Of a DNA stretch of 64,000 bases, positions 1 through 64,000 are shown one piece after another (the first letter of the stretch is position 1; each line of letters opens with the position of its first letter). Source of the DNA: Pseudomonadota bacterium (GTDB taxonomy: Bacteria > Bdellovibrionota > FAC87 > UBA2466). The notes beneath the pieces are model-generated. The model saw only the letters and a program-made list of their open reading frames with translations, ran no database searches and was not told the origin of the DNA. Position numbers and translations under genes: made by a program. The stretch spans positions 5,597 through 69,596 of the forward strand of contig JAYUGC010000066.1 of the NCBI GenBank assembly GCA_043767805.1. Direction: 5' to 3'.

Positions 1-1305
1 TCGATTAGCCAGGCGGAAAGCCTCTCGGGATCGGGCGGCAACTTCTATACGTACGTGGGAGCACCGGTCATCAATACCCAGACGAACACGTCTCCGGGTC
101 TCACGCCCACCACGGGCTTGAGAGACACCTCGACCCGCGTCACCATCACCGGAACGAATCTTTCGCCTCCGGGGCAAGAGCCGGCGGTGACGATGAGCAA
201 CCAGCCTTGCGCGATCGTGTCCTACGCGAAGGCGCAAATCGTCTGCAATACGTCGATTAACCTGCCGACGGGGCCGCACCCGGTCGTCATCAGCCACGTC
301 GGCGGATCGACTCCCGCGGCGGGACCGCCGATCTTCACGGTTACCGACATTTCGTTTAGCCCCACCGAGCCCCTCAATCCCAGACGCGGATTAGTGCAAG
401 GCGGAACGGTCATCACCATCAAAGGCACGGGCCTCACCGACGCTCAAGGGCGCACGGAAGTACGTCTCGATGGGATTCTGTGCCCGCTCGTTTCCGCGGT
501 GGCAACTCAAGTGGTTTGCACGACGCCGCCTCACGCACTGGGCCCGGTGAACGTGGTGGTGTCGCAAGGCGGATTGTCCGCGACGGTGCCCGTGCCCTTC
601 ACTTACGTGGATTGCACCAGCGCCGTGGCCGTCGTCGATGCGGCGGCGAGGGCAAATTTCCTCGGTGCGGACGGCGCTCGCCAGAACGGGCTCTGGTCCC
701 AAGGAGCCAACGTTCCCAAATTCTGGAACCCGTACTACGGCAATGGCACCGGTATCAACTACTTCAATAACGACGCGAGCCGCTTGAACGCTTGCCGCAT
801 GCGCGGTTACTCGCGCGTGGAAAGCTACACGGTGAACTCTTGGAGCTCGCCGCACAACAACTCCGAGATGATGTGGAACGACGCTTTGACCACGTACGAA
901 ATCGTGCGCGGCTCCTGGCCGGGTATGAATACGTTCACCAACACCTACGTCTGCGCGGGCAAGCTCAATGCCGTTTGCGACAATCCGAAATGGATTTTCC
1001 CGCGGGCGCCGGCAGGCAAATGGCATAACGTGGATCAGCTCCACTGTCCCACCTTCTGCTCGCAGATTGGTTTTACGAACAACCCGAGCCCGGAAGGCAT
1101 GCGTTGCGTGGCTGGCGAGCAGCAGGCGGCTTCCGCCTATCCTTATATCAACTATCGCTACGGTTACTGGCGCAGCCGGGAAATCCCGGGGCGCAGCTCG
1201 AGTGACGCCTCGAGCGGTAACTTCAACGAGGAGTGCTACGCTAGCGGGCAAAAGCATGACCACGACTCGACGGACAAGACGGTCGGTTGCTGGTGCTCGC
1301 GGTAA
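1..1305 (+). CDS. IPT/TIG-repeat secreted protein, 5' partial (frame open to window start), with Cys/Trp/Asn-rich C-terminal domain
   Basis: Frame 1 has no stop between nt 1 and the ATG at 55, so the CDS continues upstream. It carries repeated Ig-like segments ('PVVISHVGGST..IFTVTD', 'VNVVVSQGGLSATVPVPFTYVD') typical of IPT/TIG domains. The last ~230 aa are rich in C/W/N/Y and of unknown type. Third-position GC bias is coding-like. Confidence 0.55.
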   Translation, partial: SISQAESLSGSGGNFYTYVGAPVINTQTNTSPGLTPTTGLRDTSTRVTITGTNLSPPGQEPAVTMSNQPCAIVSYAKAQIVCNTSINLPTGPHPVVISHVGGSTPAAGPPIFTVTDISFSPTEPLNPRRGLVQGGTVITIKGTGLTDAQGRTEVRLDGILCPLVSAVATQVVCTTPPHALGPVNVVVSQGGLSATVPVPFTYVDCTSAVAVVDAAARANFLGADGARQNGLWSQGANVPKFWNPYYGNGTGINYFNNDASRLNACRMRGYSRVESYTVNSWSSPHNNSEMMWNDALTTYEIVRGSWPGMNTFTNTYVCAGKLNAVCDNPKWIFPRAPAGKWHNVDQLHCPTFCSQIGFTNNPSPEGMRCVAGEQQAASAYPYINYRYGYWRSREIPGRSSSDASSGNFNEECYASGQKHDHDSTDKTVGCWCSR

Positions 1306-1317
1306 CGGCTGGCTAGT

Positions 1318-1336
1318 TAGGCCCGACAGGGCCTAG
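1318..1336. terminator. putative bidirectional hairpin between convergent genes
   Basis: 'taggccc-gaca-gggccta' forms a 7-bp stem with a 4-nt loop between the + gene ending at 1305 and the - gene ending at 1333. There is no clear T-tract. Confidence 0.3.
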
Positions 1337-2424
1337 TTAACTTTGGGACGCTTCTTACCGGCCCGCGGCTTCTTGACGGGAGCTTTGGCGGGAGCAGCTT
1401 TCTCTTTGGCCTTTACCTTGGCGGCTTCGGTGCCCTCGGATGAGTCTTCGTCCGAGGACGCCTCGTCGCCCTCTTCCTTCTCGTCCTTGGCCTTCTCGTC
1501 AGAGGGCTTTGCCTTCGTTTCAGGCGCCGCCGCGGCCGGAGTCTCCTTCGGAGTCTCATTGGCGGCTTTCTCTTTCGCGGGCACTCTTTCGGTCAGGGGG
1601 GGCGGTGGCTGCGGCGCGCTGACCGCGGTCAAGCCAGGGGACACCCCGGCCAGCGCCGCGAAGGACGGCACGGTCGAGCAGAGACGGGCCCAGTTGGCGA
1701 AGTTGTATCCGAACGATTCTCCGAGCATCCAGGGCGCGCCGTCCTTTCGAGCGAAAGGGGTTCGGTAAATCGTTTGCGAGAGCTGATCCAGCCAGCCTCT
1801 CGCTTCTTGCAGCATCGGATTATCCTGCGATGCCGTAGCCGATTCGGCCATCGGTTGCGTAGGCAGCATCTGGTCGAGCGCATTCTGGCATTGAGTGGCT
1901 TTCGACACCATCTCGTCGTTACTCTTTGCTCCCAGGGCATGGCGCAGGGCCACGCAGTTCGTGGGGTTGATCAGAATGACGTCGACTTTTCCGATTTTTG
2001 GATGAAGGAAGGCCACGTACTCGATGCTGCCACTCACGGAGAGGCTCGCATAAAATTTGGTTCCGGGCGCGACGGCCGAAACGTAGCCGATGCCGCGCGG
2101 GTTTCTACCTACGTCGCGAAAGTTGATAATGAGACTGTGCTGAGGCGAAACGAGGTTGGGAAGCACTTGGGCGCGCGAGGTGTAGATGACCTGGTGGCCG
2201 TCAGTGCCGGCGTCGCTCACCTTCCATTCGGCCCCCGCCATGATCGGATCGCCGGCTTTGCTGAACGAGAATCCGCCCATGCCCGGGTCGAACAAAGCGT
2301 TCAAGTACGCCGCCTCGTTGTCGGCGCGGGCGACCGAAACGAAAGCAGAAAACAAGACGAAGGCGTGTCCTGCTTTCCGAGCGATCGAAGCTAAATTTTC
2401 ATTCCGTTTTCGCACTTTTAGCAT
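1333..2424 (-). CDS. secreted hypothetical protein with Lys/Ala/Glu-rich (histone-H1-like) C-terminal tail
   Basis: 363-aa ORF with an N-terminal hydrophobic signal-like segment (HAFVLFSAFVSVARA). The C-terminal ~100 aa is low complexity ('KAKDEKEEGDEASSDEDSSEGTEAAKVKAKEKAAPAKAPVKKPRAGKKRPKVN'). No family recognised. Confidence 0.5.
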   Translation of the reverse strand: MLKVRKRNENLASIARKAGHAFVLFSAFVSVARADNEAAYLNALFDPGMGGFSFSKAGDPIMAGAEWKVSDAGTDGHQVIYTSRAQVLPNLVSPQHSLIINFRDVGRNPRGIGYVSAVAPGTKFYASLSVSGSIEYVAFLHPKIGKVDVILINPTNCVALRHALGAKSNDEMVSKATQCQNALDQMLPTQPMAESATASQDNPMLQEARGWLDQLSQTIYRTPFARKDGAPWMLGESFGYNFANWARLCSTVPSFAALAGVSPGLTAVSAPQPPPPLTERVPAKEKAANETPKETPAAAAPETKAKPSDEKAKDEKEEGDEASSDEDSSEGTEAAKVKAKEKAAPAKAPVKKPRAGKKRPKVN

Positions 2425-2629
2425 TCGTAAACGTTACTCTTTCTTTCTTTTCGGATCTTCCGGCGATTTTCTGTACCACCGCGCAGGCAGGGGCCAGACC
2501 TTCACCGCGCTCAGCTTCAAACAGTGCGTCGTGCGGCCGAGTCTAGACGTTGGGAGCGGCACGAACACCGCGTTATAGCGGCGACACCCTTTCTGAAGCA
2601 GTCCGGCAAAATGCGGAAAATTTCACAAT

Positions 2630-3415
2630 TTGAGACCAGGCGAAAACCGAAACTTGCCACGGGCGCCGTCTCCCTCCACCATCAGGGCGGTGGGCCGAAC
2701 GCTCAAATTTTCTTTCGAACGAAAGCACCGCGCCCAACCTTGGGCGCTTGAGTGTGCGCTTGGCGAACAGATTTTCGAAGAAGTGAAAGCGGGGCTGTCT
2801 TTGAACGATCGCCGCTTCGATCGTCTCTTCTCGCCGCGAGCCCGGGATGCTTCGGCTCAGCATTGGACGCCGCTATCGGTGGCGAAAAGAGCGGCGGAGC
2901 TATTAACCGAGGGACAGGGTCGGTTCATTCTCGACGTCGGCTCGGGAGTCGGAAAATTCTGTTTCATCGGAGCCCTCACCACGCCCGGGCATTTTGTCGG
3001 TGTGGAAACACGTGAGTGGCTGGTGCGCGAGTCCCAGGAGCTCACGCGAAGATTTGGTATAGAGCGTGTCGAGCTCGTTCGAGGAGGCATGCGAGAGGTG
3101 GATTGGGACCTCTTCGACGGACTCTATTTCTACAATCCCTTCTACGAGCATCTCGAGGCTGCCTCCCGTATCGATGAGTCCTTGGAGCTGAACCGGCAGA
3201 CCTTCCGCGAGGAGATGGCTTGGGTGATGAAACGGCTCGAGACCTTAAAGCCCGGCGTGAGAGTCGTGACGTTCCACGGCTTGGGCGGAGCTCTTCCCGC
3301 CTCGTTCGAGCTCCAGGGCAAAGAGCCGGCCGGAGAAGATTTTCTGGAGCTCTGGGTGAAGCGCTCCGAAGTCGTGCGCCGCATTGATGACGAAAAGTAT
3401 CCAGGGGCGCGCTAG
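2630..3415 (+). CDS. class I SAM-dependent methyltransferase-like protein (start uncertain)
   Basis: Glycine-rich motif I 'ILDVGSGVGKF', followed by acidic motif II 'VGVETRE' and 'LFDGLYFYNPF'. The true start is probably downstream of 2630. The 3' end overlaps the convergent SulP gene by 4 nt. Confidence 0.45.
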   Translation: MRPGENRNLPRAPSPSTIRAVGRTLKFSFERKHRAQPWALECALGEQIFEEVKAGLSLNDRRFDRLFSPRARDASAQHWTPLSVAKRAAELLTEGQGRFILDVGSGVGKFCFIGALTTPGHFVGVETREWLVRESQELTRRFGIERVELVRGGMREVDWDLFDGLYFYNPFYEHLEAASRIDESLELNRQTFREEMAWVMKRLETLKPGVRVVTFHGLGGALPASFELQGKEPAGEDFLELWVKRSEVVRRIDDEKYPGAR

Positions 3416-5076
3416 GTCGTGGCTTCGCCTCGCACTAACCGGCGCAACGCGAGAGGATGAGTCGAAATCGGCTTATGCTCGTCCAATCCAACCACCGTTA
3501 GGTTAAGCCCTTGTCGCGCAAACTCCGTCCCCAGATCCTCGAGCTTGGCCATGACGCTATGGTCGACGACGCGCGCATTAGACAAGTCGACTTCGATGTT
3601 CTTACGGCCGGCGATTCCCAAGGTATGAATCTTTCGGCGCACGACGATCCAGGTACTGAACACCGCCGCTTGCTGAGGCGCGATCTGGAGCGTGTCCCCG
3701 GTCTTCTCTTTGACTTCGAAAGTCGGCGAAAAGAGGGCCTTCAAAGGCGCGCCGTGGAGAAGGTGAAACGCGAGCTCGACCGCGATACCGATGCCAATGC
3801 CCACCAACAGATCCGTCGAAAGAACGCCGACGATGGTCGAGAGGTAGACCACAAACTGTTCCCAGCCGATCTTGTAGACATGAAAGAACTCTTTCGGAGC
3901 CGCGAGTCTCAGTCCCGTATAGACCAGCATCGCGGCGAGCGCCGCGAGCGGAATGCGGTGAATGAGCACGGGCGCGAGAACCACGAAAGCGAGCAGGAAA
4001 ACGCCGTGGAAGAAGTTCGAGTCGCGGGTTCGCGCTCCGTTATCCACGTTGGCGCGGCTCCGCACGATTTCCGAAATCATCGGCAATCCGCCGATGAGCG
4101 CGGCCAGGGTATTTCCCACGCCCACCGCGAGCAGATCCCGATCGAGATTGGTCTTGCGCTTCCAAGGGTCGAGAAGATCGATGGCCTTGGCGCTCAGAAT
4201 CGATTCCATGCTGCCAATGAGCGTGAACATGATTACCCACTTCCACGCCTTGGGAAGTAAGAGCGCGCTGAAATCCGGGAACGTCATGGCGTTGAACAGA
4301 TTCGACGGCACGGCCACCAGCTGCGACTGACCGACGAGATAGGCATGCCCATGCCAGAGATAGCCGTGGTCGTGGGCAAAATCGAAGAGAAAACCGAGCG
4401 GAATGCTGACGGCGACCACCAGCATCGGGGCCGGAACCATACGGAAATACTTATTCCGCACGAAGGGCGCCAGCACGAGAATCAAGAAACTGATGCCGCC
4501 GATGAGCGCGACTTCCGGATTGAGACGGCTGATCTCTTCGGGGATTTTCATGAGCAAAGTAAACGGGCTTCCGGAAGCGCTAACCCCCAGCAAAATCGGC
4601 ACCTGCTTCACGATGATGATGACGCCGATGGCGGCCAGCATGCCGTGGACCGCCGCCGCGGGAAAAAACTCGCCCAAAATGCCGGCGCGAAAGAGCGCGA
4701 GCACTATTTGCAGCAGGCCCGCCGCCACGCCCACCGCGAGCGCGAGCTTATAAGCGTTCATATCGGCCGGGAGCGATTTGCCGCCCGTGTATCCGAGGTC
4801 GGTGATGCAACCGATAGCGATGACGATGAGTCCCGCCGCGGGTCCTTTAATGGCCAAAGGAGAATCGCTGATGAACTTACCGACGATGCCGCCGATGACG
4901 GCCGTGAAAATTCCGGCGATGGCCGGGTAACCGCAGGCTAGCGAAATGCCCAGCGACAGGGGCAGCGCAATCAGGAAAACCAAAAAACCCGCGCTGATAT
5001 CGAAGCGTAACGATTCACGAAGGGAAGTGGGAACGGGCCCGACCGGCGCGGAAGGGCCAGTTTTTTTCTCAGTCAT
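3412..5076 (-). CDS. SulP family inorganic anion (sulfate/bicarbonate) transporter with C-terminal STAS domain
   Basis: 554 aa with multiple TM helices. It has the SulP-like N-terminus 'FRFDISAGFLVFLIALPLSLGISLACGYPAIAGIFTAVIGGIV'. The C-terminal soluble part ('IEVDLSNARVVDHSVMAKLEDLGTEFARQGLNLTVVGL') is a STAS / anti-sigma-antagonist-like domain. Confidence 0.85.
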   Translation of the reverse strand: MTEKKTGPSAPVGPVPTSLRESLRFDISAGFLVFLIALPLSLGISLACGYPAIAGIFTAVIGGIVGKFISDSPLAIKGPAAGLIVIAIGCITDLGYTGGKSLPADMNAYKLALAVGVAAGLLQIVLALFRAGILGEFFPAAAVHGMLAAIGVIIIVKQVPILLGVSASGSPFTLLMKIPEEISRLNPEVALIGGISFLILVLAPFVRNKYFRMVPAPMLVVAVSIPLGFLFDFAHDHGYLWHGHAYLVGQSQLVAVPSNLFNAMTFPDFSALLLPKAWKWVIMFTLIGSMESILSAKAIDLLDPWKRKTNLDRDLLAVGVGNTLAALIGGLPMISEIVRSRANVDNGARTRDSNFFHGVFLLAFVVLAPVLIHRIPLAALAAMLVYTGLRLAAPKEFFHVYKIGWEQFVVYLSTIVGVLSTDLLVGIGIGIAVELAFHLLHGAPLKALFSPTFEVKEKTGDTLQIAPQQAAVFSTWIVVRRKIHTLGIAGRKNIEVDLSNARVVDHSVMAKLEDLGTEFARQGLNLTVVGLDEHKPISTHPLALRRLVRGEATT

Positions 5077-5134
5077 ATGAAGATCCTCTGAAACCGAATT
5101 GAATTAGGCAATTGACTCGAGACGAGGGACGGCA

Positions 5135-5470
5135 TCAGGCAAGGCGTGGGGGAGCGCGCGGAGATCTCAGAGTGAGGCGAAGTCGGCTGAAAGAGAGGAA
5201 AGCGGAAATCGACGGCGCTTTCGTGACGACTTCACAAAAGGGGCCATGCACGAAAGCGGAAGACAGTAGCCCCTTTGCGGACTCTTCGGTGTCTTCCAAA
5301 TCTTGCGCCAGCGCCTTGAGGGGGGCCAATTCGGAAGCCCGCTTCTGACGGATCGGCAGGCTCGAGGCGGTTTGAACGCGCTGAGAGAGCCCTTGCCCCT
5401 TGAGCTGAGGCGCCGCCAAGTCGGCACCACCGCCCAGGAGCAGCGTGAAAATTAATACCCAAGACTTCAT
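5135..5470 (-). CDS. small hypothetical protein with signal peptide (weak)
   Basis: N-terminus 'MKSWVLIFTLLLGGGADLAAP' looks like a signal peptide. The C-terminal half is Arg/Leu/Pro-rich and may be out of frame or non-coding. Confidence 0.3.
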   Translation of the reverse strand: MKSWVLIFTLLLGGGADLAAPQLKGQGLSQRVQTASSLPIRQKRASELAPLKALAQDLEDTEESAKGLLSSAFVHGPFCEVVTKAPSISAFLSFSRLRLTLRSPRAPPRLA

Positions 5471-5588
5471 ACGTTTCTGATTGAGCGCCTAACCTACAAC
5501 GCGCGTCGATCCTAAATCAAAGGTTAGTTACGTAAATTCCGGTTCAAAGAGTCTACTATCGAACCTTCAATATCATAGAAAGATTTCA

Positions 5589-7325
5589 CTAAGCCGCAAG
5601 CGACTCGTAAAGCTCTCGGGCCTCAAATCTTTGCGAAGGCACTATGCGCAGACGATAGGCTCCGCTCAGGGGCTCGAGCTCCTGAACCGATCCTGCCTCA
5701 AAACCCAGAGGGAGCACTTCAGGCAGGGTTTGCTCGACGGCCGCTTTCAGCTCGGGGCTCACCTTGCCGGTAAGCCAAAGCTTCACGCGCACACTCGTTT
5801 CCGAAGGACGGAGGTCGAGCGCGATGCCCATTTCTTTCAGCTGAAGGTACGAAATCCCTTTCCCCTCGAGACGCCGCCGGAGGGCCTTCTCCGCGCTCTC
5901 GGCTTTCGAGATGAAATCCGCCCGCCGCTCCACGGGAATGCCATGGTTCGTGCCGAGGTAGGACGCGGGCAGGAAGGTCACCCGAAAATCGTTGGACTCC
6001 AGGGCGCTTTGTCTGAGCCCGAGCAAAAAGCGCTCACGTTCCGGCTCGCTCATCGCCTTCGCGGGATAAAACACGCCGTCGTCGCCTGAGAAAATGAGAG
6101 CCTTGCCGACGATGCCCGCCGCTTTCAAAGCCATTTCGAACTTCGCCCGGCGCGCTTCGAAGGCGGCGGAGGCCGCGGTCTGCGCCACGCGCGTTTGTTC
6201 GACGGCACGGACCGCCGCTCCGTCCCTCGGTCCGTCGGCCGCTTTGGCGAGAGCCGCCATGACCGCGTGCAGGTTGCGCACGTTCTGTCCGGCCAAATCG
6301 GCGGCGACCAAGCCCTCGGTCGCCTTCTCCAGGCCCATGCTCAAGGTTTCCTGGGCTTCATAAATACTGGGCGCGAACGTTTCGACGAGATCGAAGTACG
6401 TACGGAGGTCGGAAAGCGTTTCCTCATTTACCCTCAGGCCGAAACGCCGCAAAAACGCCGTTTGCACGAAGTCAGGTTCCTCCCCGGAAGCTTTCTTGAG
6501 AATTTCTATGGCCGCGGGAGAGAGAACGTACTTACCGTCCTCTCCACGCGTGAATGCTCGTGATTCTCCGCCGGTGTAGAGATTTTTGTAGAGCTTCTTT
6601 CGATACCGCTCTGCCGCCAGCGCTCTCGTATTCAAGTGCGCCCGGGTCGCCGCGTCTCCAAAATCCTGCCAGCTATTAGAAACGGTGTACCGGGCAAAGC
6701 GCGCGGCCGTTCCCGCCTGATCGGCGGTGGCGCCAAAGCCCGCGAGATGCCAACGGCTGGAATTGCGAATGGTGCTTCCCGGAAAATCATAGAGCGGCTC
6801 TAAAGCGGTATAGCGCTTCAGAGCCAAGTTGAACTCAGCCGACGCGGACTCCAAAGCTTTCGTCAGATGCTCGCGCAAAGCGGGAGAGTCCGTGTGGAAA
6901 GCAAAGCGAAGCGTCTTATAGTCGGAGTAAACCCGGTCCGGGCGGAGCGCGGGATCCGCCATGAGATGCTTTATGAAAATTTGCTCGTAGAGCGCGACGA
7001 CGGAGGCCGACACTTCCTTGTCTTTGAAGTATTTGTCGTTCATCGCCTTCAAAACGGCATTCTCCACATGGAAAAAGAGGCCATACTTTTCCGGCGTCAA
7101 AGCCGCGGCGAGGAAGCCTGCATTGTCGGCCTCTTGCACCCGGTAGCTCAGATGCGCCTTGAAGGAGTGAAGCGACGAGCGCGCTACCGCATCGTAAGCC
7201 CCTTCGCAGGCGACGTCCCGCAAGGGATCCAGAACCCGTGGGAGGGCCGCGGCCAACGCCAATGCGAAAAGGAGGCGCCCCACGCGCCGAAAGGAAACCA
7301 GACCCACCGGTAGCCGACTGTGCAC
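5589..7325 (-). CDS. large secreted hypothetical protein (578 aa)
   Basis: N-terminal signal-like 'LLFALALAAALP', no recognisable catalytic motif, consistent codon bias. A divergent promoter region with the nuclease gene lies at 7326-7500. Confidence 0.55.
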   Translation of the reverse strand: MHSRLPVGLVSFRRVGRLLFALALAAALPRVLDPLRDVACEGAYDAVARSSLHSFKAHLSYRVQEADNAGFLAAALTPEKYGLFFHVENAVLKAMNDKYFKDKEVSASVVALYEQIFIKHLMADPALRPDRVYSDYKTLRFAFHTDSPALREHLTKALESASAEFNLALKRYTALEPLYDFPGSTIRNSSRWHLAGFGATADQAGTAARFARYTVSNSWQDFGDAATRAHLNTRALAAERYRKKLYKNLYTGGESRAFTRGEDGKYVLSPAAIEILKKASGEEPDFVQTAFLRRFGLRVNEETLSDLRTYFDLVETFAPSIYEAQETLSMGLEKATEGLVAADLAGQNVRNLHAVMAALAKAADGPRDGAAVRAVEQTRVAQTAASAAFEARRAKFEMALKAAGIVGKALIFSGDDGVFYPAKAMSEPERERFLLGLRQSALESNDFRVTFLPASYLGTNHGIPVERRADFISKAESAEKALRRRLEGKGISYLQLKEMGIALDLRPSETSVRVKLWLTGKVSPELKAAVEQTLPEVLPLGFEAGSVQELEPLSGAYRLRIVPSQRFEARELYESLAA

Positions 7326-7500
7326 AACCAGTGCCCGGTTAATCCGTGCCTGTAGGGGTTAGATTTTCCTGACGGGCGGTAGCCACTGGCGACGCGGAAC
7401 GCTCCGTAGACTCAAAGAATACGGGCCTTTCCTGGCCGTCTTGACTCGCCTCGGCCGATCATGGTCCTCTGCCGAACGGGTACCGGCCCTCGGAGGTTCC

Positions 7501-8514
7501 ATGAAAATCCACTCCCTTCTCTTCCTTCTCAGTCTCACCCTGTCCCATGCTCTCTACGGCTGGGGCGAGCGCGGGCACCACGTGCTTTGCGAAGTCGCGA
7601 CCCGGCTCGTGGCAAACCCGGAGCTTTCCGAGTTCCTGCAGGGGCGCGGCCATCAAGCGGGCCACGTCTGCAACATCCCGGACATCTTGTGGCGTAACTT
7701 GCCCGCGCAAGACAAAGCGGGAGAGAACAGTCACTTTCTCGATCCTGAGCCGTTCGGTTACACCCTCGATACCCTTCCCCTGGTGTTCGCCGACATCGCG
7801 ACGGCGAAAGGCGTAACGAGGGCTAAACTGGCCGTCGATCTCGGTTCGCTCTGGTGGAGAGCGGATCAGTTTTTTCGCCGGGCAAAAGCGAACGCGACTG
7901 CCATTGGACTTGCGACGCTTCCCACTTCCGCGCAGCTTCAAGACAACTCGCATCCTTACAACCAAGCGGTGTATCAGTTTTTTACCGACCTCTATCTCAT
8001 GGGGCACTTCGCGGGAGACGCCTCGATGCCGTATCACAACACGTCTGACTACGACGGCTGGCAGAAAGGCCGCGGCGGCATTCATTCTTACTTCGAAAGC
8101 GCCGCGGTGACGGCGCAACCTCTGCAGCTCGCCGAGTGGGTGTACCAGGCGGCCGTTCTCCTGCGCGCGCAAAGCGGAGTCTGGACGAGCGCTACCCAGA
8201 AGATCCGCGCGGTAAGCATTCAAGCCATGCGGGAGATGCCGGAGCTCGATGCGCTCGACGTGCTCGTTAAGCCTTCGGTCGCGGCGACGAAAACCGCCGC
8301 CAAGCGGCCGCCCGTCAAAGAAAGCGCGAAACGCTTCAAGTCTCTCCTCGTCAAAGAGCTCGCCCGCTCGGCTGCTTTACTCGCCGAAATGTGGGACGCC
8401 GCTTACGAGGCCGGAGGAAAACCGAACTTGAAAGTGTACCGCAGCTATCGGTACCCGCTTATGCCCGATTACGTGCCCCTGGATTACACCGCTTCGCGGA
8501 TGGGAGAAGAATGA
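7501..8514 (+). CDS. S1/P1 family zinc-dependent nuclease, secreted
   Basis: Start at 'MKIHSLLFLLSLTL' with a GGAGG RBS ('ggaggttccATG'). The mature N-terminus 'YGWGERGHHVLCEVA' matches the S1/P1 'WG..GH' zinc-ligand signature. Later His/Asp-rich segments ('HFAGDASMPYHNTSDYDGW') fit the family. Confidence 0.75.
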   Translation: MKIHSLLFLLSLTLSHALYGWGERGHHVLCEVATRLVANPELSEFLQGRGHQAGHVCNIPDILWRNLPAQDKAGENSHFLDPEPFGYTLDTLPLVFADIATAKGVTRAKLAVDLGSLWWRADQFFRRAKANATAIGLATLPTSAQLQDNSHPYNQAVYQFFTDLYLMGHFAGDASMPYHNTSDYDGWQKGRGGIHSYFESAAVTAQPLQLAEWVYQAAVLLRAQSGVWTSATQKIRAVSIQAMREMPELDALDVLVKPSVAATKTAAKRPPVKESAKRFKSLLVKELARSAALLAEMWDAAYEAGGKPNLKVYRSYRYPLMPDYVPLDYTASRMGEE

Positions 8515-9512
8515 GCGCCCCCACGCTGCAACCGTTTATCTTGGGCAGAGGCAACGCCGGTCAGGCCATGGCAAAGGCTCTCAGTCTCGTGAACTTCCTC
8601 GATACAGAACTCACGGTACTTCCCCCGGTTTGGGTGGAAAGGGGGCGGCCGCTCGCGGAACTTCCGAAAAGCGGCGCCTCCCGCCTACTCGCCGTCGCCA
8701 ACCCACATGGCTTGCACGCGCGCGCCCTCGTGGAGGCATCCAAAGCCGATTTCGAGGCCGTCGTTTGCGACAAACCCGCGGCGGTGAGCCACGAGGAAGT
8801 CGCGACGCTCAGAAAGATCGCCGGAGCGGTTTCCGTTTGTCACGGCTACCGGCAGACCTGGGGCCCGCGCTGGCTGAAGACGTGGGTCGACTCGGGAGAG
8901 CTTGGGCAGCTGATTGCCGTCGAAGGAAGGTACTGGCAAGCCTCGGCCGCGGCCAAAGCGCTCGCCGGCACGAAATCGGCGAACGCTTGGAAAAACGATC
9001 CGAGTCTGAGCGGTCAGTTCGATACGTTTCTCGATCTCGGCGCGCATTGGGTCGACCTGGTTCAGCACTTACTCGGCGAAAAGGCCGCGTCGGCGCGCGC
9101 TTGGCTTCATCATGCGAACGGCGAAGCGGCCCATCGGGACACGCACGTGCAACTCGAGATGAGTTTTTCGAACCGGCGCCGAGCGTGGGCGTCCCTTTCC
9201 AAGACGTTTCACGGCCAAGGCAATAACTTGGAGATCCACGTGCTGGGCGCGAAAAGCGCCGCGAGCTGGAGCTTCGAGCGGCCGGACGAGATCGTGGTGG
9301 CAAAGGGCGCCGAGCGGCACGTCCACGTTCGTAAGGATACGGCGCTCGGCCTCAAGCAGGCGCCTTTCCACGGAGCGGGTTGGCTCGACGGCTATACGGA
9401 AATTTTGCACCAAGCAGCGCGCCGTGCCGTCGGTCTTTCTGCTTTCTCGGTTCCTACCCTGAGCGAGCACCTCGACGCGGTCGACACTTTGCTCACGGCG
9501 GAAAGGGTTTGA
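8511..9512 (+). CDS. Gfo/Idh/MocA family NAD(P)-dependent oxidoreductase
   Basis: ATG at 8511 overlaps the nuclease stop (ATGA). N-terminal Rossmann segment 'FILGRGNAGQAMAKAL', then 'VVCDKPAAVSHEE' and the conserved 'E-K-P' region of the family. Confidence 0.7.
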   Translation: MSAPTLQPFILGRGNAGQAMAKALSLVNFLDTELTVLPPVWVERGRPLAELPKSGASRLLAVANPHGLHARALVEASKADFEAVVCDKPAAVSHEEVATLRKIAGAVSVCHGYRQTWGPRWLKTWVDSGELGQLIAVEGRYWQASAAAKALAGTKSANAWKNDPSLSGQFDTFLDLGAHWVDLVQHLLGEKAASARAWLHHANGEAAHRDTHVQLEMSFSNRRRAWASLSKTFHGQGNNLEIHVLGAKSAASWSFERPDEIVVAKGAERHVHVRKDTALGLKQAPFHGAGWLDGYTEILHQAARRAVGLSAFSVPTLSEHLDAVDTLLTAERV

Positions 9513-9545
9513 TCGCTTCCGTACGGTGGCCTAGACTCATGGGGC

Positions 9546-10178
9546 ATGGCATTGCGCCTTCTCCTCTGGCTCAGTTTGGCTTCGATTACCGCGCGGGGGG
9601 CGACCCACGTTGAGGCCGCCCTGTTGCGTCTAGACGGCTCTTACCCTTGGCGCCGGGTAGCGGAAGGCGTGCCCACGCTCGCTTATGGCGCGGTCACCGG
9701 TCTCGGCGGACTTTGGATCATGCTGGACTCTCGGCACCACAACGATACCGAGCGCACCGTCGGGGCGGTGGCTGGGGTTACCGGCGCCGTGATGCTGCTC
9801 GATAGTCTCGCGATGAGTTTCGGAAAGAGCTCTGGCGAGCATTTTATCGAGCACTACCGCGAAATGGGTCCGAACGGAGATGGGCTTTTCTCGACGAAAG
9901 ACGCTTACGCCGATGCCGCCCTCGCCCGTTTCGCAGAGACGAGCCGCTCCAGCCGGTACGTACGCGGGGCGTTGGCGCTCGTCAATGCGGCTCCTTACTT
10001 CTATTTTTATTTTTCCAATTCCCTCCGCTACCACAATGCCGTGTTTCTCGGCGGAGGCTTGGTCGCGATCGCGCTCTACCGCTTTCTCGTCCCGAGTCCA
10101 GAAGAAGGCGCGGCCTGTATTTTGATTGGCTCGAGTCCCGCGACGCCCACGAGCCTTGCCCTTCGGTGGAGCTTTTAG
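9546..10178 (+). CDS. hypothetical integral membrane protein
   Basis: 210 aa with several hydrophobic helices and a signal-like N-terminus. It lies immediately upstream of, and is contiguous with, the CDF transporter gene (stop at 10178, ATG at 10179). Confidence 0.45.
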   Translation: MALRLLLWLSLASITARGATHVEAALLRLDGSYPWRRVAEGVPTLAYGAVTGLGGLWIMLDSRHHNDTERTVGAVAGVTGAVMLLDSLAMSFGKSSGEHFIEHYREMGPNGDGLFSTKDAYADAALARFAETSRSSRYVRGALALVNAAPYFYFYFSNSLRYHNAVFLGGGLVAIALYRFLVPSPEEGAACILIGSSPATPTSLALRWSF

Positions 10179-11087
10179 ATGAGACACGGGCACGATCACC
10201 ATCACCACGACAGCGGCCCGTGCGCCCCGAAAAACACGCGCACTCTTTGGCTCGTTTTCTTTTTGTCCGGCGGCTACATGGTAGCCGAAGTGGTGGGCGG
10301 CCTTTGGACCGGCTCACTGGCCTTGCTCGCCGACGCGGCTCACATGGCGATCGACACGGGCGCCATCGCTCTCGGGCTTTTCGCCACTTGGATTGCGCAG
10401 CGCCCACCGACGGACGCAAAAACTTACGGTTACTACCGGGCGGAGATTCTGGCGGCTCTCCTTAACGGCTGCGTTCTCATCGGTGCGGCCGCCTGGATCA
10501 TCGCCGAGGCCCTTCCTCGTTTCAGCACTCCTCCGGAGATTAAAGGATCCGCGATGGCGATCATCGCCTCGGGCGGGCTCATCGTGAACGTCGTCTCGCT
10601 TTGGCTGATGCATGGAAGTGACAAGGATCATCTGAACATGCGTGGGGTTTGGCTTCACCTTGTCGGCGATACCTTGGGCTCGGTGGGCGCCATCACCGCG
10701 GCGGTGCTCATTTGGAAGTACGGCTGGAACCTCGCCGATCCGATCCTCTCCGTCGTCCTCACGTTACTCATCGTTTTCGGCGCCGGCCATTTACTCGTCG
10801 ACTGCGTGAACGTGCTTTTGGAAGGAGTTCCGAAGCACATCGATTTACCGGCGGTGAAACGCGACTTGGAAGCGGCGGGCGGTGTAAAAAATGTGCACGA
10901 CCTGCACGTTTGGCTTGTGACCAGCGGCCTCACCGCGCTCTCCGCGCACGTCACCGTAAACGAAGGCCGCGATCACTCCGAAGTCTTGCGCGTGCTCACC
11001 ACGCTCCTCCACGACCGTCACGGCATCGAGCACGTAACTTTACAACTCGAAGCCCCCACCTTCGCCCACCGCGACCTCCACGTCTAA
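10179..11087 (+). CDS. czcD: cation diffusion facilitator (CDF) family metal efflux transporter (CzcD/ZitB-like)
   Basis: His-rich N-terminus 'MRHGHDHHHHDS'. TM helices carry the metal-site motifs 'ALLADAAHMAIDTGA' and 'HLVGDTLGSVGAI'. The C-terminal cytoplasmic domain contains 'HDLHVW'. Confidence 0.85.
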   Translation: MRHGHDHHHHDSGPCAPKNTRTLWLVFFLSGGYMVAEVVGGLWTGSLALLADAAHMAIDTGAIALGLFATWIAQRPPTDAKTYGYYRAEILAALLNGCVLIGAAAWIIAEALPRFSTPPEIKGSAMAIIASGGLIVNVVSLWLMHGSDKDHLNMRGVWLHLVGDTLGSVGAITAAVLIWKYGWNLADPILSVVLTLLIVFGAGHLLVDCVNVLLEGVPKHIDLPAVKRDLEAAGGVKNVHDLHVWLVTSGLTALSAHVTVNEGRDHSEVLRVLTTLLHDRHGIEHVTLQLEAPTFAHRDLHV

Positions 11088-11118
11088 AAGGCCCCCCTCG
11101 CCGCGGCTACGCCGGCTC

Positions 11119-11147
11119 GCCAAAAGGTGTGTGGATACTTTTAGCCA
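11119..11147. repeat. left 29-bp inverted repeat of RAYT element
   Basis: Exact reverse complement of 11831-11859. Confidence 0.8.
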
Positions 11148-11182
11148 ACGACGGCACGATTCCTGCTTTCGAACGCCTCGCT

Positions 11183-11872
11183 ATGCCAAGAATGAAGCTT
11201 GTTCGAACCGCACGCGGCGTTTATCACATCACCAACAGAGTTAATCATAAACATGATTTTCCACTCCCACTCGAAGAGTGCTGGCCGATTTTCATGAATA
11301 TTTTAGAGAGGGTAACTGAGAACCTATCGGCGGAAATTCACGCTTTTGTCCTAATGTCTAACCACTATCATCTATTCCTAACGACCCCACTCTTCAACGT
11401 TGACGTAATAATGAAATATGTGAATCGGGAAGTAACCCGGGCGATCAGTCGGAAAACCGGTCTGATAAATCATATTTTCGGTGCGAGGTATCACCCCAGC
11501 CTTGTCTACAACCCACGAGACTTTGCTCACGTCCTGAAATACATATATAGAAATCCCGTGAAAGCAGGATTGGTAAAGAGCGTCGAACAATATCCTTTCT
11601 CCACCGTATCTAGCTTAGTTCACGCAAGTCGATTCGAATTTCTGAGAGCGAGCAAATTTTTCCCCGATGCCCTGTCCGGACTTCGCCCTGCGGAGAGATT
11701 ATTTTGGCTCAATGAGCCTCTGGCTAAAGAACAGGAAGAGCTGATTCGAAAGGCAAATAGGAGGCGAGAGTTTCAGTTCTCGAATCGCGTCGCCGAGCAG
11801 AAAGTGGCTGCCCAATTATCTCCGGCACCCTGGCTAAAAGTATCCACACACCTTTTGGCTAAGGGCTGCTGA
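11183..11872 (+). CDS. REP-associated tyrosine transposase (RAYT) / IS200-like Y1 HuH transposase
   Basis: 'ARGVYHITNRVNHKHDF' N-terminus, HuH motif 'VLMSNHYHLFL', and catalytic Tyr motif 'YIYRNPVKAGLV'. The ORF-track extension upstream (10649-11182) is Arg-rich and overlaps czcD, so it is not coding. The last 14 nt overlap the stop region of the convergent membrane-protein gene. Confidence 0.75.
   Translation: MPRMKLVRTARGVYHITNRVNHKHDFPLPLEECWPIFMNILERVTENLSAEIHAFVLMSNHYHLFLTTPLFNVDVIMKYVNREVTRAISRKTGLINHIFGARYHPSLVYNPRDFAHVLKYIYRNPVKAGLVKSVEQYPFSTVSSLVHASRFEFLRASKFFPDALSGLRPAERLFWLNEPLAKEQEELIRKANRRREFQFSNRVAEQKVAAQLSPAPWLKVSTHLLAKGC
11831..11859. repeat. right 29-bp inverted repeat of RAYT element
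   Basis: Exact reverse complement of 11119-11147. It ends precisely at the TAG stop of the minus-strand membrane-protein gene. Confidence 0.8.
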
Positions 11873-14585
11873 GGGTCCGGTCGGGGGTGGCGTTGGTGGT
11901 GGCGCCGATGAGGCGGATGGCGCGGATTTCTTGAGGGTGTAGGTAGGCGAGATAGAGGGTGTCGCCGGTGAATGCCTTCCACTGTAGGCAAGAACTCACT
12001 GGTACGCGGTAGGCGACCCTGCCCGCAGTCAGCGTTCTGAAATTAATGGCGCCCTTGTCGCTCGAAACGTTCAGGTGCCCGTCGGAGAGCGTGAACGCAT
12101 CCGGCACCACGCGCTCGAACTCGATTTCCAAAGCTTCCGCTTTGGAAGCCTTGTCGCGCGGAAGCTGAATCTCGGTCATCTGACCGTTGGCCGAGCTCGA
12201 TGTGCTGAATAAGACCGTATCGGCCCGTCCCGTTCGCCAGGCCAAACCATGAGCGAGCGCGAAACCCCAGTCGCAGCCTTCGAAAAAATTCGCCTGCCCG
12301 TTGTCGACTAGCCCGCGGACCGCCACCTTCTCGCGCCGCAGATCATCACGAATGAGAATCACGTGGTGCGAAAAGACCGCGAAAACGCGGTAGCTCTTCA
12401 AAACTTGCCGAGACAATTCGTAGTACCGCGTCTGCGCGGGCACTCCGTCAAAGCGAGCAAAGGGCGCGCTGCTCAAGTAAACGATCCACTCCGGCTTTTC
12501 CCGATCGAGCTCCTCGCCAATACGCCGCTGCTCTCTCGCGTTCGCGTACGGGTACTGATGCCGAAGCGGAACGGGCAGTTCCAAAAGATAATGAAATAGC
12601 GCGGGCTCGTTGGTGAAGTCGAAAACCTTCTCGCCCGCGAGCTTATGCGTGACAAAGAAATCCCGAAGCTCTCGTACGATTCTCAGAGAATCCTTACCGA
12701 GCTCTCCGTAACCCCACCTCGACAAGGACGAGCGAACCGCAGCGGGTTTAGCGTACCGCGCGGGCAGCGATTCGAAGTGCCACCACACGGATCGGGAAAG
12801 CGGAATGAGCAATACCGCCATGAGCGCGAGCCCCATGGGCTGCAAACCCCGGCCGCGGTACTCGGCCGGAAGCCGATGCTCCCACTGCCGATCGACCCAA
12901 GCCACGCCTTCCGCCATCATCCAGTAAACCAGAGGCAAGGCGAGCGAGACGTGGGCGAGGATGTGCTCGTCCGCGCGCGCTAAGAACTTCCGGTAGTAGA
13001 GAATAGCGAAAACGTTCCAGCCGAACATCACCGCGTCGAGCGGCAAAAGTTTCCCTGCGCGCACCCGGAAAGCGAGAAACAGCAGAGACGAGAAATACAC
13101 TATCCACGGAAAAAGCACCGCGAGGGTGAACCAGTTCGTGATTTTCCAAGGGATCGGAATGCCGACCGCGTAGATGTGTCCCGCCGCCAAATTCACGTAG
13201 CAGCTGATGTAAGCGCCCAGCGCGCCGAACACGGCGAGAAACGCCAGCCAGCCGACGAGAAACAAAGTTCCCCCGGCGAGTCCCGCTTTGGTGATCCGTA
13301 ACGCTTTGAACCAACGCTCGGACGGAATGCGATTGAAGGCTTCAAACCCGAAGAATCCACAGAAGAGGCCGAACGGCACGAAGAGGGCTTCGGGTGTCGC
13401 CACTACGAGCGCGATCGCACCGGCGCCCGTAAACGCCGCGAGCCTCGCCGAGCGGCGAGCTAGAGCAAGCGTCGCCAGGAAAAAAAGCGGGTAGAGAAAG
13501 AGGAACCGAAAGTTGAACCCGTCAAAAACAATGGGCCAAACCCAAGGCAAGAGCACCGCGGTCAGGGTCAGAAGCCAAGGGCGGCGGCGGAAGAAGAGGC
13601 AAAGCAAAACGTACTGCGAAAGAAAAAAGAGCGGCTTGGCGATGAGCGACACGCCCGCGTCCGCGCCCCAAACCGTATCTTCAAAGAAGCGATGCCCAAC
13701 CCAGGCAAAGATCGGATCTTGCAGAAGCCCGTGCTGGAACAGAAAGTCCCGCCAGGGGAACCCGCCCTGACGAAGCAAGAGGCTCGTAACCAGGGACTCG
13801 CCGTCATGATGAAGATGCAGCCAGGTGCGCGCCACCGGAGTTTCCGCCGTCAGCACGAAAATGAAGACCGGAAAAACCAGACCGAAGAAAACTTTGCGCT
13901 CGAGGGCCGCCGCGCTGGCCGCGTCCCTGACGCGGCCCAATCGGCGCGAAATCCATACGGCAAGACCCACGGTAGCCGCCGCCGCGAGCCAGAAGGGAAA
14001 CCAGGGATGCCCGTCCGTGCCCACGCGAGTGGCCTGCGAAGCTCCATAGAGCACGAAGGGGATGGCCGCCGAGAAAAGCGCATTCACCCAAGACGCGCCG
14101 ATTTCGTTGCCGTCGGGCACTCTCCGACGAATCCAGAGCGCCGCCCCATAGACGAGTCCCCCGTACAGCACGGCGACGAGTAAAGTCTGCGCGAAAAAAT
14201 TGCCGTGGCCGTAACAGACGGTGCCCAACCCAAAGACGAAGCCGGTGAACCAAAGCCGCATCATTCTGCCGACGCGAGACGCCCAGGTGGTCGGTGAGAC
14301 CTTGGGCTCGGGAACATCCTTCAGCCAGGACTCAAACCAGACCGGCGTGAACTGCTCCCAGGAAAAGCGGTGGCGCCTGAGCCGCAAGAAAATCCAGGCG
14401 GCAAACAGCGGCATGCCGATCGCTTCCAATAGGTACGCTTTGAAATAGAGATCGATGTTGAAATTGGCAAAAAGCGGATATCCCATCAGGTCCGTGCTGG
14501 GATTAAACCCACGCGGCGTGACGAGCCAGACCAAGGCCATCGTCACTTGGGCCATGACTAAGGAGAGCACCAGGCGAAGCGTCAC
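11859..14585 (-). CDS. large polytopic membrane protein (908 aa) with C-terminal soluble domain; GT-C-like architecture (unassigned)
   Basis: About 550 aa of repeated hydrophobic helices are followed by a ~350-aa hydrophilic C-terminal region. It is the last gene of an overlapping 5-gene minus-strand operon (its start overlaps the stop of the FAD oxidoreductase gene). No catalytic motif recognised. Confidence 0.55.
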   Translation of the reverse strand: MTLRLVLSLVMAQVTMALVWLVTPRGFNPSTDLMGYPLFANFNIDLYFKAYLLEAIGMPLFAAWIFLRLRRHRFSWEQFTPVWFESWLKDVPEPKVSPTTWASRVGRMMRLWFTGFVFGLGTVCYGHGNFFAQTLLVAVLYGGLVYGAALWIRRRVPDGNEIGASWVNALFSAAIPFVLYGASQATRVGTDGHPWFPFWLAAAATVGLAVWISRRLGRVRDAASAAALERKVFFGLVFPVFIFVLTAETPVARTWLHLHHDGESLVTSLLLRQGGFPWRDFLFQHGLLQDPIFAWVGHRFFEDTVWGADAGVSLIAKPLFFLSQYVLLCLFFRRRPWLLTLTAVLLPWVWPIVFDGFNFRFLFLYPLFFLATLALARRSARLAAFTGAGAIALVVATPEALFVPFGLFCGFFGFEAFNRIPSERWFKALRITKAGLAGGTLFLVGWLAFLAVFGALGAYISCYVNLAAGHIYAVGIPIPWKITNWFTLAVLFPWIVYFSSLLFLAFRVRAGKLLPLDAVMFGWNVFAILYYRKFLARADEHILAHVSLALPLVYWMMAEGVAWVDRQWEHRLPAEYRGRGLQPMGLALMAVLLIPLSRSVWWHFESLPARYAKPAAVRSSLSRWGYGELGKDSLRIVRELRDFFVTHKLAGEKVFDFTNEPALFHYLLELPVPLRHQYPYANAREQRRIGEELDREKPEWIVYLSSAPFARFDGVPAQTRYYELSRQVLKSYRVFAVFSHHVILIRDDLRREKVAVRGLVDNGQANFFEGCDWGFALAHGLAWRTGRADTVLFSTSSSANGQMTEIQLPRDKASKAEALEIEFERVVPDAFTLSDGHLNVSSDKGAINFRTLTAGRVAYRVPVSSCLQWKAFTGDTLYLAYLHPQEIRAIRLIGATTNATPDRTLSSP

Positions 14586-15943
14586 GCGTTACCCTCCGCG
14601 GAATGTCCGAGGTAAAAGTTGACCCGCGTTTCCAGATCCGCTTCCCGATCGAGAAGCAGCGACTCGGCTTTGAAGACTCCTTGGATCACATCGTCGATAT
14701 TACTATGAGTGAAGAGCCCTTGGCGCCCCAAAGACAAGAGCCGAGGCAGATAAGCCATGCGCCGGGCCGCCTCCCCCCACTGATCCGCGTGCCCTTTGAG
14801 GTAAACCGGGTAAACCACACTCTGATTGACGTCGAGCCGCTCGTGAATCTTCAAAGGATCGAGCCAGCCCAAAGCCACGAGGGACGCGACGGCCTTATCG
14901 CCTTTAAGAGCAAGCTGCGCCGGATGCGGCACGTTGTACTCGAGACAAAGCACGTTCTTGCCTTCGGCCAGACAATCGCGGCTGCAATACGAAAAATCCG
15001 TCACGCGATTAAACGCCACTTCCGGGTCGGCGGTAAATGTAAACGGGCCCGAAAGGCGCACGTCCTCCGGCACGCTTAGAAACGTAAAGCCCAGGCCGCG
15101 GTATTTCAGCCGGCCCGTCTCGAGACCCGCGAGATCGCCGTGTAGGCGAGACAGCGTCGACACCGGGATGGTGCTGGCCAAAGTGTGCGCCCGTAACCGC
15201 CGCCCATCCACGTCAACGACGACCTCTCCCGGCGTCTCGCGGATGGCGGTCACCTGCGCGCTCAAGCGCAAAGTCACGCCCCGTGAGCGCAGCCGCTCCA
15301 GAATCTTCTCCGCGATCTGATAAACGCCGAGCCGCGGATAGTAGTGGGCGGTAGCCAAAGGATCTTCCGCGTGGCGAGCTTTGCGGCCGAGGCCAAAAAG
15401 GCGCGAAAGCTTGAGAGGAGGCAAGCGATCCTTTGCGAGACGCCCGTCGAGCTCCTTGGACGGAACGGCCCAAATCTTTTCGGTCAGCGGGCCAAAGAAA
15501 CTCTCAAAGAGAGGACCGCCGTATTGCGAGCGCGCCCAGTCCTCGAAGGTTTTCACTTCTCCGGCGGGAAGCAGCCGTGCCAGGCCGAAACCGATTCCCG
15601 ATTTGAGCACTTCTCCCGGAGGGAGCCGTTTCAAAATCTCCAAGGGGTTGACCGGGTAGGACAGGACCTGCCCGCGAAAGAGCACCTTCATCCGAAACGT
15701 GCGATCCAAAAGATCGTCGCCCAAGAGATCGCGGTAGTAAGCCAGCACCTCGGGCCACTTTGCCCGTACGTTATGAGGCCCGAGATCGACACGCGAGCCA
15801 TCCAGATGCACGCCGCGCGCGAGACCGCCCACTTCGGACTCCTTCTCCAGCACGGTCACTTGCACGCCCCGGGAAGACAGGCGATCGGCCAGAGTCAGTC
15901 CCGCGATGCCGGCGCCCAGCACGATGCAGGAGTCCATCTTCAA
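14582..15943 (-). CDS. FAD/NAD(P)-binding oxidoreductase (amine-oxidase / UDP-galactopyranose-mutase-like fold)
   Basis: N-terminal dinucleotide-binding motif 'IVLGAGIAGLTLADRLSSRGVQVTVLEKESEVGG', then 'GPHNV'. 453 aa. Its stop overlaps the start of the membrane-protein gene. Confidence 0.65.
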   Translation of the reverse strand: MKMDSCIVLGAGIAGLTLADRLSSRGVQVTVLEKESEVGGLARGVHLDGSRVDLGPHNVRAKWPEVLAYYRDLLGDDLLDRTFRMKVLFRGQVLSYPVNPLEILKRLPPGEVLKSGIGFGLARLLPAGEVKTFEDWARSQYGGPLFESFFGPLTEKIWAVPSKELDGRLAKDRLPPLKLSRLFGLGRKARHAEDPLATAHYYPRLGVYQIAEKILERLRSRGVTLRLSAQVTAIRETPGEVVVDVDGRRLRAHTLASTIPVSTLSRLHGDLAGLETGRLKYRGLGFTFLSVPEDVRLSGPFTFTADPEVAFNRVTDFSYCSRDCLAEGKNVLCLEYNVPHPAQLALKGDKAVASLVALGWLDPLKIHERLDVNQSVVYPVYLKGHADQWGEAARRMAYLPRLLSLGRQGLFTHSNIDDVIQGVFKAESLLLDREADLETRVNFYLGHSAEGNA

Positions 15944-16905
15944 GAACGCGTCTCCGGAGCCTGATAGACGGGAAAATAGTTCCGGTCTCGAATCCCGCGC
16001 CGGCTACAAGCGGCGCCGTACGCTTTATCGTCGAAAACTCGCGTCCAGCGGCCAGCGGTTAGCCGCTCACCGCCAAAACGGCTCTTGAATTTCTCGAGGC
16101 CGTCTCCTTCGACGGAGCCGCCGCCCAGATTCACCCAAGGCAAACCGAGCGCCTTTAGGCGGAGCATCCCTTCCCATAAGAGCGCGCCCGTCGCGCGGCG
16201 GCCCTCGGTCGTCGAAGCTTGAAAGAAGTACTCGGCTCCCCAGGCGCTGGCTCCAAATCCGGCGATGGAGACGACGCGACCCGCGGTGTCCCGGGCTCCC
16301 AGCCACAAAAATCCCTCCATTTTGGAATAAAGGGAAAGCGTCTCGTCGGAAAAGCGATAGACGGGCGCCGCGCCTACGCGCTCGCAGGTGGAGCGGTAGA
16401 GCGCCGGGAAATCCGAGGCGAGTGCGGCGCGATCGTCTTCCAAAGTCCAGCCGGCGGCGAGCGCCGTATCGGAGCGGACGGATTTACCCTCCAGCCGATG
16501 CCATAGCTCCGATTCGCTCTTGGCCAGATCGACGACAAAAACCGTTCGGGCGGGAGAGGCGAAGGGAAAGCGTTCCCAAGAGCAAAATTGCGGATGCAGA
16601 GCTAGATATCCCGCCACCCATTTCTTCTTGCTCGCGTAGCGAAGGAGCCCTTCGAGAAACTCACCTTCGGCGACGACTCCCGCGGGACCGGCAAATCCAT
16701 AAGGAGTGGTGACATCAATCCAAGCCTCGTACCGCCGCTCGAGTAAAACGACGGCGGACGAGCCATCGGTAAGGAGAAAAGGCGCGGCGCCGCTTCGGGC
16801 GAGCGCCTGGGCATGATCCCAGCGGTGACAGAAGCCATGAGGAATCGTGGCGAGCGAGCTCTCCCACAAGTCCCGGCGACTCAAATCGACGCGCTTCAAC
16901 ACCAC
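15940..16905 (-). CDS. FemAB-family / GNAT-fold (Acetyltransf_6-like) acyl- or aminoacyl-transferase
   Basis: 321 aa. The C-terminal 'GDGLEKFKSRFGGERL' resembles the FemAB / BioF2-like GNAT C-terminal signature. Overall spacing fits a duplicated GNAT fold. The ORF overlaps both neighbouring genes. Confidence 0.5.
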   Translation of the reverse strand: MVLKRVDLSRRDLWESSLATIPHGFCHRWDHAQALARSGAAPFLLTDGSSAVVLLERRYEAWIDVTTPYGFAGPAGVVAEGEFLEGLLRYASKKKWVAGYLALHPQFCSWERFPFASPARTVFVVDLAKSESELWHRLEGKSVRSDTALAAGWTLEDDRAALASDFPALYRSTCERVGAAPVYRFSDETLSLYSKMEGFLWLGARDTAGRVVSIAGFGASAWGAEYFFQASTTEGRRATGALLWEGMLRLKALGLPWVNLGGGSVEGDGLEKFKSRFGGERLTAGRWTRVFDDKAYGAACSRRGIRDRNYFPVYQAPETRS

Positions 16906-17702
16906 TCTCCCTCGAGCCGGACGATCCCATCCGCGGTGGCGAACGCAAAGCCCTGGTCCTGTCCCAAAATCGTGCCGGGCGTCGCCTTGGGGGCCTCGCC
17001 TTCGCGAAGTATCTCACACCGGCTCGCCTTGAAGCGGCCCTTCTCGGTGTCGGCGAAGGCCGAAGGCATCGGAGGAGGCAAAGCCCGGATGAGATCCCGG
17101 ATTTTGCGCGCCGGCCACTTAAAGGAAAAGGCGCCGTCTTCGGGAAGCCGGCGAGGCGCGTAAGTGCTCGTCCCCGTTTGCGGCACGCCTTCGGGCAGTC
17201 CGCCGTCCAGACCACGAAAGAAGCTCACCGCCATTTCGGCGGAAAGCGCGTCCAGCCGGCGAGTGAGCGACCAGAGGTCATCGCCCGCCTCGATGCCGAT
17301 GGCCTTTTGCGCGAGAATGTTGCCGGTATCCACGCCGCTATCGATCCGGTGGATCGTCACGCCGGTTTCCGTCTCGCCCGCGATGAGCGCCCAGGAGACC
17401 GGGTGCACGCCTCGGTAAGCCGGCAGAAGGCTCGAGTGTAGATTCACGGCCCCCCACCTCGCCTTTTCAAACACGGCGGATTTCAGCAGCTCGTACCGGC
17501 AAGTCAGAATGAGATCCAGATCGTCCCATTGTCCGGAGTCCGCCACCAGAGCCGAAGGACAAAGTGCTTTTAACACCGCCAGCTCGTCGGGAACCGATGC
17601 CGACACCACCGACGGCACGAAACCCGCCTCCACTAGTGCTGCGAGCACCGCAATCCCTTGAGGCTTTCCACCGGCAAACGCCCATTTGAAGTCATTCTTC
17701 AT
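16896..17702 (-). CDS. formyltransferase, Fmt/ArnA-N-like (N10-formyl-THF dependent) with C-terminal domain
   Basis: Formyltransferase signature 'VNLHSSLLPAYRGVHPVSWALIAGETETGVTIHRIDSGVDTGNI' carries the catalytic His and Asp. The N-terminus 'MKNDFKWAFAGGKPQGIAVLAAL' resembles the Fmt start. I chose the start at 17702; an alternative is 17747. About 100 aa follow the core, as in Fmt. Confidence 0.7.
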   Translation of the reverse strand: MKNDFKWAFAGGKPQGIAVLAALVEAGFVPSVVSASVPDELAVLKALCPSALVADSGQWDDLDLILTCRYELLKSAVFEKARWGAVNLHSSLLPAYRGVHPVSWALIAGETETGVTIHRIDSGVDTGNILAQKAIGIEAGDDLWSLTRRLDALSAEMAVSFFRGLDGGLPEGVPQTGTSTYAPRRLPEDGAFSFKWPARKIRDLIRALPPPMPSAFADTEKGRFKASRCEILREGEAPKATPGTILGQDQGFAFATADGIVRLEGEWC

Positions 17703-19173
17703 TTTCAAACACTCCGAAGCGAGAGCGCACGAGAGGCGCGTCGACACCGTAAAGCAACGGCTCGAGCATCACTTGAGGCACCTTGTTGTTCAGATCCACG
17801 TGGTACTCGAGCCAAAACCAGAAGCGCCCCATGTCGAGGCGGTAGGGAACGTGCTGTTCGGCGATGGCCGACCACTGCAGGATGTTCCACATGAGTTTGC
17901 CTTCGAGAACCGCGGCCCAGACGCCCTCTTCCACATGCAGCGTCTGATCGACGGGGCCCTCGTCGTCCCAAAGGATGCGAAAGCCCTGCTCCAGGTCGGC
18001 CGCTAGCACGAAAGCAAAACCGCTGTGGGGCCCTTCGACCGCGATCCGAAAGCGCGCCTCGAAGAACAGGTAATCCCGGGTAATCCACTTTTCGACCAGC
18101 GCCGTACGTTCCCACGTGCGCTCGCGGAGCGCGAGCCGGGAGCTGCCGTCGATCCAGCGGCGCAGACGCTCCACTTTGGGCCGAAAACGGAGCTGGAGAC
18201 CGGCTATTTCGTCCAAATAGTTGTCCCAATCCACTTCGGGATGGCGGCGGACATGCCCACGCTCGGCGCTCCAAGTGTCTCCCGGCAAGAACTCGATGAT
18301 TTCGGGTTCCCGCCCGTGGTAATCGCGGGCCACCATTTCGGAAAAAATCTTCGGCGTCGCCCGATTCGCCCAGTTGTTGTGGAAGAACTTCGGGTCGAGC
18401 CAGCAAAAATCGCCCGCGATGGGGGCAATGCGTTTCGGGCGAAGACCGTCCAGGACCCGGCGCTGCTCCGCGAACCCGTGCACGCGTTTCCGAGCTTCTC
18501 GCGTCATTTCTTCCGGCGTGAACTTAAAGCAGCCGGGGTACATCGTCACGCCGGCCGTCTGCACCAGCGCCAAATCGATGTGGGGAAACCTGCCCCTTAT
18601 TTTCTGACACAGATCGAGGTCAGTGAGGTTGTCGTTCAAGTTGATTAGAGTGCAACCGGGCGCCTCCACCACGAACGCGCAGTTCTCCCAGTCGTGATCG
18701 CGGCTGACCGCGGCCGGAAGGAACGTCAAAGGCGTCTTACCGCCCAAAAAGTAACGCTCCCACGGGCGAAATTTGCGGATTTTCGAAAAGCCCATGAGCC
18801 GGAGCGTCCGCTCGATGGTCTGCGCCCTCAAGGAAGGGTGATCGGAGTACTCGGGCAACAAGACTTGCACGTCCCGGCTGAAACGATCGAGCGATGGGAC
18901 GTGAAAATGGTCCTCGTGGGAGTGAGTCAGCAAAAGATAATCGACGTCGCGCGTGACTTCCTCGGCGTCCAAAACCGCCGCCGGGAATTTCCAGGTCGTG
19001 AAATTATAGACGGGCTCGTTCAAAATCCATGGATCGCAAACCAAGGTTCCAAACTCGCCTTCGAGGCGCAAACAGGCGTGTGAGACGAACGTGACTTCGA
19101 GCGATCCGATGGCTTTTTTCCCCCTGCCCGAGACTAGCAGAATGTTTTCGGAAGAAATGGAGGGGTGCGGCAT
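17692..19173 (-). CDS. MBL-fold metallo-hydrolase (493 aa)
   Basis: Canonical 'LLLTHSHEDHF' (HxHxDH) metal-binding motif, plus a long C-terminal extension. It is the first gene of the 5-gene minus-strand operon. Confidence 0.7.
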   Translation of the reverse strand: MPHPSISSENILLVSGRGKKAIGSLEVTFVSHACLRLEGEFGTLVCDPWILNEPVYNFTTWKFPAAVLDAEEVTRDVDYLLLTHSHEDHFHVPSLDRFSRDVQVLLPEYSDHPSLRAQTIERTLRLMGFSKIRKFRPWERYFLGGKTPLTFLPAAVSRDHDWENCAFVVEAPGCTLINLNDNLTDLDLCQKIRGRFPHIDLALVQTAGVTMYPGCFKFTPEEMTREARKRVHGFAEQRRVLDGLRPKRIAPIAGDFCWLDPKFFHNNWANRATPKIFSEMVARDYHGREPEIIEFLPGDTWSAERGHVRRHPEVDWDNYLDEIAGLQLRFRPKVERLRRWIDGSSRLALRERTWERTALVEKWITRDYLFFEARFRIAVEGPHSGFAFVLAADLEQGFRILWDDEGPVDQTLHVEEGVWAAVLEGKLMWNILQWSAIAEQHVPYRLDMGRFWFWLEYHVDLNNKVPQVMLEPLLYGVDAPLVRSRFGVFENEE

Positions 19174-19267
19174 CCGACGAGAGAAGAAAATTCGGCGCCG
19201 AAAACGAAGAAACCCCTTGTAATCGCTAGGTGGATTTAATATTTAACGCGAGAAAAGGAAAACCTAA

Positions 19268-19726
19268 ATGGCTCATGTAGACGATTACCGCGGTTGGCCC
19301 CATTTGATGGCTTCTGGTTTTGATTGCGACCGGCATGCTCTCATGTCGTACGACAAAATCTATACCTTCTTGAAGGAATTGCCGGACGCCATCGGCATGC
19401 AGAGGATGGGCCTTCCCATCGTCTACAAGGTGAACGCCACCGATCATCCCGACATCGGGATCACCGGCACGACGATCATCGCGACGAGCCACATCAGCAT
19501 CCACACCTTCCCTAAGGGACAGAAGGATGGACGCCGTAAGCCCCGTGGCATCGAGCGCCGGGTCTTCAAGCCCTTCTTCACCTTCGACTGTTATAGCTGC
19601 CGCGATTTCGATCCGGACAAAGTCTATGACATGTTGAAGAAGGCCTTCCGTCCTCGGACCCTCGAGACGGCGCTCGTCTACCGCTTGCGCGAAGACGAAC
19701 AGCTCATCGAAGTCGAAGATTACTGA
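19268..19726 (+). CDS. speH: S-adenosylmethionine decarboxylase-like proenzyme (SpeH-type, pyruvoyl-dependent)
   Basis: 'TIIATSHISIHTFPK' matches the AdoMetDC self-cleavage/pyruvoyl site pattern (E/T-S-H-I-S-I-H-T-[WF]-P-E). 152 aa is the typical small-type size. Confidence 0.65.
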   Translation: MAHVDDYRGWPHLMASGFDCDRHALMSYDKIYTFLKELPDAIGMQRMGLPIVYKVNATDHPDIGITGTTIIATSHISIHTFPKGQKDGRRKPRGIERRVFKPFFTFDCYSCRDFDPDKVYDMLKKAFRPRTLETALVYRLREDEQLIEVEDY

Positions 19727-19730
19727 TTCT

Positions 19731-19763
19731 AGAGTGGGCCTGGGGCCCACTCCCCGGAACCGG
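19731..19763. terminator. bidirectional intrinsic terminator (tandem hairpins) between convergent genes
   Basis: 'agtgggcc-tgg-ggcccact' is a perfect 8-bp stem, followed by 'cccgg-aa-ccggg'. It lies between the + gene ending at 19726 and the - gene ending at 19802. Confidence 0.55.
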
Positions 19764-19801
19764 GGCATCTCCGGATTCCGAGGAGCGGGGGATAAAGACG
19801 C

Positions 19802-20272
19802 TTAGTACTCTTTCTTCAGCCAGGCTTTCATTTCGTCGGCGAGGCTCGCCGTTTCCCAGCCGTAGTACACCAAAACCGTTTTCGCCCTCTTTTCAGCCTG
19901 AAACCTGAGGGCGTCCTTGCGGTACACGCACCGCACGCTATCGATCTGCCGGGTCAGGGGAGCCTTGGGCTCCCTTTCCTCGCACCACTCTTTTAAGCCG
20001 TCCATGACGGTCTCACAAAGGCCGGCCGCCGCCCCGAAAGGCGACCCTTCCTTCTTCTGGCCCCGAAACGAGGCCCAATCGACTTCCACTTTCAGCTTGG
20101 GAGACGCGCAGACTCGGCGCACAACGGAAGCTGGCTCCCTCAGACCAAGCTCGGCCTGCCGGAACTCCGGAGCTTCCTTACGAACGTGCCGGATTTTTCC
20201 CTTTCGGGATGGGCCCGCCGTCGCCCCTGCCGCCGCCACGAGAAGTAGCGTCAGTATGGCCACTGACTTCAT
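19802..20272 (-). CDS. secreted hypothetical protein (156 aa)
   Basis: Start 'MKSVAILTLLLVAAAGATAG' (signal peptide) is preceded by GGGAG. It has four Cys and basic patches. The longer ORF-track N-terminus is unlikely. Confidence 0.45.
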   Translation of the reverse strand: MKSVAILTLLLVAAAGATAGPSRKGKIRHVRKEAPEFRQAELGLREPASVVRRVCASPKLKVEVDWASFRGQKKEGSPFGAAAGLCETVMDGLKEWCEEREPKAPLTRQIDSVRCVYRKDALRFQAEKRAKTVLVYYGWETASLADEMKAWLKKEY

Positions 20273-20440
20273 TGAGACTCCCAAGTTGTCGTTGAAGACC
20301 CGGGAATTATTGTGCCCCGAAAAAAGGGGTCGGGTCACGCAACGGAGCGAAATTCAAAAAAAGAGAGTCTTGCAAGCCTAACTTGGCGCGTCAGCCGAGT
20401 CATGTTAGGTAAGAAACCTCAACTCTCTGGAGGTTTCGGT

Positions 20441-21484
20441 ATGAAGACGGCTTTGGCGCTCCTCGCTTTACTCTGTTTCGCGGTTCCTTCTTGGGCTCAA
20501 CACGGCGGAGTCGCCGCTCAGGCCTTGGATCTCACGGCAGTCGATCAAGAGTTGCAGACGAACGGCCTCCGCGGCTGGGTCCACGGCGCGGCCCCTGAGT
20601 TCAACCAGTACGTTTTCACCTGGCGCGACCCGAACGATTTCTTTCTCCACTTCGAGTTCCCGATGATTACGTCGAACCCCGCGATAAAGGCGGAGCTCGC
20701 GAAGCTCGCCCGGCATGACGAAATCCTCATCAAGGGAAAGTTCGCGGGTCTCCAAGCGCCTGTCCGCCACATCCGGCTTTCTTCCGTCCAAGTGGTGACA
20801 AAGTTTAAGTCCGGCGTGACGGCCCCTCACTTCGTGCGCGAAGCGAAAATGCCGGCCGATCTCGAAGGCAAGACGGAGCTCATCGGCAAAGTCCACGCGG
20901 TGGTGGACGACGGCAAGATTCTCGTCATCGAGTACAAGGACGCGGTCATCCCGGTCTTCGTCTCGAACAACACTTACTCCAAAGATTTGTACCGTAATGA
21001 CAAGATCAAGCTCCACTACGTGATCCGCAAGCACCCAAACTCTCCCTCTCACGTGGAGCTCGACCCGGCGGCGGCTAATCCCATCGAAGTCATGGCCCAC
21101 ATGACTGACCTTCACGGCAAACAGGCCGGCGGTATCGACAAAGCCACCGGCAAGCCCATCGGCACCGAAGGCGTGCTGGTGATGTTCCCGAAAAGCCCGC
21201 AGATCATTTTCAACGTGTTTGCCATCCAGGAAGTGGATGCCGACGGCGTGAAAGTCGAGCACACCCTCATCAACTTCGATGACCCGGCCGTGTTCAAAGC
21301 GCTTCGCGAGAAGCTGCAGAAGATGTGGGACGCGGAAGCTTCCACCGTCGTCAATGCCCGTAATAAGTTCATCAACCCGAAAATCCGACTCCGCGTCTTC
21401 GGAGAAGGCAATATGATCGACCCCGGTCAGGCCAATCCGCAGATTTTGATTAAGAGCGAAGCGGACGTCGTTCGGCTTCCCTAG
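20441..21484 (+). CDS. secreted hypothetical protein (347 aa)
   Basis: GGAGG RBS 8 nt upstream of the ATG. Signal peptide 'MKTALALLALLCFAVPSWA'. No family recognised. It is divergent from the gene at 19802-20272. Confidence 0.5.
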   Translation: MKTALALLALLCFAVPSWAQHGGVAAQALDLTAVDQELQTNGLRGWVHGAAPEFNQYVFTWRDPNDFFLHFEFPMITSNPAIKAELAKLARHDEILIKGKFAGLQAPVRHIRLSSVQVVTKFKSGVTAPHFVREAKMPADLEGKTELIGKVHAVVDDGKILVIEYKDAVIPVFVSNNTYSKDLYRNDKIKLHYVIRKHPNSPSHVELDPAAANPIEVMAHMTDLHGKQAGGIDKATGKPIGTEGVLVMFPKSPQIIFNVFAIQEVDADGVKVEHTLINFDDPAVFKALREKLQKMWDAEASTVVNARNKFINPKIRLRVFGEGNMIDPGQANPQILIKSEADVVRLP

Positions 21485-23514
21485 TTCGCGGCGACTTCAT
21501 CGTACGGGCAAGGCATCGCCCCGCGGAAAGGCTTGGTGAGAGGCCGTCCCGCTCTGAGTAGGATGCCTCCGTCAGGCCTCCGGAGCGCTATGAACTGCGC
21601 CGGATGGGCACCCTCGCGGGCGGGGACCTCAAACTCGACGTGTCCCTCTTTCACCACGGCCTTAGTCTGGCGAATCTTTTCTCCCGGGGCCATCCGGTAG
21701 GAGAGCGATGTCTCTTTCAGCTGCTCTAGGGAAATCCGAGTGCCAAAAACTGAAGCATGCCCGTCCTGAATGGGCACGCGTAATATTTCCGACTCGGTGT
21801 TTTGCCGTGCATCGAAAACCCGGCGGCGGCTCACTCCCGTCACGGGATCCTGTTGATGCTCGAGCACAACCCGGAAAGGCACATCGTCTTTGATGTCTCT
21901 CAAGGTGTGGGCAATAACGCCGTCGATATAGTTTTGAATGATATGCGGTTTCTCTTTTTTAACCGACTTGTCGATAATGGCGTTGATGTGCTCCCAGCGC
22001 TTATTGCCGATATAGAGATCCGGCTGATTGCGGTTCCGGTTCACCGCGGCGGCCTTCATGAAAACTTGCAACCCATCTAGACTGACTCCGGCGGGTAGCG
22101 CCTCGGCGCGCAAGACTTTAAGGAACGCCTCGTAATGGACCAAAGGAATTTCGGAAGGCTTACCCGCGGCAAGCGTGGTCAGAATAGCGCCGAGATCGTA
22201 CTTTCCGCGACGAACCAGCGTTTCCCCCTTGGGCTCGATGACCTCGGGCTGTCCTTCGCTGGCCACTTTGAGCATTTCGGCGATGAGCGCTTTTCCGGCT
22301 AGCGTCTTTTGCACCACCTTCAACAGCTCCTCCGGAGCGCCCGTCAAGCGGAGCATTTCGAAGCCCAAATGATTACCGTAAGCCTCGTCGAAAAGTTCAG
22401 AGACCCGTTCCCGCGACGGAACGGCGCCGCGCAAGCTAACTGGAAGCTTCTGCGCGAAATCATCCACGATCTCGTTCAAGAGATCTCGTTTGGGGATGCT
22501 GCTGTCTCCGTTCGGCCCGTCATCCTTCAAGAGGAGAAGCCGCTGAAAATCCGGCAAGGCGGTTTGCGTGCCGTAGTCGATGAAGCCACCGTTCATCATG
22601 AAGTTCGAAGGACTCGTCGCCCCGTGATAAAAACGGCGCGCGTAGGCGGTGGCGTACGACTCGGCAGTGCGGCGAGTGAGCGTCTCCAAGCCATGCTTAA
22701 TCCGTTCTTTCTCCGAAGCCTGCTTCCCGGGCAATCCCGGCAAGGCTTTGGTGAGATTTGCGAGCGCCCCTTCGACCCGAGCTTGATCTAGAGCCAGGGC
22801 TTGCTCACCCTCCATCGAGTGATTCGATAAGAAATGAGCGGGGCGCAAAGGATCCACCCGGACGATGAGCGAGCGCTTCTCGTCCCAGCCTTCGTGCTCG
22901 GTCACGGTGCCGGTCGATAAAATCGCGACCACGCGGTTCGCTCCATGAGGCATTTCACGATGAAGCACCTCGCCCCATATTGCCTCTTGAACGCCTTCGG
23001 TGGTGCTCGCCCCTCCGTGAGCGTGCCCGCGATCTTCGACTTTGGGACCGACGTTCGGCGTAACGCCGTAACCTTTGTGCTGCACGCCTCCGCGCGAAGC
23101 CGCGCGGCCGCTGCCGAGGTTTCCGTTCAAGGCATTGCCACCGTAGCGATCGGAGAAAAATTCCATGAACTTCGCTTCGAACGTGCCCGGCGGGTCGCTC
23201 TCCCGGGGAACGGCATAAGCGAGGGCATCTAAGATTTCTTGTTCGAACTCCGGAGTCATACCGCCCGGAGGCACGTCGATGCCCATTTCTCTAAGCAGAG
23301 CATAGTTAATCCAAAGCACCCGGGCTTTGGCGAGCTTCTGGCCAGTCACTTTCACGTAGCTCTCTTCCGGCAAAATGGAGCCGAGGAGCTCGGGTGGACC
23401 TTCAGTGAGCTTGCTGATGGAATTTTCGCCAAACGCCGGCGTGTAGCCGACGGACAAAAGGCAAGCGACCAGAAAAAGGCGAATCGAACGGCCCATCAAA
23501 CGCTCCTCGAGCAA
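21481..23514 (-). CDS. SelO/YdiU (UPF0061)-like pseudokinase-fold protein with N-terminal signal peptide
   Basis: 'LFLVACLLSVGYTPAFG' is signal-like. 'NGNLGSGRAASRGGVQHKGYGVTPN' resembles the SelO Gly-rich loop plus Lys ('LGDGRA..LQLKGSGPTPY'). 'GHAHGGASTTEGVQEAIWGEVLHREMPHGANRVVAILSTG' resembles '[34 protein letters not shown]'. 'FYHGATSPSNFMMNGGFIDYG' resembles '[21 protein letters not shown]'. Confidence 0.55.
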   Translation of the reverse strand: MLEERLMGRSIRLFLVACLLSVGYTPAFGENSISKLTEGPPELLGSILPEESYVKVTGQKLAKARVLWINYALLREMGIDVPPGGMTPEFEQEILDALAYAVPRESDPPGTFEAKFMEFFSDRYGGNALNGNLGSGRAASRGGVQHKGYGVTPNVGPKVEDRGHAHGGASTTEGVQEAIWGEVLHREMPHGANRVVAILSTGTVTEHEGWDEKRSLIVRVDPLRPAHFLSNHSMEGEQALALDQARVEGALANLTKALPGLPGKQASEKERIKHGLETLTRRTAESYATAYARRFYHGATSPSNFMMNGGFIDYGTQTALPDFQRLLLLKDDGPNGDSSIPKRDLLNEIVDDFAQKLPVSLRGAVPSRERVSELFDEAYGNHLGFEMLRLTGAPEELLKVVQKTLAGKALIAEMLKVASEGQPEVIEPKGETLVRRGKYDLGAILTTLAAGKPSEIPLVHYEAFLKVLRAEALPAGVSLDGLQVFMKAAAVNRNRNQPDLYIGNKRWEHINAIIDKSVKKEKPHIIQNYIDGVIAHTLRDIKDDVPFRVVLEHQQDPVTGVSRRRVFDARQNTESEILRVPIQDGHASVFGTRISLEQLKETSLSYRMAPGEKIRQTKAVVKEGHVEFEVPAREGAHPAQFIALRRPDGGILLRAGRPLTKPFRGAMPCPYDEVAAN

Positions 23515-23668
23515 ATACGTACAGAAGTGACAAATTAGGCTGCAACTAAGCTGCCAACGCGAGTAGGGGCGAATCCCATCCGAGTACGGACCAACTCGTG
23601 CGTGAGAATGCCGGGCGAGGAAATTCCGTCTGAAGGAAAAATTAAACGCCGATCAAAAACTCGACACT

Positions 23669-24745
23669 CTATTCGGCCGATCGGGCGTACTGGTCGGGAA
23701 ACTTCACGGCGTCCCTTTGCCCGAGAGCGCGGGCCGCATGGACGGGCCAATAGGCATCGCGCAGTTGCTGCCGGCCAAGGAGCACGAGATCGGCCTTGCC
23801 ACTCGCAATGATTTCCTCGGCTTGGGCGGGCTCGGTGATGACTCCGACCGCCGCCGTCGCGATGCCGGCGCCTTGGCGTATTCCCTCGGAGAGCGGCACT
23901 TGAAAACCAGGGCCGAACGGAATTTTGGTGATGTCGTTGCTATTGAATCCCGAGCTGCAGTCAATGAGATCGACGCCTTCCGCTTTGAGGCGCTTCGCTA
24001 GCTCGATGGAATCTTCGAGGGCCCAACCGCCAGGCGTCCAATCCGTGCAGGAAAGCCGCACGGTAAAAGGAAACTTGTCGGGCCAAACCGCCCGCATCTC
24101 GCGCGCGGTTTCCAAAACGAAACGAACGCGGTGGTCGAAACTGCCGCCGTAATTATCCGTGCGCTTATTGGAAAGAGGAGAATAGAAACTGTGCGCGAGA
24201 TAACCATGGGCGGCGTGGAGCTCTAGCCACTCATAGCCGGCTTCGAGGGAACGGACGGTCGCCTCGCGAAAGGCTTTTTTCACGTTCGCGATGTCGGCCA
24301 AAGTCATCGCGACGGGTGCGCGATCGATTCTCCCGCCGAAAACCTCCCCGGAAGGAGCGAGGGTCGACCAGCCACCTTCGGCATCTTTGAGCGATCGGCC
24401 GCCTTCCCAAGGCCGCGCCGTACTCGCTTTGCGCCCGGCATGAGCGAGCTGAATGCCGGGGACTGAGCCGTGGGCTTTGAGAAATCGTGTGATGCGAGCG
24501 AGCGGCTCGATTTGAGAGTCTTGCCAAAGGCCCGCGTCTTCGGGAGAGATCCGCCCTTCGGGCGTCACGCCCGTCGCTTCGGCGATGATAAGCGCCGCGC
24601 CGCCCACCGCGCGCGAGCCGAGGTGCACCAAGTGCCAATCGGTCGCGTGTCCGTTTTCGGAACTGTACTGACACATGGGCGAAACGCCTATGCGGTTCTT
24701 TAAGGTGACGGACTTCAATTTGAACGGATCGAATAGATGCGGCAT
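23669..24745 (-). CDS. namA: NADH:flavin oxidoreductase, Old Yellow Enzyme family (NamA/YqjM-like ene-reductase)
   Basis: 'LKNRIGVSPMCQYSSENGHATDWHLVHLGSRAVGGAALIIAEATGV' and 'GIQLAHAGRKAS' are classic OYE TIM-barrel motifs. Confidence 0.8.
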   Translation of the reverse strand: MPHLFDPFKLKSVTLKNRIGVSPMCQYSSENGHATDWHLVHLGSRAVGGAALIIAEATGVTPEGRISPEDAGLWQDSQIEPLARITRFLKAHGSVPGIQLAHAGRKASTARPWEGGRSLKDAEGGWSTLAPSGEVFGGRIDRAPVAMTLADIANVKKAFREATVRSLEAGYEWLELHAAHGYLAHSFYSPLSNKRTDNYGGSFDHRVRFVLETAREMRAVWPDKFPFTVRLSCTDWTPGGWALEDSIELAKRLKAEGVDLIDCSSGFNSNDITKIPFGPGFQVPLSEGIRQGAGIATAAVGVITEPAQAEEIIASGKADLVLLGRQQLRDAYWPVHAARALGQRDAVKFPDQYARSAE

Positions 24746-24763
24746 GGGGAAAACCTACTCCAT

Positions 24764-26050
24764 TTACTTCGGTCCGGCGAGAGACGGGCGGTGCAATTTT
24801 CCGGAGCCGGTGCGCGGAATGGATTCCTCTTTCGAGAACCCATGGGGGATGTGGTCGGGCGGTAACTCTCCCCTGAGCTTGCCGAGAGTTTCCCCCACGC
24901 TCCAATTCGCCTGGATGGGAACGACATACGCGTGAGGCACATGTCCGAGAGTGGGATGCTCTTTCGCAACGACCGCGAGGTCGGAGAAATCCCCCGTGCG
25001 CCAAAGCGCATCGGCAATGACCAGAAGGCTCACCTTGTTTCCCGCGCATTTGAAAATATCATCGAGGCGCCCACTGAGCCGCAGCCGGCCGAGCTCGTCC
25101 ATGACGCCCGTGTCGCCGCTTCGCAACCAGCCGTCCGCCGTGAAGCCTTCCCGCCCTCTTCCGTCGTAGCCCAGCATCACGGTCTTTCCCGAGAACTGGA
25201 CTTCGCTGGTCTCGGGATCGAGGCGCGCGTCGAGTCCTTCGATGGGCAGGCCGACAGAGTCCTCTATGCCACTCACCCTATCCCCGCCATTGATGAAGCC
25301 GCGGCCCGAGAGCTCGGTCATGCCGTACACGATATTGATTCTGGCTGCGGGGTGGCGGTAGCGGATCGCGCGGGCCGTCTCGGGATTCAAACGATCGCCC
25401 GAGGACAAGAGCCACCGCCACGGCCGGCTGGACTCGAGCGCCCAACGTAAGGGAAGCGGCGAAGCGCCTAGCGCGTCCACGCCGAGCCGTTCCACTTCGC
25501 GCAGGAAGGCGCCCGGAAAATAACTCCGCTCGTGCCCCAGGTAAGACGCCCCGGATTTCAGCGCGACGAGAAAATGAGAAAAGCTGCTTACGAAAGTGTA
25601 CGGAATCGGAACGAAGAGGCGGCTTCCCTCTTCCAGACCGAGGCGCGCCGCGGACGCGGTGGCATTCGAGAGAATGCCTTCGGCGGAAAGCAGCGCCCCT
25701 TTTGGCGTTCCCGTGGAGCCGGAGGTAAACCAAACGGCCGCTTCTCCTTCACTTGGGCGGCGAATGACTTTATCCACCGCCGCGCGCAAAGCGTCCGAGG
25801 GCGTAGGCGGGCAGGGGACCGGGATGGAGCCGTTCAGCCAAAGAGCTACGGTATCGATCCAGTAAGCGAGACCACGACCCGAAGAGTTCAGAACGCGCTC
25901 GCCAGGCCGGTGCTCGCGCAGCTCTCCCTTGCGCTTCAACACGGCGGACTTGAAGGCGTCTGCCGTCAGCGTTTCGTTCTCGCTCTCTAATGTGAGTTGC
26001 GGGGCCCGGTCGAGCCAGTGAAGCACGGCCTCCCCGAGAGATTTGGCCAT
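24764..26050 (-). CDS. AMP-dependent synthetase/ligase (short fatty-acyl-AMP/CoA ligase-like adenylating enzyme)
   Basis: A3 motif 'FTSGSTGTPKGA', A5 'IVYGMTE', A7 'GWLRSGDTG', and A10 Lys 'PRTGSGKLHR'. At 428 aa it is shorter than typical FAALs. Confidence 0.75.
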   Translation of the reverse strand: MAKSLGEAVLHWLDRAPQLTLESENETLTADAFKSAVLKRKGELREHRPGERVLNSSGRGLAYWIDTVALWLNGSIPVPCPPTPSDALRAAVDKVIRRPSEGEAAVWFTSGSTGTPKGALLSAEGILSNATASAARLGLEEGSRLFVPIPYTFVSSFSHFLVALKSGASYLGHERSYFPGAFLREVERLGVDALGASPLPLRWALESSRPWRWLLSSGDRLNPETARAIRYRHPAARINIVYGMTELSGRGFINGGDRVSGIEDSVGLPIEGLDARLDPETSEVQFSGKTVMLGYDGRGREGFTADGWLRSGDTGVMDELGRLRLSGRLDDIFKCAGNKVSLLVIADALWRTGDFSDLAVVAKEHPTLGHVPHAYVVPIQANWSVGETLGKLRGELPPDHIPHGFSKEESIPRTGSGKLHRPSLAGPK

Positions 26051-26117
26051 GGCAAAGATTATACACGGACTTAAGTCAGAGACACGTCCGAGCGATCCAA
26101 GTGTTAACTTGGAAAGT

Positions 26118-29100
26118 TCAGCCCGTGGACGGGAGTTTGCCGGAACGCGCGCCCGCGCCGCGCGCCACCTTCATCTCGATGCCCCGGAGCCAGAGAAAAC
26201 AGCGCCCGTTCTCGTCAAAGAGCGCAACCTCGCTCTTGACCGACGTGCCATCGGACTCGAACTGCTCGAGCCGCAGGCTCACCTTCTCGCTGGGCCGATG
26301 GGTGAAGTAGGTCAGCACGTGGGCGACCCGCACGGGCAGGCAATAATTCCCATTCCGCTCGATCTCGATGACGGCCGTCATCTGGAAGGCGGTATCGATC
26401 CACTGGATGAGCCGGCCCCAGAACGAAGCCGAGTAATCATTGGGAAAGAGATCGGCCAGGCCAAAGGTATTCAGCCGTGCGACCGCATCGCCCCGGCCAT
26501 CGATGAGAACATTCGACAAGGTTTGAAACGCGGGCCCGTGAAAGAGGCCTTGCGGCGCATAGATTTGCCGCTCTCCCACGGTCTGAGCGTTAGCAGCCTC
26601 GCGCCAAAGGGGCGGCAAGGCGGCCGTGCCTTCGGCTTCGCACGCGCGAAAGGACCCGTGATCGGAGGAAATCGTGATTTCGAGGACGCCCTGCCCTGCG
26701 CGCGCCTCCATCGAAAGATCGGCGCCCTTGTCGCCCACCACGATGGGACTTTGCGCGACGAAGTCCGCAAGCCCCACCCAGCGTTTGTGATGCAGGTAAA
26801 GCCCAGCCAAGGACATCGCAACCCCCGCCGCCGCCGGAAGGTAGGCGAGCCCTTCGATCCGGTGATCGGAGAGCATGGTATCGAACGCTGGATCAAGCCG
26901 CCGTACGTAGCGATAAACGCCACGCCCGGCGACCGAGGTCCCCAACAACTCCGGGAAGCCCGTCGCGAGCGATTGGCCATAGGCGAGCCAATCGGTGTCA
27001 TCGAAATAGAGCACCGGCCCTTCGCTTTGAAAAAGATCCTGGCGGAAAAGCTCCGCGGCTTTTTCCGGAGTGAGAAGCGAAAGCCCCTTCTGCACGAGCC
27101 CTTGGCGGATGGCGCGGTTCGCGGTCATACCCACGCCGTCCCAAGGCGGCCAGAGGAGAGAGGCCGCCGAGCCCGCGCCCCAAGCGGAGTTGAGCTCTCG
27201 GCAGAATCGATCGAGCACGGCGTTGGCCGCCGCATAGATGGTCTGACCCGGATTGCCGAACCAGGACACCACGGAAGAGAAAAAGAGAATCCGCTTTGGC
27301 GGATTGGCGGCCACCGCGCGCACCACGTGCGCCGCCGACAAAGCCTTCGCCCAAAGCTCCGAGCGGATTTCCTCGGCGGTCTTGGCTCCCAGCGCCCGGC
27401 TGACCTCGACGCCTGAAGCGTGGATCAGCAAGTCGATGCGCCCGTGTTTGTCCAAGATACGCTCGAGATAGGGCGCGACCTCTTCTTGCCTGGTCGCGTC
27501 CACGGTCTCGTAGCTCAACTCCGGATGTTTGGCCCGAAGGGTATCCAGGTGCGGCGTGATCTCGGTTTCCGACGATCGGCCGCAGAGATGCAGATGACCC
27601 ACGTGATCAAGACCGAGGAGCAAGCTTTGGGTGATGCCCTTCGCGCCGCCGATGGCCACTACCACGGCATTTGGAGGAAGACTCTGCAAGGCATCCGGAT
27701 CGGGCATGGCCTCGAGGCGAGCCACATAGCGAACGCCCTCGCGGTAGCGTACTTCCCATTCGAGGGGATCTCTCATCTCTTCGCGAATCCAACGTAACGC
27801 CTCGATCTTCGGATCGGCGTCGTCCAGACGGATGTGTTTGAAACGAATCTCGGGCGATTCCTTGCGTAAGGCTTTGAAGAAAGCGGCGATCGCTTCCGTA
27901 ATGACGCTGCCTTGGCCCATGGTCACGAACCCGATGGTCAGCTCGGCCAGCTTGGGCTCGATCCGCACAACTTCCTGCACGGCCTCGGCCGCTCTGGGAA
28001 GCCCGGTCTCAAGCCATTGATTGAGGGACCCATCCGCGGTGAGCGACAAATCGCTCACGAAGCCGGTCGCGACAAAGATCACTTGCCGCGTGCGGCAGGA
28101 AGCGAGCTGCTGACGAAACTCAGCCGCGAGCGCTTTTGGATCGAAATCGGTCAGGAAATCCGCTGGGGTCAGCGGGATCATGAGCGGGGTCGCTTCGACG
28201 GAAACTTCCCAGATGGGATCAAGCGCCTGAGGGAACCAAGCCACCCGTTTACGCTCGAAATGACCGACCTTTTCGGGCATCGCCTCGGCGCCCTTCGCGG
28301 CCGGCGCTTCGGTCTCCATGTAACCCACGAGATCTTCGACCTTCGTGAAGCGAGCGTAGTTGACCTCGCCCTCGGGCTTGAAGTTCAGGCGATCCATGAC
28401 CGAGAATAGGATTTCGGTCTTCTTGATGGAATCGATCCCCAAGTCTTCCTGGAAACGATCTTCGAGAGAGATTTCCTCGATCTGGTAGCCGGTAATCTTT
28501 CCGATGACGTCGTTGACGATGGAAAGTACGCGGCCCGCGGGCTTCTTTGCTTTGGCGGCGGCCGCTTTCTTGCGGGGGGTCTTACGGAGCAAGTCGCCCA
28601 CCCAAAGCGTTTCCTTCGCTCCGCATTCGCGCGCCAAAGCCGAGAGCAGCGAGGTGGGGCCAATCTCCATGAACTTGGTGGTGCCGCCCTCGGACATCAC
28701 GCCCATCTGCCGGATGAAATCGACGGGCTCGACCAGCTGATTTTCGAGAATGAAGAAGATGTCATCGGCTTTGAAGTTCGTGGCGTCGACTTGGCGGTGG
28801 AGCACGGAGGAAACGAAAGGAATCGCGGGAGGCGAGAAATTCCAGCTGCGGGACCGCAGGAACTTACGCATCACCGGCTTCAAGGAAAGCAGAAACGGGG
28901 AGTGATACGGCTGCGGCGTGAGAAGGCGCTTCGCCTTGACCCCTTTGTCCTTGATGAGCCGCTCGATCTCGTCCACTTCGCCCGGCGCCACGGCGATGAC
29001 CGTCTGGGTGGGGCTGTTGAAATTGGAAAGATGCACGTTGCGGCCGCGAAGGAGGACCGCCGTGCGCTCGCGGTCCGCGCCCACCGCCACTAGATAACCG

Positions 29101-29600
29101 CGCTCGTTGGCGGGCGGCGAAATCTGTTCTCGGTAGGTCACGAGAGCGAGCATTTCTTCGAATGGCACGACGCCCGCGGCGACCAGCATCGCGTACTCGC
29201 CGAAAGAATGGCTGGTCAGCACCTTCGGAAAGATCCCGCGGCACAAGAGCGAGTCGAAGAGCGCCACTTCGAGTACGAAGAGACTCAAATTCTGGATCGG
29301 TAAGAGGGAAGCCGGGTCCGCGCCTTCTTCGGCCAAAATATGAGAGGAGATCTTGGGAAGGCCGGCACTTACCACGAGCTTATCGGCCTTCTCGAAGACG
29401 CCGCGAATCTCGGGACGGTGGTACTGATCGCGGAGCATGCCCGGGTGCGCGGCGCCTTGGCCGGCAAAGAGAAATCCCCAGCTCGCCTGAGCCGTGGCGG
29501 GCTTCACTTGCAGCTGGTAGCCGCCGCCAAAGATAGACTCCGAGCGCACTTCGGCTTTCTGGTACCAGTTGAGGCCATGCAGGAAGGAAGTGCGGTTCAT
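26118..29600 (-). CDS. type I PKS / PfaA-like protein: acyltransferase - ACP - ketoreductase - PS-type dehydratase (no KS)
   Basis: True start is 'MNRTSF' at 29600, overlapping the KS gene stop (ATGA). AT domain: 'GQGAAHPGM', 'LTSHSFGEYAML' (GHSxG). ACP: 'LGIDSIKKTEIL'. KR: 'VVVAIGGAKGITQ' ... 'YAAANAVLD'. DH: 'HRIEGLAYLPAAAGVAM' (HxxxGxxxxP). The ORF-track N-terminal 28 aa are an extension. Confidence 0.85.
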   Translation of the reverse strand: MNRTSFLHGLNWYQKAEVRSESIFGGGYQLQVKPATAQASWGFLFAGQGAAHPGMLRDQYHRPEIRGVFEKADKLVVSAGLPKISSHILAEEGADPASLLPIQNLSLFVLEVALFDSLLCRGIFPKVLTSHSFGEYAMLVAAGVVPFEEMLALVTYREQISPPANERGYLVAVGADRERTAVLLRGRNVHLSNFNSPTQTVIAVAPGEVDEIERLIKDKGVKAKRLLTPQPYHSPFLLSLKPVMRKFLRSRSWNFSPPAIPFVSSVLHRQVDATNFKADDIFFILENQLVEPVDFIRQMGVMSEGGTTKFMEIGPTSLLSALARECGAKETLWVGDLLRKTPRKKAAAAKAKKPAGRVLSIVNDVIGKITGYQIEEISLEDRFQEDLGIDSIKKTEILFSVMDRLNFKPEGEVNYARFTKVEDLVGYMETEAPAAKGAEAMPEKVGHFERKRVAWFPQALDPIWEVSVEATPLMIPLTPADFLTDFDPKALAAEFRQQLASCRTRQVIFVATGFVSDLSLTADGSLNQWLETGLPRAAEAVQEVVRIEPKLAELTIGFVTMGQGSVITEAIAAFFKALRKESPEIRFKHIRLDDADPKIEALRWIREEMRDPLEWEVRYREGVRYVARLEAMPDPDALQSLPPNAVVVAIGGAKGITQSLLLGLDHVGHLHLCGRSSETEITPHLDTLRAKHPELSYETVDATRQEEVAPYLERILDKHGRIDLLIHASGVEVSRALGAKTAEEIRSELWAKALSAAHVVRAVAANPPKRILFFSSVVSWFGNPGQTIYAAANAVLDRFCRELNSAWGAGSAASLLWPPWDGVGMTANRAIRQGLVQKGLSLLTPEKAAELFRQDLFQSEGPVLYFDDTDWLAYGQSLATGFPELLGTSVAGRGVYRYVRRLDPAFDTMLSDHRIEGLAYLPAAAGVAMSLAGLYLHHKRWVGLADFVAQSPIVVGDKGADLSMEARAGQGVLEITISSDHGSFRACEAEGTAALPPLWREAANAQTVGERQIYAPQGLFHGPAFQTLSNVLIDGRGDAVARLNTFGLADLFPNDYSASFWGRLIQWIDTAFQMTAVIEIERNGNYCLPVRVAHVLTYFTHRPSEKVSLRLEQFESDGTSVKSEVALFDENGRCFLWLRGIEMKVARGAGARSGKLPSTG

Positions 29601-31648
29601 GGCTGAAAGTCGATTCCTTCCAGAGTGAACAGCGGTCCCTTGCCCACGTCCGGCACTTCTCCGGGCCGAGCGAGGAGCAGGCAATGGACTCCCGCCTTAC
29701 GAACGTCCGGCAAAGCTTCGTCGATGATGTCCTCGACTCCGATCGCCACTACGTAATCGCTCGTCTTCTGCCAGAGCTCGAGACGCGCGGCGCTCAGCGC
29801 GCAGGCAAACGAGTTCAAGTCGGCATCGACGTGGTAATTGGGGCCGTGAAAATCAAATTGATTGGCGACTCTACCGGCGATGACGTTGTCGAGCGTGCCC
29901 GGCCCGGCGTCCTCGCCGATTTTGGGATACCGTTCCCGGTGCGAGATGAGTCCTTTGAGGCCCGGCTCATCGCCTTTTCTGCCGCGCGCGAACTCCCAAT
30001 GACGAACCCGGCAATTGAGCCAGGCGTCCAGACCGAGCGAACAGGAGGAGATGACCGCCACGCGGTCGCGGGGAATCTGATCCCAATCGAGCCCCGAGCG
30101 ATCGAGCGCTTCGGACACCGCCATGAGGGTTAGTAGCTGGCTCACGTCGATCTGATTCAAGTTATTGGGCGGGATCTTAAAACCGTAGCTCGGAAAAAAA
30201 TCGAGGAAGTTCTCTCTCGGCACAAAGCTCTGCGCGAGCACCGAGACGGGCCCGACCTCGAGCTTCGGCCGCTCGGCAAGCGCGGTCGTCTGAGAAAACG
30301 TTTCCAAAAAGAGATGGTAGTTCGTCCCGCCAAAACCCGCGGAGCTTACGCCCGCTCTCAACGTACCTTCCTTCGCCATGAGAACCGGCTTCGGATTCAC
30401 GAAGACCGCGGTGGGGGCTCGTTCCTCGATGTAACTTTCGAAGTACGGGGATGGGGGTGCCGTGCGATGGGTAAGCGCAAGAATGCATTTGAGCATTCCC
30501 GCGGCGCCGGCCGCTCCCTTGGTGTGCCCGATTAAGGACTTCACGGAACCGATGGGAATCGGCGTGGGCGCGCCCTTGAAAAAAGCATCGAGGGTGTCGA
30601 TCTCGGTTGCGTCGCCGAGACGCGTGCCGGTCGCGTGGCATTCCAGAAAGTCGAGACGCGCGGGCTTGTTGTCGCCGTACGCTCGCTCCAAAGCGAGGCG
30701 CTGTCCATCGGAAGTTGGGGAAAAGAGACTGGCGCCGCGTCCATTCGAGGAACCGCCACAGCCCCGCAGGATCGCCTTTACCGGAAGCCCCGCCTTCATA
30801 GCGTCGTCTAAACGCACGAGAGCGAAGACCGCGGCGCCTTCTCCTTGATTCACGCCGTCCGTTTTATCGTCGAGCGGAAGGCAGCGGCCGTGGGACATGA
30901 GCCCCAGGCGGCTGAACAAAACGAAGTACTCGGGCGCAAGCTGTGTCTCGACACCGCCCGTGAGAGCGATGTCGCATTCCCGCGCGCGCAGTTTCTTCAT
31001 GGCGACGTCTGCCGCGGCAAGAGACGAGGCGCAAGCGGCCCCCACCAGACACCGTTCGCCGGGCATTTTGAAATGCCTTTGCAGGCGGTCGACCGCCGCC
31101 GTGTTGACGACGAGAGGAAGCGGCGTGGAGCGCTCCGCTTCTAGACGCCTAAGGGTGCTATCCAGGATGGCTCTCGCGGGAGCGCGCTCGGCGGCGGGTA
31201 ATGTCTCGATGTGCTCGAGAAGGCGCGGTCGTTCTAGGATGAGCTTGTGCTCGGAGACCTGATCGTCGGGGCCAAGGGCCCCTAGAAACCAGCCGGCTTT
31301 CCATCCCGCGCGCTTTGCCTCGGGGACCGTGGCTAGCGCCTGATGAGTCGCTTCGAGCAAAAAGACCTGAAAGCGATTCGTGTCTTTGAAATCCAGCCCA
31401 TGCGCTAAAGCGAGCCGCCGCACTTCGGTTTCGGCGACATAGGCGCCGAAAGTGGAATAAGTTTTGTCGGGATCTTCGCCGGTCTCGTCCAAATAAAGAT
31501 CTTCGGGCCAGCGATCGGCCGGAGCGCGGCGGATGGAGGGCTCGCCCGCGAGCACTCGCTTCCAAAAAGTGTCGGGGTTCGGTGAGTCCGGAAAGACGCA
31601 CCCAATTCCCACGACAGCAATATCGTCCTTATAAAGTGTATCGGGCAT
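29597..31648 (-). CDS. type I PKS ketosynthase (KS + KS-AT linker), stand-alone polypeptide
   Basis: 'DIAVVGIGCVFPDSPN', active-site Cys 'VGAACASSLAA', His motifs 'ECHATGTRLGD' and 'SLIGHTKGAAG'. About 250 aa of linker follow the KS. The gene is translationally coupled to the downstream AT-ACP-KR-DH gene. Confidence 0.85.
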   Translation of the reverse strand: MPDTLYKDDIAVVGIGCVFPDSPNPDTFWKRVLAGEPSIRRAPADRWPEDLYLDETGEDPDKTYSTFGAYVAETEVRRLALAHGLDFKDTNRFQVFLLEATHQALATVPEAKRAGWKAGWFLGALGPDDQVSEHKLILERPRLLEHIETLPAAERAPARAILDSTLRRLEAERSTPLPLVVNTAAVDRLQRHFKMPGERCLVGAACASSLAAADVAMKKLRARECDIALTGGVETQLAPEYFVLFSRLGLMSHGRCLPLDDKTDGVNQGEGAAVFALVRLDDAMKAGLPVKAILRGCGGSSNGRGASLFSPTSDGQRLALERAYGDNKPARLDFLECHATGTRLGDATEIDTLDAFFKGAPTPIPIGSVKSLIGHTKGAAGAAGMLKCILALTHRTAPPSPYFESYIEERAPTAVFVNPKPVLMAKEGTLRAGVSSAGFGGTNYHLFLETFSQTTALAERPKLEVGPVSVLAQSFVPRENFLDFFPSYGFKIPPNNLNQIDVSQLLTLMAVSEALDRSGLDWDQIPRDRVAVISSCSLGLDAWLNCRVRHWEFARGRKGDEPGLKGLISHRERYPKIGEDAGPGTLDNVIAGRVANQFDFHGPNYHVDADLNSFACALSAARLELWQKTSDYVVAIGVEDIIDEALPDVRKAGVHCLLLARPGEVPDVGKGPLFTLEGIDFQP

Positions 31649-31700
31649 TTACGAGCTGGGAGAGCGTAGAGGAAGGCTCTTAAAAGGTACGGCGTACCTA

Positions 31701-32522
31701 TTAAGATGATTTCTCTATTTTAACGCCTAGCCGCTCGAAGGCATAGCCCGGCGATCCCATGAAGTGATAGCCGCCATCGACGTGGAGCACTTCGCCTGTG
31801 GTAGACGCGGAAAGGTCGGAGAGGAGAAAACCCATGGCGCGCGCCACGTCATCGCCGGTGATATTACGGCCTTGCGGGGACATGGCCTTGAATTTCTCGA
31901 GCACGTCGCCGAAGACACCGAAGCTTTGGGTTTTAACCGGGCCCGCGCTCACCGCGTTGACCCGAATGCGCTTGGGCGCCAAATCGTAAGCGAGATAGCG
32001 GAGCGCCATGTCGAGAGCCGCCTTACACACCCCCATGAGGTTGTAGCCACTCACTACGCGCTCCCCGCCGAAGTAGGTGAGCGTGCCGATGGCGCCACCC
32101 GAGGGCATGAGAGCCGCCGCCTCCCGCGCACAGGCGATGAGGCTATAGCAGCTGACGTCCATGGCGACGCGAAAGCCTTCCCGGCTCGCCTCCAAAGTCG
32201 TGTGCTTCAAATCTTCGACGGGCGCGAAGGCGATGGAGTGCACCAGAAAATCGATGGCCCCCATTTCCCCGCCCGCCTCATTGAAGAAATGTTTGAGCGA
32301 TGCGTCGTCAGCGACGTCGCAAGGGAGAACGAACAGCGGACTCAAAGCGTCCGTCGCCGTTTTTACTTTCTGCAGGTTCCAATCGCGGCCGGGCTTATCC
32401 GTCTGGTACGAGAGCCCTATCTCCGCTCCTTCCTTTTTCAGGAAAGTTGCGATGGCCGTCGCAAGAGACGCCTCATTCGCAATGCCCATGACGATGCCGC
32501 GTTTACCGGTGAAAAGTCCCAT
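31701..32522 (-). CDS. fabI: enoyl-[ACP] reductase, FabI-like SDR
   Basis: Start 'MGLFTGKRGIVMGIANEASLATAIA' is a FabI-type NAD-binding N-terminus. 'Y..MGVCKAAL' is the Tyr/Lys catalytic pair. 273 aa. The ORF-track N-terminal extension (to 33044) is rejected. Confidence 0.75.
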   Translation of the reverse strand: MGLFTGKRGIVMGIANEASLATAIATFLKKEGAEIGLSYQTDKPGRDWNLQKVKTATDALSPLFVLPCDVADDASLKHFFNEAGGEMGAIDFLVHSIAFAPVEDLKHTTLEASREGFRVAMDVSCYSLIACAREAAALMPSGGAIGTLTYFGGERVVSGYNLMGVCKAALDMALRYLAYDLAPKRIRVNAVSAGPVKTQSFGVFGDVLEKFKAMSPQGRNITGDDVARAMGFLLSDLSASTTGEVLHVDGGYHFMGSPGYAFERLGVKIEKSS

Positions 32523-32675
32523 GGGGAAATTGTACCAGTCGGCCCCTTTTGGGGTGCAAAGTGCCCAAACGCGGCACCCCTCCGAGGGGAGAAGCACCTC
32601 CCCTCGAAGGAGGAAACCGGAACACCTCTTGCACAAGAGAACCTCAGGGCTGCATTGGCCCTGGAGGCGGTAGGC

Positions 32676-32978
32676 ATGGACCCACACTGGCTTAAATACA
32701 AGAACGACGACGAGATCGGACCCTTGCTCGCCAGCTACTCGCACACCGACGAGCAGCTCGACTTTCTCAAAAACGATCTCCGCGACAACGGCAATATCGA
32801 GGGCATCCTCGCCGTCTCTCGCCGCCAAGTGGCCATAAAGTACAAAATCTCGAAGCTGGTGGGGGCCGAGGAAGACCGCCACTTCCAAAGGCGCATGAGC
32901 CTTTTGTGGATGCTCGGGGTTTTCGCGCTCGTTCTGGTCGGCGCGGCGAATCTTGCGCTGCGTCTCGGAATCTTTTAA
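32676..32978 (+). CDS. small tail-anchored membrane protein (100 aa), not called separately in ORF track
   Basis: ATG at 32676 has GGAGG 8 nt upstream. Strong GC3 coding bias. C-terminal TM helix 'LLWMLGVFALVLVGAANLALRL'. The sequence is 'MDPHWLKYKNDDEIGPLLASYSHTDEQLDFLKNDL...'. It sits 57 nt upstream of the SPFH gene on the same strand. Confidence 0.45.
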   Translation: MDPHWLKYKNDDEIGPLLASYSHTDEQLDFLKNDLRDNGNIEGILAVSRRQVAIKYKISKLVGAEEDRHFQRRMSLLWMLGVFALVLVGAANLALRLGIF

Positions 32979-33034
32979 CCAGTTTTCCCTTAAACAATAG
33001 GCAGGTAGCGACCGATAGAGCATTCGGTAGCAAA

Positions 33035-34000
33035 ATGCCCGCACCCAAACAACAAAACGGACTTTTCCAAGGCATCTACGAGTTCCAAGATCCGTCGGGC
33101 ACTTTGCTCGCGGCTCGTATCCCGGCCTCCGGCTCCGTGGATCTCTACGACGGCACGACTCTCGTAGTGCGGCCCAATCAGTGCGCGATGTTCGTGCACA
33201 AAGGCCAAGTCGCCGACATTCTCACCCAAGGCACGCATACGCTTCGCACCGAGAACGTTCCGGTGCTCACCCGACTCGCGAACTGGCGCAAAGGGTTTCA
33301 GAGCCCGGTGCGCGCGGAAATCTGGTTCTTCTCTGGAATGGTTTTCACGGCTCGCCGCTGGGGAACCGCTCAACCGGTACTCACCAATCTCGACGCCGCC
33401 CCGATGCCTCTGCGCGGGTACGGCAACTACAATATTTTCATCCGCGATCCCCGCAAGCTTTTCAAAAAGCTCGTCGGCACGCGCAGCTTTCTGGACATCA
33501 CCGAGATCGAGGAGTTCGTCCAGAGCGAGATCCTCGCGGCTCTTCCCACTGCTCTCGAAGTCTTGAAATCGGTTTCCGATCTGGGCGCCTCGCACCGTCA
33601 GGTGGCAGCCAGGTTAGAAAACGATCTCGTGGCCCGGCTCGCCGAGTACGGCTTGTCGGTGACCAATCTCCAAGTGCTTGCTCTCATCCCGCCTCAGGAA
33701 GTGCTCGAGGCGCTGGACGCGAAGCTCGCCATGAAAGTGATCGGCAATCCGAAAGAGTACCTGCTTTACAAGGCGGCCAACTCCCTCGATGCCCTGCACG
33801 AGTCCGGCGGCAATGACTCGCTCCAGATGATGCTCGGGATGATGCTCGGCAAAGGACTCATCGGCGCCGATTATCACGAGAAAGAAAAATCTCTCGCGTC
33901 GGACAAGAGCGCGTCCCAGCAGCGCTGCGCTTCGTGCAACAACATCACCGATGCCGTGAACCGTTTTTGCCCTCATTGTGGCCGGGAGCTTGCTAAATGA
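33035..34000 (+). CDS. SPFH/band-7 domain protein with C-terminal zinc ribbon
   Basis: The SPFH-like core is followed by 'CASCNNITDAVNRFCPHCGREL' (CxxC...CxxC). Start is 'MPAPKQQNGLFQG'. Confidence 0.55.
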   Translation: MPAPKQQNGLFQGIYEFQDPSGTLLAARIPASGSVDLYDGTTLVVRPNQCAMFVHKGQVADILTQGTHTLRTENVPVLTRLANWRKGFQSPVRAEIWFFSGMVFTARRWGTAQPVLTNLDAAPMPLRGYGNYNIFIRDPRKLFKKLVGTRSFLDITEIEEFVQSEILAALPTALEVLKSVSDLGASHRQVAARLENDLVARLAEYGLSVTNLQVLALIPPQEVLEALDAKLAMKVIGNPKEYLLYKAANSLDALHESGGNDSLQMMLGMMLGKGLIGADYHEKEKSLASDKSASQQRCASCNNITDAVNRFCPHCGRELAK

Positions 34001-34692
34001 GTTTTTCGCTTCTGTGCACGGCGTGCGGAGCGCCGAGCGGTCCGGCCGTCGGAGTTTGTCCCTTCTGTAAAGCGGTTCAGTCTTCTCAAAAAGGGGAAGA
34101 GAATCCGACTCTCAAGCGCATCCGCCAGCTCTTCGAAGACGGTTATCTCGAGGACGCGCTCATCAACGCGGCCTCCGCGGAAAAAGAAAACGCGAAGCTC
34201 GCCTCCGATCTCGGTTTTCTTCTGACCTACGCGAAAATTCTCCTCGAGGCCGAAGGGCCGTCGAGCAAGATCCGATCGCTATTGACCAAAGCGAGTTTGC
34301 TGAAGCCCGACATGCCGGAAATCAGCGAGTATCTGGAGCTCATCGAGGCCAAAAGCCGGCTGAACCGCGAGCCAAATGATTTTGGCGAGCAGAATTTACG
34401 CCGCATCCTCGGGCACGCCCCGAAGAATGCTCATGTACTCTTTACTCTGGCGAGTCACCTCTTTTGGGTCGAGAGCAAGCCGGACGAAGCCGTGCCGCTC
34501 CTCCAAAAATGCGTCGACTATCGCCCCACTTTCTTACGCGCCTGGGCCTGTCTCGCCGCGATTCACGCGAAGCGCGGCGATGTGGCTCCTGCTCAGCAAG
34601 CGCTCCATAAGTGTCTCGCGCTGGAGAAAAATCCGGCGATGTATGCCTACTTCGAAAAGCTTCTAACCCAGACCATCGCCCGCGCCGCCTAA
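33997..34692 (+). CDS. zinc-ribbon + TPR-like helical repeat protein
   Basis: N-terminal 'CTACGAPSGPAVGVCPFCKAV' is a zinc ribbon, and the rest is helical-repeat-like. ATGA overlap with the SPFH gene indicates an operon. Confidence 0.5.
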   Translation: MSFSLLCTACGAPSGPAVGVCPFCKAVQSSQKGEENPTLKRIRQLFEDGYLEDALINAASAEKENAKLASDLGFLLTYAKILLEAEGPSSKIRSLLTKASLLKPDMPEISEYLELIEAKSRLNREPNDFGEQNLRRILGHAPKNAHVLFTLASHLFWVESKPDEAVPLLQKCVDYRPTFLRAWACLAAIHAKRGDVAPAQQALHKCLALEKNPAMYAYFEKLLTQTIARAA

Positions 34693-34710
34693 AGCCATTC
34701 GATCCGGGGC

Positions 34711-34848
34711 GGTTGCTGGTTGCTGGACCGAGGTAATCCATTAGTTCTCTCCCTTGCGGACTGCTCGTTAGCGGCAGTCCAATCTCAATAAGGAGTCCGT
34801 GAGGCTAAGATCAAAATAGTCTACCTCGGTCCAGCTTCCAGCAACCAG
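34711..34848. repeat. long imperfect inverted repeat / structured element in convergent intergenic region (possible bidirectional terminator, MITE-like element or sRNA)
   Basis: Left arm 'ggttgctggttgctggaccgaggta' (34711-34735) and right arm 'tacctcggtccagcttccagcaaccag' (34822-34848) share a perfect 14-bp core, 'gctggaccgaggta'/'tacctcggtccagc'. The ~86-nt spacer contains its own hairpin, 'ggactgc-tcgttagc-gcagtcc'. Confidence 0.35.
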
Positions 34849-34890
34849 TGACCGGGCCGGATCGGACGCGCGAAGCGCGGGTTCCCTGCC

Positions 34891-35745
34891 TTATCCCTTC
34901 CGAAGGCCTTTGTCGGCGTATTGATACTCGAGGAAGCGGCGCAAGATTCCTTGTTCCACTTTTCCTTTTTGGCGGGCGGGGACGCAGACGCGGGCGATGA
35001 GCTCGATTTGTCCCGGCTTCGGAATCGTGATCGTCACGCGGGCTTCGGTCGACGGCGTATCGAGCCCTCTTTTGCGGCCTAGCAGCTCGAAGTGCTCGCG
35101 CGCCTTTTGGGCGAACGGCTGGCAAATTTCCACGCAAGAGCTCATCAGCCAGGTCTCGGCCGTCCGCCAGTCGTAACTCGTCTCGAGTGGAACGGTGAAG
35201 ACATGGAGCACATAATGGTCCGTGTAGCTTTCATTTACTAGCGGCTTGAGCAGGAAGAGCGAGTTAGGAACCGAGATGGCTCGTCCCGTATATCCATGGG
35301 TCATATGCCCCGGCCCGATCTCCAAAACGGTGGTGGTAAAGGCGTTCTGATCGATGACGTCCCCCCGAATGCCTTCGATTTCGATCCGGTCTCCGATGGA
35401 GAAGGACTGCGACAAAGTCTTTACGAACGTTCCGCCGAGACAGGCCAGCGGATCGCGCACCGCCAAGACCACGGCGGCGGCGATGGCGACGATGGAGAGC
35501 GCCATCGATCTCAGCTGGGTCGCCCAGATAATGGTCACCCCGAAGAGAAAGAGCACGGCCCAGACGTTCCTCAAGGTGACCATGAGCCAGCGCTGGGTGT
35601 CGCGGTTGGCAAACTTCAAATTGCGCACCAGGCGATTGCCGATAAATCTCAAGGCGAAGACCAAAATGACGAAGGCGATGGAGGCGAACAGCTTTTGAAA
35701 CACGTCCGCCCGGTGGATAAGCGCAATGAGAGTTTGCGAGGTCAT
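34891..35745 (-). CDS. mscS: small-conductance mechanosensitive channel (MscS family)
   Basis: N-terminal TM helices, then the MscS beta-domain motif 'FSIGDRIEIEGIRGDVIDQNAFTTTVLE'. Confidence 0.8.
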   Translation of the reverse strand: MTSQTLIALIHRADVFQKLFASIAFVILVFALRFIGNRLVRNLKFANRDTQRWLMVTLRNVWAVLFLFGVTIIWATQLRSMALSIVAIAAAVVLAVRDPLACLGGTFVKTLSQSFSIGDRIEIEGIRGDVIDQNAFTTTVLEIGPGHMTHGYTGRAISVPNSLFLLKPLVNESYTDHYVLHVFTVPLETSYDWRTAETWLMSSCVEICQPFAQKAREHFELLGRKRGLDTPSTEARVTITIPKPGQIELIARVCVPARQKGKVEQGILRRFLEYQYADKGLRKG

Positions 35746-35883
35746 GGCTCATTCTACCTAAAAAAAAGGGCCCTCGCCTGCCGCGGATATTGCCAAGCCG
35801 TCCCCCGCCCCTTATTCAGACATAGTACGTGAGCTTCGAGCGTCCCATTATTCCCCCAAATTTCCGCCACCAAAGGTCGAGAT

Positions 35884-37941
35884 ATGCGCATAGCTTTCGT
35901 CTTTAACAAGCAAAGGACCAAGTCCGTCGCCGAAGCCGAGTTCGACACGGCGGAGACCATCGAGGCGATTCATAACGCCTTGGGCTCCACCGGGCACGAA
36001 GTGGTCGACGTGGAAATGACCACGGACGCCACCTGGGTGGAACGGCTGCTCCGAGTCAAACCGGATCTCATCTTCAATACCGCGGAAGGCTATCGCGGCG
36101 TCGGCCGAGAGAGTTTGGGGCCGGTCCTCTTCGAGCAATCCGGCCTGACGTACGTCGGATCGGGCCCCTACGCCTGTTTTCTGACCCTGGATAAATTTTT
36201 GACTAAGCAAATGGTCTCCCAGCGCGGGGTTCCCGTCTCCGAAGGCCACTTCGTCACGAGCGAGGACGAGCTCAAGACGGTAGCCATGGAAATGGTCTAT
36301 CCCGCGTTCGTTAAGCCCAACTACGAAGGTTCCTCGAAGGGCATCACCAAGCAGAGCATCTGCCGCACGCCCAAGGATCTTCTCGCCTACGGCAAGAAAT
36401 GCCTTTCCGAGTTCCCCGAAGGCCTCCTCATCGAGCGCTTCATTCCGGGTAAGGACGTCACCGTGTCCTATATCGCGGGCCTGGGCGATGAAGGCGTGCT
36501 GGAGCCCGTCGAGTACACCCAGATGGAAAAGCAGGACGGCGACTGGGTTTACGACTACGAGCTAAAAAACATCTCGGACGAGAAAGTCGGCATCCGCTGC
36601 CCGGCGCAGCTTCACCCCTTCACCCGCATTCAGATTATCGAAAAGATGAAACGTTGCGTTAGCGCGCTCGGCGTCGTCGACATGGGCCGCGCCGATTTCC
36701 GGGTCACGCCGGAAGGCGACGTCTACTTCATCGAGTTCAACGCCCTGCCCTCGCTCCAACCCGGCGCCGGAGTGTTCGAAGCGACGAAACTCTTGGGACT
36801 CAGCTACAACCAAACGTTATCGCGCATCCTGGAAACCTCTCTCTCCCGGCAAAAGTTGCAGGGCCCGGTGAACCGGCCTTCCCGCAAAATGACGGTGAAG
36901 TCGCCGCTGGTCGCGGTGGTCTACAACTTGCGCCGCAAGAACAAGGAAGAGGACGGCTACGAAGACGAGGCGGAGTTTGATTCCCAAACGACGGTGGACG
37001 CCATCTGCACGAGCATCCGCACGCTCAACTATAAAGCCATTCCCATCGAAGCGACACGCCAGCTCGCCGAACAGCTCAAAGAAGCCCACGTCGACATCGT
37101 TTTCAACATCGCGGAAGGCCGCGCGAAGAAAGCGCGCGAAGCGCAAGTACCAGCCATCTGCGATCTCTTGGGAATCGAGCACACCGGAAGCGACGTGCCT
37201 TGTCTCGCGCTGACTCTCGACAAAGCGATGACGAAAAAGATCGTCATGTCGGAAGGCATCCTCACCCCCCGGTACGCCATCTTGAACCGGCCTCCCAAAC
37301 GCATCGAGCTGGGTCTCAAATTTCCGATCATCGTGAAGCCGAACCAGGAAGGCACGTCGAAGGGCATTTACGAAAAGTCGGTCGTCTCCACCTCCGAAGA
37401 GCTCCTCGCTTCCATTCAGGCGCTCTGGACCAAGTTCCAAACACCGGTGCTCTGTGAGGAGTACATCGAAGGCCGCGAGTTCACCATCGGGGTTCTGGGG
37501 AGAAATGCGCTAAAGACCGTTGGCCCCATGGAAATCGCCTTCAAGCCCCGTCCGACGACCGCCTATCCGGTGTACTCCTTCGAAGCGAAGATGAGCGAGA
37601 ATCCCATCGACAATGAGTTCTGCCAGCTGATTTGCCCTCCGGAGCTCGATCCGACGCTCCTTCGCCGTATCAACGCCTTCGCGAGAAAGACGTTCAAGAT
37701 TCTCGGCTGCCGGGACATCGCACGCATCGATTTCCGCGTCGATAAAACGGGACAAATCTACTTCATCGAGGTCAACCCGCTACCGGGTCTTTCGCCCGGT
37801 TTCAGCGACCTGGTCATCATGGCTGACAAATCCGGATGGAAGTACGATGATCTCATCAAAGGAATTTTGAATCCGGCGGTACTCAGGTGGCGCAGCACCT
37901 ACACGCACAGGAATCCCGATAGGGAGAACACGGGTGGCTAG
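35884..37941 (+). CDS. fused tandem D-alanine--D-alanine ligase-like ATP-grasp protein (two Ddl-type modules, 685 aa)
   Basis: Two consecutive Ddl-like units share the same motif order. The first runs 'RIAFVFNKQ..' through 'YPAFVKPNYEGSSKGIT' to 'ADFRVTPEGDVYFIEFNALPSL'. The second runs 'VAVVYNLRRKN..' through 'FPIIVKPNQEGTSKGI' to 'ARIDFRVDKTGQIYFIEVNPLPGL'. Confidence 0.7.
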   Translation: MRIAFVFNKQRTKSVAEAEFDTAETIEAIHNALGSTGHEVVDVEMTTDATWVERLLRVKPDLIFNTAEGYRGVGRESLGPVLFEQSGLTYVGSGPYACFLTLDKFLTKQMVSQRGVPVSEGHFVTSEDELKTVAMEMVYPAFVKPNYEGSSKGITKQSICRTPKDLLAYGKKCLSEFPEGLLIERFIPGKDVTVSYIAGLGDEGVLEPVEYTQMEKQDGDWVYDYELKNISDEKVGIRCPAQLHPFTRIQIIEKMKRCVSALGVVDMGRADFRVTPEGDVYFIEFNALPSLQPGAGVFEATKLLGLSYNQTLSRILETSLSRQKLQGPVNRPSRKMTVKSPLVAVVYNLRRKNKEEDGYEDEAEFDSQTTVDAICTSIRTLNYKAIPIEATRQLAEQLKEAHVDIVFNIAEGRAKKAREAQVPAICDLLGIEHTGSDVPCLALTLDKAMTKKIVMSEGILTPRYAILNRPPKRIELGLKFPIIVKPNQEGTSKGIYEKSVVSTSEELLASIQALWTKFQTPVLCEEYIEGREFTIGVLGRNALKTVGPMEIAFKPRPTTAYPVYSFEAKMSENPIDNEFCQLICPPELDPTLLRRINAFARKTFKILGCRDIARIDFRVDKTGQIYFIEVNPLPGLSPGFSDLVIMADKSGWKYDDLIKGILNPAVLRWRSTYTHRNPDRENTGG

Positions 37942-39148
37942 TCTTTTCCAAAAATACTCGGAAGCCGCTCAGCAGAGAAAGCGACTGAGACAGCTGGGCA
38001 TTACGCTCGGCCACTACGAGACCGGGCCGTTCAACGCCATCACGGACGTCGCCGGAGTCAAAGTGGGCCACGCCACCCTCATCGAAGGATCCGGCCGCCG
38101 CAAGCCCGGCAAAGGCCCCATCCGCACCGGCGTCACCATGATCATGCCGAGCGACGATATTTTTGAAAGAAAGCTCGTGGCGAGCGGTTTCATTTTAAAT
38201 GGCGCGGGAGAAGTCGCTGGCCTCACCCAGCTGATGGAATGGGGGCTCATCGAAACCCCCATCGCGCTCACCAACACGCTTTCGGTCGGCCGTGTCGGCG
38301 ACAGCATCGTAAAATGGATGGCCCAGCGCTACGGCCAGAGCCGCATTCAGGCGGAAGTGGTTATCCCCGTGGTCGGCGAGTGCGACGATAGTTTCTTGAA
38401 CGATGCCGTCGGACTCCACATCCGTCCGCAGGACGTGTTCGCGGCCATCGAGAGCGCGACGAGCGGTCCGGTGAGCGAGGGCTGCGTCGGTGCGGGCACC
38501 GGCATGATTTGCTGCGATTTCAAAGGGGGGATCGGAACCGCGAGCCGGGTCATCCCCATGGGGCTTCAGAAAGAGAAGCACACCATCGGCGTGCTGGTCC
38601 TCTCCAACTTCGGTCGCATGGAAGATTTGCGAGTGGACGGCTATCCGGTGGGCCGCGTGCTCTCTCGCGTGCAAGGCGAATACTCCCGCCGGCGGTTCAA
38701 TTACGGGTCCATCATCGTGGTCATCGCGACTGACCTGCCCGTAACGCCGCTGCAACTGGGACGTATTTGCAAGCGCTCGGCCTTAGGGATCGGCCGCGTG
38801 GGAACCTATGCCGCTCACGGGAGCGGAGAGATCATTCTGGGCTTCTCGACGGCGAACACCATTCCGAGCATTTCGACGCCGAAATTCTCCATGACGGTCA
38901 TCAACGATCCGTTTCTCGATCCCGCGTACGAGGCGGTCATCGAAGCGACGGAAGAAGCGATTCTCAATTCGCTTTGCGCCGCGGTCGATACCGACGGCGT
39001 CGGTGGCCACCGTGTGCCGGCCATCGACATCGAGATGCTGAAAAATCTTTTCTCCCATTACAACGCGACGAACGATTACTCGACGCTTCCCGGTAACTTC
39101 GCGCCTCGCTCGCCCGCGCCTCCCGAGCCCGATCCCATCGACAACTAA
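37934..39148 (+). CDS. P1/S58 family peptidase (DmpA-like L-aminopeptidase/D-Ala-esterase-amidase)
   Basis: GTG start with GGGAG RBS, overlapping the Ddl-like stop. 'ITDVAGVKVGHAT', 'GTGMICCDFKGGIGTASR' and 'GVLVLSNFG' fit the DmpA/S58 Ntn-hydrolase family. Confidence 0.65.
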   Translation: MASLFQKYSEAAQQRKRLRQLGITLGHYETGPFNAITDVAGVKVGHATLIEGSGRRKPGKGPIRTGVTMIMPSDDIFERKLVASGFILNGAGEVAGLTQLMEWGLIETPIALTNTLSVGRVGDSIVKWMAQRYGQSRIQAEVVIPVVGECDDSFLNDAVGLHIRPQDVFAAIESATSGPVSEGCVGAGTGMICCDFKGGIGTASRVIPMGLQKEKHTIGVLVLSNFGRMEDLRVDGYPVGRVLSRVQGEYSRRRFNYGSIIVVIATDLPVTPLQLGRICKRSALGIGRVGTYAAHGSGEIILGFSTANTIPSISTPKFSMTVINDPFLDPAYEAVIEATEEAILNSLCAAVDTDGVGGHRVPAIDIEMLKNLFSHYNATNDYSTLPGNFAPRSPAPPEPDPIDN

Positions 39149-39182
39149 TATTGCGGGGCGTTACGGTAAACTACCGAAATTC

Positions 39183-39215
39183 TTGATAGACCGCCCCATT
39201 GCCTCCCCCTATAAT
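39183..39215 (+). promoter_or_regulatory. candidate promoter (TTGATA ... TATAAT) for small secreted basic protein gene
   Basis: Perfect -10 'tataat' at 39210-39215, about 47 nt upstream of the ATG at 39263. 'ttgata' at 39183-39188 sits at a non-canonical 21-nt spacing. Confidence 0.35.
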
Positions 39216-39262
39216 CGGAAACTAATTCAGTACAGCCTGTACTAGCTTAGAAAGGACCCGAC

Positions 39263-39559
39263 ATGAAATTCTGGATGCTCATGCTCTGTGCGATCACCCT
39301 CTTCACGGCGAGCCTCGCGAAAGCGGAAGACGAAGCCGCGGGAACCGACACGGTCACTACGACCGATACGACGACGACCGATTCCTCCACGACGGAATCG
39401 AAGGGCGGCCACAAGAAGCACGCTCGTAAGCACAAGTCCAAGATGACGAAGAAATCCAAGAAGGCGAAGAGAGCCCACAAAGCGGCGGAGCCCGTTGCGG
39501 CCCCCGAAGCGGCGACTCCCCCGGCTGAAGGCGAAATGCCGGCCGAAGGCGCGAACTAA
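39263..39559 (+). CDS. small secreted Thr-rich / Lys-His-rich basic protein (98 aa)
   Basis: Signal peptide 'MKFWMLMLCAITLFTASLAKA'. Mature part is 'TDTVTTTDTTTTDSSTTE' followed by 'GGHKKHARKHKSKMTKKSKKAKRAHKAA' and a Pro/Ala/Glu tail. Its own -10 box lies upstream and a strong terminator downstream. Confidence 0.5.
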   Translation: MKFWMLMLCAITLFTASLAKAEDEAAGTDTVTTTDTTTTDSSTTESKGGHKKHARKHKSKMTKKSKKAKRAHKAAEPVAAPEAATPPAEGEMPAEGAN

Positions 39560-39570
39560 AAGTTCGGTGA

Positions 39571-39608
39571 GGGTACCCGGCTCCGCGCCGGGTACCCTAC
39601 CTCTTTTA
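39571..39608. terminator. rho-independent terminator (11-bp GC stem + T tract), bidirectional position
   Basis: 'gggtacccggc-tccgc-gccgggtaccc' followed by 'tacctcttttacc'. It lies between the + gene ending at 39559 and the - gene ending at 39606. Confidence 0.7.
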
Positions 39609-40136
39609 CCGAATCAGAAACGTTTCCTCGTAGCGCACGCGCGACTCGCGCACGAGCTGCATCGCCTCTTCCTTGCCGCCGGTTCCCGTCACTTCCCCTT
39701 CCCAGCCCGATTGCTTCATTTCCTCTTCGAGAAACGAGCGAACCTGAGCCAGGCGGTACTGCGGGTATTGCGCGAGAGTTTCGTACTCGGCGACATCTCT
39801 ATCGTCGCAATGAACGCACACGAGTCTCGTGTCGACCACGCCGCGCCACAGACATTTGAACAGGCCGATGGGACGCACCCGCGCGAGCGTGAGGCTCGGC
39901 AACGAGCGCTCGCCCAAGATGAGCGCTTCGAGCGGAGTTTTCTCGGGCGTCGCGGTTTTCGGCAGAATGCCGCAGTTGCCGGGATACGTCGTATCCTCGG
40001 AGAGCAGCGCCGCGACTTTCAACAAGCCCGACTCTTTGTCGAGCACGTACCGGATCGACGAGTCCTTCGGCATCGTGATGACGGCCGGAAAGAAGGACGC
40101 ATCAGCGGGCCAATCGACTGAGTGCCACGGATTCAT
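39606..40136 (-). CDS. inorganic pyrophosphatase (family I) fold protein with substituted catalytic residues (degenerate PPase homolog)
   Basis: Start 'MNPWHSV' at 40136 has AAGGAGG 7 nt upstream. 'IRYVLDKESGLLKV' resembles PPase 'IKYEIDKESGALFV', and 'YPGNCGILPKT' resembles 'YPCNYGYINHT'. The conserved 'DGDPVDVLV' is 'EKTPLEALIL' here, and 'KMTDEAGEDAKL' is 'KCLWRGVVDTRL'. The ORF-track N-terminal extension is rejected. Confidence 0.6.
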   Translation of the reverse strand: MNPWHSVDWPADASFFPAVITMPKDSSIRYVLDKESGLLKVAALLSEDTTYPGNCGILPKTATPEKTPLEALILGERSLPSLTLARVRPIGLFKCLWRGVVDTRLVCVHCDDRDVAEYETLAQYPQYRLAQVRSFLEEEMKQSGWEGEVTGTGGKEEAMQLVRESRVRYEETFLIR

Positions 40137-40170
40137 AACGCCTCCTTTTAGGTTGAGGAACGTAACTAAA

Positions 40171-40398
40171 TCAATCTTCCACCGGCGGGGGCTGGTCCAC
40201 CTGCTGCTGCTGAGTTTCGTCATCGCGAATATCGCCGTCCATGGCCGGCGGCGGGGGAAACTCGCCACCCGTGTCGGCTTCGTACTCCTCGTCTTCGGCG
40301 ACACGCATCGGAGGCTCACTCAAAATGTCGGCGCGCGCGGAACGAACCACCGCGAAGAAGGCGAGCCAGATCGCCAGGCCTAAAGACAACTTTTTCAT
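40171..40398 (-). CDS. small secreted acidic Pro-rich peptide (75 aa), co-transcribed upstream of the PPase-like gene
   Basis: Start 'MKKLSLGLAIWLAFFAVVRSARA' (signal peptide, GAGG RBS). Mature part is 'DILSEPPMRVAEDEEYEADTGGEFPPPPAMDGDIRDDETQQQQVDQPPPVED'. There is a 34-nt gap to the downstream PPase-like gene. Confidence 0.4.
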   Translation of the reverse strand: MKKLSLGLAIWLAFFAVVRSARADILSEPPMRVAEDEEYEADTGGEFPPPPAMDGDIRDDETQQQQVDQPPPVED

Positions 40399-40582
40399 AA
40401 GTGACCTCGAATTGGACGGAGACTTCAGTAGCTGGGAAGACAGCTTCATTATGCCACTAACCGGCGAGACGGGGAAGTCACCCTGGCCGCGTAGTGGTGC
40501 CTTCTCGGCCCCAAAAAAGCCGTTTAAGCCGGCCCTTTTCCTCAATGCCTACACAATTGCGGCACGCCGATCGGGTCAAATA

Positions 40583-40623
40583 GTGAGACTGAGGATCCAA
40601 GACGGGATCCTCTCGAAGTCTCA
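40583..40623 (+). promoter_or_regulatory. 5'-UTR hairpin immediately upstream of the RBS of the beta-barrel OMP gene
   Basis: Nested inverted repeat 'gtgagact-gaggatcc-aagacg-ggatcctc-tcga-agtctcac' has 8+8 bp stems with a 4-nt bulge. It ends 3 nt before the 'ggagggg' RBS and the GTG start at 40635. Confidence 0.3.
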
Positions 40624-40634
40624 CGGAGGGGAAC

Positions 40635-41279
40635 GTGCCGCTACTTAGCTGCCTCGCTTTGCTTTTTATTTCCACGCTGGCTTTTGCCGAAGCGCCCCAA
40701 CGCCTCGCGAAAATCCGTCCACCGCTCTGGGACGTGTCGCCCCGTTTGATGCTCGGCTTCAATTTTTCCTACGGCGCCGCCGATCCCGGCTCTCCGGGCT
40801 CGACTCGCAATGCGCCGTCGTTTCTGGCGTCGGTCGATCTTCCACTCGGAAACGGCTGGTACTTTTCTCCGGGCATGGGCCTACTCGCTCGCGGGGTGCA
40901 GACCACGGTGTACACCTTGGGCACCTTGGATTTAAAGGGTAGCGTGCAGCTCGATTACGTCGAGCTTCCGCTTCTGCTGAAAAAATCCTTCGCAAGTCAC
41001 GTGCGCGGCATGCGCTATACGTTTTTCGGCGGCCCCGCCATGGCGCTCGCCATCCAGCGTGAGGTCGAGCTGCTAGGCGCCGTGAACCTCGACATCTCCG
41101 ATCGCTTTTTCGCGAGCGATACGCTTTTCTACATGGGCGCGGGGATTGAGTATAAAGGACCGAAGGGACCTGGGATCGTGGCGGAGCTCAGGTACGCGCT
41201 GGGGCTCGGCGACATCGATCGGACGGCGAATCAGTACCGCACGCGCGGGATTTTGTTTTTGCTGGGACTCAGCTTTTAG
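40635..41279 (+). CDS. outer-membrane beta-barrel protein (OmpA-N/porin-like small barrel)
   Basis: GTG start with GGAGGGG RBS. Signal peptide 'PLLSCLALLFISTLAFA'. Alternating hydrophobic beta-strand pattern. C-terminal 'GILFLLGLSF' ends in Phe, as in barrel-assembly signals. Confidence 0.6.
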   Translation: MPLLSCLALLFISTLAFAEAPQRLAKIRPPLWDVSPRLMLGFNFSYGAADPGSPGSTRNAPSFLASVDLPLGNGWYFSPGMGLLARGVQTTVYTLGTLDLKGSVQLDYVELPLLLKKSFASHVRGMRYTFFGGPAMALAIQREVELLGAVNLDISDRFFASDTLFYMGAGIEYKGPKGPGIVAELRYALGLGDIDRTANQYRTRGILFLLGLSF

Positions 41280-42094
41280 TCAGCGAGGGAGAGATCGCAA
41301 AAGAGACCTTCGGCAACCCAAGCCTGAAACCAAAGGCTTAGTTTCCCGGGATCGTCCACGAGTCCTTCAATGGCAGCGCAAGCCGACCCGAGAGTCTCGC
41401 CGCGGGAAAGATTTTCCAAGAGACGGAACGCGCCGAGCTCCAGACTCTCGACTCGCATGCCGCCGGAGAGCAGCCGGCGAGCGCAAAGCCACTGCTTGCG
41501 CGGCTTTTTCGGAAACGTAAGGCGTTGCGATCCTAAACGATGGCGCCACAGCCCCAAGATGGGCCAGGCCGATTCCACGAGCCGCACTGAAGGCGCGAGC
41601 TCCAAGCGAACTTGAGTGCCCTCTTCTCCCGCGAGTAACTGCAACCGCTCCGGCGCGAGAGCGCGGGACTGCCCCGCGAAAAAAGCCTCGAGATACCAGC
41701 GCTCGAAACGGGCGAGCTCTCCGAGCCAAGGGTTATCCCGGCAAAGCTCCAGGGATTGCACGAACTCGGGGAACGCCCTACCCGCGACCATAATGTCGGG
41801 AGACTGCGAAGGATGCCTTTCGAAATACAGGCGCACTAGATCGGAAAACGTCTCGTAGTCCTCAAGCCAAGTGACGGACTTCCCCGTGGCCTCATAGTCA
41901 TCGGAGACGCTTTCCAAAAGACGCCAGAAGTAGCCGTTCGCGTAGATCGCCACTCGATCCGCGCGCGCGATGGGCGGCTGATCCACGATGTGCGGATGCG
42001 CGGCCCAAACCGCCGGATCCGTACCGGTGAAAGCTTCACGGAGCGATTGCTGAAGCTCGGCTAGACTGGGCACCCGCCCTCGGGTCGCATCCAA
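41276..42094 (-). CDS. DUF2063-family protein (MbnC/BufC-like partner of MNIO enzymes)
   Basis: 272 aa. It lies immediately downstream of, and overlaps, the DUF692 gene, which is the canonical DUF692-DUF2063 pairing. The start is uncertain (59-nt overlap if taken at 42094). Confidence 0.6.
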   Translation of the reverse strand: MDATRGRVPSLAELQQSLREAFTGTDPAVWAAHPHIVDQPPIARADRVAIYANGYFWRLLESVSDDYEATGKSVTWLEDYETFSDLVRLYFERHPSQSPDIMVAGRAFPEFVQSLELCRDNPWLGELARFERWYLEAFFAGQSRALAPERLQLLAGEEGTQVRLELAPSVRLVESAWPILGLWRHRLGSQRLTFPKKPRKQWLCARRLLSGGMRVESLELGAFRLLENLSRGETLGSACAAIEGLVDDPGKLSLWFQAWVAEGLFCDLSLAD

Positions 42095-42947
42095 GAAATT
42101 CCTCCCGGAAAAACTCTGCCCGGGCCGCCTCTTCGGCTAGCCGGGGAAATTCAGGTAACTGATCGTCCCACTCGATCAGGGTCGGCACGTCCCCAAAAAG
42201 CCTGAGCGCCTGGCGGTACAGCTCCCAAACGGGATCCGATACCGGATGGTCGTGGGTATCAATGAGATGGGTACCCTTGTCCGAGTACCCCGCCAGATGA
42301 AACTGCCCCACGCGATCGGCCGGCACCGCGTTCAAGTAGGTCATCGGATCGAAACCATGGTTGCGGCTACTGACGTAAATATTATTCACGTCGAGCAGCA
42401 ACCCGCAATCGGCCTCCTCGGCGACACGAGAGAGGAACTCCCACTCCTCCATTTCGGAATGAGTGAAGGTGAGATAGCTCGAGACATTTTCAACCAGGAT
42501 GCGGCGGCCGAGAAAATCCTGGACCTGGCCGATGCGGCTCACCACGTGCTTAAGCGCTTCTTCCGTATAAGGAAGCGGAAGTAAATCGTGCAGGTTCTGC
42601 CCTCCGACCCCCGTCCAGCAAAGGTGATCGGAAACCCACGCCGGCTCTACGCGGGCGATGAGCTCTTTCCAGCGCTTTAGATAATCGTCTCGAAACGGAT
42701 CGACCGATCCCAAGGAAAGCGAAACGCCATGAAGAACGATGGGGTAATGCTCGCGCACGGACTCCAGAATTTCGACGGGTCTTCCGAACTCCCGCGCGCC
42801 CAGCCCTAGAAAATTTTCGGTGATGACTTCGAACCAGCCCAGGTTGGGCCGGTTCTCGAGGACGAAGGGATAGTGAGGCGGACGGAGCCCCACGCCCACT
42901 CCGAAGGAGCGTGCCTGGTACCCGTCCGCCTCACCAAATCGATACAT
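42036..42947 (-). CDS. DUF692 / MNIO (multinuclear non-heme iron oxidative enzyme; MbnB/BufB-like)
   Basis: N-terminal 'SFGVGVGLRPPHYPFV' matches the DUF692 'GIGLR..H' hallmark. Later 'HGVSLSLGS', 'ENVSSYL' and 'LLLDVNNIYVSS' are TIM-barrel (xylose-isomerase-like) iron-ligand regions. Confidence 0.8.
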   Translation of the reverse strand: MYRFGEADGYQARSFGVGVGLRPPHYPFVLENRPNLGWFEVITENFLGLGAREFGRPVEILESVREHYPIVLHGVSLSLGSVDPFRDDYLKRWKELIARVEPAWVSDHLCWTGVGGQNLHDLLPLPYTEEALKHVVSRIGQVQDFLGRRILVENVSSYLTFTHSEMEEWEFLSRVAEEADCGLLLDVNNIYVSSRNHGFDPMTYLNAVPADRVGQFHLAGYSDKGTHLIDTHDHPVSDPVWELYRQALRLFGDVPTLIEWDDQLPEFPRLAEEAARAEFFREEFLGCDPRAGAQSSRASAIAP

Positions 42948-42968
42948 CAGAATCCTAGGGAGCGAGGC

Positions 42969-43256
42969 TTAGGCCTTTTCCCACTGGATCTTCACATTTT
43001 TGTCCTTGTTGTCGGCTTTGGCCTTCGTGCACTCGGCTTCCGTCATCTTCTTCCAGCCTTTGCCCTTGCAGCCGTTCTTGCCCGCGCAGTCGTGCGACTT
43101 GTCTTTCGCGCCACAGTCGCCCGTGGTTTTGCAGGAGTTCGCGCCCAAGCATTTGCCCTTGGCCGCGTCGTCCGCTTTCGCCGTGGAGGGGACGAGGATC
43201 GCCGCTCCGAGAATGCCCGTCATTGCTGCCGCCACGATGAGATTATTTTTCTTCAT
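42969..43256 (-). CDS. DUF2282-like Cys-rich secreted precursor peptide (bufferin/BufA-like RiPP precursor), 95 aa
   Basis: Start 'MKKNNLIVAAAMTGILGAAILVPSTAKA' (signal peptide, GGAGA RBS). Core is 'GKCLGANSCKTTGDCGAKDKSHDCAGKNGCKGKGWKKMTEAEC'. It has six Cys and fits the DUF2282 pattern GKCxG...GxDC...HxC.G......W......C. It lies 21 nt upstream of the MNIO gene on the same strand. Confidence 0.7.
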   Translation of the reverse strand: MKKNNLIVAAAMTGILGAAILVPSTAKADDAAKGKCLGANSCKTTGDCGAKDKSHDCAGKNGCKGKGWKKMTEAECTKAKADNKDKNVKIQWEKA

Positions 43257-43473
43257 TTGATTGCTGTCTCCGTTGGTTAAGGGTTCGAAAGAACCCAAAG
43301 ATACTAACAAACCGGATCCCGTTCGTAACGAAGCATTCGACGACGCATCGCTCCCGCGATCACCGCAACACCGATACAAATTGCCACACCGGATCGGCCC
43401 GCTTCCTCACGCCCGAGATTGGTATCGCCATTGCATTGAGATCTCCCCAAGCACCCCAAAAGGAGACTTCCCC

Positions 43474-44190
43474 ATGCAACGCTTGATGGCATTAGCTCTT
43501 TCGTTTTTGACGACGGCTGCCGTCGCCTCCTCTACCGCGGCGGTCCAAGTCCGCTTCGAGAAAGCTTTCATACCTCTGACTTTCGACACCAACGACCGCA
43601 GCCAAGTGGTACTCACAGGGGTTTATCCCGATACCTGCTACCAAGGTGGTGGTGTGCAGTACCAAGTCGACAAAGCCGCCCGTGTCATTCGCGCGACTCA
43701 GTGGGCGTTCTATCAACCCGGAAACTGCCTGCCGGCCACCGTGCCTTTTTCCTCGGTGCTCACTTTCGATCGCTTGGAGGCCGGGATTTACGAAATCGAA
43801 GATGCGGCTAGCGGAACAAAGCTCGGCGAGCTCGCCATCACTTTAGCCAAGGGTCCTCTCGTTCCGGGCGCGAGCTACGCCAACTTCGCTCCGGTCTCCG
43901 ACGCCTACATCGAGCAGAACGCGACTACCCGGCAAACGGAGCTCGTCCTGACCGGTACCTGGACCGATCGCTGCACGCACTTCAAAGAAGTGAAGCTGTT
44001 CTATCAAAGCGACGTGCTCGTGGTTCAGCCGATCGTAGAGCCCTTGAACGAAGAGGACAGCCGCGACTGCGCCTTGCAGATCGATCGCTTCCAAAAACGC
44101 GTCCCCATTCAAACCATGGGGGAGAGAACTTTCTTGTTGCACGTCCAAACCCCTGGCGGCTTTGCTATCAACAAGATCTACAACGACTAA
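43474..44190 (+). CDS. secreted hypothetical protein with internal duplication (238 aa)
   Basis: AAAGGAGA RBS. Signal peptide 'MQRLMALALSFLTTAAVASSTAA'. Two related halves ('VVLTGVYPDTCYQGG..' and 'LVLTGTWTDRCTHFK..'). It is divergent from the RiPP precursor gene. Confidence 0.5.
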   Translation: MQRLMALALSFLTTAAVASSTAAVQVRFEKAFIPLTFDTNDRSQVVLTGVYPDTCYQGGGVQYQVDKAARVIRATQWAFYQPGNCLPATVPFSSVLTFDRLEAGIYEIEDAASGTKLGELAITLAKGPLVPGASYANFAPVSDAYIEQNATTRQTELVLTGTWTDRCTHFKEVKLFYQSDVLVVQPIVEPLNEEDSRDCALQIDRFQKRVPIQTMGERTFLLHVQTPGGFAINKIYND

Positions 44191-44197
44191 CCTTCAA

Positions 44198-44229
44198 GGG
44201 GGGCGGGAGACGACTCCCGCCCCTTTCTC
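44198..44229. terminator. rho-independent terminator (10-bp GC stem + T tract)
   Basis: 'ggggcgggag-acga-ctcccgcccc' then 'tttctc'. It lies between the + gene ending at 44190 and the - gene ending at 44228. Confidence 0.7.
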
Positions 44230-44875
44230 ACCTCTCCCACAGCGCCCACACCTGGGCGGCGAGCTCCGCGTAACACCTCACTCTCTCATTTTCCGGAGCC
44301 ACCCCCGCGGCATGGCTCCAATAGCCAAGATCCCAATCGCGATCGCCCATACCCGCGAACTCCCAATCGATCAAATAGAGCCCATCTGGACTCATCAGAA
44401 AATTTTCGGGATGAGGATCGCCGTGCATCGGAGATAACGGCGTCCCCTTCGCGAGAGCTCGGGCCAAATCGATCCACCGATCCAGATCGGCGGGAATGAC
44501 TTCCTGACGAGCGGCCGAGATCCGCAAGGCGTTTTCCGCCCCGCAAGTTTCCGGAAACACCACACCACTCGCGTGCACGCGATCCAGTAGCGAGCGCGCG
44601 GCACTTTTTTCTTTCGCGGCGAGAGGTGCCCGGGCTTGCGAAATCCACCCCACCACATAACCTTCCTCGTTTCCGGTTATGAAAGGAGGCGCCCAACCCG
44701 CGGCGGAGGCAAGTCGCGCGTTTTTTGGGGCGGCGGAACCTTTGTCGCAAAGCCGGAGGAAGTAATCGCTCCCCTCCGAGTGAAAACGAAGGCCGTTGCC
44801 GTGACGCGCGATCGTGGAAATCGTTTTTCCCTCGGGGAACTCGGGGGTCGCTCGCAACCAGCGCATGGCGTCCAT
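44228..44875 (-). CDS. aminoglycoside/choline-kinase-type phosphotransferase (APH family) protein
   Basis: Brenner motif 'MHGDPHPENFLM' and 'LIDWEFAGMGDRDWDLGY'. 215 aa. The start is uncertain. Confidence 0.6.
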   Translation of the reverse strand: MDAMRWLRATPEFPEGKTISTIARHGNGLRFHSEGSDYFLRLCDKGSAAPKNARLASAAGWAPPFITGNEEGYVVGWISQARAPLAAKEKSAARSLLDRVHASGVVFPETCGAENALRISAARQEVIPADLDRWIDLARALAKGTPLSPMHGDPHPENFLMSPDGLYLIDWEFAGMGDRDWDLGYWSHAAGVAPENERVRCYAELAAQVWALWER

Positions 44876-45077
44876 AATTGCAGGGTGGCACGCATCTCAA
44901 TGTGAAGCAAAAGCCACAATCAAGCCCATAACGCTGGGCATGATATCCTGATAACGAGAGGCTAATCACCGGCGCCGGGAAAACCGATAAGTCGGGTGAG
45001 GGTCTCTCGGGGACCTGGAGCCTGTGGCTGGTCTGCAGCGCCCTTAGTTTTGCCCTGCCTATATTTGCGTAAAACCC

Positions 45078-46079
45078 ATGAAGCCATCGAACGCACAATT
45101 AAAAGAGGAAGCGGGAATCGCGCCCGGCGCTGAGCCGAAGGTGGTTCACGCGTCTTCCTCCATGCTTTCGATTCCGCTCGATTGCCTGCCCGTGGATTTT
45201 CCGCTTCCCTGTCCCATCTACGTCATGGTGGGAGACCGCTACGTCATGCTCCGTTCGCGCAAAGACACACTTACCGCCACCCGGGTTCAGTCCCTGAGCC
45301 AGGCCGGCGCGGACACGGTCCACGTTTTACGCCAGCATTGGCCCGACTTCATCGACGGGGTCGAGGATTACCACATGCCGGGCGAGATGGACGCCGACGA
45401 GCGCATGCGCCACATGCGAGCGCTCCTCATGGCTTACGAAGAGGACCTCCTCGAGCGCAAACAGCCACCGCGCCGCCAAGTTTTCCTGAAGATCGAAGCT
45501 TTGGTCGGTCATCTCGTCGAAGAGATCTACCGCGATCCCGCGCGCGGCGTGCGCCATTTGCGGCGTAATCACGATCCGCGTCTCTACTCGGCGAACCACA
45601 TGGTCAATAGCGCCATCTATGCGACTTTAATCGGCATGTCCTTGAAGTACCCGCTGAACGAAGGCAAGCGGCTGGGTTATGCCTGCCTCGTGCACGATAT
45701 CGGCAACCTTTTCATTCCAAAGACCGTCCTTCAGAAGAAGGGTCCCCTCACGCCCGAAGAGTTCGATCTTATGCGCACGCATACGATGCAAGGAGCCGAG
45801 CTGCTCCAGCAGGTCGCCGCGCCCACCGAAGTCATTCAGACGGCCTACCAGCACCACGAGCGCGTGGACGGTAAAGGCTATCCTCAAGGTCTCTCGGGAA
45901 AGAACATTCATCCCTTCGCGAAAATCTGCGCCATCGCCGATGTGTACGACGCCATCACCAGCACCCGCGCTCACCAAAAGGGCTTGAGCGCCGCCGAGGC
46001 CATGCACCGCATGCGCAGCCAAGAAGGACTCTTCGACATGGAGTTCCTCGCGAAGCTCTCTTTCGACAAGATCCGCTAA
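45078..46079 (+). CDS. HD-GYP domain phosphodiesterase (c-di-GMP signalling) with N-terminal unassigned domain
   Basis: HD motif 'LVHDIGNLFIP' and 'HHERVDGKGYPQGL' (GYP motif). Confidence 0.75.
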   Translation: MKPSNAQLKEEAGIAPGAEPKVVHASSSMLSIPLDCLPVDFPLPCPIYVMVGDRYVMLRSRKDTLTATRVQSLSQAGADTVHVLRQHWPDFIDGVEDYHMPGEMDADERMRHMRALLMAYEEDLLERKQPPRRQVFLKIEALVGHLVEEIYRDPARGVRHLRRNHDPRLYSANHMVNSAIYATLIGMSLKYPLNEGKRLGYACLVHDIGNLFIPKTVLQKKGPLTPEEFDLMRTHTMQGAELLQQVAAPTEVIQTAYQHHERVDGKGYPQGLSGKNIHPFAKICAIADVYDAITSTRAHQKGLSAAEAMHRMRSQEGLFDMEFLAKLSFDKIR

Positions 46080-46264
46080 AACGGCCCCACCCCGTCGATC
46101 TTTTTTTCCCGTTCCAAGATTTCGGAACACGGTGTTCGCACGCCCGCGCCTGGCACGAGACTCGCATTAGGGAATGCTTGGCCACCGCCGGCAGCTCGTC
46201 GGTCCGATGCCTCCCAGCCAAGGATCGATGAGCGCCGTCGCGGCCGGCCGGGAATACTCAAGAA

Positions 46265-47194
46265 TCAGGTGGAGCAGGAATCGCCGCGGATTTGATCCGC
46301 GATGGCCTGGACTTCGAAGTTATTGCCCAAGCCGCGGCGAGCGCGCTCGAGAGCTTCCTTCGCTTCTTCGCAACGGCCTTCCTTGATGAGAAGGTGAGCA
46401 ATGTCGAGCTGCGAGCGAGCGAGATCGGCGGAAAGAAGTTCCGTCGATTGGCCGTCGTTTTTTTTCTTTTCGAGCTCGGCCGCCTGGTGCGTGATGGCCT
46501 TGCGATAATAGTCGATGGCCTTATCGCTCTCGCCCATTTGCTCGTAAACGGAGCCAAGACGAGTGTAGGCGAACTCGGCGTACTTCGTGTCCTGCGCGGA
46601 CTTCTCCAGAAATTGTACGGCGTCGCCGAAACGGCCTTGGCTCAGGTACAGCTCGCCCAAGCCATCGGCGAGAACCGGAGAGCTCGGGTTCGTCTCGTAC
46701 AGTCCCCGCAAGTAGTCCGCCATGGACGCGGCTTTTTCGGGAGAAAGCGAAATACCCACGAGCTCCATGACGGCGAACTCGTTATTGGGGTTCGTGGTGA
46801 GCGCTTTCTTGAAGTAGCCAGCCGCTTTATCGGGATCTTGAAACTCCGTGAGATGCAGCATGCCCATCTCTTCCAAAGCCCGCTCGTGCTTCGGATCCTT
46901 TTGCAAAATGCTCTCCAGCAAGTGAAGGGCTTCTTGCGCTTGGCCGGCACGGACCAAGGCATCGACCTGCGCGAGTTCCGCTTTGAACGAACCTTCGTAG
47001 GTGCGGTCATTGCGACCGGGACGGCGGGCCTGAGGCAAGCTGACCGTGCCGCTTTCGGGCTCGGCTTCTTTGGTGGCCTCCCCCTTCAGAGCGGTTTGCG
47101 CGACGAGGCCTGGCGAGGTAGCGCGCGTGAGGTAAAAGAGCCCTCCCACGAAGACCGAGAGAAAGACCAAAATTCCGATAGCCTTAAGGCTCAA
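46265..47194 (-). CDS. tetratricopeptide-repeat protein with N-terminal membrane anchor
   Basis: 'MSLKAIGILVFLSVFVGGLFYL' is a TM segment. It is followed by several TPR-like helical repeats (e.g. 'YFKKALTTNPNNEFAVMELVG', 'IDYYRKAITHQ'). Confidence 0.6.
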   Translation of the reverse strand: MSLKAIGILVFLSVFVGGLFYLTRATSPGLVAQTALKGEATKEAEPESGTVSLPQARRPGRNDRTYEGSFKAELAQVDALVRAGQAQEALHLLESILQKDPKHERALEEMGMLHLTEFQDPDKAAGYFKKALTTNPNNEFAVMELVGISLSPEKAASMADYLRGLYETNPSSPVLADGLGELYLSQGRFGDAVQFLEKSAQDTKYAEFAYTRLGSVYEQMGESDKAIDYYRKAITHQAAELEKKKNDGQSTELLSADLARSQLDIAHLLIKEGRCEEAKEALERARRGLGNNFEVQAIADQIRGDSCST

Positions 47195-47277
47195 GCGCTG
47201 ACCTCCAGAGGTGCCCCAAAATACAAGAGCCCGAGGAGTGGGGCCAGAGGAAAGTCGACGTGGTAAGCTAAATAGCG

Positions 47278-48891
47278 ATGTTAAAAAGGTTTTCTCCTTG
47301 GGCCTGGGCCCTGCCAGGCCTGCTCGGAGCGCTACTTCTCGCGGTGGGATGGCCGCTAGCCTCCGATCACGATCTCTACCTCCATCTAAAGACGGGTGAG
47401 CTGACCATTGAGCGAGGCCTTCCAGGCCTAAACGACCGCTTCAGTTACACGGACCCGAGCGCCCCCGAAGAGACTCATTCCTGGCTATCCCAGGTCGTTC
47501 TCTATGAGACCTATCACTGGGGCGGAGAAACAGGCCTCCGCGCTTTGAACACGCTCTTACTCTTTTTCTTAGTGGGACTTTGCTTTCGCTTCGTTTGGCG
47601 GAGAGGAAACTCCGCGGCGGCCGCGGGCCTGACGGCGGCGTTCGTCGTGCTGGCCCAAGCGCAGGTGCAAACGTTTCGCCCCGTGGTCATCAGCCAGGCC
47701 CTTGGCGCGGTACTACTGTTCGCGATTCTCGCGCCAGAGACTCCATGGACGAAAAAAAGAGGCCTGGCCGCCGTCCTGCTCACCGCGCTTTGGGCGAATT
47801 TGCACGGCAGTAGCCTACTCGCACCGCTCTTCGTTTTTTTGAGAACGCGCCGATTCGGATGGACCATGGCCTGCGCGGCGGCTCTCCTCGTGAACCCTCG
47901 CGGCCCTGAGCTCTGGATAGATTCACTCGCCATCGTGGATCTGGGCCGCTCGCTCGCCATTGGGGAATGGGTGAGTAACGTCTATCCGCCGATTTTGTGG
48001 ATTGCTGCCGCGGGCGCTCTCTGGACTCTGCTCAAGCGAGGCAGAAACGATTGGACGGCGGTGACCGGCGCGATCCTGGTCTGCCTCGCCTTCAGCGCGC
48101 ACCGCCATTTGGCGTGGCTTTTCTTTCCGCTCTGCGCGGCCGGTGCCGCCCTCGCTTCCGGCGTCACCTTGAGAGCGAGCCCCGCGCTGCTCGGCATCGC
48201 CATCGCGCTTTGGGGAGGCCGCTTTTGGGTGAGCGGTTTGACGACGATGCCCGTCGAGCGCGCGGTAAACTTCCTTCAAGCCGCGGGACTGGAGGGCAAC
48301 GTTTTCAATCACCCGAGCTGGGGCGCCTACCTCGCCTTCCGCCTCTATCCCAAAATTAAGGTCGCTCACACCATGCGCCTACTCACTCACAAAAACATTT
48401 TTCTCTGGGAGAAAGAGCGGTGGTTCTCCCAAGGCGGCATGACGCTCGATGAGGTGACCCAGCAGTGGCCCGAGACCCAAATCGCCTTCTTACCGTCGAG
48501 CTGGCCCATTCCCCATCTGGCGGATCCCACCCAATGGGCGCCGATTTACGTGAACAACCAGGCGGTGATTCTGCTGAGGCGGACCCCCGCCAACACGGAG
48601 AACTGGAAGAAAGCCCAAAGTTACTACGCGAACCGCAAGCTTCCCTTCGAGGAAGGGCCCGGGCTGTTACCGAGACTTGTCGACGAGATCGACCCGGCCT
48701 GGATGAGAGCCCAGGAAGAAAAAGGCGGTTGGGGCAGGTGGCCCGACCCGGAGAAGCTCTCGCGCGCCTACAATGACAGCATCAACACCTGGAAGCGCTG
48801 GCTCTCGTGGAAAGGAGAGTCTTCTCCTGGAGCTCCCGAGCGCTTCTATTGGAAGCCCTCGCCTCCGCCTCAAGGAACCGCGCAGCCGTAG
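47278..48891 (+). CDS. hypothetical polytopic membrane protein (537 aa)
   Basis: Nine or more hydrophobic helices, then a hydrophilic Trp-rich C-terminus. No catalytic motif recognised. Confidence 0.5.
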   Translation: MLKRFSPWAWALPGLLGALLLAVGWPLASDHDLYLHLKTGELTIERGLPGLNDRFSYTDPSAPEETHSWLSQVVLYETYHWGGETGLRALNTLLLFFLVGLCFRFVWRRGNSAAAAGLTAAFVVLAQAQVQTFRPVVISQALGAVLLFAILAPETPWTKKRGLAAVLLTALWANLHGSSLLAPLFVFLRTRRFGWTMACAAALLVNPRGPELWIDSLAIVDLGRSLAIGEWVSNVYPPILWIAAAGALWTLLKRGRNDWTAVTGAILVCLAFSAHRHLAWLFFPLCAAGAALASGVTLRASPALLGIAIALWGGRFWVSGLTTMPVERAVNFLQAAGLEGNVFNHPSWGAYLAFRLYPKIKVAHTMRLLTHKNIFLWEKERWFSQGGMTLDEVTQQWPETQIAFLPSSWPIPHLADPTQWAPIYVNNQAVILLRRTPANTENWKKAQSYYANRKLPFEEGPGLLPRLVDEIDPAWMRAQEEKGGWGRWPDPEKLSRAYNDSINTWKRWLSWKGESSPGAPERFYWKPSPPPQGTAQP

Positions 48892-50201
48892 TTGTACATT
48901 TTCTGCGTGGCTTTATAGAGGTTGAGGCGGCCTCCGCTCACTGTGGCCGCCGCCAGATCCGAAAGCGGATCGACGGTGGAGAGAATCATCTGCTTAACGA
49001 GAAGCGCCGCTTGCGCTGGTGAGTTGACGTAGAGATCGTAGAAGCGCTCACACGCCGCCGCATGCATGAGGGCAACCGCCCCCGCGACATGAGGGGACGC
49101 CATCGACGTTCCGGTGAGTACGCCCGTGCCGCGAGAGAGCGTGGATAAAATATTGGTGCCCGGCGCCCCCAGCTGAATGTGCCTCTTTCCGAAAGCAGCG
49201 TCGGCGTAGCGGTGATCGGTCTCGTCGGTATTGGTGACACCGATCAAGAAATCGCTCTTGCAACCAGTCGGCACGTCTCCCAAGGCATCGACGTCGATGT
49301 TCAAGTTGGCGGTGGCCGCCACCGAGAGGATGCCGTACTTGCCCATCTCGTCGTAAAGATCGTTCCAGATCTGGTACTCGGCCGAGTTGCAGTCGCCCAT
49401 GTCGACACCGAAGCTAGAGTTGGTGACGACGACGTTGGCTCCTTTGGCCCCTTTGCTCGAAAGATAGAGTTTCTTCTGCGCGATGACGTATCCATAAGCT
49501 TTCGCGACTTCCGCCGTGGACTCCGAAGCGCCCGCCACGATCATCAGATGGCTATTCCAATTGATGCCGGTGACTCCGGCATTATCGTTGCCCCTCGCCC
49601 CGACGATGCCCGCGACATGGCTGCCGTGATCGTCCGCGGGAATGACCCCGGAGTTGTCGTAGACATTCCACCCGTGGATATCGTCGATATAGCCATTGCC
49701 GTCATCATCAATGCCGTTACCCGGGATCTCGCCTGCATTCGTCCAAAGGTTCGGCTCGAGGTCCGGATGCGTGAGCTCCGCGCCTCCGTCAATGACGGCG
49801 ACCACGATCTTCGTTCCTTTGAGATCGGCGCCGCCCGTCGTCACGTCCCACGCGGACTCCGCCTGGATGTCTTTGCCCGTCGCGCTCTTTAAGCTCCACT
49901 GCTGTGAGAGAAGCGCGTCGTTCGGCAAATTGCGACGAGTCACGCGGTGATTCGGAGCGACCGAAAGCACGCCCGCGTCGCCGCGAAGCGCGTGGTACGT
50001 CTTCTTAAGGGAAGAGAAGCGGTACAGATTGAGATCGGGCACCAAGAGCTCGGCCGTTCCGAAGAGGGCGAGCGAGCTTGGGGTCACGCCGGGCTTCAAA
50101 CGCACGAGATACTCGCCGGGAATGGGTTCCGCCGCCGCGGATAGGGAAAAGAGTCCCATTGCCACCGTGAACCAAGCCCGAAGCAAACTTCGAAACGTCA
50201 T
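48870..50201 (-). CDS. secreted subtilisin-like serine protease (peptidase S8)
   Basis: Catalytic triad contexts 'VAVIDGGAELTHPDL' (Asp), 'HGSHVAGIVGA' (His) and 'GTSMASPHVAGAVAL' (Ser). Start 'MTFRSLLRAWFTVAMGLFSLSAAA' has a GGGGGA RBS. The alternative start is 50225. Confidence 0.8.
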   Translation of the reverse strand: MTFRSLLRAWFTVAMGLFSLSAAAEPIPGEYLVRLKPGVTPSSLALFGTAELLVPDLNLYRFSSLKKTYHALRGDAGVLSVAPNHRVTRRNLPNDALLSQQWSLKSATGKDIQAESAWDVTTGGADLKGTKIVVAVIDGGAELTHPDLEPNLWTNAGEIPGNGIDDDGNGYIDDIHGWNVYDNSGVIPADDHGSHVAGIVGARGNDNAGVTGINWNSHLMIVAGASESTAEVAKAYGYVIAQKKLYLSSKGAKGANVVVTNSSFGVDMGDCNSAEYQIWNDLYDEMGKYGILSVAATANLNIDVDALGDVPTGCKSDFLIGVTNTDETDHRYADAAFGKRHIQLGAPGTNILSTLSRGTGVLTGTSMASPHVAGAVALMHAAACERFYDLYVNSPAQAALLVKQMILSTVDPLSDLAAATVSGGRLNLYKATQKMYNYGCAVP

Positions 50202-50277
50202 GGTGAATCCCCCAGCTCTAACCATAGCACGAGGGAAAAGTTTGCCCCGAGGGCGCTCGTTTTGCCGTTAATGGCGG

Positions 50278-51459
50278 TTAACGGCCGGGCTCGGCTTCGG
50301 GGGAATCCGCCGGGGGAAACGTCTGCGTGGGAGGGCTCTCGATAAACTCGAAGAGCTGAGTCATGAGGGGATCGCGAATCTCGTCGCGCTCGCTCAAGAT
50401 GTCGTGCTTAGCGTCGTCAAAGCGCTTGATAATGCAGTTTTTAAGACCGCCGCAAAATTTATCCATGGCGGAGTTGAGCACGACTTTATCGTTACCCGCT
50501 TTGAACACCAGCACGGGCACGTCAATCTCGGGCCCCGCGCAGCGGCCGCGCGAGCATGCGCCGATGGTTTCCGCCAGCCAGCCGTAGGTCGCGCCGTTGT
50601 TTCTGTGGTCTTCGGGCTCGTGATTGAAAATTTTCCACTTGCTGGAGAAACGGTTCCGGCTGCTCGTCAGGAGATTGCCCTCGAAGCCTAAAGCCATGGT
50701 CGGCTTCGGTCCCTGGCCCGGCGCATACCAGCTACCCATGCCGAGAGTGCGCATGACCTGCGCGACGCCGGAAGCAAGGATATGAGGCAAGCCGTGAAGA
50801 TTCGGCTTAAAGAGCGGCGCCGAGAGAATGAGCTTGTCGACGGCGCCTTTATTGTCTTTCAGATAGAGCGTCGAAACGAGCCCGCCCATGGAATGGCCCA
50901 GTAAAACAGTTTTTTCGTGAGGCTTCGCCTTCACGCGATCGTCCATGAAAGTCTTCAGATCCAGCGCGTAGTTCTGAAATTTGTCGACATAGACCGGCAT
51001 CGTCCGACCCGTCATGCGGCCGGAGCTCCCGTGTCCGCGGTGGTCCAGGAAATAGACGGAGTAGCCCCGCTCATAGAGATTGAAAATGAGCTCGGGATAA
51101 TAAGAAATGTTCTCGGAAAACCCGTGGGAGATGACAATGGCGCCCTTTTCGTGCGGATGCTCGAACTTCCAAAAGTTGATGTCGACTCCGCCCTGCCCTT
51201 TGAACGTTCCACCGACGCCGACTCTTTCGATGAAGGGAAGAATGCGCTGGAACATGTCCGTTCCGATGTTTTTCTCGCTCGTCGAAACTGGGCGCGCGCC
51301 CGGACCGTATTGCGCCTTCCGGAACTCGTCGCGTTTTGCCTTTTTCCACGCGCGGCTAGGAAGCTCAGCGAACTCGTTGCAACGGCGAGCCGCTCGGCTG
51401 CCCGAAGGCATGAGCAGTATAAGAGAACACACGAACAACCATTTGCTGAAACGAACCAC
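50278..51459 (-). CDS. secreted alpha/beta-hydrolase (lysophospholipase/esterase-like)
   Basis: Signal peptide 'MVRFSKWLFVCSLILLMPSGSRA'. 'HGFSEN' and nucleophile elbow 'LLGHSMGG'. 'DHRGHGSS' is the lysophospholipase-like acid/His region. Confidence 0.7.
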   Translation of the reverse strand: MVRFSKWLFVCSLILLMPSGSRAARRCNEFAELPSRAWKKAKRDEFRKAQYGPGARPVSTSEKNIGTDMFQRILPFIERVGVGGTFKGQGGVDINFWKFEHPHEKGAIVISHGFSENISYYPELIFNLYERGYSVYFLDHRGHGSSGRMTGRTMPVYVDKFQNYALDLKTFMDDRVKAKPHEKTVLLGHSMGGLVSTLYLKDNKGAVDKLILSAPLFKPNLHGLPHILASGVAQVMRTLGMGSWYAPGQGPKPTMALGFEGNLLTSSRNRFSSKWKIFNHEPEDHRNNGATYGWLAETIGACSRGRCAGPEIDVPVLVFKAGNDKVVLNSAMDKFCGGLKNCIIKRFDDAKHDILSERDEIRDPLMTQLFEFIESPPTQTFPPADSPEAEPGR

Positions 51460-51644
51460 GGGGCCGTATTAGTGCAAGCTTTCTGCCACGACTGCTTTGG
51501 GCACGAGACGAATACGCGAGGGCAAGCGCCGCGAAATCCAGGCCTTACCCTTCCCTTGGTTCTTCGGTTTATTAAACTAAGTGTGGGGTGTTCAAAGGTC
51601 AGCCAGCTGCTTGGCGCGAAACGGGCGTGTGGTAAGTTGTTTCG

Positions 51645-52250
51645 ATGCGAGACACCGAGTTCTGGTCCGGATATTGGAAGGCGCAGAATACACCTTGGGA
51701 CATGGGCGGTCCTCATCCGTCGTTGGAAAAACTTTGGGAACTGGCGGAGCCGTGGCTCCCTAAAACGGGCCGCGTTTACATTCCCGCCTGTGGGCGTGCT
51801 CACGAAGGGGCTTGGTTTGCCGCTCGCGGTTATGACGTGTTGGGGGAAGACATCGTGCCCGAGGCGATTGAAGCCGCCCGCGTTGCATACGGCCATCTCC
51901 CTAACTTAACTTTCCGAGTGGGCGATCTCTATCGGGTGAGCGAGGAAGATCGAGGCGCTTTCGATCTCGTCTTCGACCGCGCGGCCTGTTGCGCGTTCGC
52001 ACCGACTCGCTGGGAAGAGTACTTGGCCGCGTGCTCCGAACGGCTTCGATCGGGCGGCCTACTGCTTTCGCTACCTTTCAAAGAGAGCCTTCAAGAAGCG
52101 CCAAAGGGCCCGCCGTTTTTCATTCCCAAAGCAGACTGGCAAAAGCTCGCCGGGAAAGACTTCGACGTTAGAGTGCTCGTGGACAACCCCGTCGATCGCC
52201 CGGCTATTTCGCTCAAAACGGAATTACTCGCGGTTGCGCAAAAAAGGTAA
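51645..52250 (+). CDS. thiopurine-S-methyltransferase (TPMT)-like SAM methyltransferase
   Basis: 'FWSGYWKAQNTPWDMGGPHPSL' resembles the TPMT N-terminus 'W..RW......W'. 'VYIPACGRAHEGAWFAARGYDVLGEDI' is SAM-binding motif I of the TPMT family. Confidence 0.55.
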   Translation: MRDTEFWSGYWKAQNTPWDMGGPHPSLEKLWELAEPWLPKTGRVYIPACGRAHEGAWFAARGYDVLGEDIVPEAIEAARVAYGHLPNLTFRVGDLYRVSEEDRGAFDLVFDRAACCAFAPTRWEEYLAACSERLRSGGLLLSLPFKESLQEAPKGPPFFIPKADWQKLAGKDFDVRVLVDNPVDRPAISLKTELLAVAQKR

Positions 52251-52368
52251 CGTGCTTTAGCCTAGAAAAAGCCCTCTGGACGCCCCGTCCCAAACTCAAA
52301 CAACTCCGTGTTAATATGAGCCCCGCTTCGTCCTTTAGCTCGACGCACTAAAGTCCGAAAAAGAGAGG

Positions 52369-54180
52369 GTGAGACACTGGAAAACTCTGGCTGCCCTTCT
52401 GCTGCTTTTGGGAACTCACGCCCTCCCCGTTTACGTCCTAGCTGAGCCAGCCGTCCCCGCTACCCTAGCCTTTTATCAACCCACGGCCGAGTGGGTTGTG
52501 AAACTCGTCCTTCCCTCGCCCACCGAACGTAGGCCAGACGGCGGAGTCTTCGCGGAAGTCGTCCACGCGCCGGCCTCGGAGGCCGCCCTTCAAGGTCAGC
52601 GAATGTGGCTTCAGTACGGGATCGATAAAAAATCTAGGGATTGGTTTAAACGCCAAAACCAAGACGTTCGCTTTGGAGAGGAAGCTGCCAAGAGCCGAAA
52701 AGAAGGAGCCGTACTGCCCGACGCGCTTGATGGCTGGAAAAAAGTCAGCCCGCTCGAAAGTTTAGCCGCGGCTCGCCCTGGGGGCGAGCTTTTGGTGCGC
52801 CTCGACGACCCCGCGCTGACGGGTACTACTTTGAAAGTCGCCAGCGAGCCCATACAGATCTCCGCTCCCGAGATGGCCCTCGTTCAATTTCAGAAAAAAA
52901 CGGACACTAATCTCTACGAAGTTCGCCATTACAATCCGGCGGCAAAAGATTTCAGCGGGCCGCTCGAAACCATCCACATTGACCAAGCGACGGGCGTCCC
53001 CGATCCCTATCTGCAGCCCGGTAACGTCGAAGGCATCGAGAAACAAGCGCTCAATGCGAAAGGCTGGATGATCTACGGCGCCCGAAATGGCGAGGGAGTC
53101 TTTTCCACCAAATCCCTGGAGCCGCGGGCATTGAGTCTGGTTGATAGCAACCCAACGCATATTGAAAACGGGCTATCCAATTGCCTCAAATGGCGTAACG
53201 AACTGGAGTGGGCGGATCTCGACGCCCGCAAAGGAACCGTCGAGCAAAGTTACCTCAACCCCGGCCCTCCGGAAAATTCCAATCTCGCCGCCGCCGCGAA
53301 ACCGGGAAAGAAATACCTCCTTCTCCACGTCTTCGGCGCCAATGAGCAAACTCCAAAGACCATGGGTCTGGTTACAGGGCACTTCAGCTACGGCGTGGCG
53401 ACGGTTAAGCCAAATCCGTTCACCGGAGAGGCGATGTATGAAGTGATTTACAATCAGATCTACGTTCAAACCAGCAAAGGAATCGTCTCGGGCAAACTCG
53501 CCTGGCACGAGTACATGGGGCATTTCAATCGAGGATGGATGTATGGCCGCCCGGTATCCGATGTCTTAGTCGACGTGCCGGAGCTCTTCGAGCCATTCAC
53601 CTTGGCCGGCAAAAAATACGATGCTTCCGTGTATCTAAGCCGCGCCCTCGAAGCGACGGCGGCCAAATACCGTCACGGCAAAGGCGGCGGGGCCTCGCTC
53701 GTGACACTCACGGAATCCTGCATGCAGGATTCCAATCAAAGCGTGCTTAACGCGATCGAGGCCTTTCGGGCCGATCTTTGGGCGGACAAGAAGGCACAGA
53801 CGTTCATCAAGAACCATCCCAATGACCCTGAGGTGATCCGCCTGACTGAGCTCAACAAGATCGCCTCGGATTATAAAGGCCGCCTGGGTAAAGAAGGACT
53901 GCTTTCGCAGCTAGGCCCTTTCAAGATTCCCCGTTTCTTCAACAAGCTCACCGGACGATGGCGCACGGCCGTCCCGCGAAGAGGGCACGACGAAGTGACG
54001 GGAATTTTCCTGAAAAATGGAAAGCCCGCCGTCGTTCTGGAATCCTTTCAAATCGGCGGTGACATGGCTCACATCCGCCCGCTCGAGCCCACGAGTTTTC
54101 TGCGCAACCAGGGCATGCTCGGCGCGGACGGGCCTGTCTGTGGCTGGTTCTGGCGCTTGCTGGGCCGAATCGGATTGTGA
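52369..54180 (+). CDS. large secreted hypothetical protein (603 aa)
   Basis: GTG start. Signal peptide 'WKTLAALLLLLGTHALPVYVLA'. No family recognised. Confidence 0.5.
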   Translation: MRHWKTLAALLLLLGTHALPVYVLAEPAVPATLAFYQPTAEWVVKLVLPSPTERRPDGGVFAEVVHAPASEAALQGQRMWLQYGIDKKSRDWFKRQNQDVRFGEEAAKSRKEGAVLPDALDGWKKVSPLESLAAARPGGELLVRLDDPALTGTTLKVASEPIQISAPEMALVQFQKKTDTNLYEVRHYNPAAKDFSGPLETIHIDQATGVPDPYLQPGNVEGIEKQALNAKGWMIYGARNGEGVFSTKSLEPRALSLVDSNPTHIENGLSNCLKWRNELEWADLDARKGTVEQSYLNPGPPENSNLAAAAKPGKKYLLLHVFGANEQTPKTMGLVTGHFSYGVATVKPNPFTGEAMYEVIYNQIYVQTSKGIVSGKLAWHEYMGHFNRGWMYGRPVSDVLVDVPELFEPFTLAGKKYDASVYLSRALEATAAKYRHGKGGGASLVTLTESCMQDSNQSVLNAIEAFRADLWADKKAQTFIKNHPNDPEVIRLTELNKIASDYKGRLGKEGLLSQLGPFKIPRFFNKLTGRWRTAVPRRGHDEVTGIFLKNGKPAVVLESFQIGGDMAHIRPLEPTSFLRNQGMLGADGPVCGWFWRLLGRIGL

Positions 54181-54187
54181 AACGGGC

Positions 54188-54739
54188 TTACATCAACCCG
54201 AGCTGAAGCTTCGCCGCTTCCGACATCATCTCGCGGTCCCAGGCCGGATCGAAGACCACTTCGACGTTGGCTTTGTTCACGCCGGGAAGACTCTTCACCT
54301 TCGTCTCGACATCATTTTGCAAGACGGGACCCATGCCGCAGCCGGGAGCGGTGAGCGTCATGGTGATCTGAATGTCGTTCACGCCTTCGCTGACCGAAGT
54401 GACCTGGCACTTATAGACGAGCCCGAGCTCCACGATATTGATCGGAATCTCGGGATCGTAACAGGTCTTCAAAACTTCCCAGATGGCCTTCTCCAAAGAC
54501 TCCGGATCGGTACCCTTATTCTCCAGAACGAGGGTCTGCACTTCCTTGCCGAGCGCATCGGCGTCGCTCCCTGAAATACGGACGAGATAACCAAGCTCGG
54601 TGCCGACCGTATAAGAGCCGCCCAGTTCTTGATGCAAGGTCACGGGCGTGCCTTCGGGCAAATTCACTTTGTTGCCGTCCGGGATTTGCACTCCCACTAC
54701 GTCCCGGGAGAGCTTCACGAGGGAATTATCGAACTTCAT
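54188..54739 (-). CDS. sufT: SUF-system Fe-S assembly protein, DUF59/MIP18 (SufT-like) with N-terminal extension
   Basis: C-terminal 'AIWEVLKTCYDPEIPINIVELGLVY' is the DUF59/MIP18 signature. It is the last gene of the suf operon. GGAG RBS. Confidence 0.6.
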   Translation of the reverse strand: MKFDNSLVKLSRDVVGVQIPDGNKVNLPEGTPVTLHQELGGSYTVGTELGYLVRISGSDADALGKEVQTLVLENKGTDPESLEKAIWEVLKTCYDPEIPINIVELGLVYKCQVTSVSEGVNDIQITMTLTAPGCGMGPVLQNDVETKVKSLPGVNKANVEVVFDPAWDREMMSEAAKLQLGLM

Positions 54740-54743
54740 CGCA

Positions 54744-55196
54744 TCACTCCAAGGTCACCAGTTCATGATTGCCGGTCAAAGCATTCTTGAGCGTGTGCCA
54801 GCAAAGGCTCGCGCACTTCACCCGCGCCGGGAACTCGCAAACGCCCGAAAAGACGGCGAGCTTGCCGAGCCCTTCGGAATCAGCGTCCTCATCCGGCGGG
54901 CTCGTCACCATTTCATGGAACTTGGTGAAAATCTTTTCGGCTTCCGCCGTGGTCTTGCCCTTTAAAAACTCGGTCATCATCGACGCGGAGGCCGTCGAAA
55001 TGGCGCAACCCGCTCCCTGAAAAGCGACGTCCAAAACTACGCCCTTATCGAGCGTCAGATAGACGACGACTTTATCGCCGCACAGCGGATTGAAGCCTTC
55101 CGCCCGGTGCGTCGCGCCTTCCAGCTTCTTGAAGTTACGGGGACGCCGGGAATGGTCCACGATCACTTCCTGATAGAGCTCTCTCAAGTCCGACAT
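54744..55196 (-). CDS. sufU: SufU (zinc-dependent sulfur-transfer scaffold, IscU/NifU-like)
   Basis: 'LYQEVIVDHSRRPRNF', 'NPLCGDKVVVYL', 'GCAISTASASMMTE' and the C-terminal Cys region. The start codon overlaps the sufS stop. The ORF-track N-terminal extension is rejected. Confidence 0.8.
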   Translation of the reverse strand: MSDLRELYQEVIVDHSRRPRNFKKLEGATHRAEGFNPLCGDKVVVYLTLDKGVVLDVAFQGAGCAISTASASMMTEFLKGKTTAEAEKIFTKFHEMVTSPPDEDADSEGLGKLAVFSGVCEFPARVKCASLCWHTLKNALTGNHELVTLE

Positions 55197-56470
55197 TACG
55201 CAAACACCTTGATGACCTTGTGAAGGCCCTCGACCAAAGCGTCGATTTCCTTCGTCGTGTTGTAGAGCGCGAAAGACGCCCGCGCCGTGGCCGGCACGCC
55301 GAAACGATCCATGACGGGTTGCGCGCAATGGTGGCCCGTGCGGATGGCGATGCCCGAATGATCCAAAATGGTCCCGATGTCATGCGGGTGGATGTTCTCC
55401 AGCACGAAGGAAAGCACGCCGGCTTTCGCCTTCGCCGTGCCGATGAGCCGCACGCCCGGCACTTCCTGCAAAGCCTTGGTGCCGTAAGCGAGGAGCGAGG
55501 CTTCGTGCGCCGCGATATTGTCGACGCCGACCTTTTCCATGTAATCGATGGCCGCGCCGAGCGCGATGCCGCCGCTGATGTTCGGCGTACCCGCTTCGAA
55601 TTTATAAGGAAGCGCGTTGTAGATGGTGCGCCCAAAGGTCACGTGACGAATCATGTCGCCGCCGCCCTGATAAGGCGGCATATGCTCGAGCAGCTCCTTC
55701 TTGCCCCAAAGCACGCCAACTCCCGTTGGGCCGTACATCTTGTGGCTGGAGAAAACGTAAAAATCGCAACCCAACTCCTGAACGTCGACCGTCATGTGGG
55801 GCACGGCCTGAGCGCCGTCCAAAAGCACCACGGCGCCCAATTCGTGTGCCATGCGGGTCATCTCTTTCGCCGGGTTGATGGTTCCCAGCGCGTTCGAGAC
55901 GTGCACGAGTGCCAAAATTTTCGTACGCGGCGTGAGGAGTTTTTTGAACTCTTCCATCATCAGCTCGCCGTGGTCGTCCATGGGAACGACCCGGATCTTC
56001 GCGCCAGTGTGCTCGGCAATCATTTGCCAGGGCACGATGTTGGAATGATGCTCCATCGCCGAAAGCAGAATCTCATCGCCCGCTTTCAGGTTTTTCATCC
56101 CGTAGCTGTACGCAACGAGATTGATACCCTCGGTGGTTCCCCGGGTGAAAATGACTTCTTCGAGGGACCGGGCGTTGATGAACTCCTTCACCTTGGTTCG
56201 GACGGCTTCGTACTCTTTTGTCGCGCGCTCGGAAAGCGTGTGCACGCCCCGGTGAATATTCGAATTGTCGTGCCGGTAATAATGCTCGATGGCTTCAATT
56301 ACGGCTTCCGGCTTTTGCGACGTGGCTGCGTTATCCAAGTAGACGATCGTGTTGCCGTTCACCTGCTCGTTCAAGATCGGAAAATCCCGGCGGTAGCGGT
56401 TCACGTCGAAAGCCGCCTCGGGCGTGAACGAGCGAGAAGGCGTTTTGGTGGTGTCGGTACCCATGATCAT
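55196..56470 (-). CDS. sufS: SufS cysteine desulfurase (class V aminotransferase, group II)
   Basis: 'RDFPILNEQVNGNTIVYLDNAATSQKP' resembles E. coli SufS 'RADFPVLSREVNG...LDSAASAQKP'. PLP-Lys region 'FYVFSSHKMYGPTGVGVLWG'. Active-site Cys loop 'RTGHHCAQP'. ATGA overlap with sufD. Confidence 0.85.
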   Translation of the reverse strand: MIMGTDTTKTPSRSFTPEAAFDVNRYRRDFPILNEQVNGNTIVYLDNAATSQKPEAVIEAIEHYYRHDNSNIHRGVHTLSERATKEYEAVRTKVKEFINARSLEEVIFTRGTTEGINLVAYSYGMKNLKAGDEILLSAMEHHSNIVPWQMIAEHTGAKIRVVPMDDHGELMMEEFKKLLTPRTKILALVHVSNALGTINPAKEMTRMAHELGAVVLLDGAQAVPHMTVDVQELGCDFYVFSSHKMYGPTGVGVLWGKKELLEHMPPYQGGGDMIRHVTFGRTIYNALPYKFEAGTPNISGGIALGAAIDYMEKVGVDNIAAHEASLLAYGTKALQEVPGVRLIGTAKAKAGVLSFVLENIHPHDIGTILDHSGIAIRTGHHCAQPVMDRFGVPATARASFALYNTTKEIDALVEGLHKVIKVFA

Positions 56471-57759
56471 TTGTTCCCCGCCAGCCGGTTCTGTAGCCAA
56501 TGCTTGTCCAAATGTGCCGCGAGTCCCTCGACTGGAACGGCATCGAGCACTTCATGCGCGAATGCGGCGGTGAGAAGCTCCTCGGCGCGCTGCTTGTCGA
56601 CCCCGCGCGCCCGCAAGTAAAAGAGCGCGTTGGCATCGAGCTGACCGGTCGTCGCGCCGTGGGCGCATTTGACGTCGTCGGCGTAAATTTCCAGAGACGG
56701 TTTCGTATTGATCTCGGCCTCGCGGCTGAGCAGTAAGTTCTTGTTGGTTTGAGACGAGTCCGTTTTTTGAGCTTCGCGGCGCACGAGCACTTTGCCGTCG
56801 AACACGCCGGTGGCCGCGCCGCCCAAAATACCCTTATAGAGCTCGACGCTGCGGCAATGCGGGACCGCGTGATCGAAAAGCGTGCGGTTATCGAGATGCT
56901 GCTTGCCGTGCCCGACGAAAAGTCCGTTCAAAATGCTTTCTCCGCCCTCACCCTGGAAACGCACTTCGATCTCGTCCCGGCCGACCGCGCCGCCAAAGGC
57001 AAGCACGTGCGACTCGTAACGAGCCGAGCGCCCAAGATCCGCGCGAAGCTGACGGAAATGCTGAGCCTCCGGCCCTTCCGTCTGACAGGTGACGTGACGG
57101 ACTTTGGCGTTCTCGCCAATGCGGATTTCTGCAAGCGCATTACGCCAGTAGCTTCCGCCATTCTCGCCCTCGAAACGCTCGACGAGAGTCAGCTCGCTAT
57201 TACGGCCCAAGTCGACCCAGAGCCGCTCGCTAATCAGCGTATTGTCCGCTTTGTCGCCGAGCCAAACCACTTCGATGGGCTCTTTGAGCTGGCAGTCGTC
57301 ATCGACTTGCACCATGAGGCCGTCTTGAAGAAAGGCGCCGTTCAACGCGGAAAAAGCCCTTGTCTCATCGGTCTGCCGCAACCAGGCCCGCGCGCTTTCG
57401 GGGTCTTTCTGAATCACTTCCGCGAGCGAGCGGATGGATACGCCCTCGGGAAGAGAGCCGAGTTTCGAAAGCGAGGGCTGATGGCGGCCATTTACGAAAA
57501 CGATGAGGTGGGCGTCGGGAACTCTCGCTTCGACCTTAGCGGGTTTCGAGTCCCGATAAGCCGCCGTCATCGGCTGAGCCGCCAGCGCTCTCACGTTCGT
57601 GTATTTCCACGCCTCGTCCTTCACGGAGGGAAAGCCCAGCGAAACGAAACGCTGCAACGCGACCGCGCGCCAATCGGCAATCCACGCAACCTCGTGGCCA
57701 GGAAGGCTCGCTGCCGTCTTTTGAAACTCGGCGGAATAATGTTTTGCGTCGCCGATCAC
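56467..57759 (-). CDS. sufD: SufD Fe-S cluster assembly protein
   Basis: GTG start overlapping the sufC stop (GTGA). Beta-helix repeats. It sits between sufC and sufS. 430 aa. Confidence 0.8.
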   Translation of the reverse strand: MIGDAKHYSAEFQKTAASLPGHEVAWIADWRAVALQRFVSLGFPSVKDEAWKYTNVRALAAQPMTAAYRDSKPAKVEARVPDAHLIVFVNGRHQPSLSKLGSLPEGVSIRSLAEVIQKDPESARAWLRQTDETRAFSALNGAFLQDGLMVQVDDDCQLKEPIEVVWLGDKADNTLISERLWVDLGRNSELTLVERFEGENGGSYWRNALAEIRIGENAKVRHVTCQTEGPEAQHFRQLRADLGRSARYESHVLAFGGAVGRDEIEVRFQGEGGESILNGLFVGHGKQHLDNRTLFDHAVPHCRSVELYKGILGGAATGVFDGKVLVRREAQKTDSSQTNKNLLLSREAEINTKPSLEIYADDVKCAHGATTGQLDANALFYLRARGVDKQRAEELLTAAFAHEVLDAVPVEGLAAHLDKHWLQNRLAGNK

Positions 57760-58514
57760 GTCTGCGCTCCCGCAAAAGCCGCGTAACCCGTTTTTTCGAG
57801 CTCGAGTGCGAGCTCTTTCGTGCCGGATTTCACGATCCGGCCGCCGAGGAGCACGTGCACGAAATCGGGAACGATGTAATCGAGCAAACGCTGATAGTGG
57901 GTGATGACCAAGAAGGACCGGTCGGACCGGCGAAGCGCGTTCACGCCGCCCGAGACGACTTTAAGCGCGTCGATGTCCAAGCCCGAGTCGGTCTCGTCGA
58001 GTACCGCAAACGTGGGCTCCAGCATCGCCATCTGGAAAATCTCGTTGCGCTTCTTTTCGCCGCCCGAGAAACCCTCGTTCACCGCGCGGTCCAAGAGCTT
58101 CTTGTCGATTTCGACAAGCTTCGCTTTGGACTTCGCCATGGCGAGGAAATCCATGGCGTCGAGCTCGGGCTCGCCGCGCTCCTTGCGAGCGGCGTTCAAG
58201 GCCGCTTTCAGGAAGTACATATTGTTCACGCCGGGAATTTCCACCGGGTACTGAAAGGCGAGAAAGACGCCGGCCCAGGCGCGCGCTTCGGGCTCGAGCT
58301 CGAGCAGGTCCTTGCCCTTATAGAGCACGCGGCCGCTAGTCACTTCGTAGCCTTCGCGGCCGGCCAGCACATTCGCCAAAGTGCTCTTTCCCGTGCCGTT
58401 GGGTCCCATGATGGCGTGCACTTCACCGGGGTTGATGGAAAGGGTGAGGCCCTTGAGAATTTCTTTTCCGCCGACCTTCACATGAAGGTTTTCAATGGAG
58501 AGTAACGCAGTCAT
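57756..58514 (-). CDS. sufC: SufC Fe-S cluster assembly ATPase
   Basis: Walker A '[10 protein letters not shown]', ABC signature '[12 protein letters not shown]', Walker B '[12 protein letters not shown]', H-loop '[10 protein letters not shown]'. Confidence 0.9.
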
Positions 58515-59962
58515 CCGACACTTCCTTCCAAACTGACTTCGAGTAACTTTTGGGCTTCCACGGCGAACTCCATGGGTAGCTTTCTGAAAACTTCCTTACA
58601 AAATCCGTTCACGATGAGGCTCACCGCGTCCTCGGGCTTTAATCCCCGCTGCTGGCAGTAGAAGACCTGGTCTTCGCTGATTTTCGACGTGGACGCTTCG
58701 TGCTCGACTTGCGCCGTGGGGTTCTTCGACTCGATGTACGGGAAAGTGTGCGCGCCACATTTCGACCCGATGAGAAGCGAATCGCACTGGGTGTAGTTAC
58801 GCGCGCCTTCCGCGTTCTTCTGCACTTTCACCAGACCGCGGTAGGTGTTTTGTCCCTGCCCCGCCGAGATGCCTTTCGAGATGATGGTGCTCGATGTGTT
58901 CTTGCCGAGGTGGATCATCTTCGTGCCGGTATCGGCCTGCTGGTAATGGTTCGTGAGAGCGACGGAATAGAACTCGCCCACGGAATCATCACCCTGAAGA
59001 ATAACGGACGGGTATTTCCAGGTGATGGCGGAGCCGGTCTCGACTTGCGTCCAAGAGATTTTCGACTTTACGCCTTTGCACTTACCCCGCTTGGTCACGA
59101 AGTTGTAAATGCCGCCCTTCCCCTCTTTGTCACCGGGGTACCAGTTTTGGACGGTGGAGTACTTAATCTCCGCGTTATCCATTGCCACGAGCTCCACCAC
59201 CGCGGCGTGAAGCTGGTTCTTGTCGCGCATGGGAGCCGTGCAGCCTTCGAGATAGCTCACGTGAGAGCTTTCTTCGGCGACGATGAGCGTGCGCTCGAAC
59301 TGGCCGGTCTCGGCCGCGTTGATACGGAAATACGTCGAGAGCTCCATGGGGCAGCGAACGCCCTTGGGGATGAAGCAGAAAGAGCCATCGCTGAACACGG
59401 CGGAGTTGAGGGTCGCGTAGAAATTGTCGGTATAGGGAACGACGGTGCCCAGGTACTTACGGACCAATTCGCCGTGGTTCTTTACCGCTTCCGAGAAGCT
59501 GCAGAAAATGACGCCCATCTCGCCGAGCTTCGCTTTGAATGTGGTCGCGACGGAAACGCTATCGACTACCGCGTCGACCGCGACGCCGGACAAGCGCTTT
59601 TGCTCGTCCAAGGAAATGCCAAGCTTATTGAACATGGTGCGAAGCTCAGGATCCACTTCGTCCAGCGACTTAGGACCCGCTTCTTGGCTTTTCGGCGCCG
59701 AATAATAAATGACGTCCTGAAAATCGATTTTCGGATAATAGACGTGCTGCCACTTGGGCTCGGTCATCTTCTGCCAGGCGCGGAAGGCTTTCAGACGAAA
59801 CTCGAGAAGCCACTCGGGCTCTTCTTTTTTGGAAGAGATGAGGCGCACTACGTCCTCGCTCAATCCGCGCGCGATGCTTTCGTTCGCAATGTCCGTCGTG
59901 AAGCCGTACTGGTAATCCCGCTTCAGATGCTCGTCGACTTCGCTGTGCCCTTGGATTTTCAT
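58511..59962 (-). CDS. sufB: SufB Fe-S cluster assembly scaffold
   Basis: 483 aa, highly typical SufB ('[12 protein letters not shown]', '[13 protein letters not shown]', '[20 protein letters not shown]'). Confidence 0.9.
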
Positions 59963-60426
59963 TGCCGGTATCCTTCCGCCGCGCGGGCGGTAACGCCCGG
60001 GTTGCCAACCCCAAAGGGTAAGACCATGTCTTTAAGGGTGAGCTGCTCGAGGGAGCGGCGCACCGTCAGGGAAATCTTTTGCCAGTTGTTCATGACCGGG
60101 CAATGGGACTCGAGACCGCAGTTGTCGGAACCGGTCCGGTGGCCGCTGCACTCCGTGAGGGCGATGGGCCCTTCCAAAACTTCGATGATGCGGGCGATCG
60201 AAATCTGATCCGCGGGCTGGCCCAGGCGGTAGCCGCCATTGACTCCCCGGTGCGAGAATAGTAATTCTCCCCGGCACAACGTCTTCAAGATCTTGCTTAC
60301 CGTCGGAAGAGGCAGCTTGGCCTCCAGCGCTAAATCCCGGGCCGTGAAGGCCTTCGCTTCGGGATTCGAGGCGAAATAAGACAGCAGGACGATCCCGTAA
60401 TCAGTCATTTTTCCAATTCTAATCAT
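59959..60426 (-). CDS. Rrf2-family transcriptional regulator (IscR/SufR-like, Fe-S cluster sensing)
   Basis: N-terminal wHTH '[50 protein letters not shown]'. Three-Cys cluster-binding segment '[17 protein letters not shown]'. It is the first gene of the suf operon. Confidence 0.75.
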
Positions 60427-60554
60427 ACTTTTAGCCTCGGGGGTGAAATTAGAACCAATCTGGTACTATTTCAAGGCATTTCTTTGCCCGATTTTAGGCT
60501 AATTGTACTTATGAAATTAGATAGTTAGATGAGTAAGGCGCGGTGCGCGTCCGC
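60427..60554 (-). promoter_or_regulatory. AT-rich promoter/operator region upstream of Rrf2-suf operon
   Basis: Markedly AT-rich relative to the genome. It contains partial inverted repeats around 'ttttagcc' / 'ttttaggctaa' that could be Rrf2 operator half-sites. No consensus boxes identified with confidence. Confidence 0.3.
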
Positions 60555-61448
60555 TTACAGGCCCACGCGGAGGTAGAACTGGTAGAAGCCGGCCTTCTGG
60601 CCGTCCGTCCAAACTAGCCCCGCCTCGGTCTTATCCGCGACGCTGGCGGTCTCGTAATAGAAGCCAAGGGCGATGGGATCGGTTACCTGCCACTCGATCC
60701 AGGGAGAGAAGGTGAGCGAAGGAACCCATTCGTCGTTATTGGTGGCTTTAGCGCTATGATCGCGGAATTTCACCAAAGTGAAATTGAGCGGCACGCCGAG
60801 AGTCACTTTCGGAAACACTTTGAAGGAAGGCTCGAGGATGACCCGGTTCTCGAAAATCGGGTGGGCGACGTCCTTGCCCTTCCCGTCCGTATAGCCCGAG
60901 CGATCGTAGACGTGCACGATGGGGACTTCGTAAAAAGTGAAGCTCAGGGAGCTCGTGATGGTGCGATCGAAAACGAAGTAGTCCCGCACCGTCGTCAGCA
61001 TGCCGGCGTCCCGCTTGTCCGAGTTAGTCGGAAAGTAAACGCGGAGCTGGTTGCTGTAAGAGAAAAGTTTATCGTCCGACACGGAGACCTTGGAAAAGTT
61101 CGCGCGGATGAAGCCGTCGAACAGTATCGGCGCGAGCTCGGCTTGAGAGTAATTTCCGGTCTTCGTGGTGTTCGTATTGAAATCTTGCGAGTAGCTCAAA
61201 GCGAACTTGTCGCTGAACTTGATCCCGAGCTCCACGGTATTTTGCATCTCGAACGTGGGGTCGCCCTGGTACCAAGTCGGGCGGACCGTAAAGATGGCGA
61301 TGGCCTTCGCGGAATCTTCCTTGGGGCGTTCCTTACCTTCCCCTTTGAGGACGGGACCCGTGGGAAGGCCGGGAGCCTTCTGCGCGCGCGCCCACACGGC
61401 AGAACCCGCGAACATCGAAGCCAACAAAATGTATTTCACCCACGTCAT
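60555..61448 (-). CDS. outer-membrane beta-barrel protein (porin-like), secreted
   Basis: Start 'MTWVKYILLASMFAGSAVWARAQ' (signal peptide). Amphipathic beta-strand pattern, with aromatic girdle residues and the C-terminal 'FYQFYLRVGL'. The ORF-track N-terminal extension is rejected. Confidence 0.5.
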   Translation of the reverse strand: MTWVKYILLASMFAGSAVWARAQKAPGLPTGPVLKGEGKERPKEDSAKAIAIFTVRPTWYQGDPTFEMQNTVELGIKFSDKFALSYSQDFNTNTTKTGNYSQAELAPILFDGFIRANFSKVSVSDDKLFSYSNQLRVYFPTNSDKRDAGMLTTVRDYFVFDRTITSSLSFTFYEVPIVHVYDRSGYTDGKGKDVAHPIFENRVILEPSFKVFPKVTLGVPLNFTLVKFRDHSAKATNNDEWVPSLTFSPWIEWQVTDPIALGFYYETASVADKTEAGLVWTDGQKAGFYQFYLRVGL

Positions 61449-61713
61449 GCCAAGCGGAGCAAATCTGCAAGGGGAGGACCAGCGGTCTACGCCCCTTCCC
61501 GAGCCTAGCCGCCCACTAGGAGTGTTCGCGGTGACGTAATTCGTCACCTACGTCGTATAATCGGCGAGCGAAACGGGCTCGAGTGTTTCAAATTCATCAA
61601 GTTTGTTGAGCTTGCGATTCAATTCTCGCAAAAGAAACCAGACTCATGGGACAAAAACCCCGCCTTCTCATGGCCTTCGGTTTGCACAGGCAAAACAGCA
61701 AGGAGGCAAAACA

Positions 61714-62013
61714 ATGTTTCATCTCATCGGTTTTCTCATCATCGGTCTTGTAGCGGGTTTACTCGCTCGCGCGCTCATGCCGGGACGGCAGGATCTCACC
61801 ATTCCGAAAACGATTCTCGTCGGCGTGGTGGGCGCGATGTTAGTTGGCTGGCTCGGCAGAGCGTTCGGTTGGTATGGACCCGACGACAGCGCGGGCTTCA
61901 TTGCTTCGACCATCGGGGCGTTCGTGGTGCTTGCCGCTTACATAGCCGTGGCGAAACCCAAATCGGTCTCGAGCAGCCACTCGGATATCAATTATCCGCG
62001 TAAGGCCGCTTAG
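61714..62013 (+). CDS. GlsB/YeaQ/YmgE family (transglycosylase-associated) small membrane protein
   Basis: AGGAGG RBS 8 nt upstream. 'MFHLIGFLIIGLVAGLLARALMPGRQDLTIPKTILVGVVGAMLVGWLG' is the typical GlsB/YmgE two-helix pattern. Confidence 0.6.
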   Translation: MFHLIGFLIIGLVAGLLARALMPGRQDLTIPKTILVGVVGAMLVGWLGRAFGWYGPDDSAGFIASTIGAFVVLAAYIAVAKPKSVSSSHSDINYPRKAA

Positions 62014-62016
62014 GCT

Positions 62017-62436
62017 TTATTCGCGGTTGACGAGCATACCGTCTTTGGAAGGCGTTTGTGTGACTTCCCAGCGATTGCCGTCGGGATCGACGAAGAGAAA
62101 ACTCTTCTCGCCCCACGGATGCTCCTTGGGAGCCCCGCTTACTTCGATCTTGCCCACCTCCTCCGTGGGCAAATCGAGGAGACGCACATAAAACGCGTCC
62201 ACGTCGGACACGGTGATACCGAAGCCAGCCGCGCCACGCGCGCCTTCGGAACGGAAGTACTTCGCGCTCTTTCCGGTGGGCTTGAAGAAAGCTACGCGGA
62301 AGCGGCTCGGTAGGACGAACTCCGCGAACTCGGCCTGGCTGAAATGCGGCTTCACGTCGAAGACTCGCTCGAAAAATTCCGCCATTTTTGGCACGTCGGA
62401 AGAGGCCACGACCAGATGCGAACAAGCTAGGATCAT
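62017..62436 (-). CDS. VOC family protein (glyoxalase/bleomycin-resistance/dioxygenase fold)
   Basis: 139 aa. 'HLVVASSDVPKMAEFFERVFDV' and 'EVSGAPKEHPWGEKSFLFVDPDGNRWEV' match the paired beta-alpha-beta-beta-beta modules of the VOC fold. Confidence 0.55.
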   Translation of the reverse strand: MILACSHLVVASSDVPKMAEFFERVFDVKPHFSQAEFAEFVLPSRFRVAFFKPTGKSAKYFRSEGARGAAGFGITVSDVDAFYVRLLDLPTEEVGKIEVSGAPKEHPWGEKSFLFVDPDGNRWEVTQTPSKDGMLVNRE

Positions 62437-62465
62437 GGCGGAACTCTATCCCAGCTGGACCCGAA

Positions 62466-63341
62466 ATGGAAAACCAGCTAGAAGGCGCCGTGACCTTGAT
62501 TCCCAAAGAGGAGCGCACCCGCCATCTGATTGCCGAATGTCCCATTCGGATGTCCGAGCTCGTCGTGAGCCAAGTGGGGATTAGCGCTGAAAGGTTCGCG
62601 TCTCTCCTCTATTGGGGCGGTGTTTACTTAAATAAGGATCGCATCACGGAGGATCGAGAGCTCGTCCCCGGTGACTATGTCCGCGTGCATCTGCAGCCTC
62701 GCCGTTTCCCGGCGGCGGCGGCGCACGACTGGAAGACCCGCGTTTTTGCAGACACCGCCGACTTCGTACTGGTGAATAAACCTCCCGAAGTCCCGGTGCC
62801 CCCCACTCTCGACAATCTCCACGAGAATGTTTTGGCGTGTGTCTCCCGCGCGCTCGGCACCCGCCTCTGGATCACGCACCGCTTGGATCTGCCGACCCAA
62901 GGGTTCCTGATGCTGGCCCGTTCGGCGCGCTATCAATCGCTTTTCAATAAGTGGCTTAACGAAGGCCGCATCGAAAAAGAGTACCGCGCTCTCGTTGCGA
63001 GCGAAGTTTCCCCGGGCACTTTCATTCACTGGCAGCAGCCATCCAAGGCCGCTCCCAAGATTGTCTCGGCCGAGCCCCAGAAAGGGTGGCAACGCTGTGA
63101 GCTGCGTGTGCTTTCCTGCCAGCCGCACCGCGAAGGCTTTGAAGTCCGCTTGAGACTCGTTACGGGAAGAACTCATCAGATACGTTGTCAGCTCGGCGCG
63201 GTAGGAGCGCCACTGCTGGGCGATACCCTCTACGGCGGCCCGCGCCGAGACGAGGGCGTTGCCTTGCAAGCCTGCTCGCTCCGCCTACCCGATCGCCATT
63301 CCCAAACCACCCTCGAGTTCACCTTGCCCGCTCCTTGGTGA
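62466..63341 (+). CDS. RluA-family pseudouridine synthase
   Basis: Catalytic motif 'THRLDLPTQGFLMLARS' (HRLD...G) and 'VTGRTHQIRCQL' (RTHQIR motif). Start 'MENQLEG'. Confidence 0.75.
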   Translation: MENQLEGAVTLIPKEERTRHLIAECPIRMSELVVSQVGISAERFASLLYWGGVYLNKDRITEDRELVPGDYVRVHLQPRRFPAAAAHDWKTRVFADTADFVLVNKPPEVPVPPTLDNLHENVLACVSRALGTRLWITHRLDLPTQGFLMLARSARYQSLFNKWLNEGRIEKEYRALVASEVSPGTFIHWQQPSKAAPKIVSAEPQKGWQRCELRVLSCQPHREGFEVRLRLVTGRTHQIRCQLGAVGAPLLGDTLYGGPRRDEGVALQACSLRLPDRHSQTTLEFTLPAPW

Positions 63342-63387
63342 CAAGGACCGGAGGCCGGGCTAATTTAGCAAGTCAAAGGAGTCCCGC

Positions 63388-63645
63388 GTGAAAAAGGTTA
63401 CCGTCTACACCACGGAATATTGTCCCTATTGCGTTCGCGCCAAGAGCTTTCTCAAAGGCGAAGGCATTGCCTACACCGAGGTGAATCTCGAAGGGAAGCC
63501 CGACGAGATGAAAGCGCTGAAAGATCGCACTGGCCTTAGAACCGTGCCCCAGATCTTCTTCGGCGAAGAGCTCATCGGCGGCTGCGACGCGCTCTTGGCT
63601 CTGGGCGCGAGCGGCAAGCTCAAGGAAAAGCTCGGCCTTACATGA
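63388..63645 (+). CDS. grxC: glutaredoxin (Grx3/GrxC-type)
   Basis: GTG start with AAAGGAG RBS. 'VTVYTTEYCPYCVRAKSFL' contains the CPYC active site, and 'TVPQIFFGEELIGGCDAL' is the GSH-binding region. Confidence 0.8.
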   Translation: MKKVTVYTTEYCPYCVRAKSFLKGEGIAYTEVNLEGKPDEMKALKDRTGLRTVPQIFFGEELIGGCDALLALGASGKLKEKLGLT

Positions 63646-64000
63646 AACCGAGCTTTGAGATCCTGACCGGAAGGACGGCCTCTCATGTGGGGCTCGCTCC
63701 GGATGGGAAATCCCGTCTTCACAAGGACGCCATCGCGGACTTCACGCGCCTCGCCCAGGACGCCAAGCACGAGGGCTTCGATCTGCGGATCGTGAGCTCC
63801 TACCGCGATTATCCGGCGCAACTCAGAATTTGGAACGAGAAAGCAGAGGGCAAACGGGCGCTACTCGATAAAGACGGCAAGCCCCTCGACCACGCGAAGC
63901 TCTCCCCCGACGAGATCGTGACCGCCATTTTGCGCTGGTCGGCGCTCCCGGGCGCGAGCCGCCATCATTGGGGCACGGATTTCGATATCGCGCCGGCAAA
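63642..64000 (+). CDS. D-alanyl-D-alanine carboxypeptidase family (peptidase M15/VanY-like), 3' partial (runs off window end)
   Basis: ATGA overlap with grx. 'LRIVSSYRDYPAQ' and 'SRHHWGTDFDI' are M15 zinc-ligand motifs (SxHxxGxAxD). Confidence 0.6.
   Translation, partial: MKPSFEILTGRTASHVGLAPDGKSRLHKDAIADFTRLAQDAKHEGFDLRIVSSYRDYPAQLRIWNEKAEGKRALLDKDGKPLDHAKLSPDEIVTAILRWSALPGASRHHWGTDFDIAPA

Follow-up and report, generated by a model that had tools for sequence, protein, structure and literature searches.

A RAYT-class transposase gene between two inverted copies of its own hairpin, set between tightly packed convergent genes of a Bdellovibrionota bacterium

An AT-rich transposase gene enclosed by perfect inverted repeats and pressed against its neighbours raises the question of what kind of unit it belongs to, and of whether that unit arrived recently. 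The case considered here lies in a stretch of 64,000 nt (hereafter the window; assembly GCA_043767805.1, contig JAYUGC010000066.1, positions 5,597–69,596 of the forward strand) from a genome assigned to the Bdellovibrionota by GTDB. An earlier note had described it as a RAYT/IS200-like element, recently acquired and possibly still mobile, with flanks that set it apart from other RAYTs. The feature is a gene for a single-stranded DNA (ssDNA) transposase of the RAYT kind with two inverted copies of its own hairpin, located between tightly packed convergent genes. This arrangement is known from other bacteria, and the locus is a further, ordinary example of it.

The features of the locus are listed in Table 1. 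The arms form the inverted repeat GCCAAAAGGTGTGTGGATACTTTTAGCCA, which is 29 nt long, 100% complementary (29 of 29 positions), with 683 nt between the arms, and is the top inverted repeat of the whole window, the remainder of which is repeat-poor. The two arms are the sole matches to the 29-mer in the 64 kb, even when 3 mismatches are allowed, and shuffled sequences give an expectation of 0. Both the perfect terminal repeats and the lack of a second copy in the window, as first described, thus hold, the latter also at relaxed stringency. The arms enclose one intact open reading frame (ORF) on the plus strand, running from an ATG to a TGA and coding for 229 aa with the motifs HYH and YIYRNP, which is the single HUH-Tyr gene reported before. 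The final base of the right arm is the G of the TAG stop codon of the 908-aa gene; the RAYT ORF crosses this arm and stops 13 nt past it, so that it overlaps the 908-aa gene by 14 nt. The junction is therefore as previously stated, except that the neighbour, taken for the last gene of an upstream operon, is actually a convergent gene on the minus strand. On the left side, a GC-rich spacer of 31 nt lies between the stop of the cation-efflux gene (11087) and the left arm. The GC content between the arms is 0.44–0.47, compared with approximately 0.58–0.65 in the flanks. The RAYT gene, of which the window holds one copy, is the lowest-GC stretch in it, and no other 690-nt stretch of the window falls below 50% GC, in agreement with the AT-rich interior noted at the outset.

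Table 1. Features of the locus, with positions in the window.
Feature	Position	Strand	Basis
Cation diffusion facilitator (efflux) gene, left flank	10179–11087	+	Cation_efflux 5e-43, ZT_dimer
31-nt GC-rich spacer AAGGCCCCCCTCGCCGCGGCTACGCCGGCTC, from cation-efflux stop to left arm	11088–11118	none	Absent from both empty sites
Left arm, REP-like hairpin GCCAAAAG-GTGTGTGGATA-CTTTTAGC(CA)	11119–11147	+	Inverted repeat, fold, dispersed core, covariation
RAYT-class Y1 HUH transposase gene, 229 aa	11183–11872	+	Profiles, 4ER8 alignment, AF2 model, family alignment
Right arm, exact reverse complement of left arm, within the 3' end of the RAYT ORF	11831–11859	-	
Convergent 908-aa membrane protein gene, right flank	11859–14585	-	No Pfam family

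The protein matches the Pfam profile Y1_Tnp (PF01797) with 25.7 bits against a cut-off of 23, which places it in the Y1 HUH superfamily. With the NCBIfam profile REP_Tyr_transpos (NF047646) it scores 77.8 bits, 2 bits below the equivalog cut-off of 80, whereas the NCBIfam IS200 profile, with a cut-off of 55, gives 16.8 bits. The closest solved relative by sequence is TnpA-REP from E. coli (PDB ID: 4ER8, E 1e-11). In the alignment, H61-Y-H63 pairs with H59-M-H61, and Y120 (of YIYRNP) with Y115; the HUH residues and the catalytic Tyr are invariant in the alignment of 32 family members. An AlphaFold (AF2) model built from these 32 members has a mean pLDDT of 92, and structural comparison once more ranks 4ER8 first (E 1.7e-9), ahead of the IS200, ISDra2 and IS608 transposases. 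Going by sequence, RAYTs are clearly the nearest family of the window protein, although the curated score is narrowly missed, and the protein is not IS200-like. The identification as a RAYT-type Y1 HUH gene with an intact catalytic Tyr is thereby supported, while the IS200-like label attached to it has to be given up, considering both the profile scores and the structural match.

At the C terminus, members of the family have about 85 additional residues, which are confidently helical in the AF2 model and contain a conserved W175-L-N ... F197 motif in the family alignment. A Pfam search with residues 141–229 (the C-terminal 89 aa) gave no match at E ≤ 10, Bac_DnaA_C, HTH_23 and HTH_28 included. 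The residues listed as readers of the GTAG foot in E. coli TnpA-REP (W94, Q95, E100, H101 and R104; PMC6006769) align with F99, G100, P105, S106 and Y109 of the window protein, and F99 and G100 are (nearly) invariant within the family. YIYRNP agrees with the class-2 Y motif, Y---NP (PMC6006769). The last 13 codons of the RAYT gene, which are read through the right arm, are not conserved.

Each arm can form a hairpin with an A/T-rich stem of 8 bp, including one C.A mismatch (G.T on the opposite strand), and an 11-nt loop, GTGTGTGGATA. The predicted folds are thermodynamically weak, with a z-score of about -0.8. The loop is invariant, while the stem base covaries in a compensated way at one pair (G-C 15 times, U-A 6 times and C-G 4 times), with a covariation score matched by 1 of 500 shuffles. 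Neither the arm nor the REP consensus GAAAAAGGTGTGTGGATACTTTTTC has a GT[AG]G foot. A TA(A)G “foot” was considered as a part of the REP and rejected, as it is found in only about one third of the copies and adjacency to real stop codons is the likelier explanation.

The exact 19-nt core, AAGGTGTGTGGAYACTTTT, was searched for in one genome per species. All 48 exact matches fall within three Bdellovibrionota MAGs: the Bdellovibrionaceae isolate nzgw169 (38 cores, on 23 contigs), the Bdellovibrionota isolate Co_metawrap_796 (9 cores) and a Pseudobdellovibrionaceae MAG (1 core). In nzgw169 the repeat unit is GAAAAAG-GTGTGTGGATA-CTTTTTC, and it forms 16 inverted doublets, 25–43 nt apart, which are all in the order plus then minus, like the arms around the gene. 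These doublets are REPIN-like structures and account for most of the dispersed copies. The nzgw169 contig L021 carries the cognate RAYT, 56% identical to the window protein, between hairpins that are 693 nt apart. Synteny between this locus and that of the window had been suspected from their similar right junctions and was rejected, since the neighbouring proteins are unrelated. The earlier note had held the flanks to be unlike REPs; with a core that relatives carry scattered through their genomes, singly or in inverted pairs, the arms are REP-like hairpins and not another kind of repeat.

Within the window, no further hairpin was found even when the search tolerated 3 mismatches for the 19-mer or 2 for the 13-nt loop core, so that, for the spread of the hairpin in the window's own genome, the 64 kb hold just the two arms. 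If the nzgw169 MAG amounts to a few Mb, its 38 cores correspond to an estimated one per several tens of kb, at which density 64 kb without a further copy would be unsurprising. The stem variant of the window had 0 matches in the JGI metagenome collection and none in the other sequence searched, and the general core was found on only 2 short contigs in the metagenome scan. A scan of viral contigs gave one singleton, apparently coding or due to chance. Among the surroundings of the homologous genes, those of L003 contain a further two copies of the L003 arm type, at a distance of 9.5 kb, and no extra arm copies were found within 12–20 kb around the genes of L001, L004 and L005. It had been proposed that the 29-mer, if it were a common genome-wide REP, would mark a domesticated RAYT. 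The outcome is divided: the exact stem variant occurs nowhere else in what was searched, and its core is a common REP in relatives.

Three independent Logan assemblies contain an efflux gene 100% identical to that of the window, and all end where the left arm has its inner edge (11146/11147). Since the 29 nt common to both arms probably do not suffice for a branch in an assembly graph with k=31, those samples should hold another sequence that matches over 30 nt or more up to this position. This other sequence could be more hairpin copies, a gene-less allele or an inverted segment; the breaks at the arm hint at more hairpin copies.

A protein search gave 36 relatives, none with more than 60% identity to the window protein; the few that are named come from Bdellovibrio, Bdellovibrionaceae or Pseudobdellovibrionaceae. 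An arm-gene-arm arrangement is present at all five homologous loci examined (L001, L003, L004, L021 and L005, the latter from a complete B. bacteriovorus genome). The arms of these homologues are 19–52 nt long and 660–770 nt apart, each has its own palindrome, and the distance from the left arm to the start codon is mostly about 30–35 nt across the loci. A near-identical hairpin core surrounds RAYTs that are 56–60% identical (window, L001 and L021), and RAYTs with 44–49% identity carry different hairpins; the hairpin is AAAAG-GTACGGACTTA-CTTTT in L005 and GGTACC-GCCTACTTTCT-GGTACC in L004, both with an 11-nt loop. As close RAYTs share a similar hairpin and distant ones have others, the hairpin changes along with the protein.

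In every homologue the 3' arm either overlaps the ORF end or adjoins it. In L001 the stop codon TGA lies within the stem; the window stem has CTA at this place, and the window ORF therefore runs 13 codons further. The L021 ORF likewise reads through the arm, in a different frame, which indicates that the arm-encoded tail is incidental. The unit is found in unrelated gene contexts in all six genomes and is often pressed against gene ends, with gaps of 2 nt and 7 nt to the adjacent genes in L005 and, in L001, a left hairpin that begins directly after a TAA. The homologue P0028 is found at one place per genome, and the RAYT is single-copy wherever this could be judged.

The insertion site was compared with the corresponding sites of relatives. 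In L045 (GCA_964653655.1) the 908-aa protein has a 62%-identical orthologue (P0038), and the upstream synteny is kept, with a 210-aa protein, a GFO_IDH_MocA protein and the cation-efflux gene (80% identical). The stops of the convergent pair overlap there in TTAA, with neither transposase nor hairpin. In L047, where the efflux gene is 75% and the membrane protein 50% identical, the convergent pair is 5 nt apart and has no RAYT between its members. L046 has another downstream gene and is uninformative on the insertion site. The native C-termini of both flanking proteins are kept in the window. The extra DNA in the window amounts to 771 nt (11088–11858), located exactly between the two stop codons; it comprises the 31-nt spacer and the 741-nt arm-gene-arm unit, the last base of which belongs to the neighbouring stop codon. 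The spacer is counted in the extra DNA because it is missing from both empty sites. CTAA is found at both outer junctions, which may be a target duplication or just the two required stop codons. With the same gene pair found without the RAYT in two relatives, the unit is, on this comparison of sequences, a real insertion. The insertion could be old, considering that the empty-site genomes are distant (neighbour proteins 50–80% identical). A tblastn search against plasmids gave distant RAYTs only (<35% identity), and a search in phages gave no homologue, so that neither points to a vector.

The low GC content had been read as a sign of recent arrival. In each of the six family members examined, the GC content of the gene is below that of the DNA around it (Table 2), whatever the GC content of the host, so the AT-richness does not date the arrival. 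Of the proposal that the unit is recent and still mobile, the insertion stands, on account of the two empty sites, while recency as argued from GC does not.

Table 2. GC content of the RAYT gene and its surroundings at six loci.
Locus	Gene	Surroundings
Window	0.467	0.593
L001	0.484	0.571
L003	0.468	0.545
L004	0.489	0.599
L005	0.398	0.447
L021	0.475	0.511

REPtrons, in which inverted REPs flank a RAYT gene and the REPs are amplified as REPIN doublets, are well documented (PMC3116915, PMC6006769). TIRtrons, or TIRYTs, are RAYT-like genes with long inverted repeats (TIRs) unrelated to the GTAG REPs (Di Nocera et al. 2013, PMC3733652). Their TIRs overlap the gene at its 3' end, are partly self-complementary and form moderate-sized families, present as singles or dimers in some genomes and absent in others (PMC3733652). 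According to Quentin et al. 2018, most TIRYTs belong to subclass 2.1 (Bertels group 1), which has a C-terminal HTH-like domain, the HUH motif NH[YF]H and a median length of 238 aa, and lacks a canonical REP (PMC6006769). Group 1 contains the most IS-like RAYTs, and its flanking 16-mers are only moderately repeated (PMC5581495). Inverted-repeat flanks, which had been presented as a departure from the RAYT norm, are therefore the published norm, namely a REPtron or TIRtron with a 3' repeat overlapping the gene (PMC6006769, PMC3733652).

The locus shares with the REPtrons (4ER8 and the REPIN-RAYT systems of Pseudomonas) the Y1 HUH fold, for which they give the best match in both sequence and structure, as well as the class-2 Y motif. 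Other common traits are a single-copy gene between inverted hairpin repeats, placed intergenically between convergent genes, and the occurrence of the same hairpin as singlets and head-to-head doublets in genomes related to the window. It differs from them in its hairpin, which has no 5' GT[AG]G foot, is A/T-rich and not G/C-rich, and has the 11-nt loop as its invariant part. The protein differs as well, since all the GTAG-reading residues of the E. coli enzyme are replaced, its length is 229 aa compared with 165, and it has the extra conserved C-terminal helical region. With foot and recognition residues both absent, it falls outside the canonical GTAG-REP RAYTs (subclasses 2.2, 2.4, 2.5, 2.7 and 2.8).

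The similarity to TIRtrons and subclass 2.1 includes the long terminal inverted repeats around a RAYT-like gene (29 nt, 100%) that are not GTAG REPs, the overlap of the 3' repeat with the gene end, the partial self-complementarity of the repeats, and repeat families found as singles or dimers in some genomes only. The protein agrees with this subclass in its HUH motif (NHYH), in a length close to the median and in having a C-terminal extension. However, the TIR in the window does not contain GGGGWSAS, which is present in most of the described cases; this motif has nine matches in the window, below the chance expectation, and none closer than 7 kb to the element. The Y motif is YIYRNP and not YIELNP or Y[IV]HLNP, the W motif is FG and not W[EQ] or FQ, and the C-terminal region, although helical in the model, gives no Bac_DnaA_C, HTH_23 or HTH_28 match at E ≤ 10. 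The IS200/IS605 family (IS608, ISDra2) has in common with the window unit the HUH/Tyr catalytic core (structural match with E of about 1e-5) and hairpins near the ends, and an insertion without obvious target duplication would be compatible with it. The IS200 profile score is nevertheless far below its cut-off, the Y motif has NP and not Q, the hairpins are inverted and not on the same strand, there is no tnpB, and no multi-copy, near-identical gene copies were seen, which leaves the unit outside IS200/IS605. It was consequently filed as a class-2 RAYT in a REPtron/TIRtron arrangement, set beside the subclasses by their published motifs, and neither as a canonical GTAG-REP RAYT nor as a member of IS200/IS605.

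The best explanation, to which we assign a probability of about 0.8, is a unit of the REPtron/TIRtron type, in which the gene for a RAYT-class Y1 HUH ssDNA endonuclease/ligase lies between inverted cognate hairpins. By analogy with IS200/IS605 (IS608/ISDra2) and E. coli TnpA-REP, the protein would bind the folded hairpin on ssDNA, for example at the replication fork. Y120 would then cut beside the hairpin through a 5'-phosphotyrosine, and the strands would be rejoined. Hairpin singlets and doublets may thereby be copied to new intergenic sites, and the gene-carrying unit itself would have moved at least once. Recognition probably depends on the loop and the shape of the stem, given the replacement of the GTAG-reading residues and a repeat in which it is the loop that does not vary. 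The arms being inverted, each strand shows complementary and not identical hairpins, so same-strand excision of the IS608 type is not directly transferable. We know of no RAYT for which the excision route of inverted doublets, or of a hairpin-flanked gene, has been established.

The origin of REPs and REPINs, and the movement of RAYTs together with flanking repeats, have been argued mainly from Pseudomonas and enterobacteria. The locus adds a clean comparison of occupied and empty sites for a whole RAYT unit beyond these usual taxa. It also adds a type of hairpin that lacks a GTAG foot and combines an A/T stem with a conserved loop; this hairpin covaries with the protein and is amplified in some relatives and apparently not in others. 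For annotation, it cautions against inferring recent horizontal acquisition merely from low GC and perfect inverted repeats around a RAYT.

The state of the unit in its own genome can be read in several ways. That it is a domesticated, vertically inherited RAYT which maintains a genome-wide REP/REPIN population, the window being free of copies by sampling, has in our estimation slightly less than an even chance. This is the usual state of RAYTs (PMC5581495; RAREFAN preprint, 10.1101/2022.05.22.493013), and it is consistent with the single-copy gene, the REPIN-like population in nzgw169 and Co_metawrap_796, whose loop is that of the window, the extra copies of the arm type in L003 and the assembly breaks at the arm. 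On the other hand, the 64 kb hold no extra copy, and the 12–20 kb around the L001, L004 and L005 genes hold none either. Nor does it sit well with a locus that is not conserved between genomes and whose site is empty in two relatives, or with a stem variant that has no match in the JGI metagenome collection.

Rather unlikely, in our view, is a recently acquired, autonomous IS200-like element which moves whole and has not (yet) seeded a REP/REPIN population in the host genome. In its favour are arms that are 29/29 identical, an intact ORF with its catalytic residues, a stem variant specific to the window and not found elsewhere, and non-syntenic positions in all six genomes; group 1 RAYTs are, moreover, reported to be the most IS-like and to show more horizontal transfer (PMC5581495). 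Two relatives do have empty sites, but their genomes are distant (neighbour proteins 50–80% identical, the nearest about 80%) and would be compatible with an old insertion. The position of the gene as the lowest-GC stretch of the window loses its weight with the family-wide GC deficit. Similarly, the lack of another copy within 64 kb is unsurprising at the estimated nzgw169 density, dispersed populations do exist in relatives that carry the same hairpin, and the three Logan assemblies that break at the arm edge require another sequence sharing at least 30 nt. The low identity of the homologues on plasmids (<35%), their absence from phages and the single-copy state of the RAYT wherever judgeable also argue against this element.

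Quite doubtful is the further proposal of an autonomous RAYT near the progenitor state, whose unit transposed into a near-zero intergenic site. It would represent an undescribed subclass centred on the Bdellovibrionota (NHYH/FG/YIYRNP, with a WLN C-terminal domain) that reads the 11-nt loop and not a GTAG foot. If true, this would make the locus a tractable model for the birth of REP/REPIN populations from a mobile gene.

The REPtron/TIRtron reading takes the arms as hairpins cognate to the enclosed gene. It is very improbable that they are the recombination sites of an invertible segment (a phase-variation-like switch) and not transposon ends. An inversion polymorphism would account for the three assemblies that break off exactly at the left arm's inner edge, but there is no serine or tyrosine recombinase in or beside the segment, and a promoter scan gave no signal to redirect. 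The same repeat is also found in short doublets, where there is nothing to invert. We also know of no Y1 HUH enzyme that catalyses inversion.

A chance inverted repeat, or a terminator pair for the convergent genes that is unrelated to the enclosed gene, would fit arms placed just past two 3' ends but can practically be dismissed: the promoter/terminator scan gave nothing above shuffles, for which reason the terminator was dropped, the stems are weak and have no T-run, such a repeat was obtained in 0 of 100 shuffles, and the arm-gene-arm arrangement recurs in all homologues, with arms that change along with the protein.

The 771 nt of extra DNA in the window begin with a GC-rich spacer, which contains the palindromes GCCGCGGC and GCCGGC and is missing at both empty sites, i.e. 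the two relatives that have the same convergent gene pair and no RAYT. Both outer junctions of the extra DNA read CTAA. In the relatives nzgw169 and Co_metawrap_796 (contigs L010-L042), an ORF of at least 100 amino acids has its stop codon no more than 10 nt away on the 5' (outer) side for 20 of the 48 hairpin copies, and there is only one case of a singlet hairpin with a stop codon adjoining its 3' side. The adjacency on the 5' side could result from an insertion preference beside TAA/TAG, and could equally reflect that hairpins are tolerated only directly after stop codons in tightly packed genomes.

Coordinates of spacer, repeats, contig ends and hairpins
Feature	Sequence	Position	Context
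GC-rich spacer, 31 nt	window	11088-11118	between efflux-gene stop and left arm
Repeat copies	L003	455-562 and 9944-9976 / 10699-10727	
Contig end	L007	5502	window 11146/11147
Contig end	L008	4014	window 11146/11147
Contig end	L009	3128	window 11146/11147
Hairpin core match, 19 nt	L048	4368-4386	viral contig
Gap with imperfect hairpin, ~170 nt	window	34693-34890	hairpin arms 34700-34742 and 34815-34864
Convergent ORFs	window	33997..34692 (+) and 34891..35745 (-)	on either side of the ~170-nt hairpin

The locus L003, whose RAYT is 49% identical to the window protein, carries a repeat of another type, the near-perfect 14-16-bp palindrome GTACGAAAAGGGCC-N-GGCCCTTTTCGTAC, with two additional copies 9.5 kb away. 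The hairpin type therefore switches inside the RAYT protein family, and dispersal varies among genomes.

The efflux gene is found with 100% identity in three independent Logan assemblies, and each of them breaks off precisely where the left arm has its inner edge. As the two arms of the window unit have only 29 nt in common, the samples behind these assemblies presumably hold further sequence with at least 30 nt in common, which could be additional copies, a different allele or an inverted segment.

The hairpin core has one exact match in a viral contig (IMGVR_UViG_3300033069_000141, from IMG/VR), which appears to fall within an open reading frame; by a rough estimate, chance alone may produce about one such match.

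Across the whole window (1-64000), repeats are nearly absent, the 29-nt arms excepted, and there are neither tRNA genes nor Rfam families at gathering score. Elsewhere in the window, a long imperfect hairpin occupies the gap separating two convergent ORFs. The Rfam search of this hairpin returned 0 families at gathering score, and its predicted RNA fold has an energy of -97.8 kcal/mol (z = -6.5 relative to shuffled sequences).

What the first reader, a model, noticed from the sequence alone, without database searches (positions are those of the whole stretch)
11859..19173. Five-gene overlapping operon pairing an Fmt-like formyltransferase with a FemAB/GNAT-like transferase, plus MBL hydrolase, FAD oxidoreductase and a 908-aa polytopic membrane protein
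**What the sequence shows.** All five ORFs are on the minus strand. Successive stop/start overlaps of 4, 11, 10 and 4 nt mean they are almost certainly co-translated. The formyltransferase has the 'HSSLLPAYRG...DTG' catalytic signature plus an Fmt-like C-terminal domain. The FemAB-like protein ends in 'LEKFKSRFGG'.

**What is established.** Fmt acts on aminoacyl-tRNA, whereas ArnA-N and sugar N-formyltransferases act on nucleotide amino-sugars. FemAB-fold enzymes (FemXAB, MprF-type aminoacyl-PG synthases, L/F-transferase relatives) use aminoacyl-tRNA or acyl-CoA donors.

**What is inferred.** The operon probably builds a formylated, aminoacylated (or N-acyl) envelope molecule. This would be a lipid or glycan, inserted or flipped by the large GT-C-like membrane protein. 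The MBL enzyme (a NAPE-PLD-like fold) and the FAD enzyme would supply or trim a precursor. The exact chemistry is not predictable from sequence, and I do not recognise this gene combination as a described pathway.
Basis: partly seen in the sequence, partly recalled or inferred. Interest (0 to 1): 0.65.

Follow-up and report, generated by a model that had tools for sequence, protein, structure and literature searches.

The report
Amino-sugar side-chain tailoring operon with GT-C transferase
A predatory-bacterium relative (Pseudobdellovibrionaceae) carries a five-gene operon that joins a widespread but undescribed three-enzyme cassette, probably for decorating amino sugars, to a membrane glycosyltransferase that would attach the product to the cell envelope.

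Summary
The five translationally coupled minus-strand genes are real.

- The formyltransferase is a two-domain Fmt/ArnA-class enzyme, not PurN/PurU.
- The "FemAB-like" protein has a Fem fold. Its closest solved relative by sequence is Sbb17, an aminoacyl-tRNA-dependent enzyme crystallised with the amino-sugar compound streptothrisamine.
- The 908-aa protein has a GT-C fold.

**Corrections**
- The "MBL hydrolase" is a homologue of the NamH/CMAH nucleotide-sugar N-acetyl hydroxylases, without their Rieske domain. Its nearest solved relatives are CmlA-type diiron hydroxylases, not NAPE-PLD.
- The likely target is an amino sugar, not a lipid.
- MBL, Fem-like and formyltransferase genes recur together in dozens of distant genomes. 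They sit beside DegT, RmlA/B, WbqC, PhyH, TPR-GT41 and Wzt genes.
- The formyltransferase alternates with a small GNAT.
- The FAD enzyme and the GT-C join the cassette only in this window and one related MAG.

**Proposed mechanism (inferred)**
Aminoacyl-tRNA-dependent aminoacylation of a sugar amine, then hydroxylation and N-formyl capping, then transfer from a polyprenyl-phosphate carrier by the GT-C enzyme.

No description of the cassette was found. I rate it a new variant of a known kind, of moderate to high interest.

The parts
17692..19173 (-). Gene 1: a 493-aa MBL-fold protein. It is a homologue of the NamH/CMAH catalytic domain but has no Rieske domain, and is a probable non-haem iron hydroxylase. 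It carries an HxHxDH motif (H84, H86, D88, H89) and has invariant D161, E163 and D181.
   Evidence: Pfam finds Lactamase_B_2/_3 on residues 26-227 only. A family profile against the PDB gives a diiron monooxygenase (8a90) at E 1.7e-8 and CmlA at 2.3e-7, while hydrolases score >=0.02 and NAPE-PLD 0.3. All 10 remote homologues sampled (the five with a 105-141-residue N-terminal extension plus five longer proteins) carry a Rieske domain. It is either N-terminal or C-terminal, the C-terminal form in 3 of 5 cases with an SCP2_Rv3818 domain. hhalign gives 99.6% probability to both architectures. The family is 44-63% identical across phyla.
16896..17702 (-). Gene 2: a 268-aa two-domain formyltransferase of the Fmt/ArnA class. 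An alternative GTG start lies at 17747. It is the probable N-formyl capping enzyme.
   Evidence: Pfam finds Formyl_trans_N plus Formyl_trans_C. NCBIfam scores are ArnA 126.6, PRK06988 117.6, Fmt 116.8 and PurN 63.6 bits, all below their cut-offs. The best PDB hits are ArnA, GDP-perosamine N-formyltransferase and Fmt. It lacks the Fmt loop-1 motif 'QPDxxxGRG' and the 'QRPGK' tail. Orthologues at 39-51% identity sit between the MBL and Fem genes in six distinct distant loci (L066, L068/L069, L070, L071, L110); two more loci (L083, L094) hold a 28-30% homologue there.
15940..16905 (-). Gene 3: a 321-aa Fem-fold (tandem GNAT) transferase, probably aminoacyl-tRNA-dependent, acting on an amino sugar. 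F273-K274 and the GGG..D..FK..FGG motif are conserved, as is a C-terminal FPxY motif.
14582..15943 (-). Gene 4: a 453-aa FAD-dependent oxidoreductase (451 aa if it starts at the ATG at 15937). It belongs to the PRK07208 / amine-oxidase superfamily and is distantly related to UDP-galactopyranose mutase. Its role is unresolved.
   Evidence: Pfam finds Amino_oxidase and NAD_binding_8. NCBIfam PRK07208.1-4 scores 201 bits over residues 2-436, below its cut-off of 389. The best PDB hits are UDP-galactopyranose mutases at E 3e-10 to 1e-7. It is next to the cassette only in the window and in L001/L011.
11859..14585 (-). Gene 5: a 908-aa polytopic GT-C-fold glycosyltransferase. About 600 residues form the helical membrane domain and about 300 form a C-terminal alpha/beta domain that ends in a beta-sandwich. 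D32 lies in the first loop motif TD(I/V)VG(Y/F)P. Other conserved features are invariant FPWRD (276-280), D290, D539 and FDF.N.P (655-661), and conserved C771/C866.
19174..19267 (.). A 94-bp divergent intergenic region between the operon and a SpeD-like AdoMet decarboxylase gene (19268-19726, + strand). It is the presumed promoter region.
   Evidence: The position is read from the sequence. The AdoMet_dc gene is identified by Pfam. The same divergent arrangement occurs in L001. No sigma-70 consensus was found there, so the promoter is inferred and not shown.

Best explanation
The operon fuses two modules.

**Module 1 (genes 1-3)** is a conserved tailoring cassette for the N-linked side chain of an amino sugar.
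- The Fem-fold enzyme takes an amino acid from aminoacyl-tRNA and puts it on the amino group of a nucleotide-linked, or possibly polyprenyl-linked, amino sugar. Orf11 does this to streptothrisamine in the BD-12 pathway.
- The MBL-fold protein hydroxylates that N-acyl or aminoacyl side chain. It is a Rieske-less relative of NamH/CMAH and of CmlA-type beta-hydroxylases.
- The ArnA-class formyltransferase caps the free alpha-amine with a formyl group. In other genomes a small GNAT takes its place and would give an acetyl cap.

**Module 2 (genes 4-5)** is specific to this Pseudobdellovibrionaceae lineage.
- The flavoenzyme is UDP-galactopyranose-mutase-like and would remodel or oxidise the sugar or its carrier.
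- The GT-C enzyme would transfer the finished sugar from a polyprenyl-phosphate carrier to an envelope acceptor on the periplasmic side. This parallels ArnA/ArnT in lipid A aminoarabinosylation.

**Shown:** operon structure, family and fold assignments, and conserved co-localisation of MBL, FT and Fem inside amino-sugar clusters.

**Inferred:** the substrates, the order of the steps, the donor (aminoacyl-tRNA), the role of the FAD enzyme and the acceptor.
For: - **Operon.** The genes are tightly coupled. The five-gene synteny recurs in a second MAG.
- **Fem-like protein.** It has a Fem fold. Its profile hits Sbb17, an aminoacyl-tRNA-dependent enzyme solved with the amino-sugar compound streptothrisamine, at E 1e-11 with the FK..FGG motif aligned. 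Family members hit PF13480 and PF02388. [quoted passage not shown]
- **MBL protein.** Its profile puts diiron monooxygenases first in the PDB. It is homologous to Rieske-MBL and MBL-SCP2_Rv3818-Rieske proteins. NamH (Rv3818) has this UlaG-MBL plus Rieske make-up (PMC10050696).
- **Co-localisation.** A Fem homologue lies downstream of the MBL gene in 28 of 35 orthologous loci, with the FT between them in 8 of those 28 loci. In the one locus examined (L076) of the group without a detected Fem homologue, a PF13480 protein and an FT are present in another order.
- **Neighbours.** In 20 loci they include DegT (12), GT41 (10), PhyH (7), NTP_transferase (6), WbqC (6), GT2 (6) and a 4,6-dehydratase (5). 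Individual loci add flagellar genes, FleQ or Wzt.
- **FT versus GNAT.** They are mutually exclusive: 7 FT loci have no GNAT and 6 GNAT loci have no FT. This fits alternative caps on the same amine.
- **FT is not Fmt.** It lacks Fmt's loop-1 motif and tail.
- **GT-C.** The fold and the loop-1 Asp are present. Homologues lie beside a GT2 of the polyprenyl-phosphate-sugar synthase type and an epimerase/dehydratase.
- **Natural products.** N-formyl-L-alanyl amino sugars exist in nature, for example in Vibrio anguillarum O2 (PMC10059132).
Against: - No biochemical data exist for any member of the cassette.
- The 64-kb window holds no DegT, RmlA/B, WbqC, GT2, GT41, methyltransferase or GNAT homologue. 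The amino-sugar substrate and the polyprenyl-phosphate-sugar synthase must therefore be encoded elsewhere, or the target differs in this organism.
- The window Fem-like protein itself reaches no Pfam threshold, and its model is only moderately confident (pLDDT 65).
- PF13480 proteins are not all tRNA-dependent.
- The MBL protein has no Rieske domain and no evident electron donor. A hydrolytic role is not excluded.
- FAD and GT-C are linked to the cassette in only two closely related MAGs, which could reflect shared ancestry more than function.
Confidence: 0.55

Rival explanations
1. The operon modifies peptidoglycan precursors. The NamH-like protein would hydroxylate UDP-MurNAc or a related N-acetyl group. 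The Fem-like protein would add a side-chain or cross-bridge amino acid to the UDP-MurNAc-peptide or lipid II, as FemX does. The formyltransferase would cap that amino acid, and the membrane protein would act on the lipid-linked precursor.
Against: In the loci with long flanks examined, the cassette sits among DegT, RmlA/B, WbqC, GT41 or Wzt genes and no mur or fem cell-wall genes were seen. By sequence profile the family is nearer to Sbb17, the enzyme solved with an amino-sugar compound, than to FemX or FemA, which do not appear at E<=1. GT-C enzymes are not known to act in peptidoglycan stem-peptide synthesis.
Confidence: 0.12
2. The operon makes or tailors a secreted small molecule, such as an aminoglycoside-, nucleoside- or streptothricin-like natural product, and not an envelope glycan. 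It could work together with the nearby PKS and AMP-binding genes.
For: The closest solved relatives of the Fem-like family (Sbb17) and of the MBL domain (CmlA-type hydroxylases) come from antibiotic pathways. An AMP-binding enzyme (24764-26050) and large PKS-like ORFs lie 5-12 kb upstream, in both the window and L001.
Against: Six intervening genes on both strands separate the operon from the PKS region. A GT-C enzyme implies a lipid-linked donor and an extracytoplasmic acceptor. In other genomes the cassette lies among O-antigen and protein-glycosylation genes (GT41, Wzt, flagellar genes), not in biosynthetic gene clusters.
Confidence: 0.1
3. The Fem-like enzyme would aminoacylate a membrane lipid in the manner of MprF. 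The MBL enzyme would be a NAPE-PLD-like phospholipase that supplies or trims the lipid. The large membrane protein would flip the product.
Against: MprF ranks below FemX, Sbb17 and FemA. NAPE-PLD scores E 0.3 against the MBL profile, while diiron monooxygenases score 1e-8. The membrane protein matches GT-C glycosyltransferases, not the MprF flippase. No lipid-metabolism genes accompany the cassette in the loci examined.
Confidence: 0.05
4. Only genes 1-3 work together. The FAD enzyme and the GT-C protein form an unrelated envelope function that happens to share a transcript with them in this lineage.
For: FAD and GT-C homologues are never next to the cassette outside the two related MAGs. GT-C homologues elsewhere have their own partners: GT2, epimerase, methyltransferases and transaldolase.
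Against: The 4-nt start/stop overlap at the FAD/GT-C junction, the overlap or 2-nt gap at Fem/FAD and the absence of terminator signals argue for co-expression. The arrangement is kept at 62-77% protein identity. Both modules concern sugars.
Confidence: 0.15

Closest known systems
NamH (Rv3818, UDP-N-acetylmuramic acid hydroxylase) and CMAH (CMP-Neu5Ac hydroxylase)
   Same: They share a homologous UlaG-type MBL-fold domain. hhalign gives 99.6% probability over 224 to 408 columns, with the HxHxDHFH motif conserved. Both are found with sugar-metabolism genes.
   Different: The window protein has no Rieske [2Fe-2S] domain (no CxH...CxxH motif). Its substrate is unknown, and it pairs with a Fem-like enzyme. 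Whether it hydroxylates an N-acetyl group or an aminoacyl side chain has not been tested.
CmlA-family non-haem diiron beta-hydroxylases (PDB 4jo0, 8a90)
   Same: They are the nearest solved relatives of the MBL domain (E 1.7e-8 and 2.3e-7). HxHxDH and D181 align with the CmlA 'HNHQDH' and 'AADS' positions. That these are diiron ligands is my recollection of the CmlA structure.
   Different: CmlA acts on amino acids tethered to NRPS carrier proteins and has a distinct N-terminal domain. No NRPS is present here. The equivalents of the CmlA carboxylate ligands are only roughly aligned.
Sbb17 (PDB 9wqw-9wqy) and Orf11 of the BD-12 pathway, plus FemX/FemA (FemABX family)
   Different: Identity to the solved structures is only 12-20%. 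The window protein is below the Pfam thresholds. The donor and acceptor are untested. The setting is a glycan or envelope operon, not an antibiotic cluster or the cell-wall pathway.
Arn pathway (ArnA formyltransferase ... ArnT GT-C) for lipid A aminoarabinosylation
   Same: One pathway combines an ArnA-like N-formyltransferase acting on an amino sugar with a GT-C enzyme that uses a polyprenyl-phosphate sugar. ArnA is the best NCBIfam and PDB hit for the FT, and ArnT is among the GT-C matches.
GT-C glycosyltransferases (PMT, STT3/PglB/AglB, AftA/AftB, ALG3/9/12, PimE)
   Different: No Pfam GT-C family matches. The family is small: 12 hits among 5.8 billion proteins and 55 loci in the genome collection, all of them MAGs. 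The donor and acceptor are unknown.

Membership tests
FemABX / PF13480 tandem-GNAT aminoacyl transferases | Two GNAT-like domains forming the Fem fold | tested here: met
FemABX / PF13480 tandem-GNAT aminoacyl transferases | Passes the Pfam PF02388 or PF13480 threshold | tested here: not met
   The window protein scores only E 0.11 (11.7 bits against a cut-off of 24) for PF02388 and has no PF13480 hit. Among 27 family members, 12 hit PF13480 and 8 hit PF02388 at E<=0.01. Membership therefore rests on transitive homology.
FemABX / PF13480 tandem-GNAT aminoacyl transferases | Conserved Phe-Lys catalytic motif before FGG | tested here: met
   K274 is invariant and F273 is conserved in the consensus of the 27 sequences. 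The motif aligns with 'RFKLGFGGE' of Sbb17. Its equivalence to FemX F304/K305 rests on my memory of the FemX literature.
FemABX / PF13480 tandem-GNAT aminoacyl transferases | Uses aminoacyl-tRNA as the donor | not testable with these tools
   This needs an enzyme assay.
NamH/CMAH nucleotide-sugar N-acetyl hydroxylases | Homologous UlaG-type MBL-fold catalytic domain | tested here: met
   hhalign gives 99.6% probability to an MBL-SCP2_Rv3818-Rieske protein (P0285) and to a Rieske-MBL protein (P0244).
NamH/CMAH nucleotide-sugar N-acetyl hydroxylases | Fused Rieske [2Fe-2S] domain | tested here: not met
   Neither the window protein nor the listed homologues has a Pfam Rieske hit, and the sequence has no CxH...CxxH motif. 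I therefore do not file it as NamH or CMAH, only as a Rieske-less relative.
NamH/CMAH nucleotide-sugar N-acetyl hydroxylases | O2-dependent hydroxylation of an N-acetyl group on a nucleotide sugar | not testable with these tools
   This needs biochemistry.
Methionyl-tRNA formyltransferase (Fmt) | Passes the TIGR00460 equivalog cut-off | tested here: not met
   It scores 116.8 bits against a cut-off of 201.5.
Methionyl-tRNA formyltransferase (Fmt) | Loop-1 insertion (QPDxxxGRG) and C-terminal QxxGK tail, which I recall as tRNA-contacting elements | tested here: not met
   Both are gapped or absent in the window FT and in the cassette FTs. The loop-1 motif is present in the one full-length Fmt from the fmt-rsmB loci (L054), and the tail in all six Fmt sequences aligned.
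ArnA / sugar N-formyltransferases | Catalytic Asn-His-Asp core with the SLLP motif and a Formyl_trans_C subdomain | tested here: met
   'NLHSSLLPAYRG' and 'DTG' are present. Pfam finds the N- and C-terminal domains. ArnA is the best NCBIfam and PDB hit.
ArnA / sugar N-formyltransferases | ArnA equivalog score and a fused decarboxylase/dehydrogenase domain | tested here: not met
   It scores 126.6 bits against a cut-off of 777. The protein has only 268-283 residues.
GT-C glycosyltransferases | GT-C membrane fold | tested here: met
GT-C glycosyltransferases | Conserved acidic residue in the first extracytoplasmic loop | tested here: met
   D32, in the motif TD(I/V)VG(Y/F)P just after TM1, is conserved in 10 of 11 sequences. 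The topology is inferred and not measured.
GT-C glycosyltransferases | Uses a polyprenyl-phosphate-linked sugar donor | not testable with these tools
   The only support is indirect. A GT2 with GT2_TM_C lies next to distant homologues.
UDP-galactopyranose mutase | Passes TIGR00031 or Pfam GLF | tested here: not met
   TIGR00031 scores 30.2 bits against a cut-off of 303.75, and there is no PF03275 hit. It shows only distant similarity to solved UGMs, E 3e-10.

The most novel reading that the evidence does not exclude
The pair of a Rieske-less NamH-like hydroxylase and a Fem-like transferase, with an alternative formyl or acetyl cap, is a widespread and so far undescribed route. By this route bacteria would use aminoacyl-tRNA to build hydroxylated, N-capped aminoacyl side chains on deoxy-amino sugars of flagellin, protein and O-antigen glycans. 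In Pseudobdellovibrionaceae the cassette has been recruited to a new GT-C family that installs this sugar on the envelope.
Probability: 0.35. Interest if true: 0.75.

Novelty: new variant of a known kind. Interest (0 to 1): 0.6.

Why it matters
Many bacterial O-antigens and flagellin glycans carry amino sugars N-acylated with amino acids, such as N-acetylglycyl and N-formylalanyl groups. To my knowledge the enzymes that build these side chains are mostly unassigned.

If the cassette does what is proposed, it would give a gene marker for such structures across Myxococcota, Acidobacteriota, Proteobacteria and Bdellovibrionota. It would extend tRNA-dependent, Fem-type chemistry from cell walls and antibiotics to surface glycans. 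It would also define a Rieske-less branch of the NamH/CMAH hydroxylases.

The 908-aa protein defines a GT-C family with no Pfam model. It occurs in uncultured Actinomycetota, Dormibacterota, Myxococcota and Bdellovibrionota.

All of these claims can be tested with standard enzymology and glycan mass spectrometry. Pleionea sp. CnH1-48 is not labelled as a MAG in the hit list and may be a cultured host of the cassette.

Tried and rejected
1. **Formyltransferase next to the membrane protein in other phyla.** tblastn found FT homologues 2.5-3.5 kb from distant membrane-protein homologues in about 20 Thermoanaerobaculia/Acidobacteriota loci. In the locus examined (L041), this is the housekeeping fmt followed by rsmB, so it is a lineage synteny and not a functional link. 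I rejected it as evidence.
2. **Direct Pfam and NCBIfam classification.** It gave nothing for the Fem-like and membrane proteins.
3. **Single-sequence PDB search.** It found nothing for the Fem-like protein.
4. **Look-up of the window's own MBL and membrane proteins in the contig index.** Both failed. The source organism was inferred from the nearest MAG instead.
5. **Promoter and terminator scan of the operon.** Nothing exceeded the shuffled expectation.
6. **AFDB fold search.** The library was not available.
7. **NAPE-PLD-like or UlaG-like hydrolase reading of the MBL protein.** I considered it and ranked it low on profile evidence.
8. **Search of the 64-kb window for amino-sugar genes.** No DegT, RmlA/B, WbqC, GT41, methyltransferase or GNAT partner was found.
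9. **Literature searches.** Searches for the gene combination (formyltransferase + FemAB + flagellin glycosylation, WbqC, UlaG + glycosylation island) found no description of the cassette.


Full report
**1. Observation**

The region 11859-19173 holds five consecutive minus-strand ORFs:
- an MBL-fold protein (17692-19173, 493 aa);
- a formyltransferase (16896-17702 from the ATG; the longest ORF starts at GTG 17747);
- a Fem-like protein (15940-16905, 321 aa);
- an FAD enzyme (14582-15943, 453 aa);
- a polytopic membrane protein (11859-14585, 908 aa).

Reading the junctions gives overlaps of 11, 10 (or 7), 4 (or a 2-nt gap) and 4 nt. GGAG-type ribosome-binding sites precede the FT and membrane-protein starts. 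Gene calls on three independent Logan contigs of the same organism use FT 268 aa, Fem 320 aa and FAD 451 aa. No terminator-like signal above the shuffled background lies inside the operon. G+C content is unremarkable.

**2. Organism and close synteny**

The nearest relative in the genome collection is an uncultured Pseudobdellovibrionaceae MAG (CAZZHG01, GCA_964653655.1). It has the same five genes in the same order at 62-77% protein identity. Its flanks are also the same: a divergent SpeD-like AdoMet decarboxylase on one side and a cation-efflux gene and a GFO/IDH/MocA oxidoreductase on the other. This is shared ancestry, so it is not independent evidence of a functional link.

**3. Formyltransferase**

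Pfam finds Formyl_trans_N plus Formyl_trans_C. NCBIfam ranks ArnA (126.6 bits), PRK06988 (117.6) and Fmt (116.8) far above PurN (63.6) and PurU. None reaches its cut-off. In the PDB, ArnA, the GDP-perosamine N-formyltransferase and Fmt are nearly equidistant.

I aligned the protein with genuine Fmt proteins taken from fmt-rsmB loci. The window protein and its cassette orthologues lack the Fmt loop-1 motif (QPDxxxGRG) and the C-terminal QRPGK tail. Both are tRNA-contacting elements of Fmt, as far as I recall. I therefore treat the protein as an ArnA-like, small-molecule N-formyltransferase and not as an Fmt orthologue.

**4. Fem-like protein**

Alone it reaches no Pfam threshold (FemAB E 0.11) and has no PDB hit by sequence. 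Only five homologues turned up in the word-indexed search of 5.8 billion proteins.

- I built a 27-member family from loci found later. Of these, 12 hit PF13480 and 8 hit PF02388.
- The family profile finds Sbb17 at E 1.2e-11, with the FK..FGG motif aligned. Sbb17 is deposited as an aminoacyl-tRNA-dependent peptide synthase in complex with streptothrisamine.
- A functional precedent is Orf11 of the BD-12 pathway. It transfers glycine from Gly-tRNA onto streptothrisamine (PMC12945691).

**5. MBL protein**

Pfam sees only a Lactamase_B_2/_3 domain in residues 26-227. The family is large and well conserved, at 44-63% identity over 95% of the length. Named members are from Myxococcota, Blastocatellia, Alpha- and Gammaproteobacteria and Deltaproteobacteria.

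- A 24-sequence profile against the PDB puts a non-haem diiron monooxygenase (8a90, E 1.7e-8) and CmlA (2.3e-7) first. Metal-dependent hydrolases score >=0.02 and NAPE-PLD 0.3.
- The HxHxDH motif and D181 align with CmlA's 'HNHQDH' and 'AADS'. As far as I recall the CmlA structure, these are diiron ligands.
- A full HMMER scan of 1.84 billion representatives gave 3148 hits.
- All ten remote hits I sampled (E 1e-24 to 1e-36) carry a Rieske domain. I chose the five with N-terminal extensions plus five longer proteins. The Rieske domain is either N-terminal, as I recall for CMAH, or C-terminal. Three of the five C-terminal cases also have an SCP2_Rv3818 domain, the NamH layout.
- hhalign gives 99.6% probability to both types, and the match extends over 408 columns for the Rieske-N type.
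- NamH (Rv3818) is described as UlaG-MBL plus Rieske, and it hydroxylates the N-acetyl group of muramic acid (PMC10050696).

The window protein has no Rieske domain. I conclude that it is a Rieske-less relative of the NamH/CMAH/CmlA oxygenases and not a NAPE-PLD-like hydrolase. A hydrolytic role cannot be formally excluded.

**6. The conserved cassette**

Contexts of distant MBL homologues show MBL -> FT -> Fem-like in the same order in two unrelated genomes. In the third, Pleionea sp. CnH1-48, the order is MBL -> Fem-like. They lie next to DegT, WbqC, TylF-type and other methyltransferases, PhyH, RmlA/RmlB-type genes, TPR-GT41 proteins, flagellar genes (FlgD, hook, FliS) or FleQ.

A metagenome scan returned 79 loci.
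- Among MBL orthologues (>=43% identity) with enough downstream sequence, 28 of 35 have a Fem homologue downstream. In 8 of those 28 loci the FT lies between them.
- In the one 'negative' locus I examined (L076), a PF13480 protein, a single-domain formyltransferase, two PhyH proteins, DegT, Wzt and an MBOAT are present, only rearranged.
- Pfam counts over 134 neighbouring ORFs from 20 loci are: DegT 12, GT41 10, PhyH 7, NTP_transferase 6, WbqC 6, GT2 6, methyltransferases 6, 4,6-dehydratase 5 and GNAT 5.
- In a presence/absence matrix, the FT and a small GNAT are mutually exclusive: 7 loci have the FT and no GNAT, and 6 have the GNAT and no FT.
- Distant Fem homologues found directly also sit in glycan clusters, with WbqC, DegT, glycosyltransferases, ABC-2, GLF, Bac_transf and ATP-grasp genes.
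- FAD and membrane-protein homologues never occur in these loci.

For the five-gene set it holds, apart from one close relative.

**7. Membrane protein**

It has no family hit. The word-indexed search found only 12 homologues, and the genome collection holds 55 loci, all of them MAGs.

- D32, in a TD(I/V)VG(Y/F)P motif directly after the first helix, is conserved in 10 of 11 sequences. FPWRD, D290, D539 and FDF.N.P are invariant.
- Homologues at 28-29% identity lie divergent to an NAD-dependent epimerase/dehydratase, a GT2 with the GT2_TM_C domain (the polyprenyl-phosphate-sugar synthase type, as far as I recall), two methyltransferases and a heptosyltransferase.
- In 21 further loci the neighbours are enriched in methyltransferases (12), epimerase/dehydratases (11), transaldolase (11), GT2 (7), GHMP kinase (5) and HAD (5).

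**8. FAD enzyme**

It is a full-length but sub-threshold member of the PRK07208 group (201 bits), with Amino_oxidase and NAD_binding_8 domains. Its closest solved relatives are UDP-galactopyranose mutases (E 3e-10 to 1e-7). It fails the UGM equivalog and has no GLF domain. Its role stays open. It could contract a sugar ring, oxidise the sugar or its carrier, or supply electrons to the Rieske-less hydroxylase.

**9. Mechanism**

The pattern is a constant MBL-Fem pairing, alternative FT or GNAT genes, and amino-sugar biosynthetic neighbours. The most economical reading has four steps:
1. The Fem enzyme aminoacylates the sugar amine from aminoacyl-tRNA.
2. The FT, or a GNAT in other genomes, caps the new alpha-amine.
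3. The MBL oxygenase hydroxylates the side chain.
4. In this lineage, a GT-C enzyme moves the finished sugar from a polyprenyl-phosphate carrier to an envelope acceptor.

N-formyl-alanyl amino sugars are known natural structures (PMC10059132). The family assignments and the gene linkage are shown here. The substrates, the order of steps, the donor and the acceptor are inferred.

The main weakness concerns this particular organism. No amino-sugar synthesis genes and no GT2 lie within the 64-kb window.

**10. Rivals**

- Peptidoglycan-precursor modification is suggested by the NamH and FemX analogies but is not supported by any neighbourhood.
- A secreted natural product is suggested by the nearby PKS and AMP-binding genes and by the antibiotic-pathway relatives, but it is hard to reconcile with a GT-C enzyme and with the glycan contexts.
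- An aminoacyl-lipid pathway has little support.
- Modules 1 and 2 may be functionally independent.

**11. Novelty**

Four literature searches for the gene combination or cassette found no description of it. Each enzyme belongs to a known superfamily, and the chemistry proposed has precedents. I therefore class it as a new variant of a known kind: an undescribed but widespread glycan-tailoring cassette, a Rieske-less NamH-like branch, and a GT-C family without a Pfam model.

Noticed in passing
window 11183-11872 (+): An IS200-like Y1 transposase ORF (Pfam Y1_Tnp, E 1.4e-5) lies convergent to the GT-C gene, and its 3' end overlaps that gene's 3' end by 14 nt. The roughly 770-bp segment that holds it is absent from the related MAG, where the GT-C gene abuts the cation-efflux gene directly (L001).
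   Followed up: partly
window 19268-19726 (+): A SpeD-like S-adenosylmethionine decarboxylase gene (Pfam AdoMet_dc, E 1e-18) is transcribed divergently from the operon across a 94-bp spacer. The same arrangement occurs in the related MAG. No link to the operon is established.
   Followed up: partly
window 23669-31648 (-): An old-yellow-enzyme-type FMN oxidoreductase (23669-24745), an AMP-binding enzyme (24764-26050) and two very large ORFs (26118-29684 and 29597-31648) follow one another. In the related MAG the corresponding region carries PKS domains (Acyl_transf_1, KR, PS-DH). This may be a polyketide locus 5-12 kb from the operon.
   Followed up: partly
L031-L065 (Thermoanaerobaculia/Acidobacteriota loci), e.g. 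L041 9191-12349 and 13669-15835: Roughly 1050-aa membrane proteins match only residues ~220-740 of the GT-C protein. In the locus examined (L041) the gene lies about 1.3 kb upstream of the housekeeping fmt-rsmB pair. This is a conserved synteny in that class and it mimics a formyltransferase link.
   Followed up: yes
L012-L030 (Actinomycetota, Dormibacterota and Myxococcota MAG loci), around position 10001: Full-length homologues of the GT-C protein are flanked repeatedly by transaldolase, GHMP kinase, HAD phosphatase, nucleotidyltransferase, epimerase/dehydratase and methyltransferase genes. This set is reminiscent of an activated-heptose or similar sugar pathway.
   Followed up: partly
L100, L102, L106-L129 (metagenome loci): A second group of MBL proteins, only 26-33% identical to the window protein, has no detectable Fem-like or formyltransferase gene next to it. 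This is probably a paralogous subfamily with a different partner or role.
   Followed up: no
L067 (Pleionea sp. CnH1-48, JAMXSB010000011.1) 8001-11491: This record is not labelled as a MAG and may come from a cultured isolate. It carries MBL -> Fem-like -> methyltransferase -> small GNAT, next to RmlA/RmlB/DegT-type genes and the flagellar regulator FleQ. It could be a practical organism for testing the cassette.
   Followed up: partly
window 12001-16000: The plus strand shows a strong positive AT skew (0.19-0.29) over the GT-C and FAD genes, well above the rest of the window. It probably reflects the T-rich coding strand of the hydrophobic membrane protein.
   Followed up: no

Follow-up and report, generated by a model that had tools for sequence, protein, structure and literature searches.

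A minus-strand open reading frame in a 64,000-nucleotide stretch of Bdellovibrionota DNA (the window) encodes a predicted Sec-exported protein whose closest characterised relative, by sequence comparison, is MchC/MceJ, a remote branch of the SelO superfamily that takes part in microcin maturation. On balance, we believe that the protein is a catalytically competent member of this branch which would transfer an NMP (AMP) moiety and likely functions as an effector outside the cytoplasm of the producing cell. What is new is the exported clade itself, which is large and unstudied. To our knowledge, all characterised SelO-superfamily enzymes (SelO, YdiU, Fmp40, and MchC/MceJ) reside in the cytoplasm or the mitochondrial matrix, with ATP, UTP, and NAD+ at hand. 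The combination of an intact nucleotide/metal site with adaptation to export is paradoxical, raising the questions of where the nucleotide comes from and which target is modified. These questions also connect two lively areas of research: the unusual chemistry of kinase folds (AMPylation, glutamylation, and NAD+ hydrolysis) and the poorly charted effectors with which predatory bacteria are armed.

The open reading frame reported in the initial annotation at 21481..23514 is present on the minus strand and encodes 677 residues from a TTG codon. The start is almost certainly ATG 23496, which lies 6 nt downstream of a Shine-Dalgarno sequence, GAGGAG (23503..23508, minus strand, read from the sequence). 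The coding sequence of this exported MchC-like SelO-superfamily protein (21481..23496, minus strand; maximal ORF to TTG 23514) contains 671 codons and a stop, and its product, beginning MGRSIRL, is identical to database protein P0001. Residue numbers used here (K147, S303, D313, Cys669, etc.) follow the 677-aa ORF with the TTG start. In this numbering, all motifs quoted earlier were located: LGSGRAAS...VQHKGYGVTPN at residues 133–154, HGATSPSN at 297–304, and IDYG at 312–315.

Residues ∼50–540 (21895..23367, minus strand) form a SelO/MchC-type protein-kinase-like domain with a helical C-lobe extension, as delineated by AF2, Foldseek, and an hhalign alignment to MchC that covers residues 51–534 of the window protein. 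The AF2 model has a pLDDT of 91.6. Its only significant Foldseek matches are SelO/YdiU structures (6eac, 6iii, 6k20, 6lna, and 9jym; E of 7e-15 to 3e-13, target-normalised TM of 0.63–0.68), and the next matches have E>0.01. The SelO fold proposed earlier is thus borne out by the predicted structure, and the profile and hhalign searches agree. The SelO similarity is weak on the single sequence, but nevertheless real. The window protein scores 17.4 bits against the PF02696 gathering score of 22.8 (E=0.002) and 18.4 bits against the threshold of 431 for the NCBIfam YdiU model NF000658, whereas the family profile matches every SelO/YdiU crystal structure at E∼1e-8 and aligns with E. coli SelO at 96% hhalign probability (E=3e-9, 248 columns).

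The window protein resembles SelO/YdiU in its kinase-like fold with helical extension, its phosphate and metal ligands, and a Cys near the C-terminus that is suspected to be functional. Identity is only ∼16–18%, and Cys272, a partner in a regulatory disulfide of SelO/YdiU, is missing. The window protein carries a predicted export signal, whereas SelO/YdiU proteins are cytoplasmic or mitochondrial. The HGVMNTDN loop of SelO/YdiU reads HGATSPSN, with loss of Asn244 and Asp246, and the tail Cys does not occupy the position of the C-terminal Cxx>/Uxx> motif (Cxx> as defined in PMC3281104). Assignment to SelO/YdiU proper was rejected given the missed Pfam and NCBIfam thresholds, the absence of HGVMNTDN and Cxx>, and the export signal.

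As an identity, SelO/YdiU gives way to MchC, to which the family is far nearer. The family profile aligns with E. coli MchC at 99.94% hhalign probability over 458 columns (E=3.3e-37, versus 3e-9 for SelO), BLASTP gives 35% identity to MchC over the catalytic core (E=3e-29), and tblastn with MchC found matches in all homolog loci searched. These comparisons indicate that the window protein is not a degenerate SelO/YdiU. The 'mchC' proteins have been described as a remote subfamily within the SelO superfamily (Dudkiewicz et al. 2012). MchC and MceJ are maturation proteins of microcins H47 and E492 that act on the C-terminal Ser carboxylate of the microcins; each forms an active complex with a HlyC-type acyltransferase, MchD/MceI, and what MchC/MceJ itself contributes has been described as unknown (PMC7472721). 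MchC and the window protein have in common the S-x-S-N loop (LTTSPSN...MDFNG in MchC), an H-x-[N/D/H]-G insertion, and the full set of K/E/R/R/N/D ligands. They differ in that MchC has many Cys but no signal peptide, Cys tail, or β-sandwich, the opposite of the window protein, and in that MchC always adjoins MchD and microcin genes, which the window protein and its clade lack.

The same branch includes cytoplasmic MchC-like proteins from Pseudomonas, Burkholderia, and Paraburkholderia (∼570 aa, annotated 'hypothetical protein'), whose invariant residues are identical and whose loop, H-[YF]-N-V-S-A-S-N, is similar; they differ in lacking a signal peptide and Cys tail, in being Cys-rich, and in their taxonomic range. 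In an NJ tree, the exported clade forms a monophyletic group separate from MchC; it appears to be sister to these cytoplasmic proteins and, in this sampling, confined to Bdellovibrionota. Of 21 GTDB-species loci, 18 are named after Bdellovibrionota lineages, one has the legacy name 'Deltaproteobacteria', and two come from a single 'WWE3' bin. For the SufB encoded in the window, the best matches with a name are MAGs of Oligoflexia and Bdellovibrionota. At E≤1e-30, the exported clade falls into 1,154 or more clusters (50% identity), and in both size and diversity the MchC-type branch goes far beyond the ∼20 proteins of the 2012 description. Pfam and NCBIfam both lack a model for this branch, so its proteins are annotated as 'hypothetical' or tagged, weakly and misleadingly, as YdiU.

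Active-site conservation was counted in 169 diverse exported-clade relatives, with 117 cytoplasmic MchC-like proteins for comparison. The Gly-rich segment with the catalytic Lys, YGGNALNGNLGSGRAASRGGVQHK (23074..23145, minus strand), contains Y124, R137, and K147, aligned with Y71, R87, and K107 of E. coli SelO. The branch-specific H-x-[H/N/D]-G insertion (H164, H166, and G167) and αC E177, the counterpart of E130, lie at 22984..23025 (minus strand). VRVDPLRPAH (22834..22860, minus strand) aligns R219 and R224 with R170 and R177, and also contains H227. In the catalytic loop/metal motif HGATSPSNFMMNGGFIDYG (22570..22626, minus strand), S301 and S303 replace N244 and D246, and N304 and D313 match the metal ligands N247 and D256. 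The six residues K147, E177, R219, R224, N304, and D313, aligned with E. coli K107, E130, R170, R177, N247, and D256, are 91–100% conserved in the 169 relatives: K147, R224, N304, and D313 in every one, R219 in 164, and E177 in 154 (with Asp in a further 14). R137 is found in 167 and H164 in 162. In the cytoplasmic set, R137, K147, R219, R224, S303, N304, and D313 are all 100% conserved, E177 is present in 117/117, and H164 in 101/117 (86%). In SelO, the two Arg corresponding to R170 and R177 bind the buried γ-phosphate (PMC8097203).

Such near-invariance of the SelO nucleotide and metal ligands makes a pseudoenzyme unlikely. The initial annotation had left room for one. On such a reading, the protein would be a binding protein or its kinase-like fold would serve as a non-catalytic scaffold or sensor of nucleotides. 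Pseudoenzymes are common among kinase-like proteins, and the Asp proposed as the YdiU general base is missing here. However, N304, D313, K147, R219, and R224 are essentially invariant among relatives that average ∼30% mutual identity, R137 and E177 are nearly so, and MchC, a protein that genetics shows to be needed for a covalent modification, has the same loop. The nucleotide/metal site counterparts are intact, and a non-catalytic role is highly improbable.

The replacement of an acidic residue in the catalytic loop, noted earlier, is confirmed by alignment: E. coli Asp246 falls on Ser303, and Asn244 on Ser301. Position 303 is Ser in 164/169 relatives and Asp or Glu in none. The altered loop is not an idiosyncrasy of the window protein, however, as S-x-S-N is the signature of the whole MchC-like branch, including the 117 cytoplasmic members (S303 100%, S301 97%). 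The original reading of the protein as a SelO/YdiU-type AMPylase or UMPylase with a modified site, acting on Ser, Thr, Tyr, or His of periplasmic or extracellular proteins, is consistent with its fold and its SelO/YdiU-like nucleotide and metal ligands, and SelO-family enzymes are known to NMPylate proteins (PMC8097203; bioRxiv 10.1101/692707). It is nonetheless quite unlikely. MchC is far closer than SelO, the SelO/YdiU models of Pfam and NCBIfam fall short of their thresholds, and both Asp246 and Asn244 are gone; in YdiU, D246 is the proposed general base, and its mutation abolishes self-AMPylation/NMPylation (bioRxiv 10.1101/692707). Such a reaction would moreover depend on ATP in the periplasm, for which no source is known.

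The N-terminus bears a predicted Sec-type signal peptide, MGRSIRLFLVACLLSVGYTPAFG (23428..23496, minus strand), recognised by hydropathy and a cleavage-site heuristic. Its n-region is MGRSIR, its h-region LFLVACLLSVGY, and its c-region TPAFG with cleavage before the following E, which places A-F-G at -3 to -1 with small residues at -3 and -1. This agrees with the SPase I pattern of a positively charged n-region, a hydrophobic core of 7–15 residues, and small residues at -3/-1. Its maximum N-terminal hydropathy is 2.90, compared with 1.13 for E. coli SelO, which has no signal peptide. The secretion signal claimed in the initial annotation is therefore upheld as a prediction, and by the same heuristic the n-h-c layout recurs in 36 or more of the 41 nearest homologs. 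The search for further signal-bearing relatives suggested there was also fruitful: by the simpler criterion of a hydrophobic N-terminal window, 141/169 clade representatives score positive, against 7/117 cytoplasmic MchC-like proteins. AXA-type cleavage sites are kept across clade homologs. Export also predicts a loss of Cys relative to cytoplasmic relatives, and the ∼8-fold depletion found (0.28 Cys per 100 aa in the exported clade versus 2.2 in the cytoplasmic proteins) corroborates the heuristic.

The protein is accordingly predicted to be Sec-exported. It might instead stay inside the cell, if the hydrophobic N-terminus were an artefact of start choice or an anchor leaving the domain cytoplasmic; the export call is heuristic, and an L-V-A-C sequence in the window protein superficially resembles a lipobox ([LVI][ASTVI][GAS]C), with five hydrophobic residues before it when counted from the true start and a lipobox-like Cys in 3/41 homologs. 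Against a cytoplasmic location, the start backed by the Shine-Dalgarno sequence yields a textbook n-h-c peptide that is conserved clade-wide with its AXA-type sites. The positive charges ahead of the h-region predict an N-in/C-out topology even without cleavage. Together with the Cys depletion, these features render a cytoplasmic location extremely improbable.

Beyond the kinase-like core, the window protein has an extra C-terminal β-sandwich (residues 548–655; 21550..21873, minus strand), which SelO, MchC, and the clade's short forms (∼560 aa) lack. It is followed by a disordered tail (21484..21549, minus strand; pLDDT <50 for residues 658–677) that contains Cys669 (codon 21508–21510). The ORF has Cys only at positions 18 and 669, and Cys669 is the sole Cys of the mature protein. 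A tail Cys is found in 144/169 relatives, versus 2.8% expected by chance, and lies 9 residues from the end in the window protein and 5–20 residues across the clade. The clade tail motif is C-x-x-hydrophobic-[F/L], from which the window tail CPYDEVAAN departs. This lone conserved Cys probably takes part in the mechanism or its control.

One possible role for the Cys is catalytic, in a nucleotide pyrophosphatase that would use water as acceptor to split NAD+ or NTPs into NMPs, starving the target of cofactors or harvesting the NMPs. Bdellovibrio takes up nucleoside monophosphates of its prey, which fits such an activity. The clade retains the tail Cys while lacking Asp246, the proposed general base, mutation of which abolishes YdiU NMPylation, and YdiU-NAD structures exist. 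Canonical SelO has been reported to hydrolyse NAD+ to NMN and AMP, a reaction for which its C-terminal Cys/Sec is essential, whereas AMPylation can dispense with it (PMC13391479; PMC13443136). On the other hand, the tail Cys stands 5–20 residues from the end in a motif other than the SelO Cxx>, and the sister group of cytoplasmic MchC-like proteins has no such Cys, so it is not simply inherited. In fusion proteins of the clade, it is still at the extreme C-terminus behind ∼550 extra residues, from where its access to the active site is harder to picture. The K/R/R γ-phosphate pocket, being strictly conserved, would also favour NTP over NAD+. We consider a pyrophosphatase unlikely.

The genes around the window protein encode an OYE reductase, an AMP-binding enzyme, PKS modules, and unknown exported proteins; no neighbour is conserved beside clade members across the compared loci. 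Of the secreted hydrolases listed previously, an S8 subtilase and an α/β hydrolase, each with a hydrophobic leader at the N-terminus, were recovered, but the S1/P1 nuclease match is weak and sub-threshold; membership of the protein in an exported effector repertoire is plausible. The mch cluster of CFT073, in contrast, is a siderophore-microcin setting with precursor, immunity, IroB-like glycosyltransferase, and ABC exporter genes. Microcin precursor, glycosyltransferase, and exporter genes are not conserved near the clade loci, and tblastn (E≤10) found nothing in the window or homolog loci with the potential to encode an MchD-like protein, the one exception being a spurious match. A single tblastn match to MchD at E=0.008 is antisense within another gene. 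These surroundings bear on the idea that the protein matures the producer's own products in the periplasm or at the surface by modifying the C-terminus of a peptide or protein. Homology to MchC/MceJ, with their microcin Ser carboxylate substrate, speaks for such a self-directed role, but the dedicated partner genes are not conserved nearby and the periplasm has no known source of energy, making it very unlikely.

In the mechanism we favour, the mature protein would bind NTP-Mg/Mn in the SelO orientation, K147, E177, R219, and R224 holding the buried γ-phosphate and N304 and D313 the divalent metal. The NMP (AMP) moiety would then pass to an acceptor able to do without the Asp246 general base of SelO/YdiU. 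Since MchC/MceJ helps to esterify a peptide's C-terminal carboxylate, the acceptor may by analogy be a carboxylate or another pre-activated group; the reaction ascribed to this branch is the ATP-dependent joining of such a carboxylate to a glycosylated siderophore, and Nolan and Walsh reportedly found that MceIJ needs ATP. The reaction would take place beyond the producer's cytoplasm. We know of no ATP or other energy source in the periplasm, and an extracytoplasmic compartment without its own ATP makes a target cell, a prey cell, or material derived from prey the likeliest site. The substrates are thus probably in prey or target cells, and the protein would act as an exported effector, not as a regulator with housekeeping duties. 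Not every member of the Oligoflexia is a known predator. A conceptual parallel is Legionella SidJ, reportedly a secreted kinase-fold glutamylase that works via an acyl-adenylate. SidJ-type effectors resemble the window protein only in concept (a kinase-like fold and ATP-dependent adenylylation in the target cell); no specific sequence or structure relationship was detected, and they use dedicated secretion systems, whereas the window protein has a Sec signal peptide.

A bolder and rather doubtful proposal is that the clade represents a new class of Sec-exported Bdellovibrionota toxins against prey or competitors, acting by flipped-ATP adenylylation or by destruction of nucleotide pools under a Cys redox or covalent switch. 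The switch would silence the enzyme in the oxidising, ATP-free periplasm and license it in the reducing, ATP-rich cytoplasm of a target. If true, the SelO/MchC fold would for the first time be seen in extracytoplasmic or trans-kingdom-style use, and bacterial predation would gain a new class of weapon. For the favoured effector reading, a hint comes from three of about 170 sampled clade members (P0060, P0068, and P0076), which are fused to DUF7790 and a Zeta_toxin P-loop kinase domain (PF06414; E∼1e-17), because an ATP-dependent toxin-type domain is useful only where ATP exists. A Pfam search found no Zeta_toxin domain in the window protein, and no immunity gene was seen beside the fusions. 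Both fusions with intact N-termini have kept the signal peptide.

The gene under study occupies a maximal open reading frame at 21481..23514 (−), which encodes 677 aa from a TTG codon and contains all of the motifs quoted for it in the initial annotation. An ATG at 23496, 18 bases 3′ of the TTG, is preceded in the sequence by GAGGAG with a 6-nt spacer. The product initiated there (671 aa, beginning MGRSIRL) is identical to P0001, a protein predicted on an NCBI contig of 70 kb, and translation was taken to begin at this ATG. Residues are numbered on the 677-aa ORF on which the tools were run; subtracting 6 gives the position in the true protein.

The window protein scores below the cut-offs of the existing family models. 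Pfam SelO (PF02696) covers residues 49–324 with 17.4 bits against a gathering score of 22.8 (E=0.002), and NCBIfam YdiU gives 18 bits against a cut-off of 431. A family profile was required, since a phmmer search of PDB sequences with the window protein alone returned no relevant match. The profile built from A1, an alignment of 41 homologs, recognised the sequences of all four SelO/YdiU crystal structures (E=1e-8 to 1e-6), the motifs lining up in register, and hhalign matched E. coli K-12 SelO with a probability of 96% (E=3e-9). An AlphaFold2 model of the window protein (pLDDT 91.6, pTM 0.90) was compared with known structures by Foldseek. Significant matches were to SelO/YdiU only (E 7e-15 to 3e-13, target-normalised TM 0.63–0.68 over ∼530–560 alignment columns); ordinary protein kinases ranked next, at E>0.01. 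Profile, hhalign, model and Foldseek together make homology to SelO secure and establish the fold. The earlier description as SelO-like therefore stands at the level of homology, whereas the type is a different one.

MchC and MceJ, maturation proteins of microcins H47 and E492, are a remote subfamily of SelO in which the 'HGV' loop varies (Dudkiewicz et al., PMC3281104). MchC was taken from the mch cluster of E. coli CFT073, where its gene adjoins that of a HlyC-family acyltransferase. The family profile aligned with MchC in hhalign at 99.94% probability (E=3.3e-37, 458 columns), pairing window residues 51–534 with MchC 12–495, and BLASTP of the window protein against MchC gave E=3e-29 with 35% identity over 242 residues. 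Judged by sequence, the window protein is of the MchC/MceJ type and not of the SelO/YdiU type. The MchC loop LTTSPSN…DGRLMDFNG was counted as the same loop as HGATSPSN…GGFIDYG of the window protein, and an H-S-N-G insertion is common to both. Y124, G125, G134, R137, K147, G167, E177, R219, R224, H227, S303, N304 and D313 are 100% conserved among 117 cytoplasmic MchC-like proteins sampled from Enterobacterales, Pseudomonas, Burkholderia and other groups, with S301 at 97% and H164 at 86%. The initial annotation had singled out an altered catalytic loop in which the acidic residue is replaced. The replacement is real, the equivalent of Asp246 being S303, but it is not peculiar to the window protein: given the same loop in MchC and its conservation across the 117 cytoplasmic proteins, it marks a whole branch that is evidently functional.

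Neither Pfam nor NCBIfam contains a model that recognises MchC, which accounts for the weak 'SelO' tags; Pfam SelO scored nothing against MchC at E≤1. In RefSeq, MchC of E. coli CFT073 (L024:27321–28871) is labelled only 'hypothetical protein', which leaves a genetically characterised gene without a functional annotation. P0253–P0289, from the cultured Proteobacteria Pseudomonas, Burkholderia, Paraburkholderia and Azospirillum, are likewise uncharacterised cytoplasmic MchC-like 'hypothetical proteins' of ∼560–590 aa. Their loop reads H-[YF]-N-V-S-A-S-N, and no Pfam or NCBIfam model covers them.

The active site was mapped onto E. coli SelO, whose residue numbers were checked on the translated gene. 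Tyr71, Arg87, Lys107, Glu130, Arg170, Arg177, His240, Asn247 and Asp256 correspond to the identical residues Y124, R137, K147, E177, R219, R224, H297, N304 and D313 of the window protein; Asp119, Asn244 and Asp246 correspond to H166, S301 and S303. The K, E, R and R equivalents of P. syringae SelO grip the buried γ-phosphate of ATP in its flipped orientation; those of N and D are metal ligands (PMC8097203). These positions were followed through 169 representatives of the exported clade, which comprises the window protein and its relatives. K147, R224, N304 and D313 are each present in 169/169, R137 in 167 and R219 in 164; E177 is kept in 154 and is Asp in another 14. Position 303 is Ser in 164 representatives, Ala in 3 and Thr in 2, and is never acidic. 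As mean identity among the members is ∼30%, the invariance of the ligands indicates selection on what would be a working nucleotide/metal site whose acceptor side has been remodelled, as opposed to an inactive enzyme. A pseudoenzyme, initially offered as one outcome for an exported protein with a modified active site, could accommodate the substitution at position 303 and is not favoured by near-invariant nucleotide and metal ligands.

The mature enzyme would bind NTP-Mg/Mn in the SelO orientation and transfer NMP, releasing PPi. Asp246 is the proposed general base of E. coli YdiU, and its mutation abolishes self-AMPylation; Asn244 contacts the AMP phosphate (bioRxiv 10.1101/692707). The only studied members of the MchC branch help to esterify a peptide C-terminal Ser carboxylate (PMC7472721, PMC3281104). 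Because of this role and of the replacement of Asp246 throughout the branch, the acceptor is likely to be a carboxylate or some other group that can react without a general base. The branch-specific His164 may act as the base instead of Asp246. A rival reading, in which the enzyme NMPylates proteins as SelO does, would agree with the secure homology and the shared nucleotide ligands; it would have to operate without the acidic residue on which YdiU self-AMPylation depends.

The predicted N-terminal secretion signal reported initially was borne out. The n-region MGRSIR, the h-region LFLVACLLSVGY and the c-region TPAFG, followed by E, read as a textbook signal peptide. At least 36 of the 41 nearest homologs share this n–h–c layout with AXA-type sites; the rest are N-terminally truncated or weak in the h-region. 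By the simpler criterion of a hydrophobic N-terminal window, 141/169 exported-clade representatives are positive versus 7/117 cytoplasmic MchC-like proteins, and E. coli SelO is negative. Past residue 35, the exported clade contains 0.28 Cys per 100 aa versus 2.2 in the cytoplasmic relatives, an 8-fold depletion of the kind that an oxidising periplasm or exterior would select. The rival view that the protein is not exported is opposed by both the conserved layout and the Cys depletion. Lipoprotein processing at L-V-A-C was considered unlikely, given the shortness of the h-region and the lack of conservation of this motif.

Almost every member of the exported clade ends in a disordered tail with a Cys. 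A Cys lies within the last 20 residues in 144/169 representatives, versus 2.8% expected from the body Cys frequency of 0.14%, and 106 of these 144 have no other Cys in the mature protein. The surrounding residues follow the pattern C-x-x-[L/A/V/I]-[F/L], matched strictly in 93/144 and with a hydrophobic residue at +4 in 123/144. The motif stays at the extreme C-terminus of members with appended domains and is absent from the cytoplasmic MchC-like proteins (3/117). The window protein contains only Cys18, within the signal peptide, and Cys669, and its tail CPYDEVAAN departs from the clade context at +3 and +4. The C-terminal Cys/Sec of canonical SelO pairs with Cys272 in a regulatory disulfide (PMC8097203); it has recently been reported to be essential for NAD+ hydrolase activity and dispensable for AMPylation (PMC13391479, PMC13443136). 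An NAD+/NTP pyrophosphatase using the tail Cys is thus a rival activity for the clade. However, the window protein lacks the Cys272 partner and its tail Cys sits at a different position, so the parallel is held as a lead, not as homology. Elsewhere in the window, an IPT/TIG-domain protein (55–1305, +) ends in GCWCSR, a Cys terminus of another kind than the C-x-x-hydrophobic-F tail.

In three members (P0060, P0068 and P0076), the module is joined to DUF7790 and to a P-loop kinase domain of the Zeta_toxin family, the latter above the Pfam threshold (E 1e-17 to 5e-9; genes at L025:2484–5924 and L026:6001–9324 among them). The predicted signal peptide is kept in both fusions with intact N-termini, and the terminal Cys tail in 3/3. 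Their neighbours are housekeeping genes (obg, rsfS, nadD-like, L27), with no immunity gene or antitoxin evident beside them. Because an exported toxin-type kinase that depends on ATP can be of use only where ATP is found, these fusions are the chief argument, an indirect one, for the clade acting in or on another cell. MceIJ reportedly requires ATP. The periplasm is not known to contain ATP, and the likeliest theatre would therefore be a prey or competitor cell or the material that leaks from it. A self-directed maturation enzyme in the periplasm would accord with the signal peptide and with the maturation role of MchC and MceJ; it would have to work where no ATP source is known. Two other members differ in architecture: P0042 (1384 aa) carries the whole exported module duplicated in tandem in one polypeptide, and P0120 (1076 aa) is fused to an ATP-grasp/L-amino-acid-ligase-like domain and has no signal peptide.

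The gene stands alone. All-vs-all BLAST of ORFs from 22 loci and the window found no neighbour common to three or more loci, which makes operon-based inference impossible. The window and the other loci searched contain none of the genes that typically accompany MchC (MchD/MceI acyltransferase, microcin precursor, exporter), and tblastn for the HlyC-type partner MchD in the window and homolog loci gave nothing credible. The lone MchD-like match (E=0.008, L014) lies antisense inside a 490-aa gene and was rejected. An OYE flavin reductase (23669–24745, −) is encoded directly upstream on this strand, and beyond it come an AMP-binding enzyme (24764–26050, −), a PKS-type AT-ACP-KR-DH protein (26118–29684, −) and a PKS-type KS protein (29597–31648, −). 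With short gaps between them, these genes (23669–31648, −) look like a small PKS or PUFA-like cluster, whose adjacency to the MchC-like gene is not kept at other loci. Downstream, a convergent gene (20312–21484, +; ∼347 aa) overlaps the MchC-like stop codon by 4 nt; its product has its own predicted signal peptide, MKTALALLALLCFAVPSWAQ, matches no Pfam family and is not conserved beside homologs. Promoter and terminator sites around the gene were no commoner than in shuffled sequence.

The initial annotation named secreted hydrolases elsewhere in the window, which does encode an S8 subtilase (48870–50225, −) and an adjoining α/β hydrolase of the Hydrolase_4/lysophospholipase type (50278–51459, −), each with an N-terminal hydrophobic leader. 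The S1/P1 nuclease-like ORF (7441–8514, +) also has a hydrophobic leader but scores 22.1 bits against a gathering score of 29.5, and is not firmly established. The three fit the initial impression of a secretion-rich genome, and the subtilase and α/β hydrolase are consistent with a secreted hydrolase repertoire.

At E≤1e-30, the A1 profile recovered 1,154 clusters (50% identity) from 1.84 billion representatives. A neighbour-joining tree of 35 exported and 35 cytoplasmic MchC-like proteins, rooted with E. coli SelO, separates the two sets as clean sister groups. Full-text literature searches found no paper tying Bdellovibrio to SelO, YdiU or MchC and no description of an exported SelO-family enzyme. 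The clade is exported, carries a Cys tail, has no partner gene and is the sister of MchC in the SelO superfamily. Its fold, branch and catalytic residues can each be recognised, so it does not form a new category; it goes beyond a routine new member, because its compartment, partner set, taxonomic range and tail are unlike those of every characterised relative.

Among GTDB species genomes, 21 loci were recovered, 18 under Bdellovibrionota-lineage names and 1 under the legacy label 'Deltaproteobacteria'. The best named relatives of the window SufB are Oligoflexia and Bdellovibrionota MAGs (∼82% identity). The remaining two loci, L003 and L008, come from JBBRLF01, a 'candidate division WWE3' (Patescibacteria) bin (La1_concoct.242) that is most likely a mis-binned Bdellovibrionota contig set; they represent two paralogous exported-clade copies in one bin.
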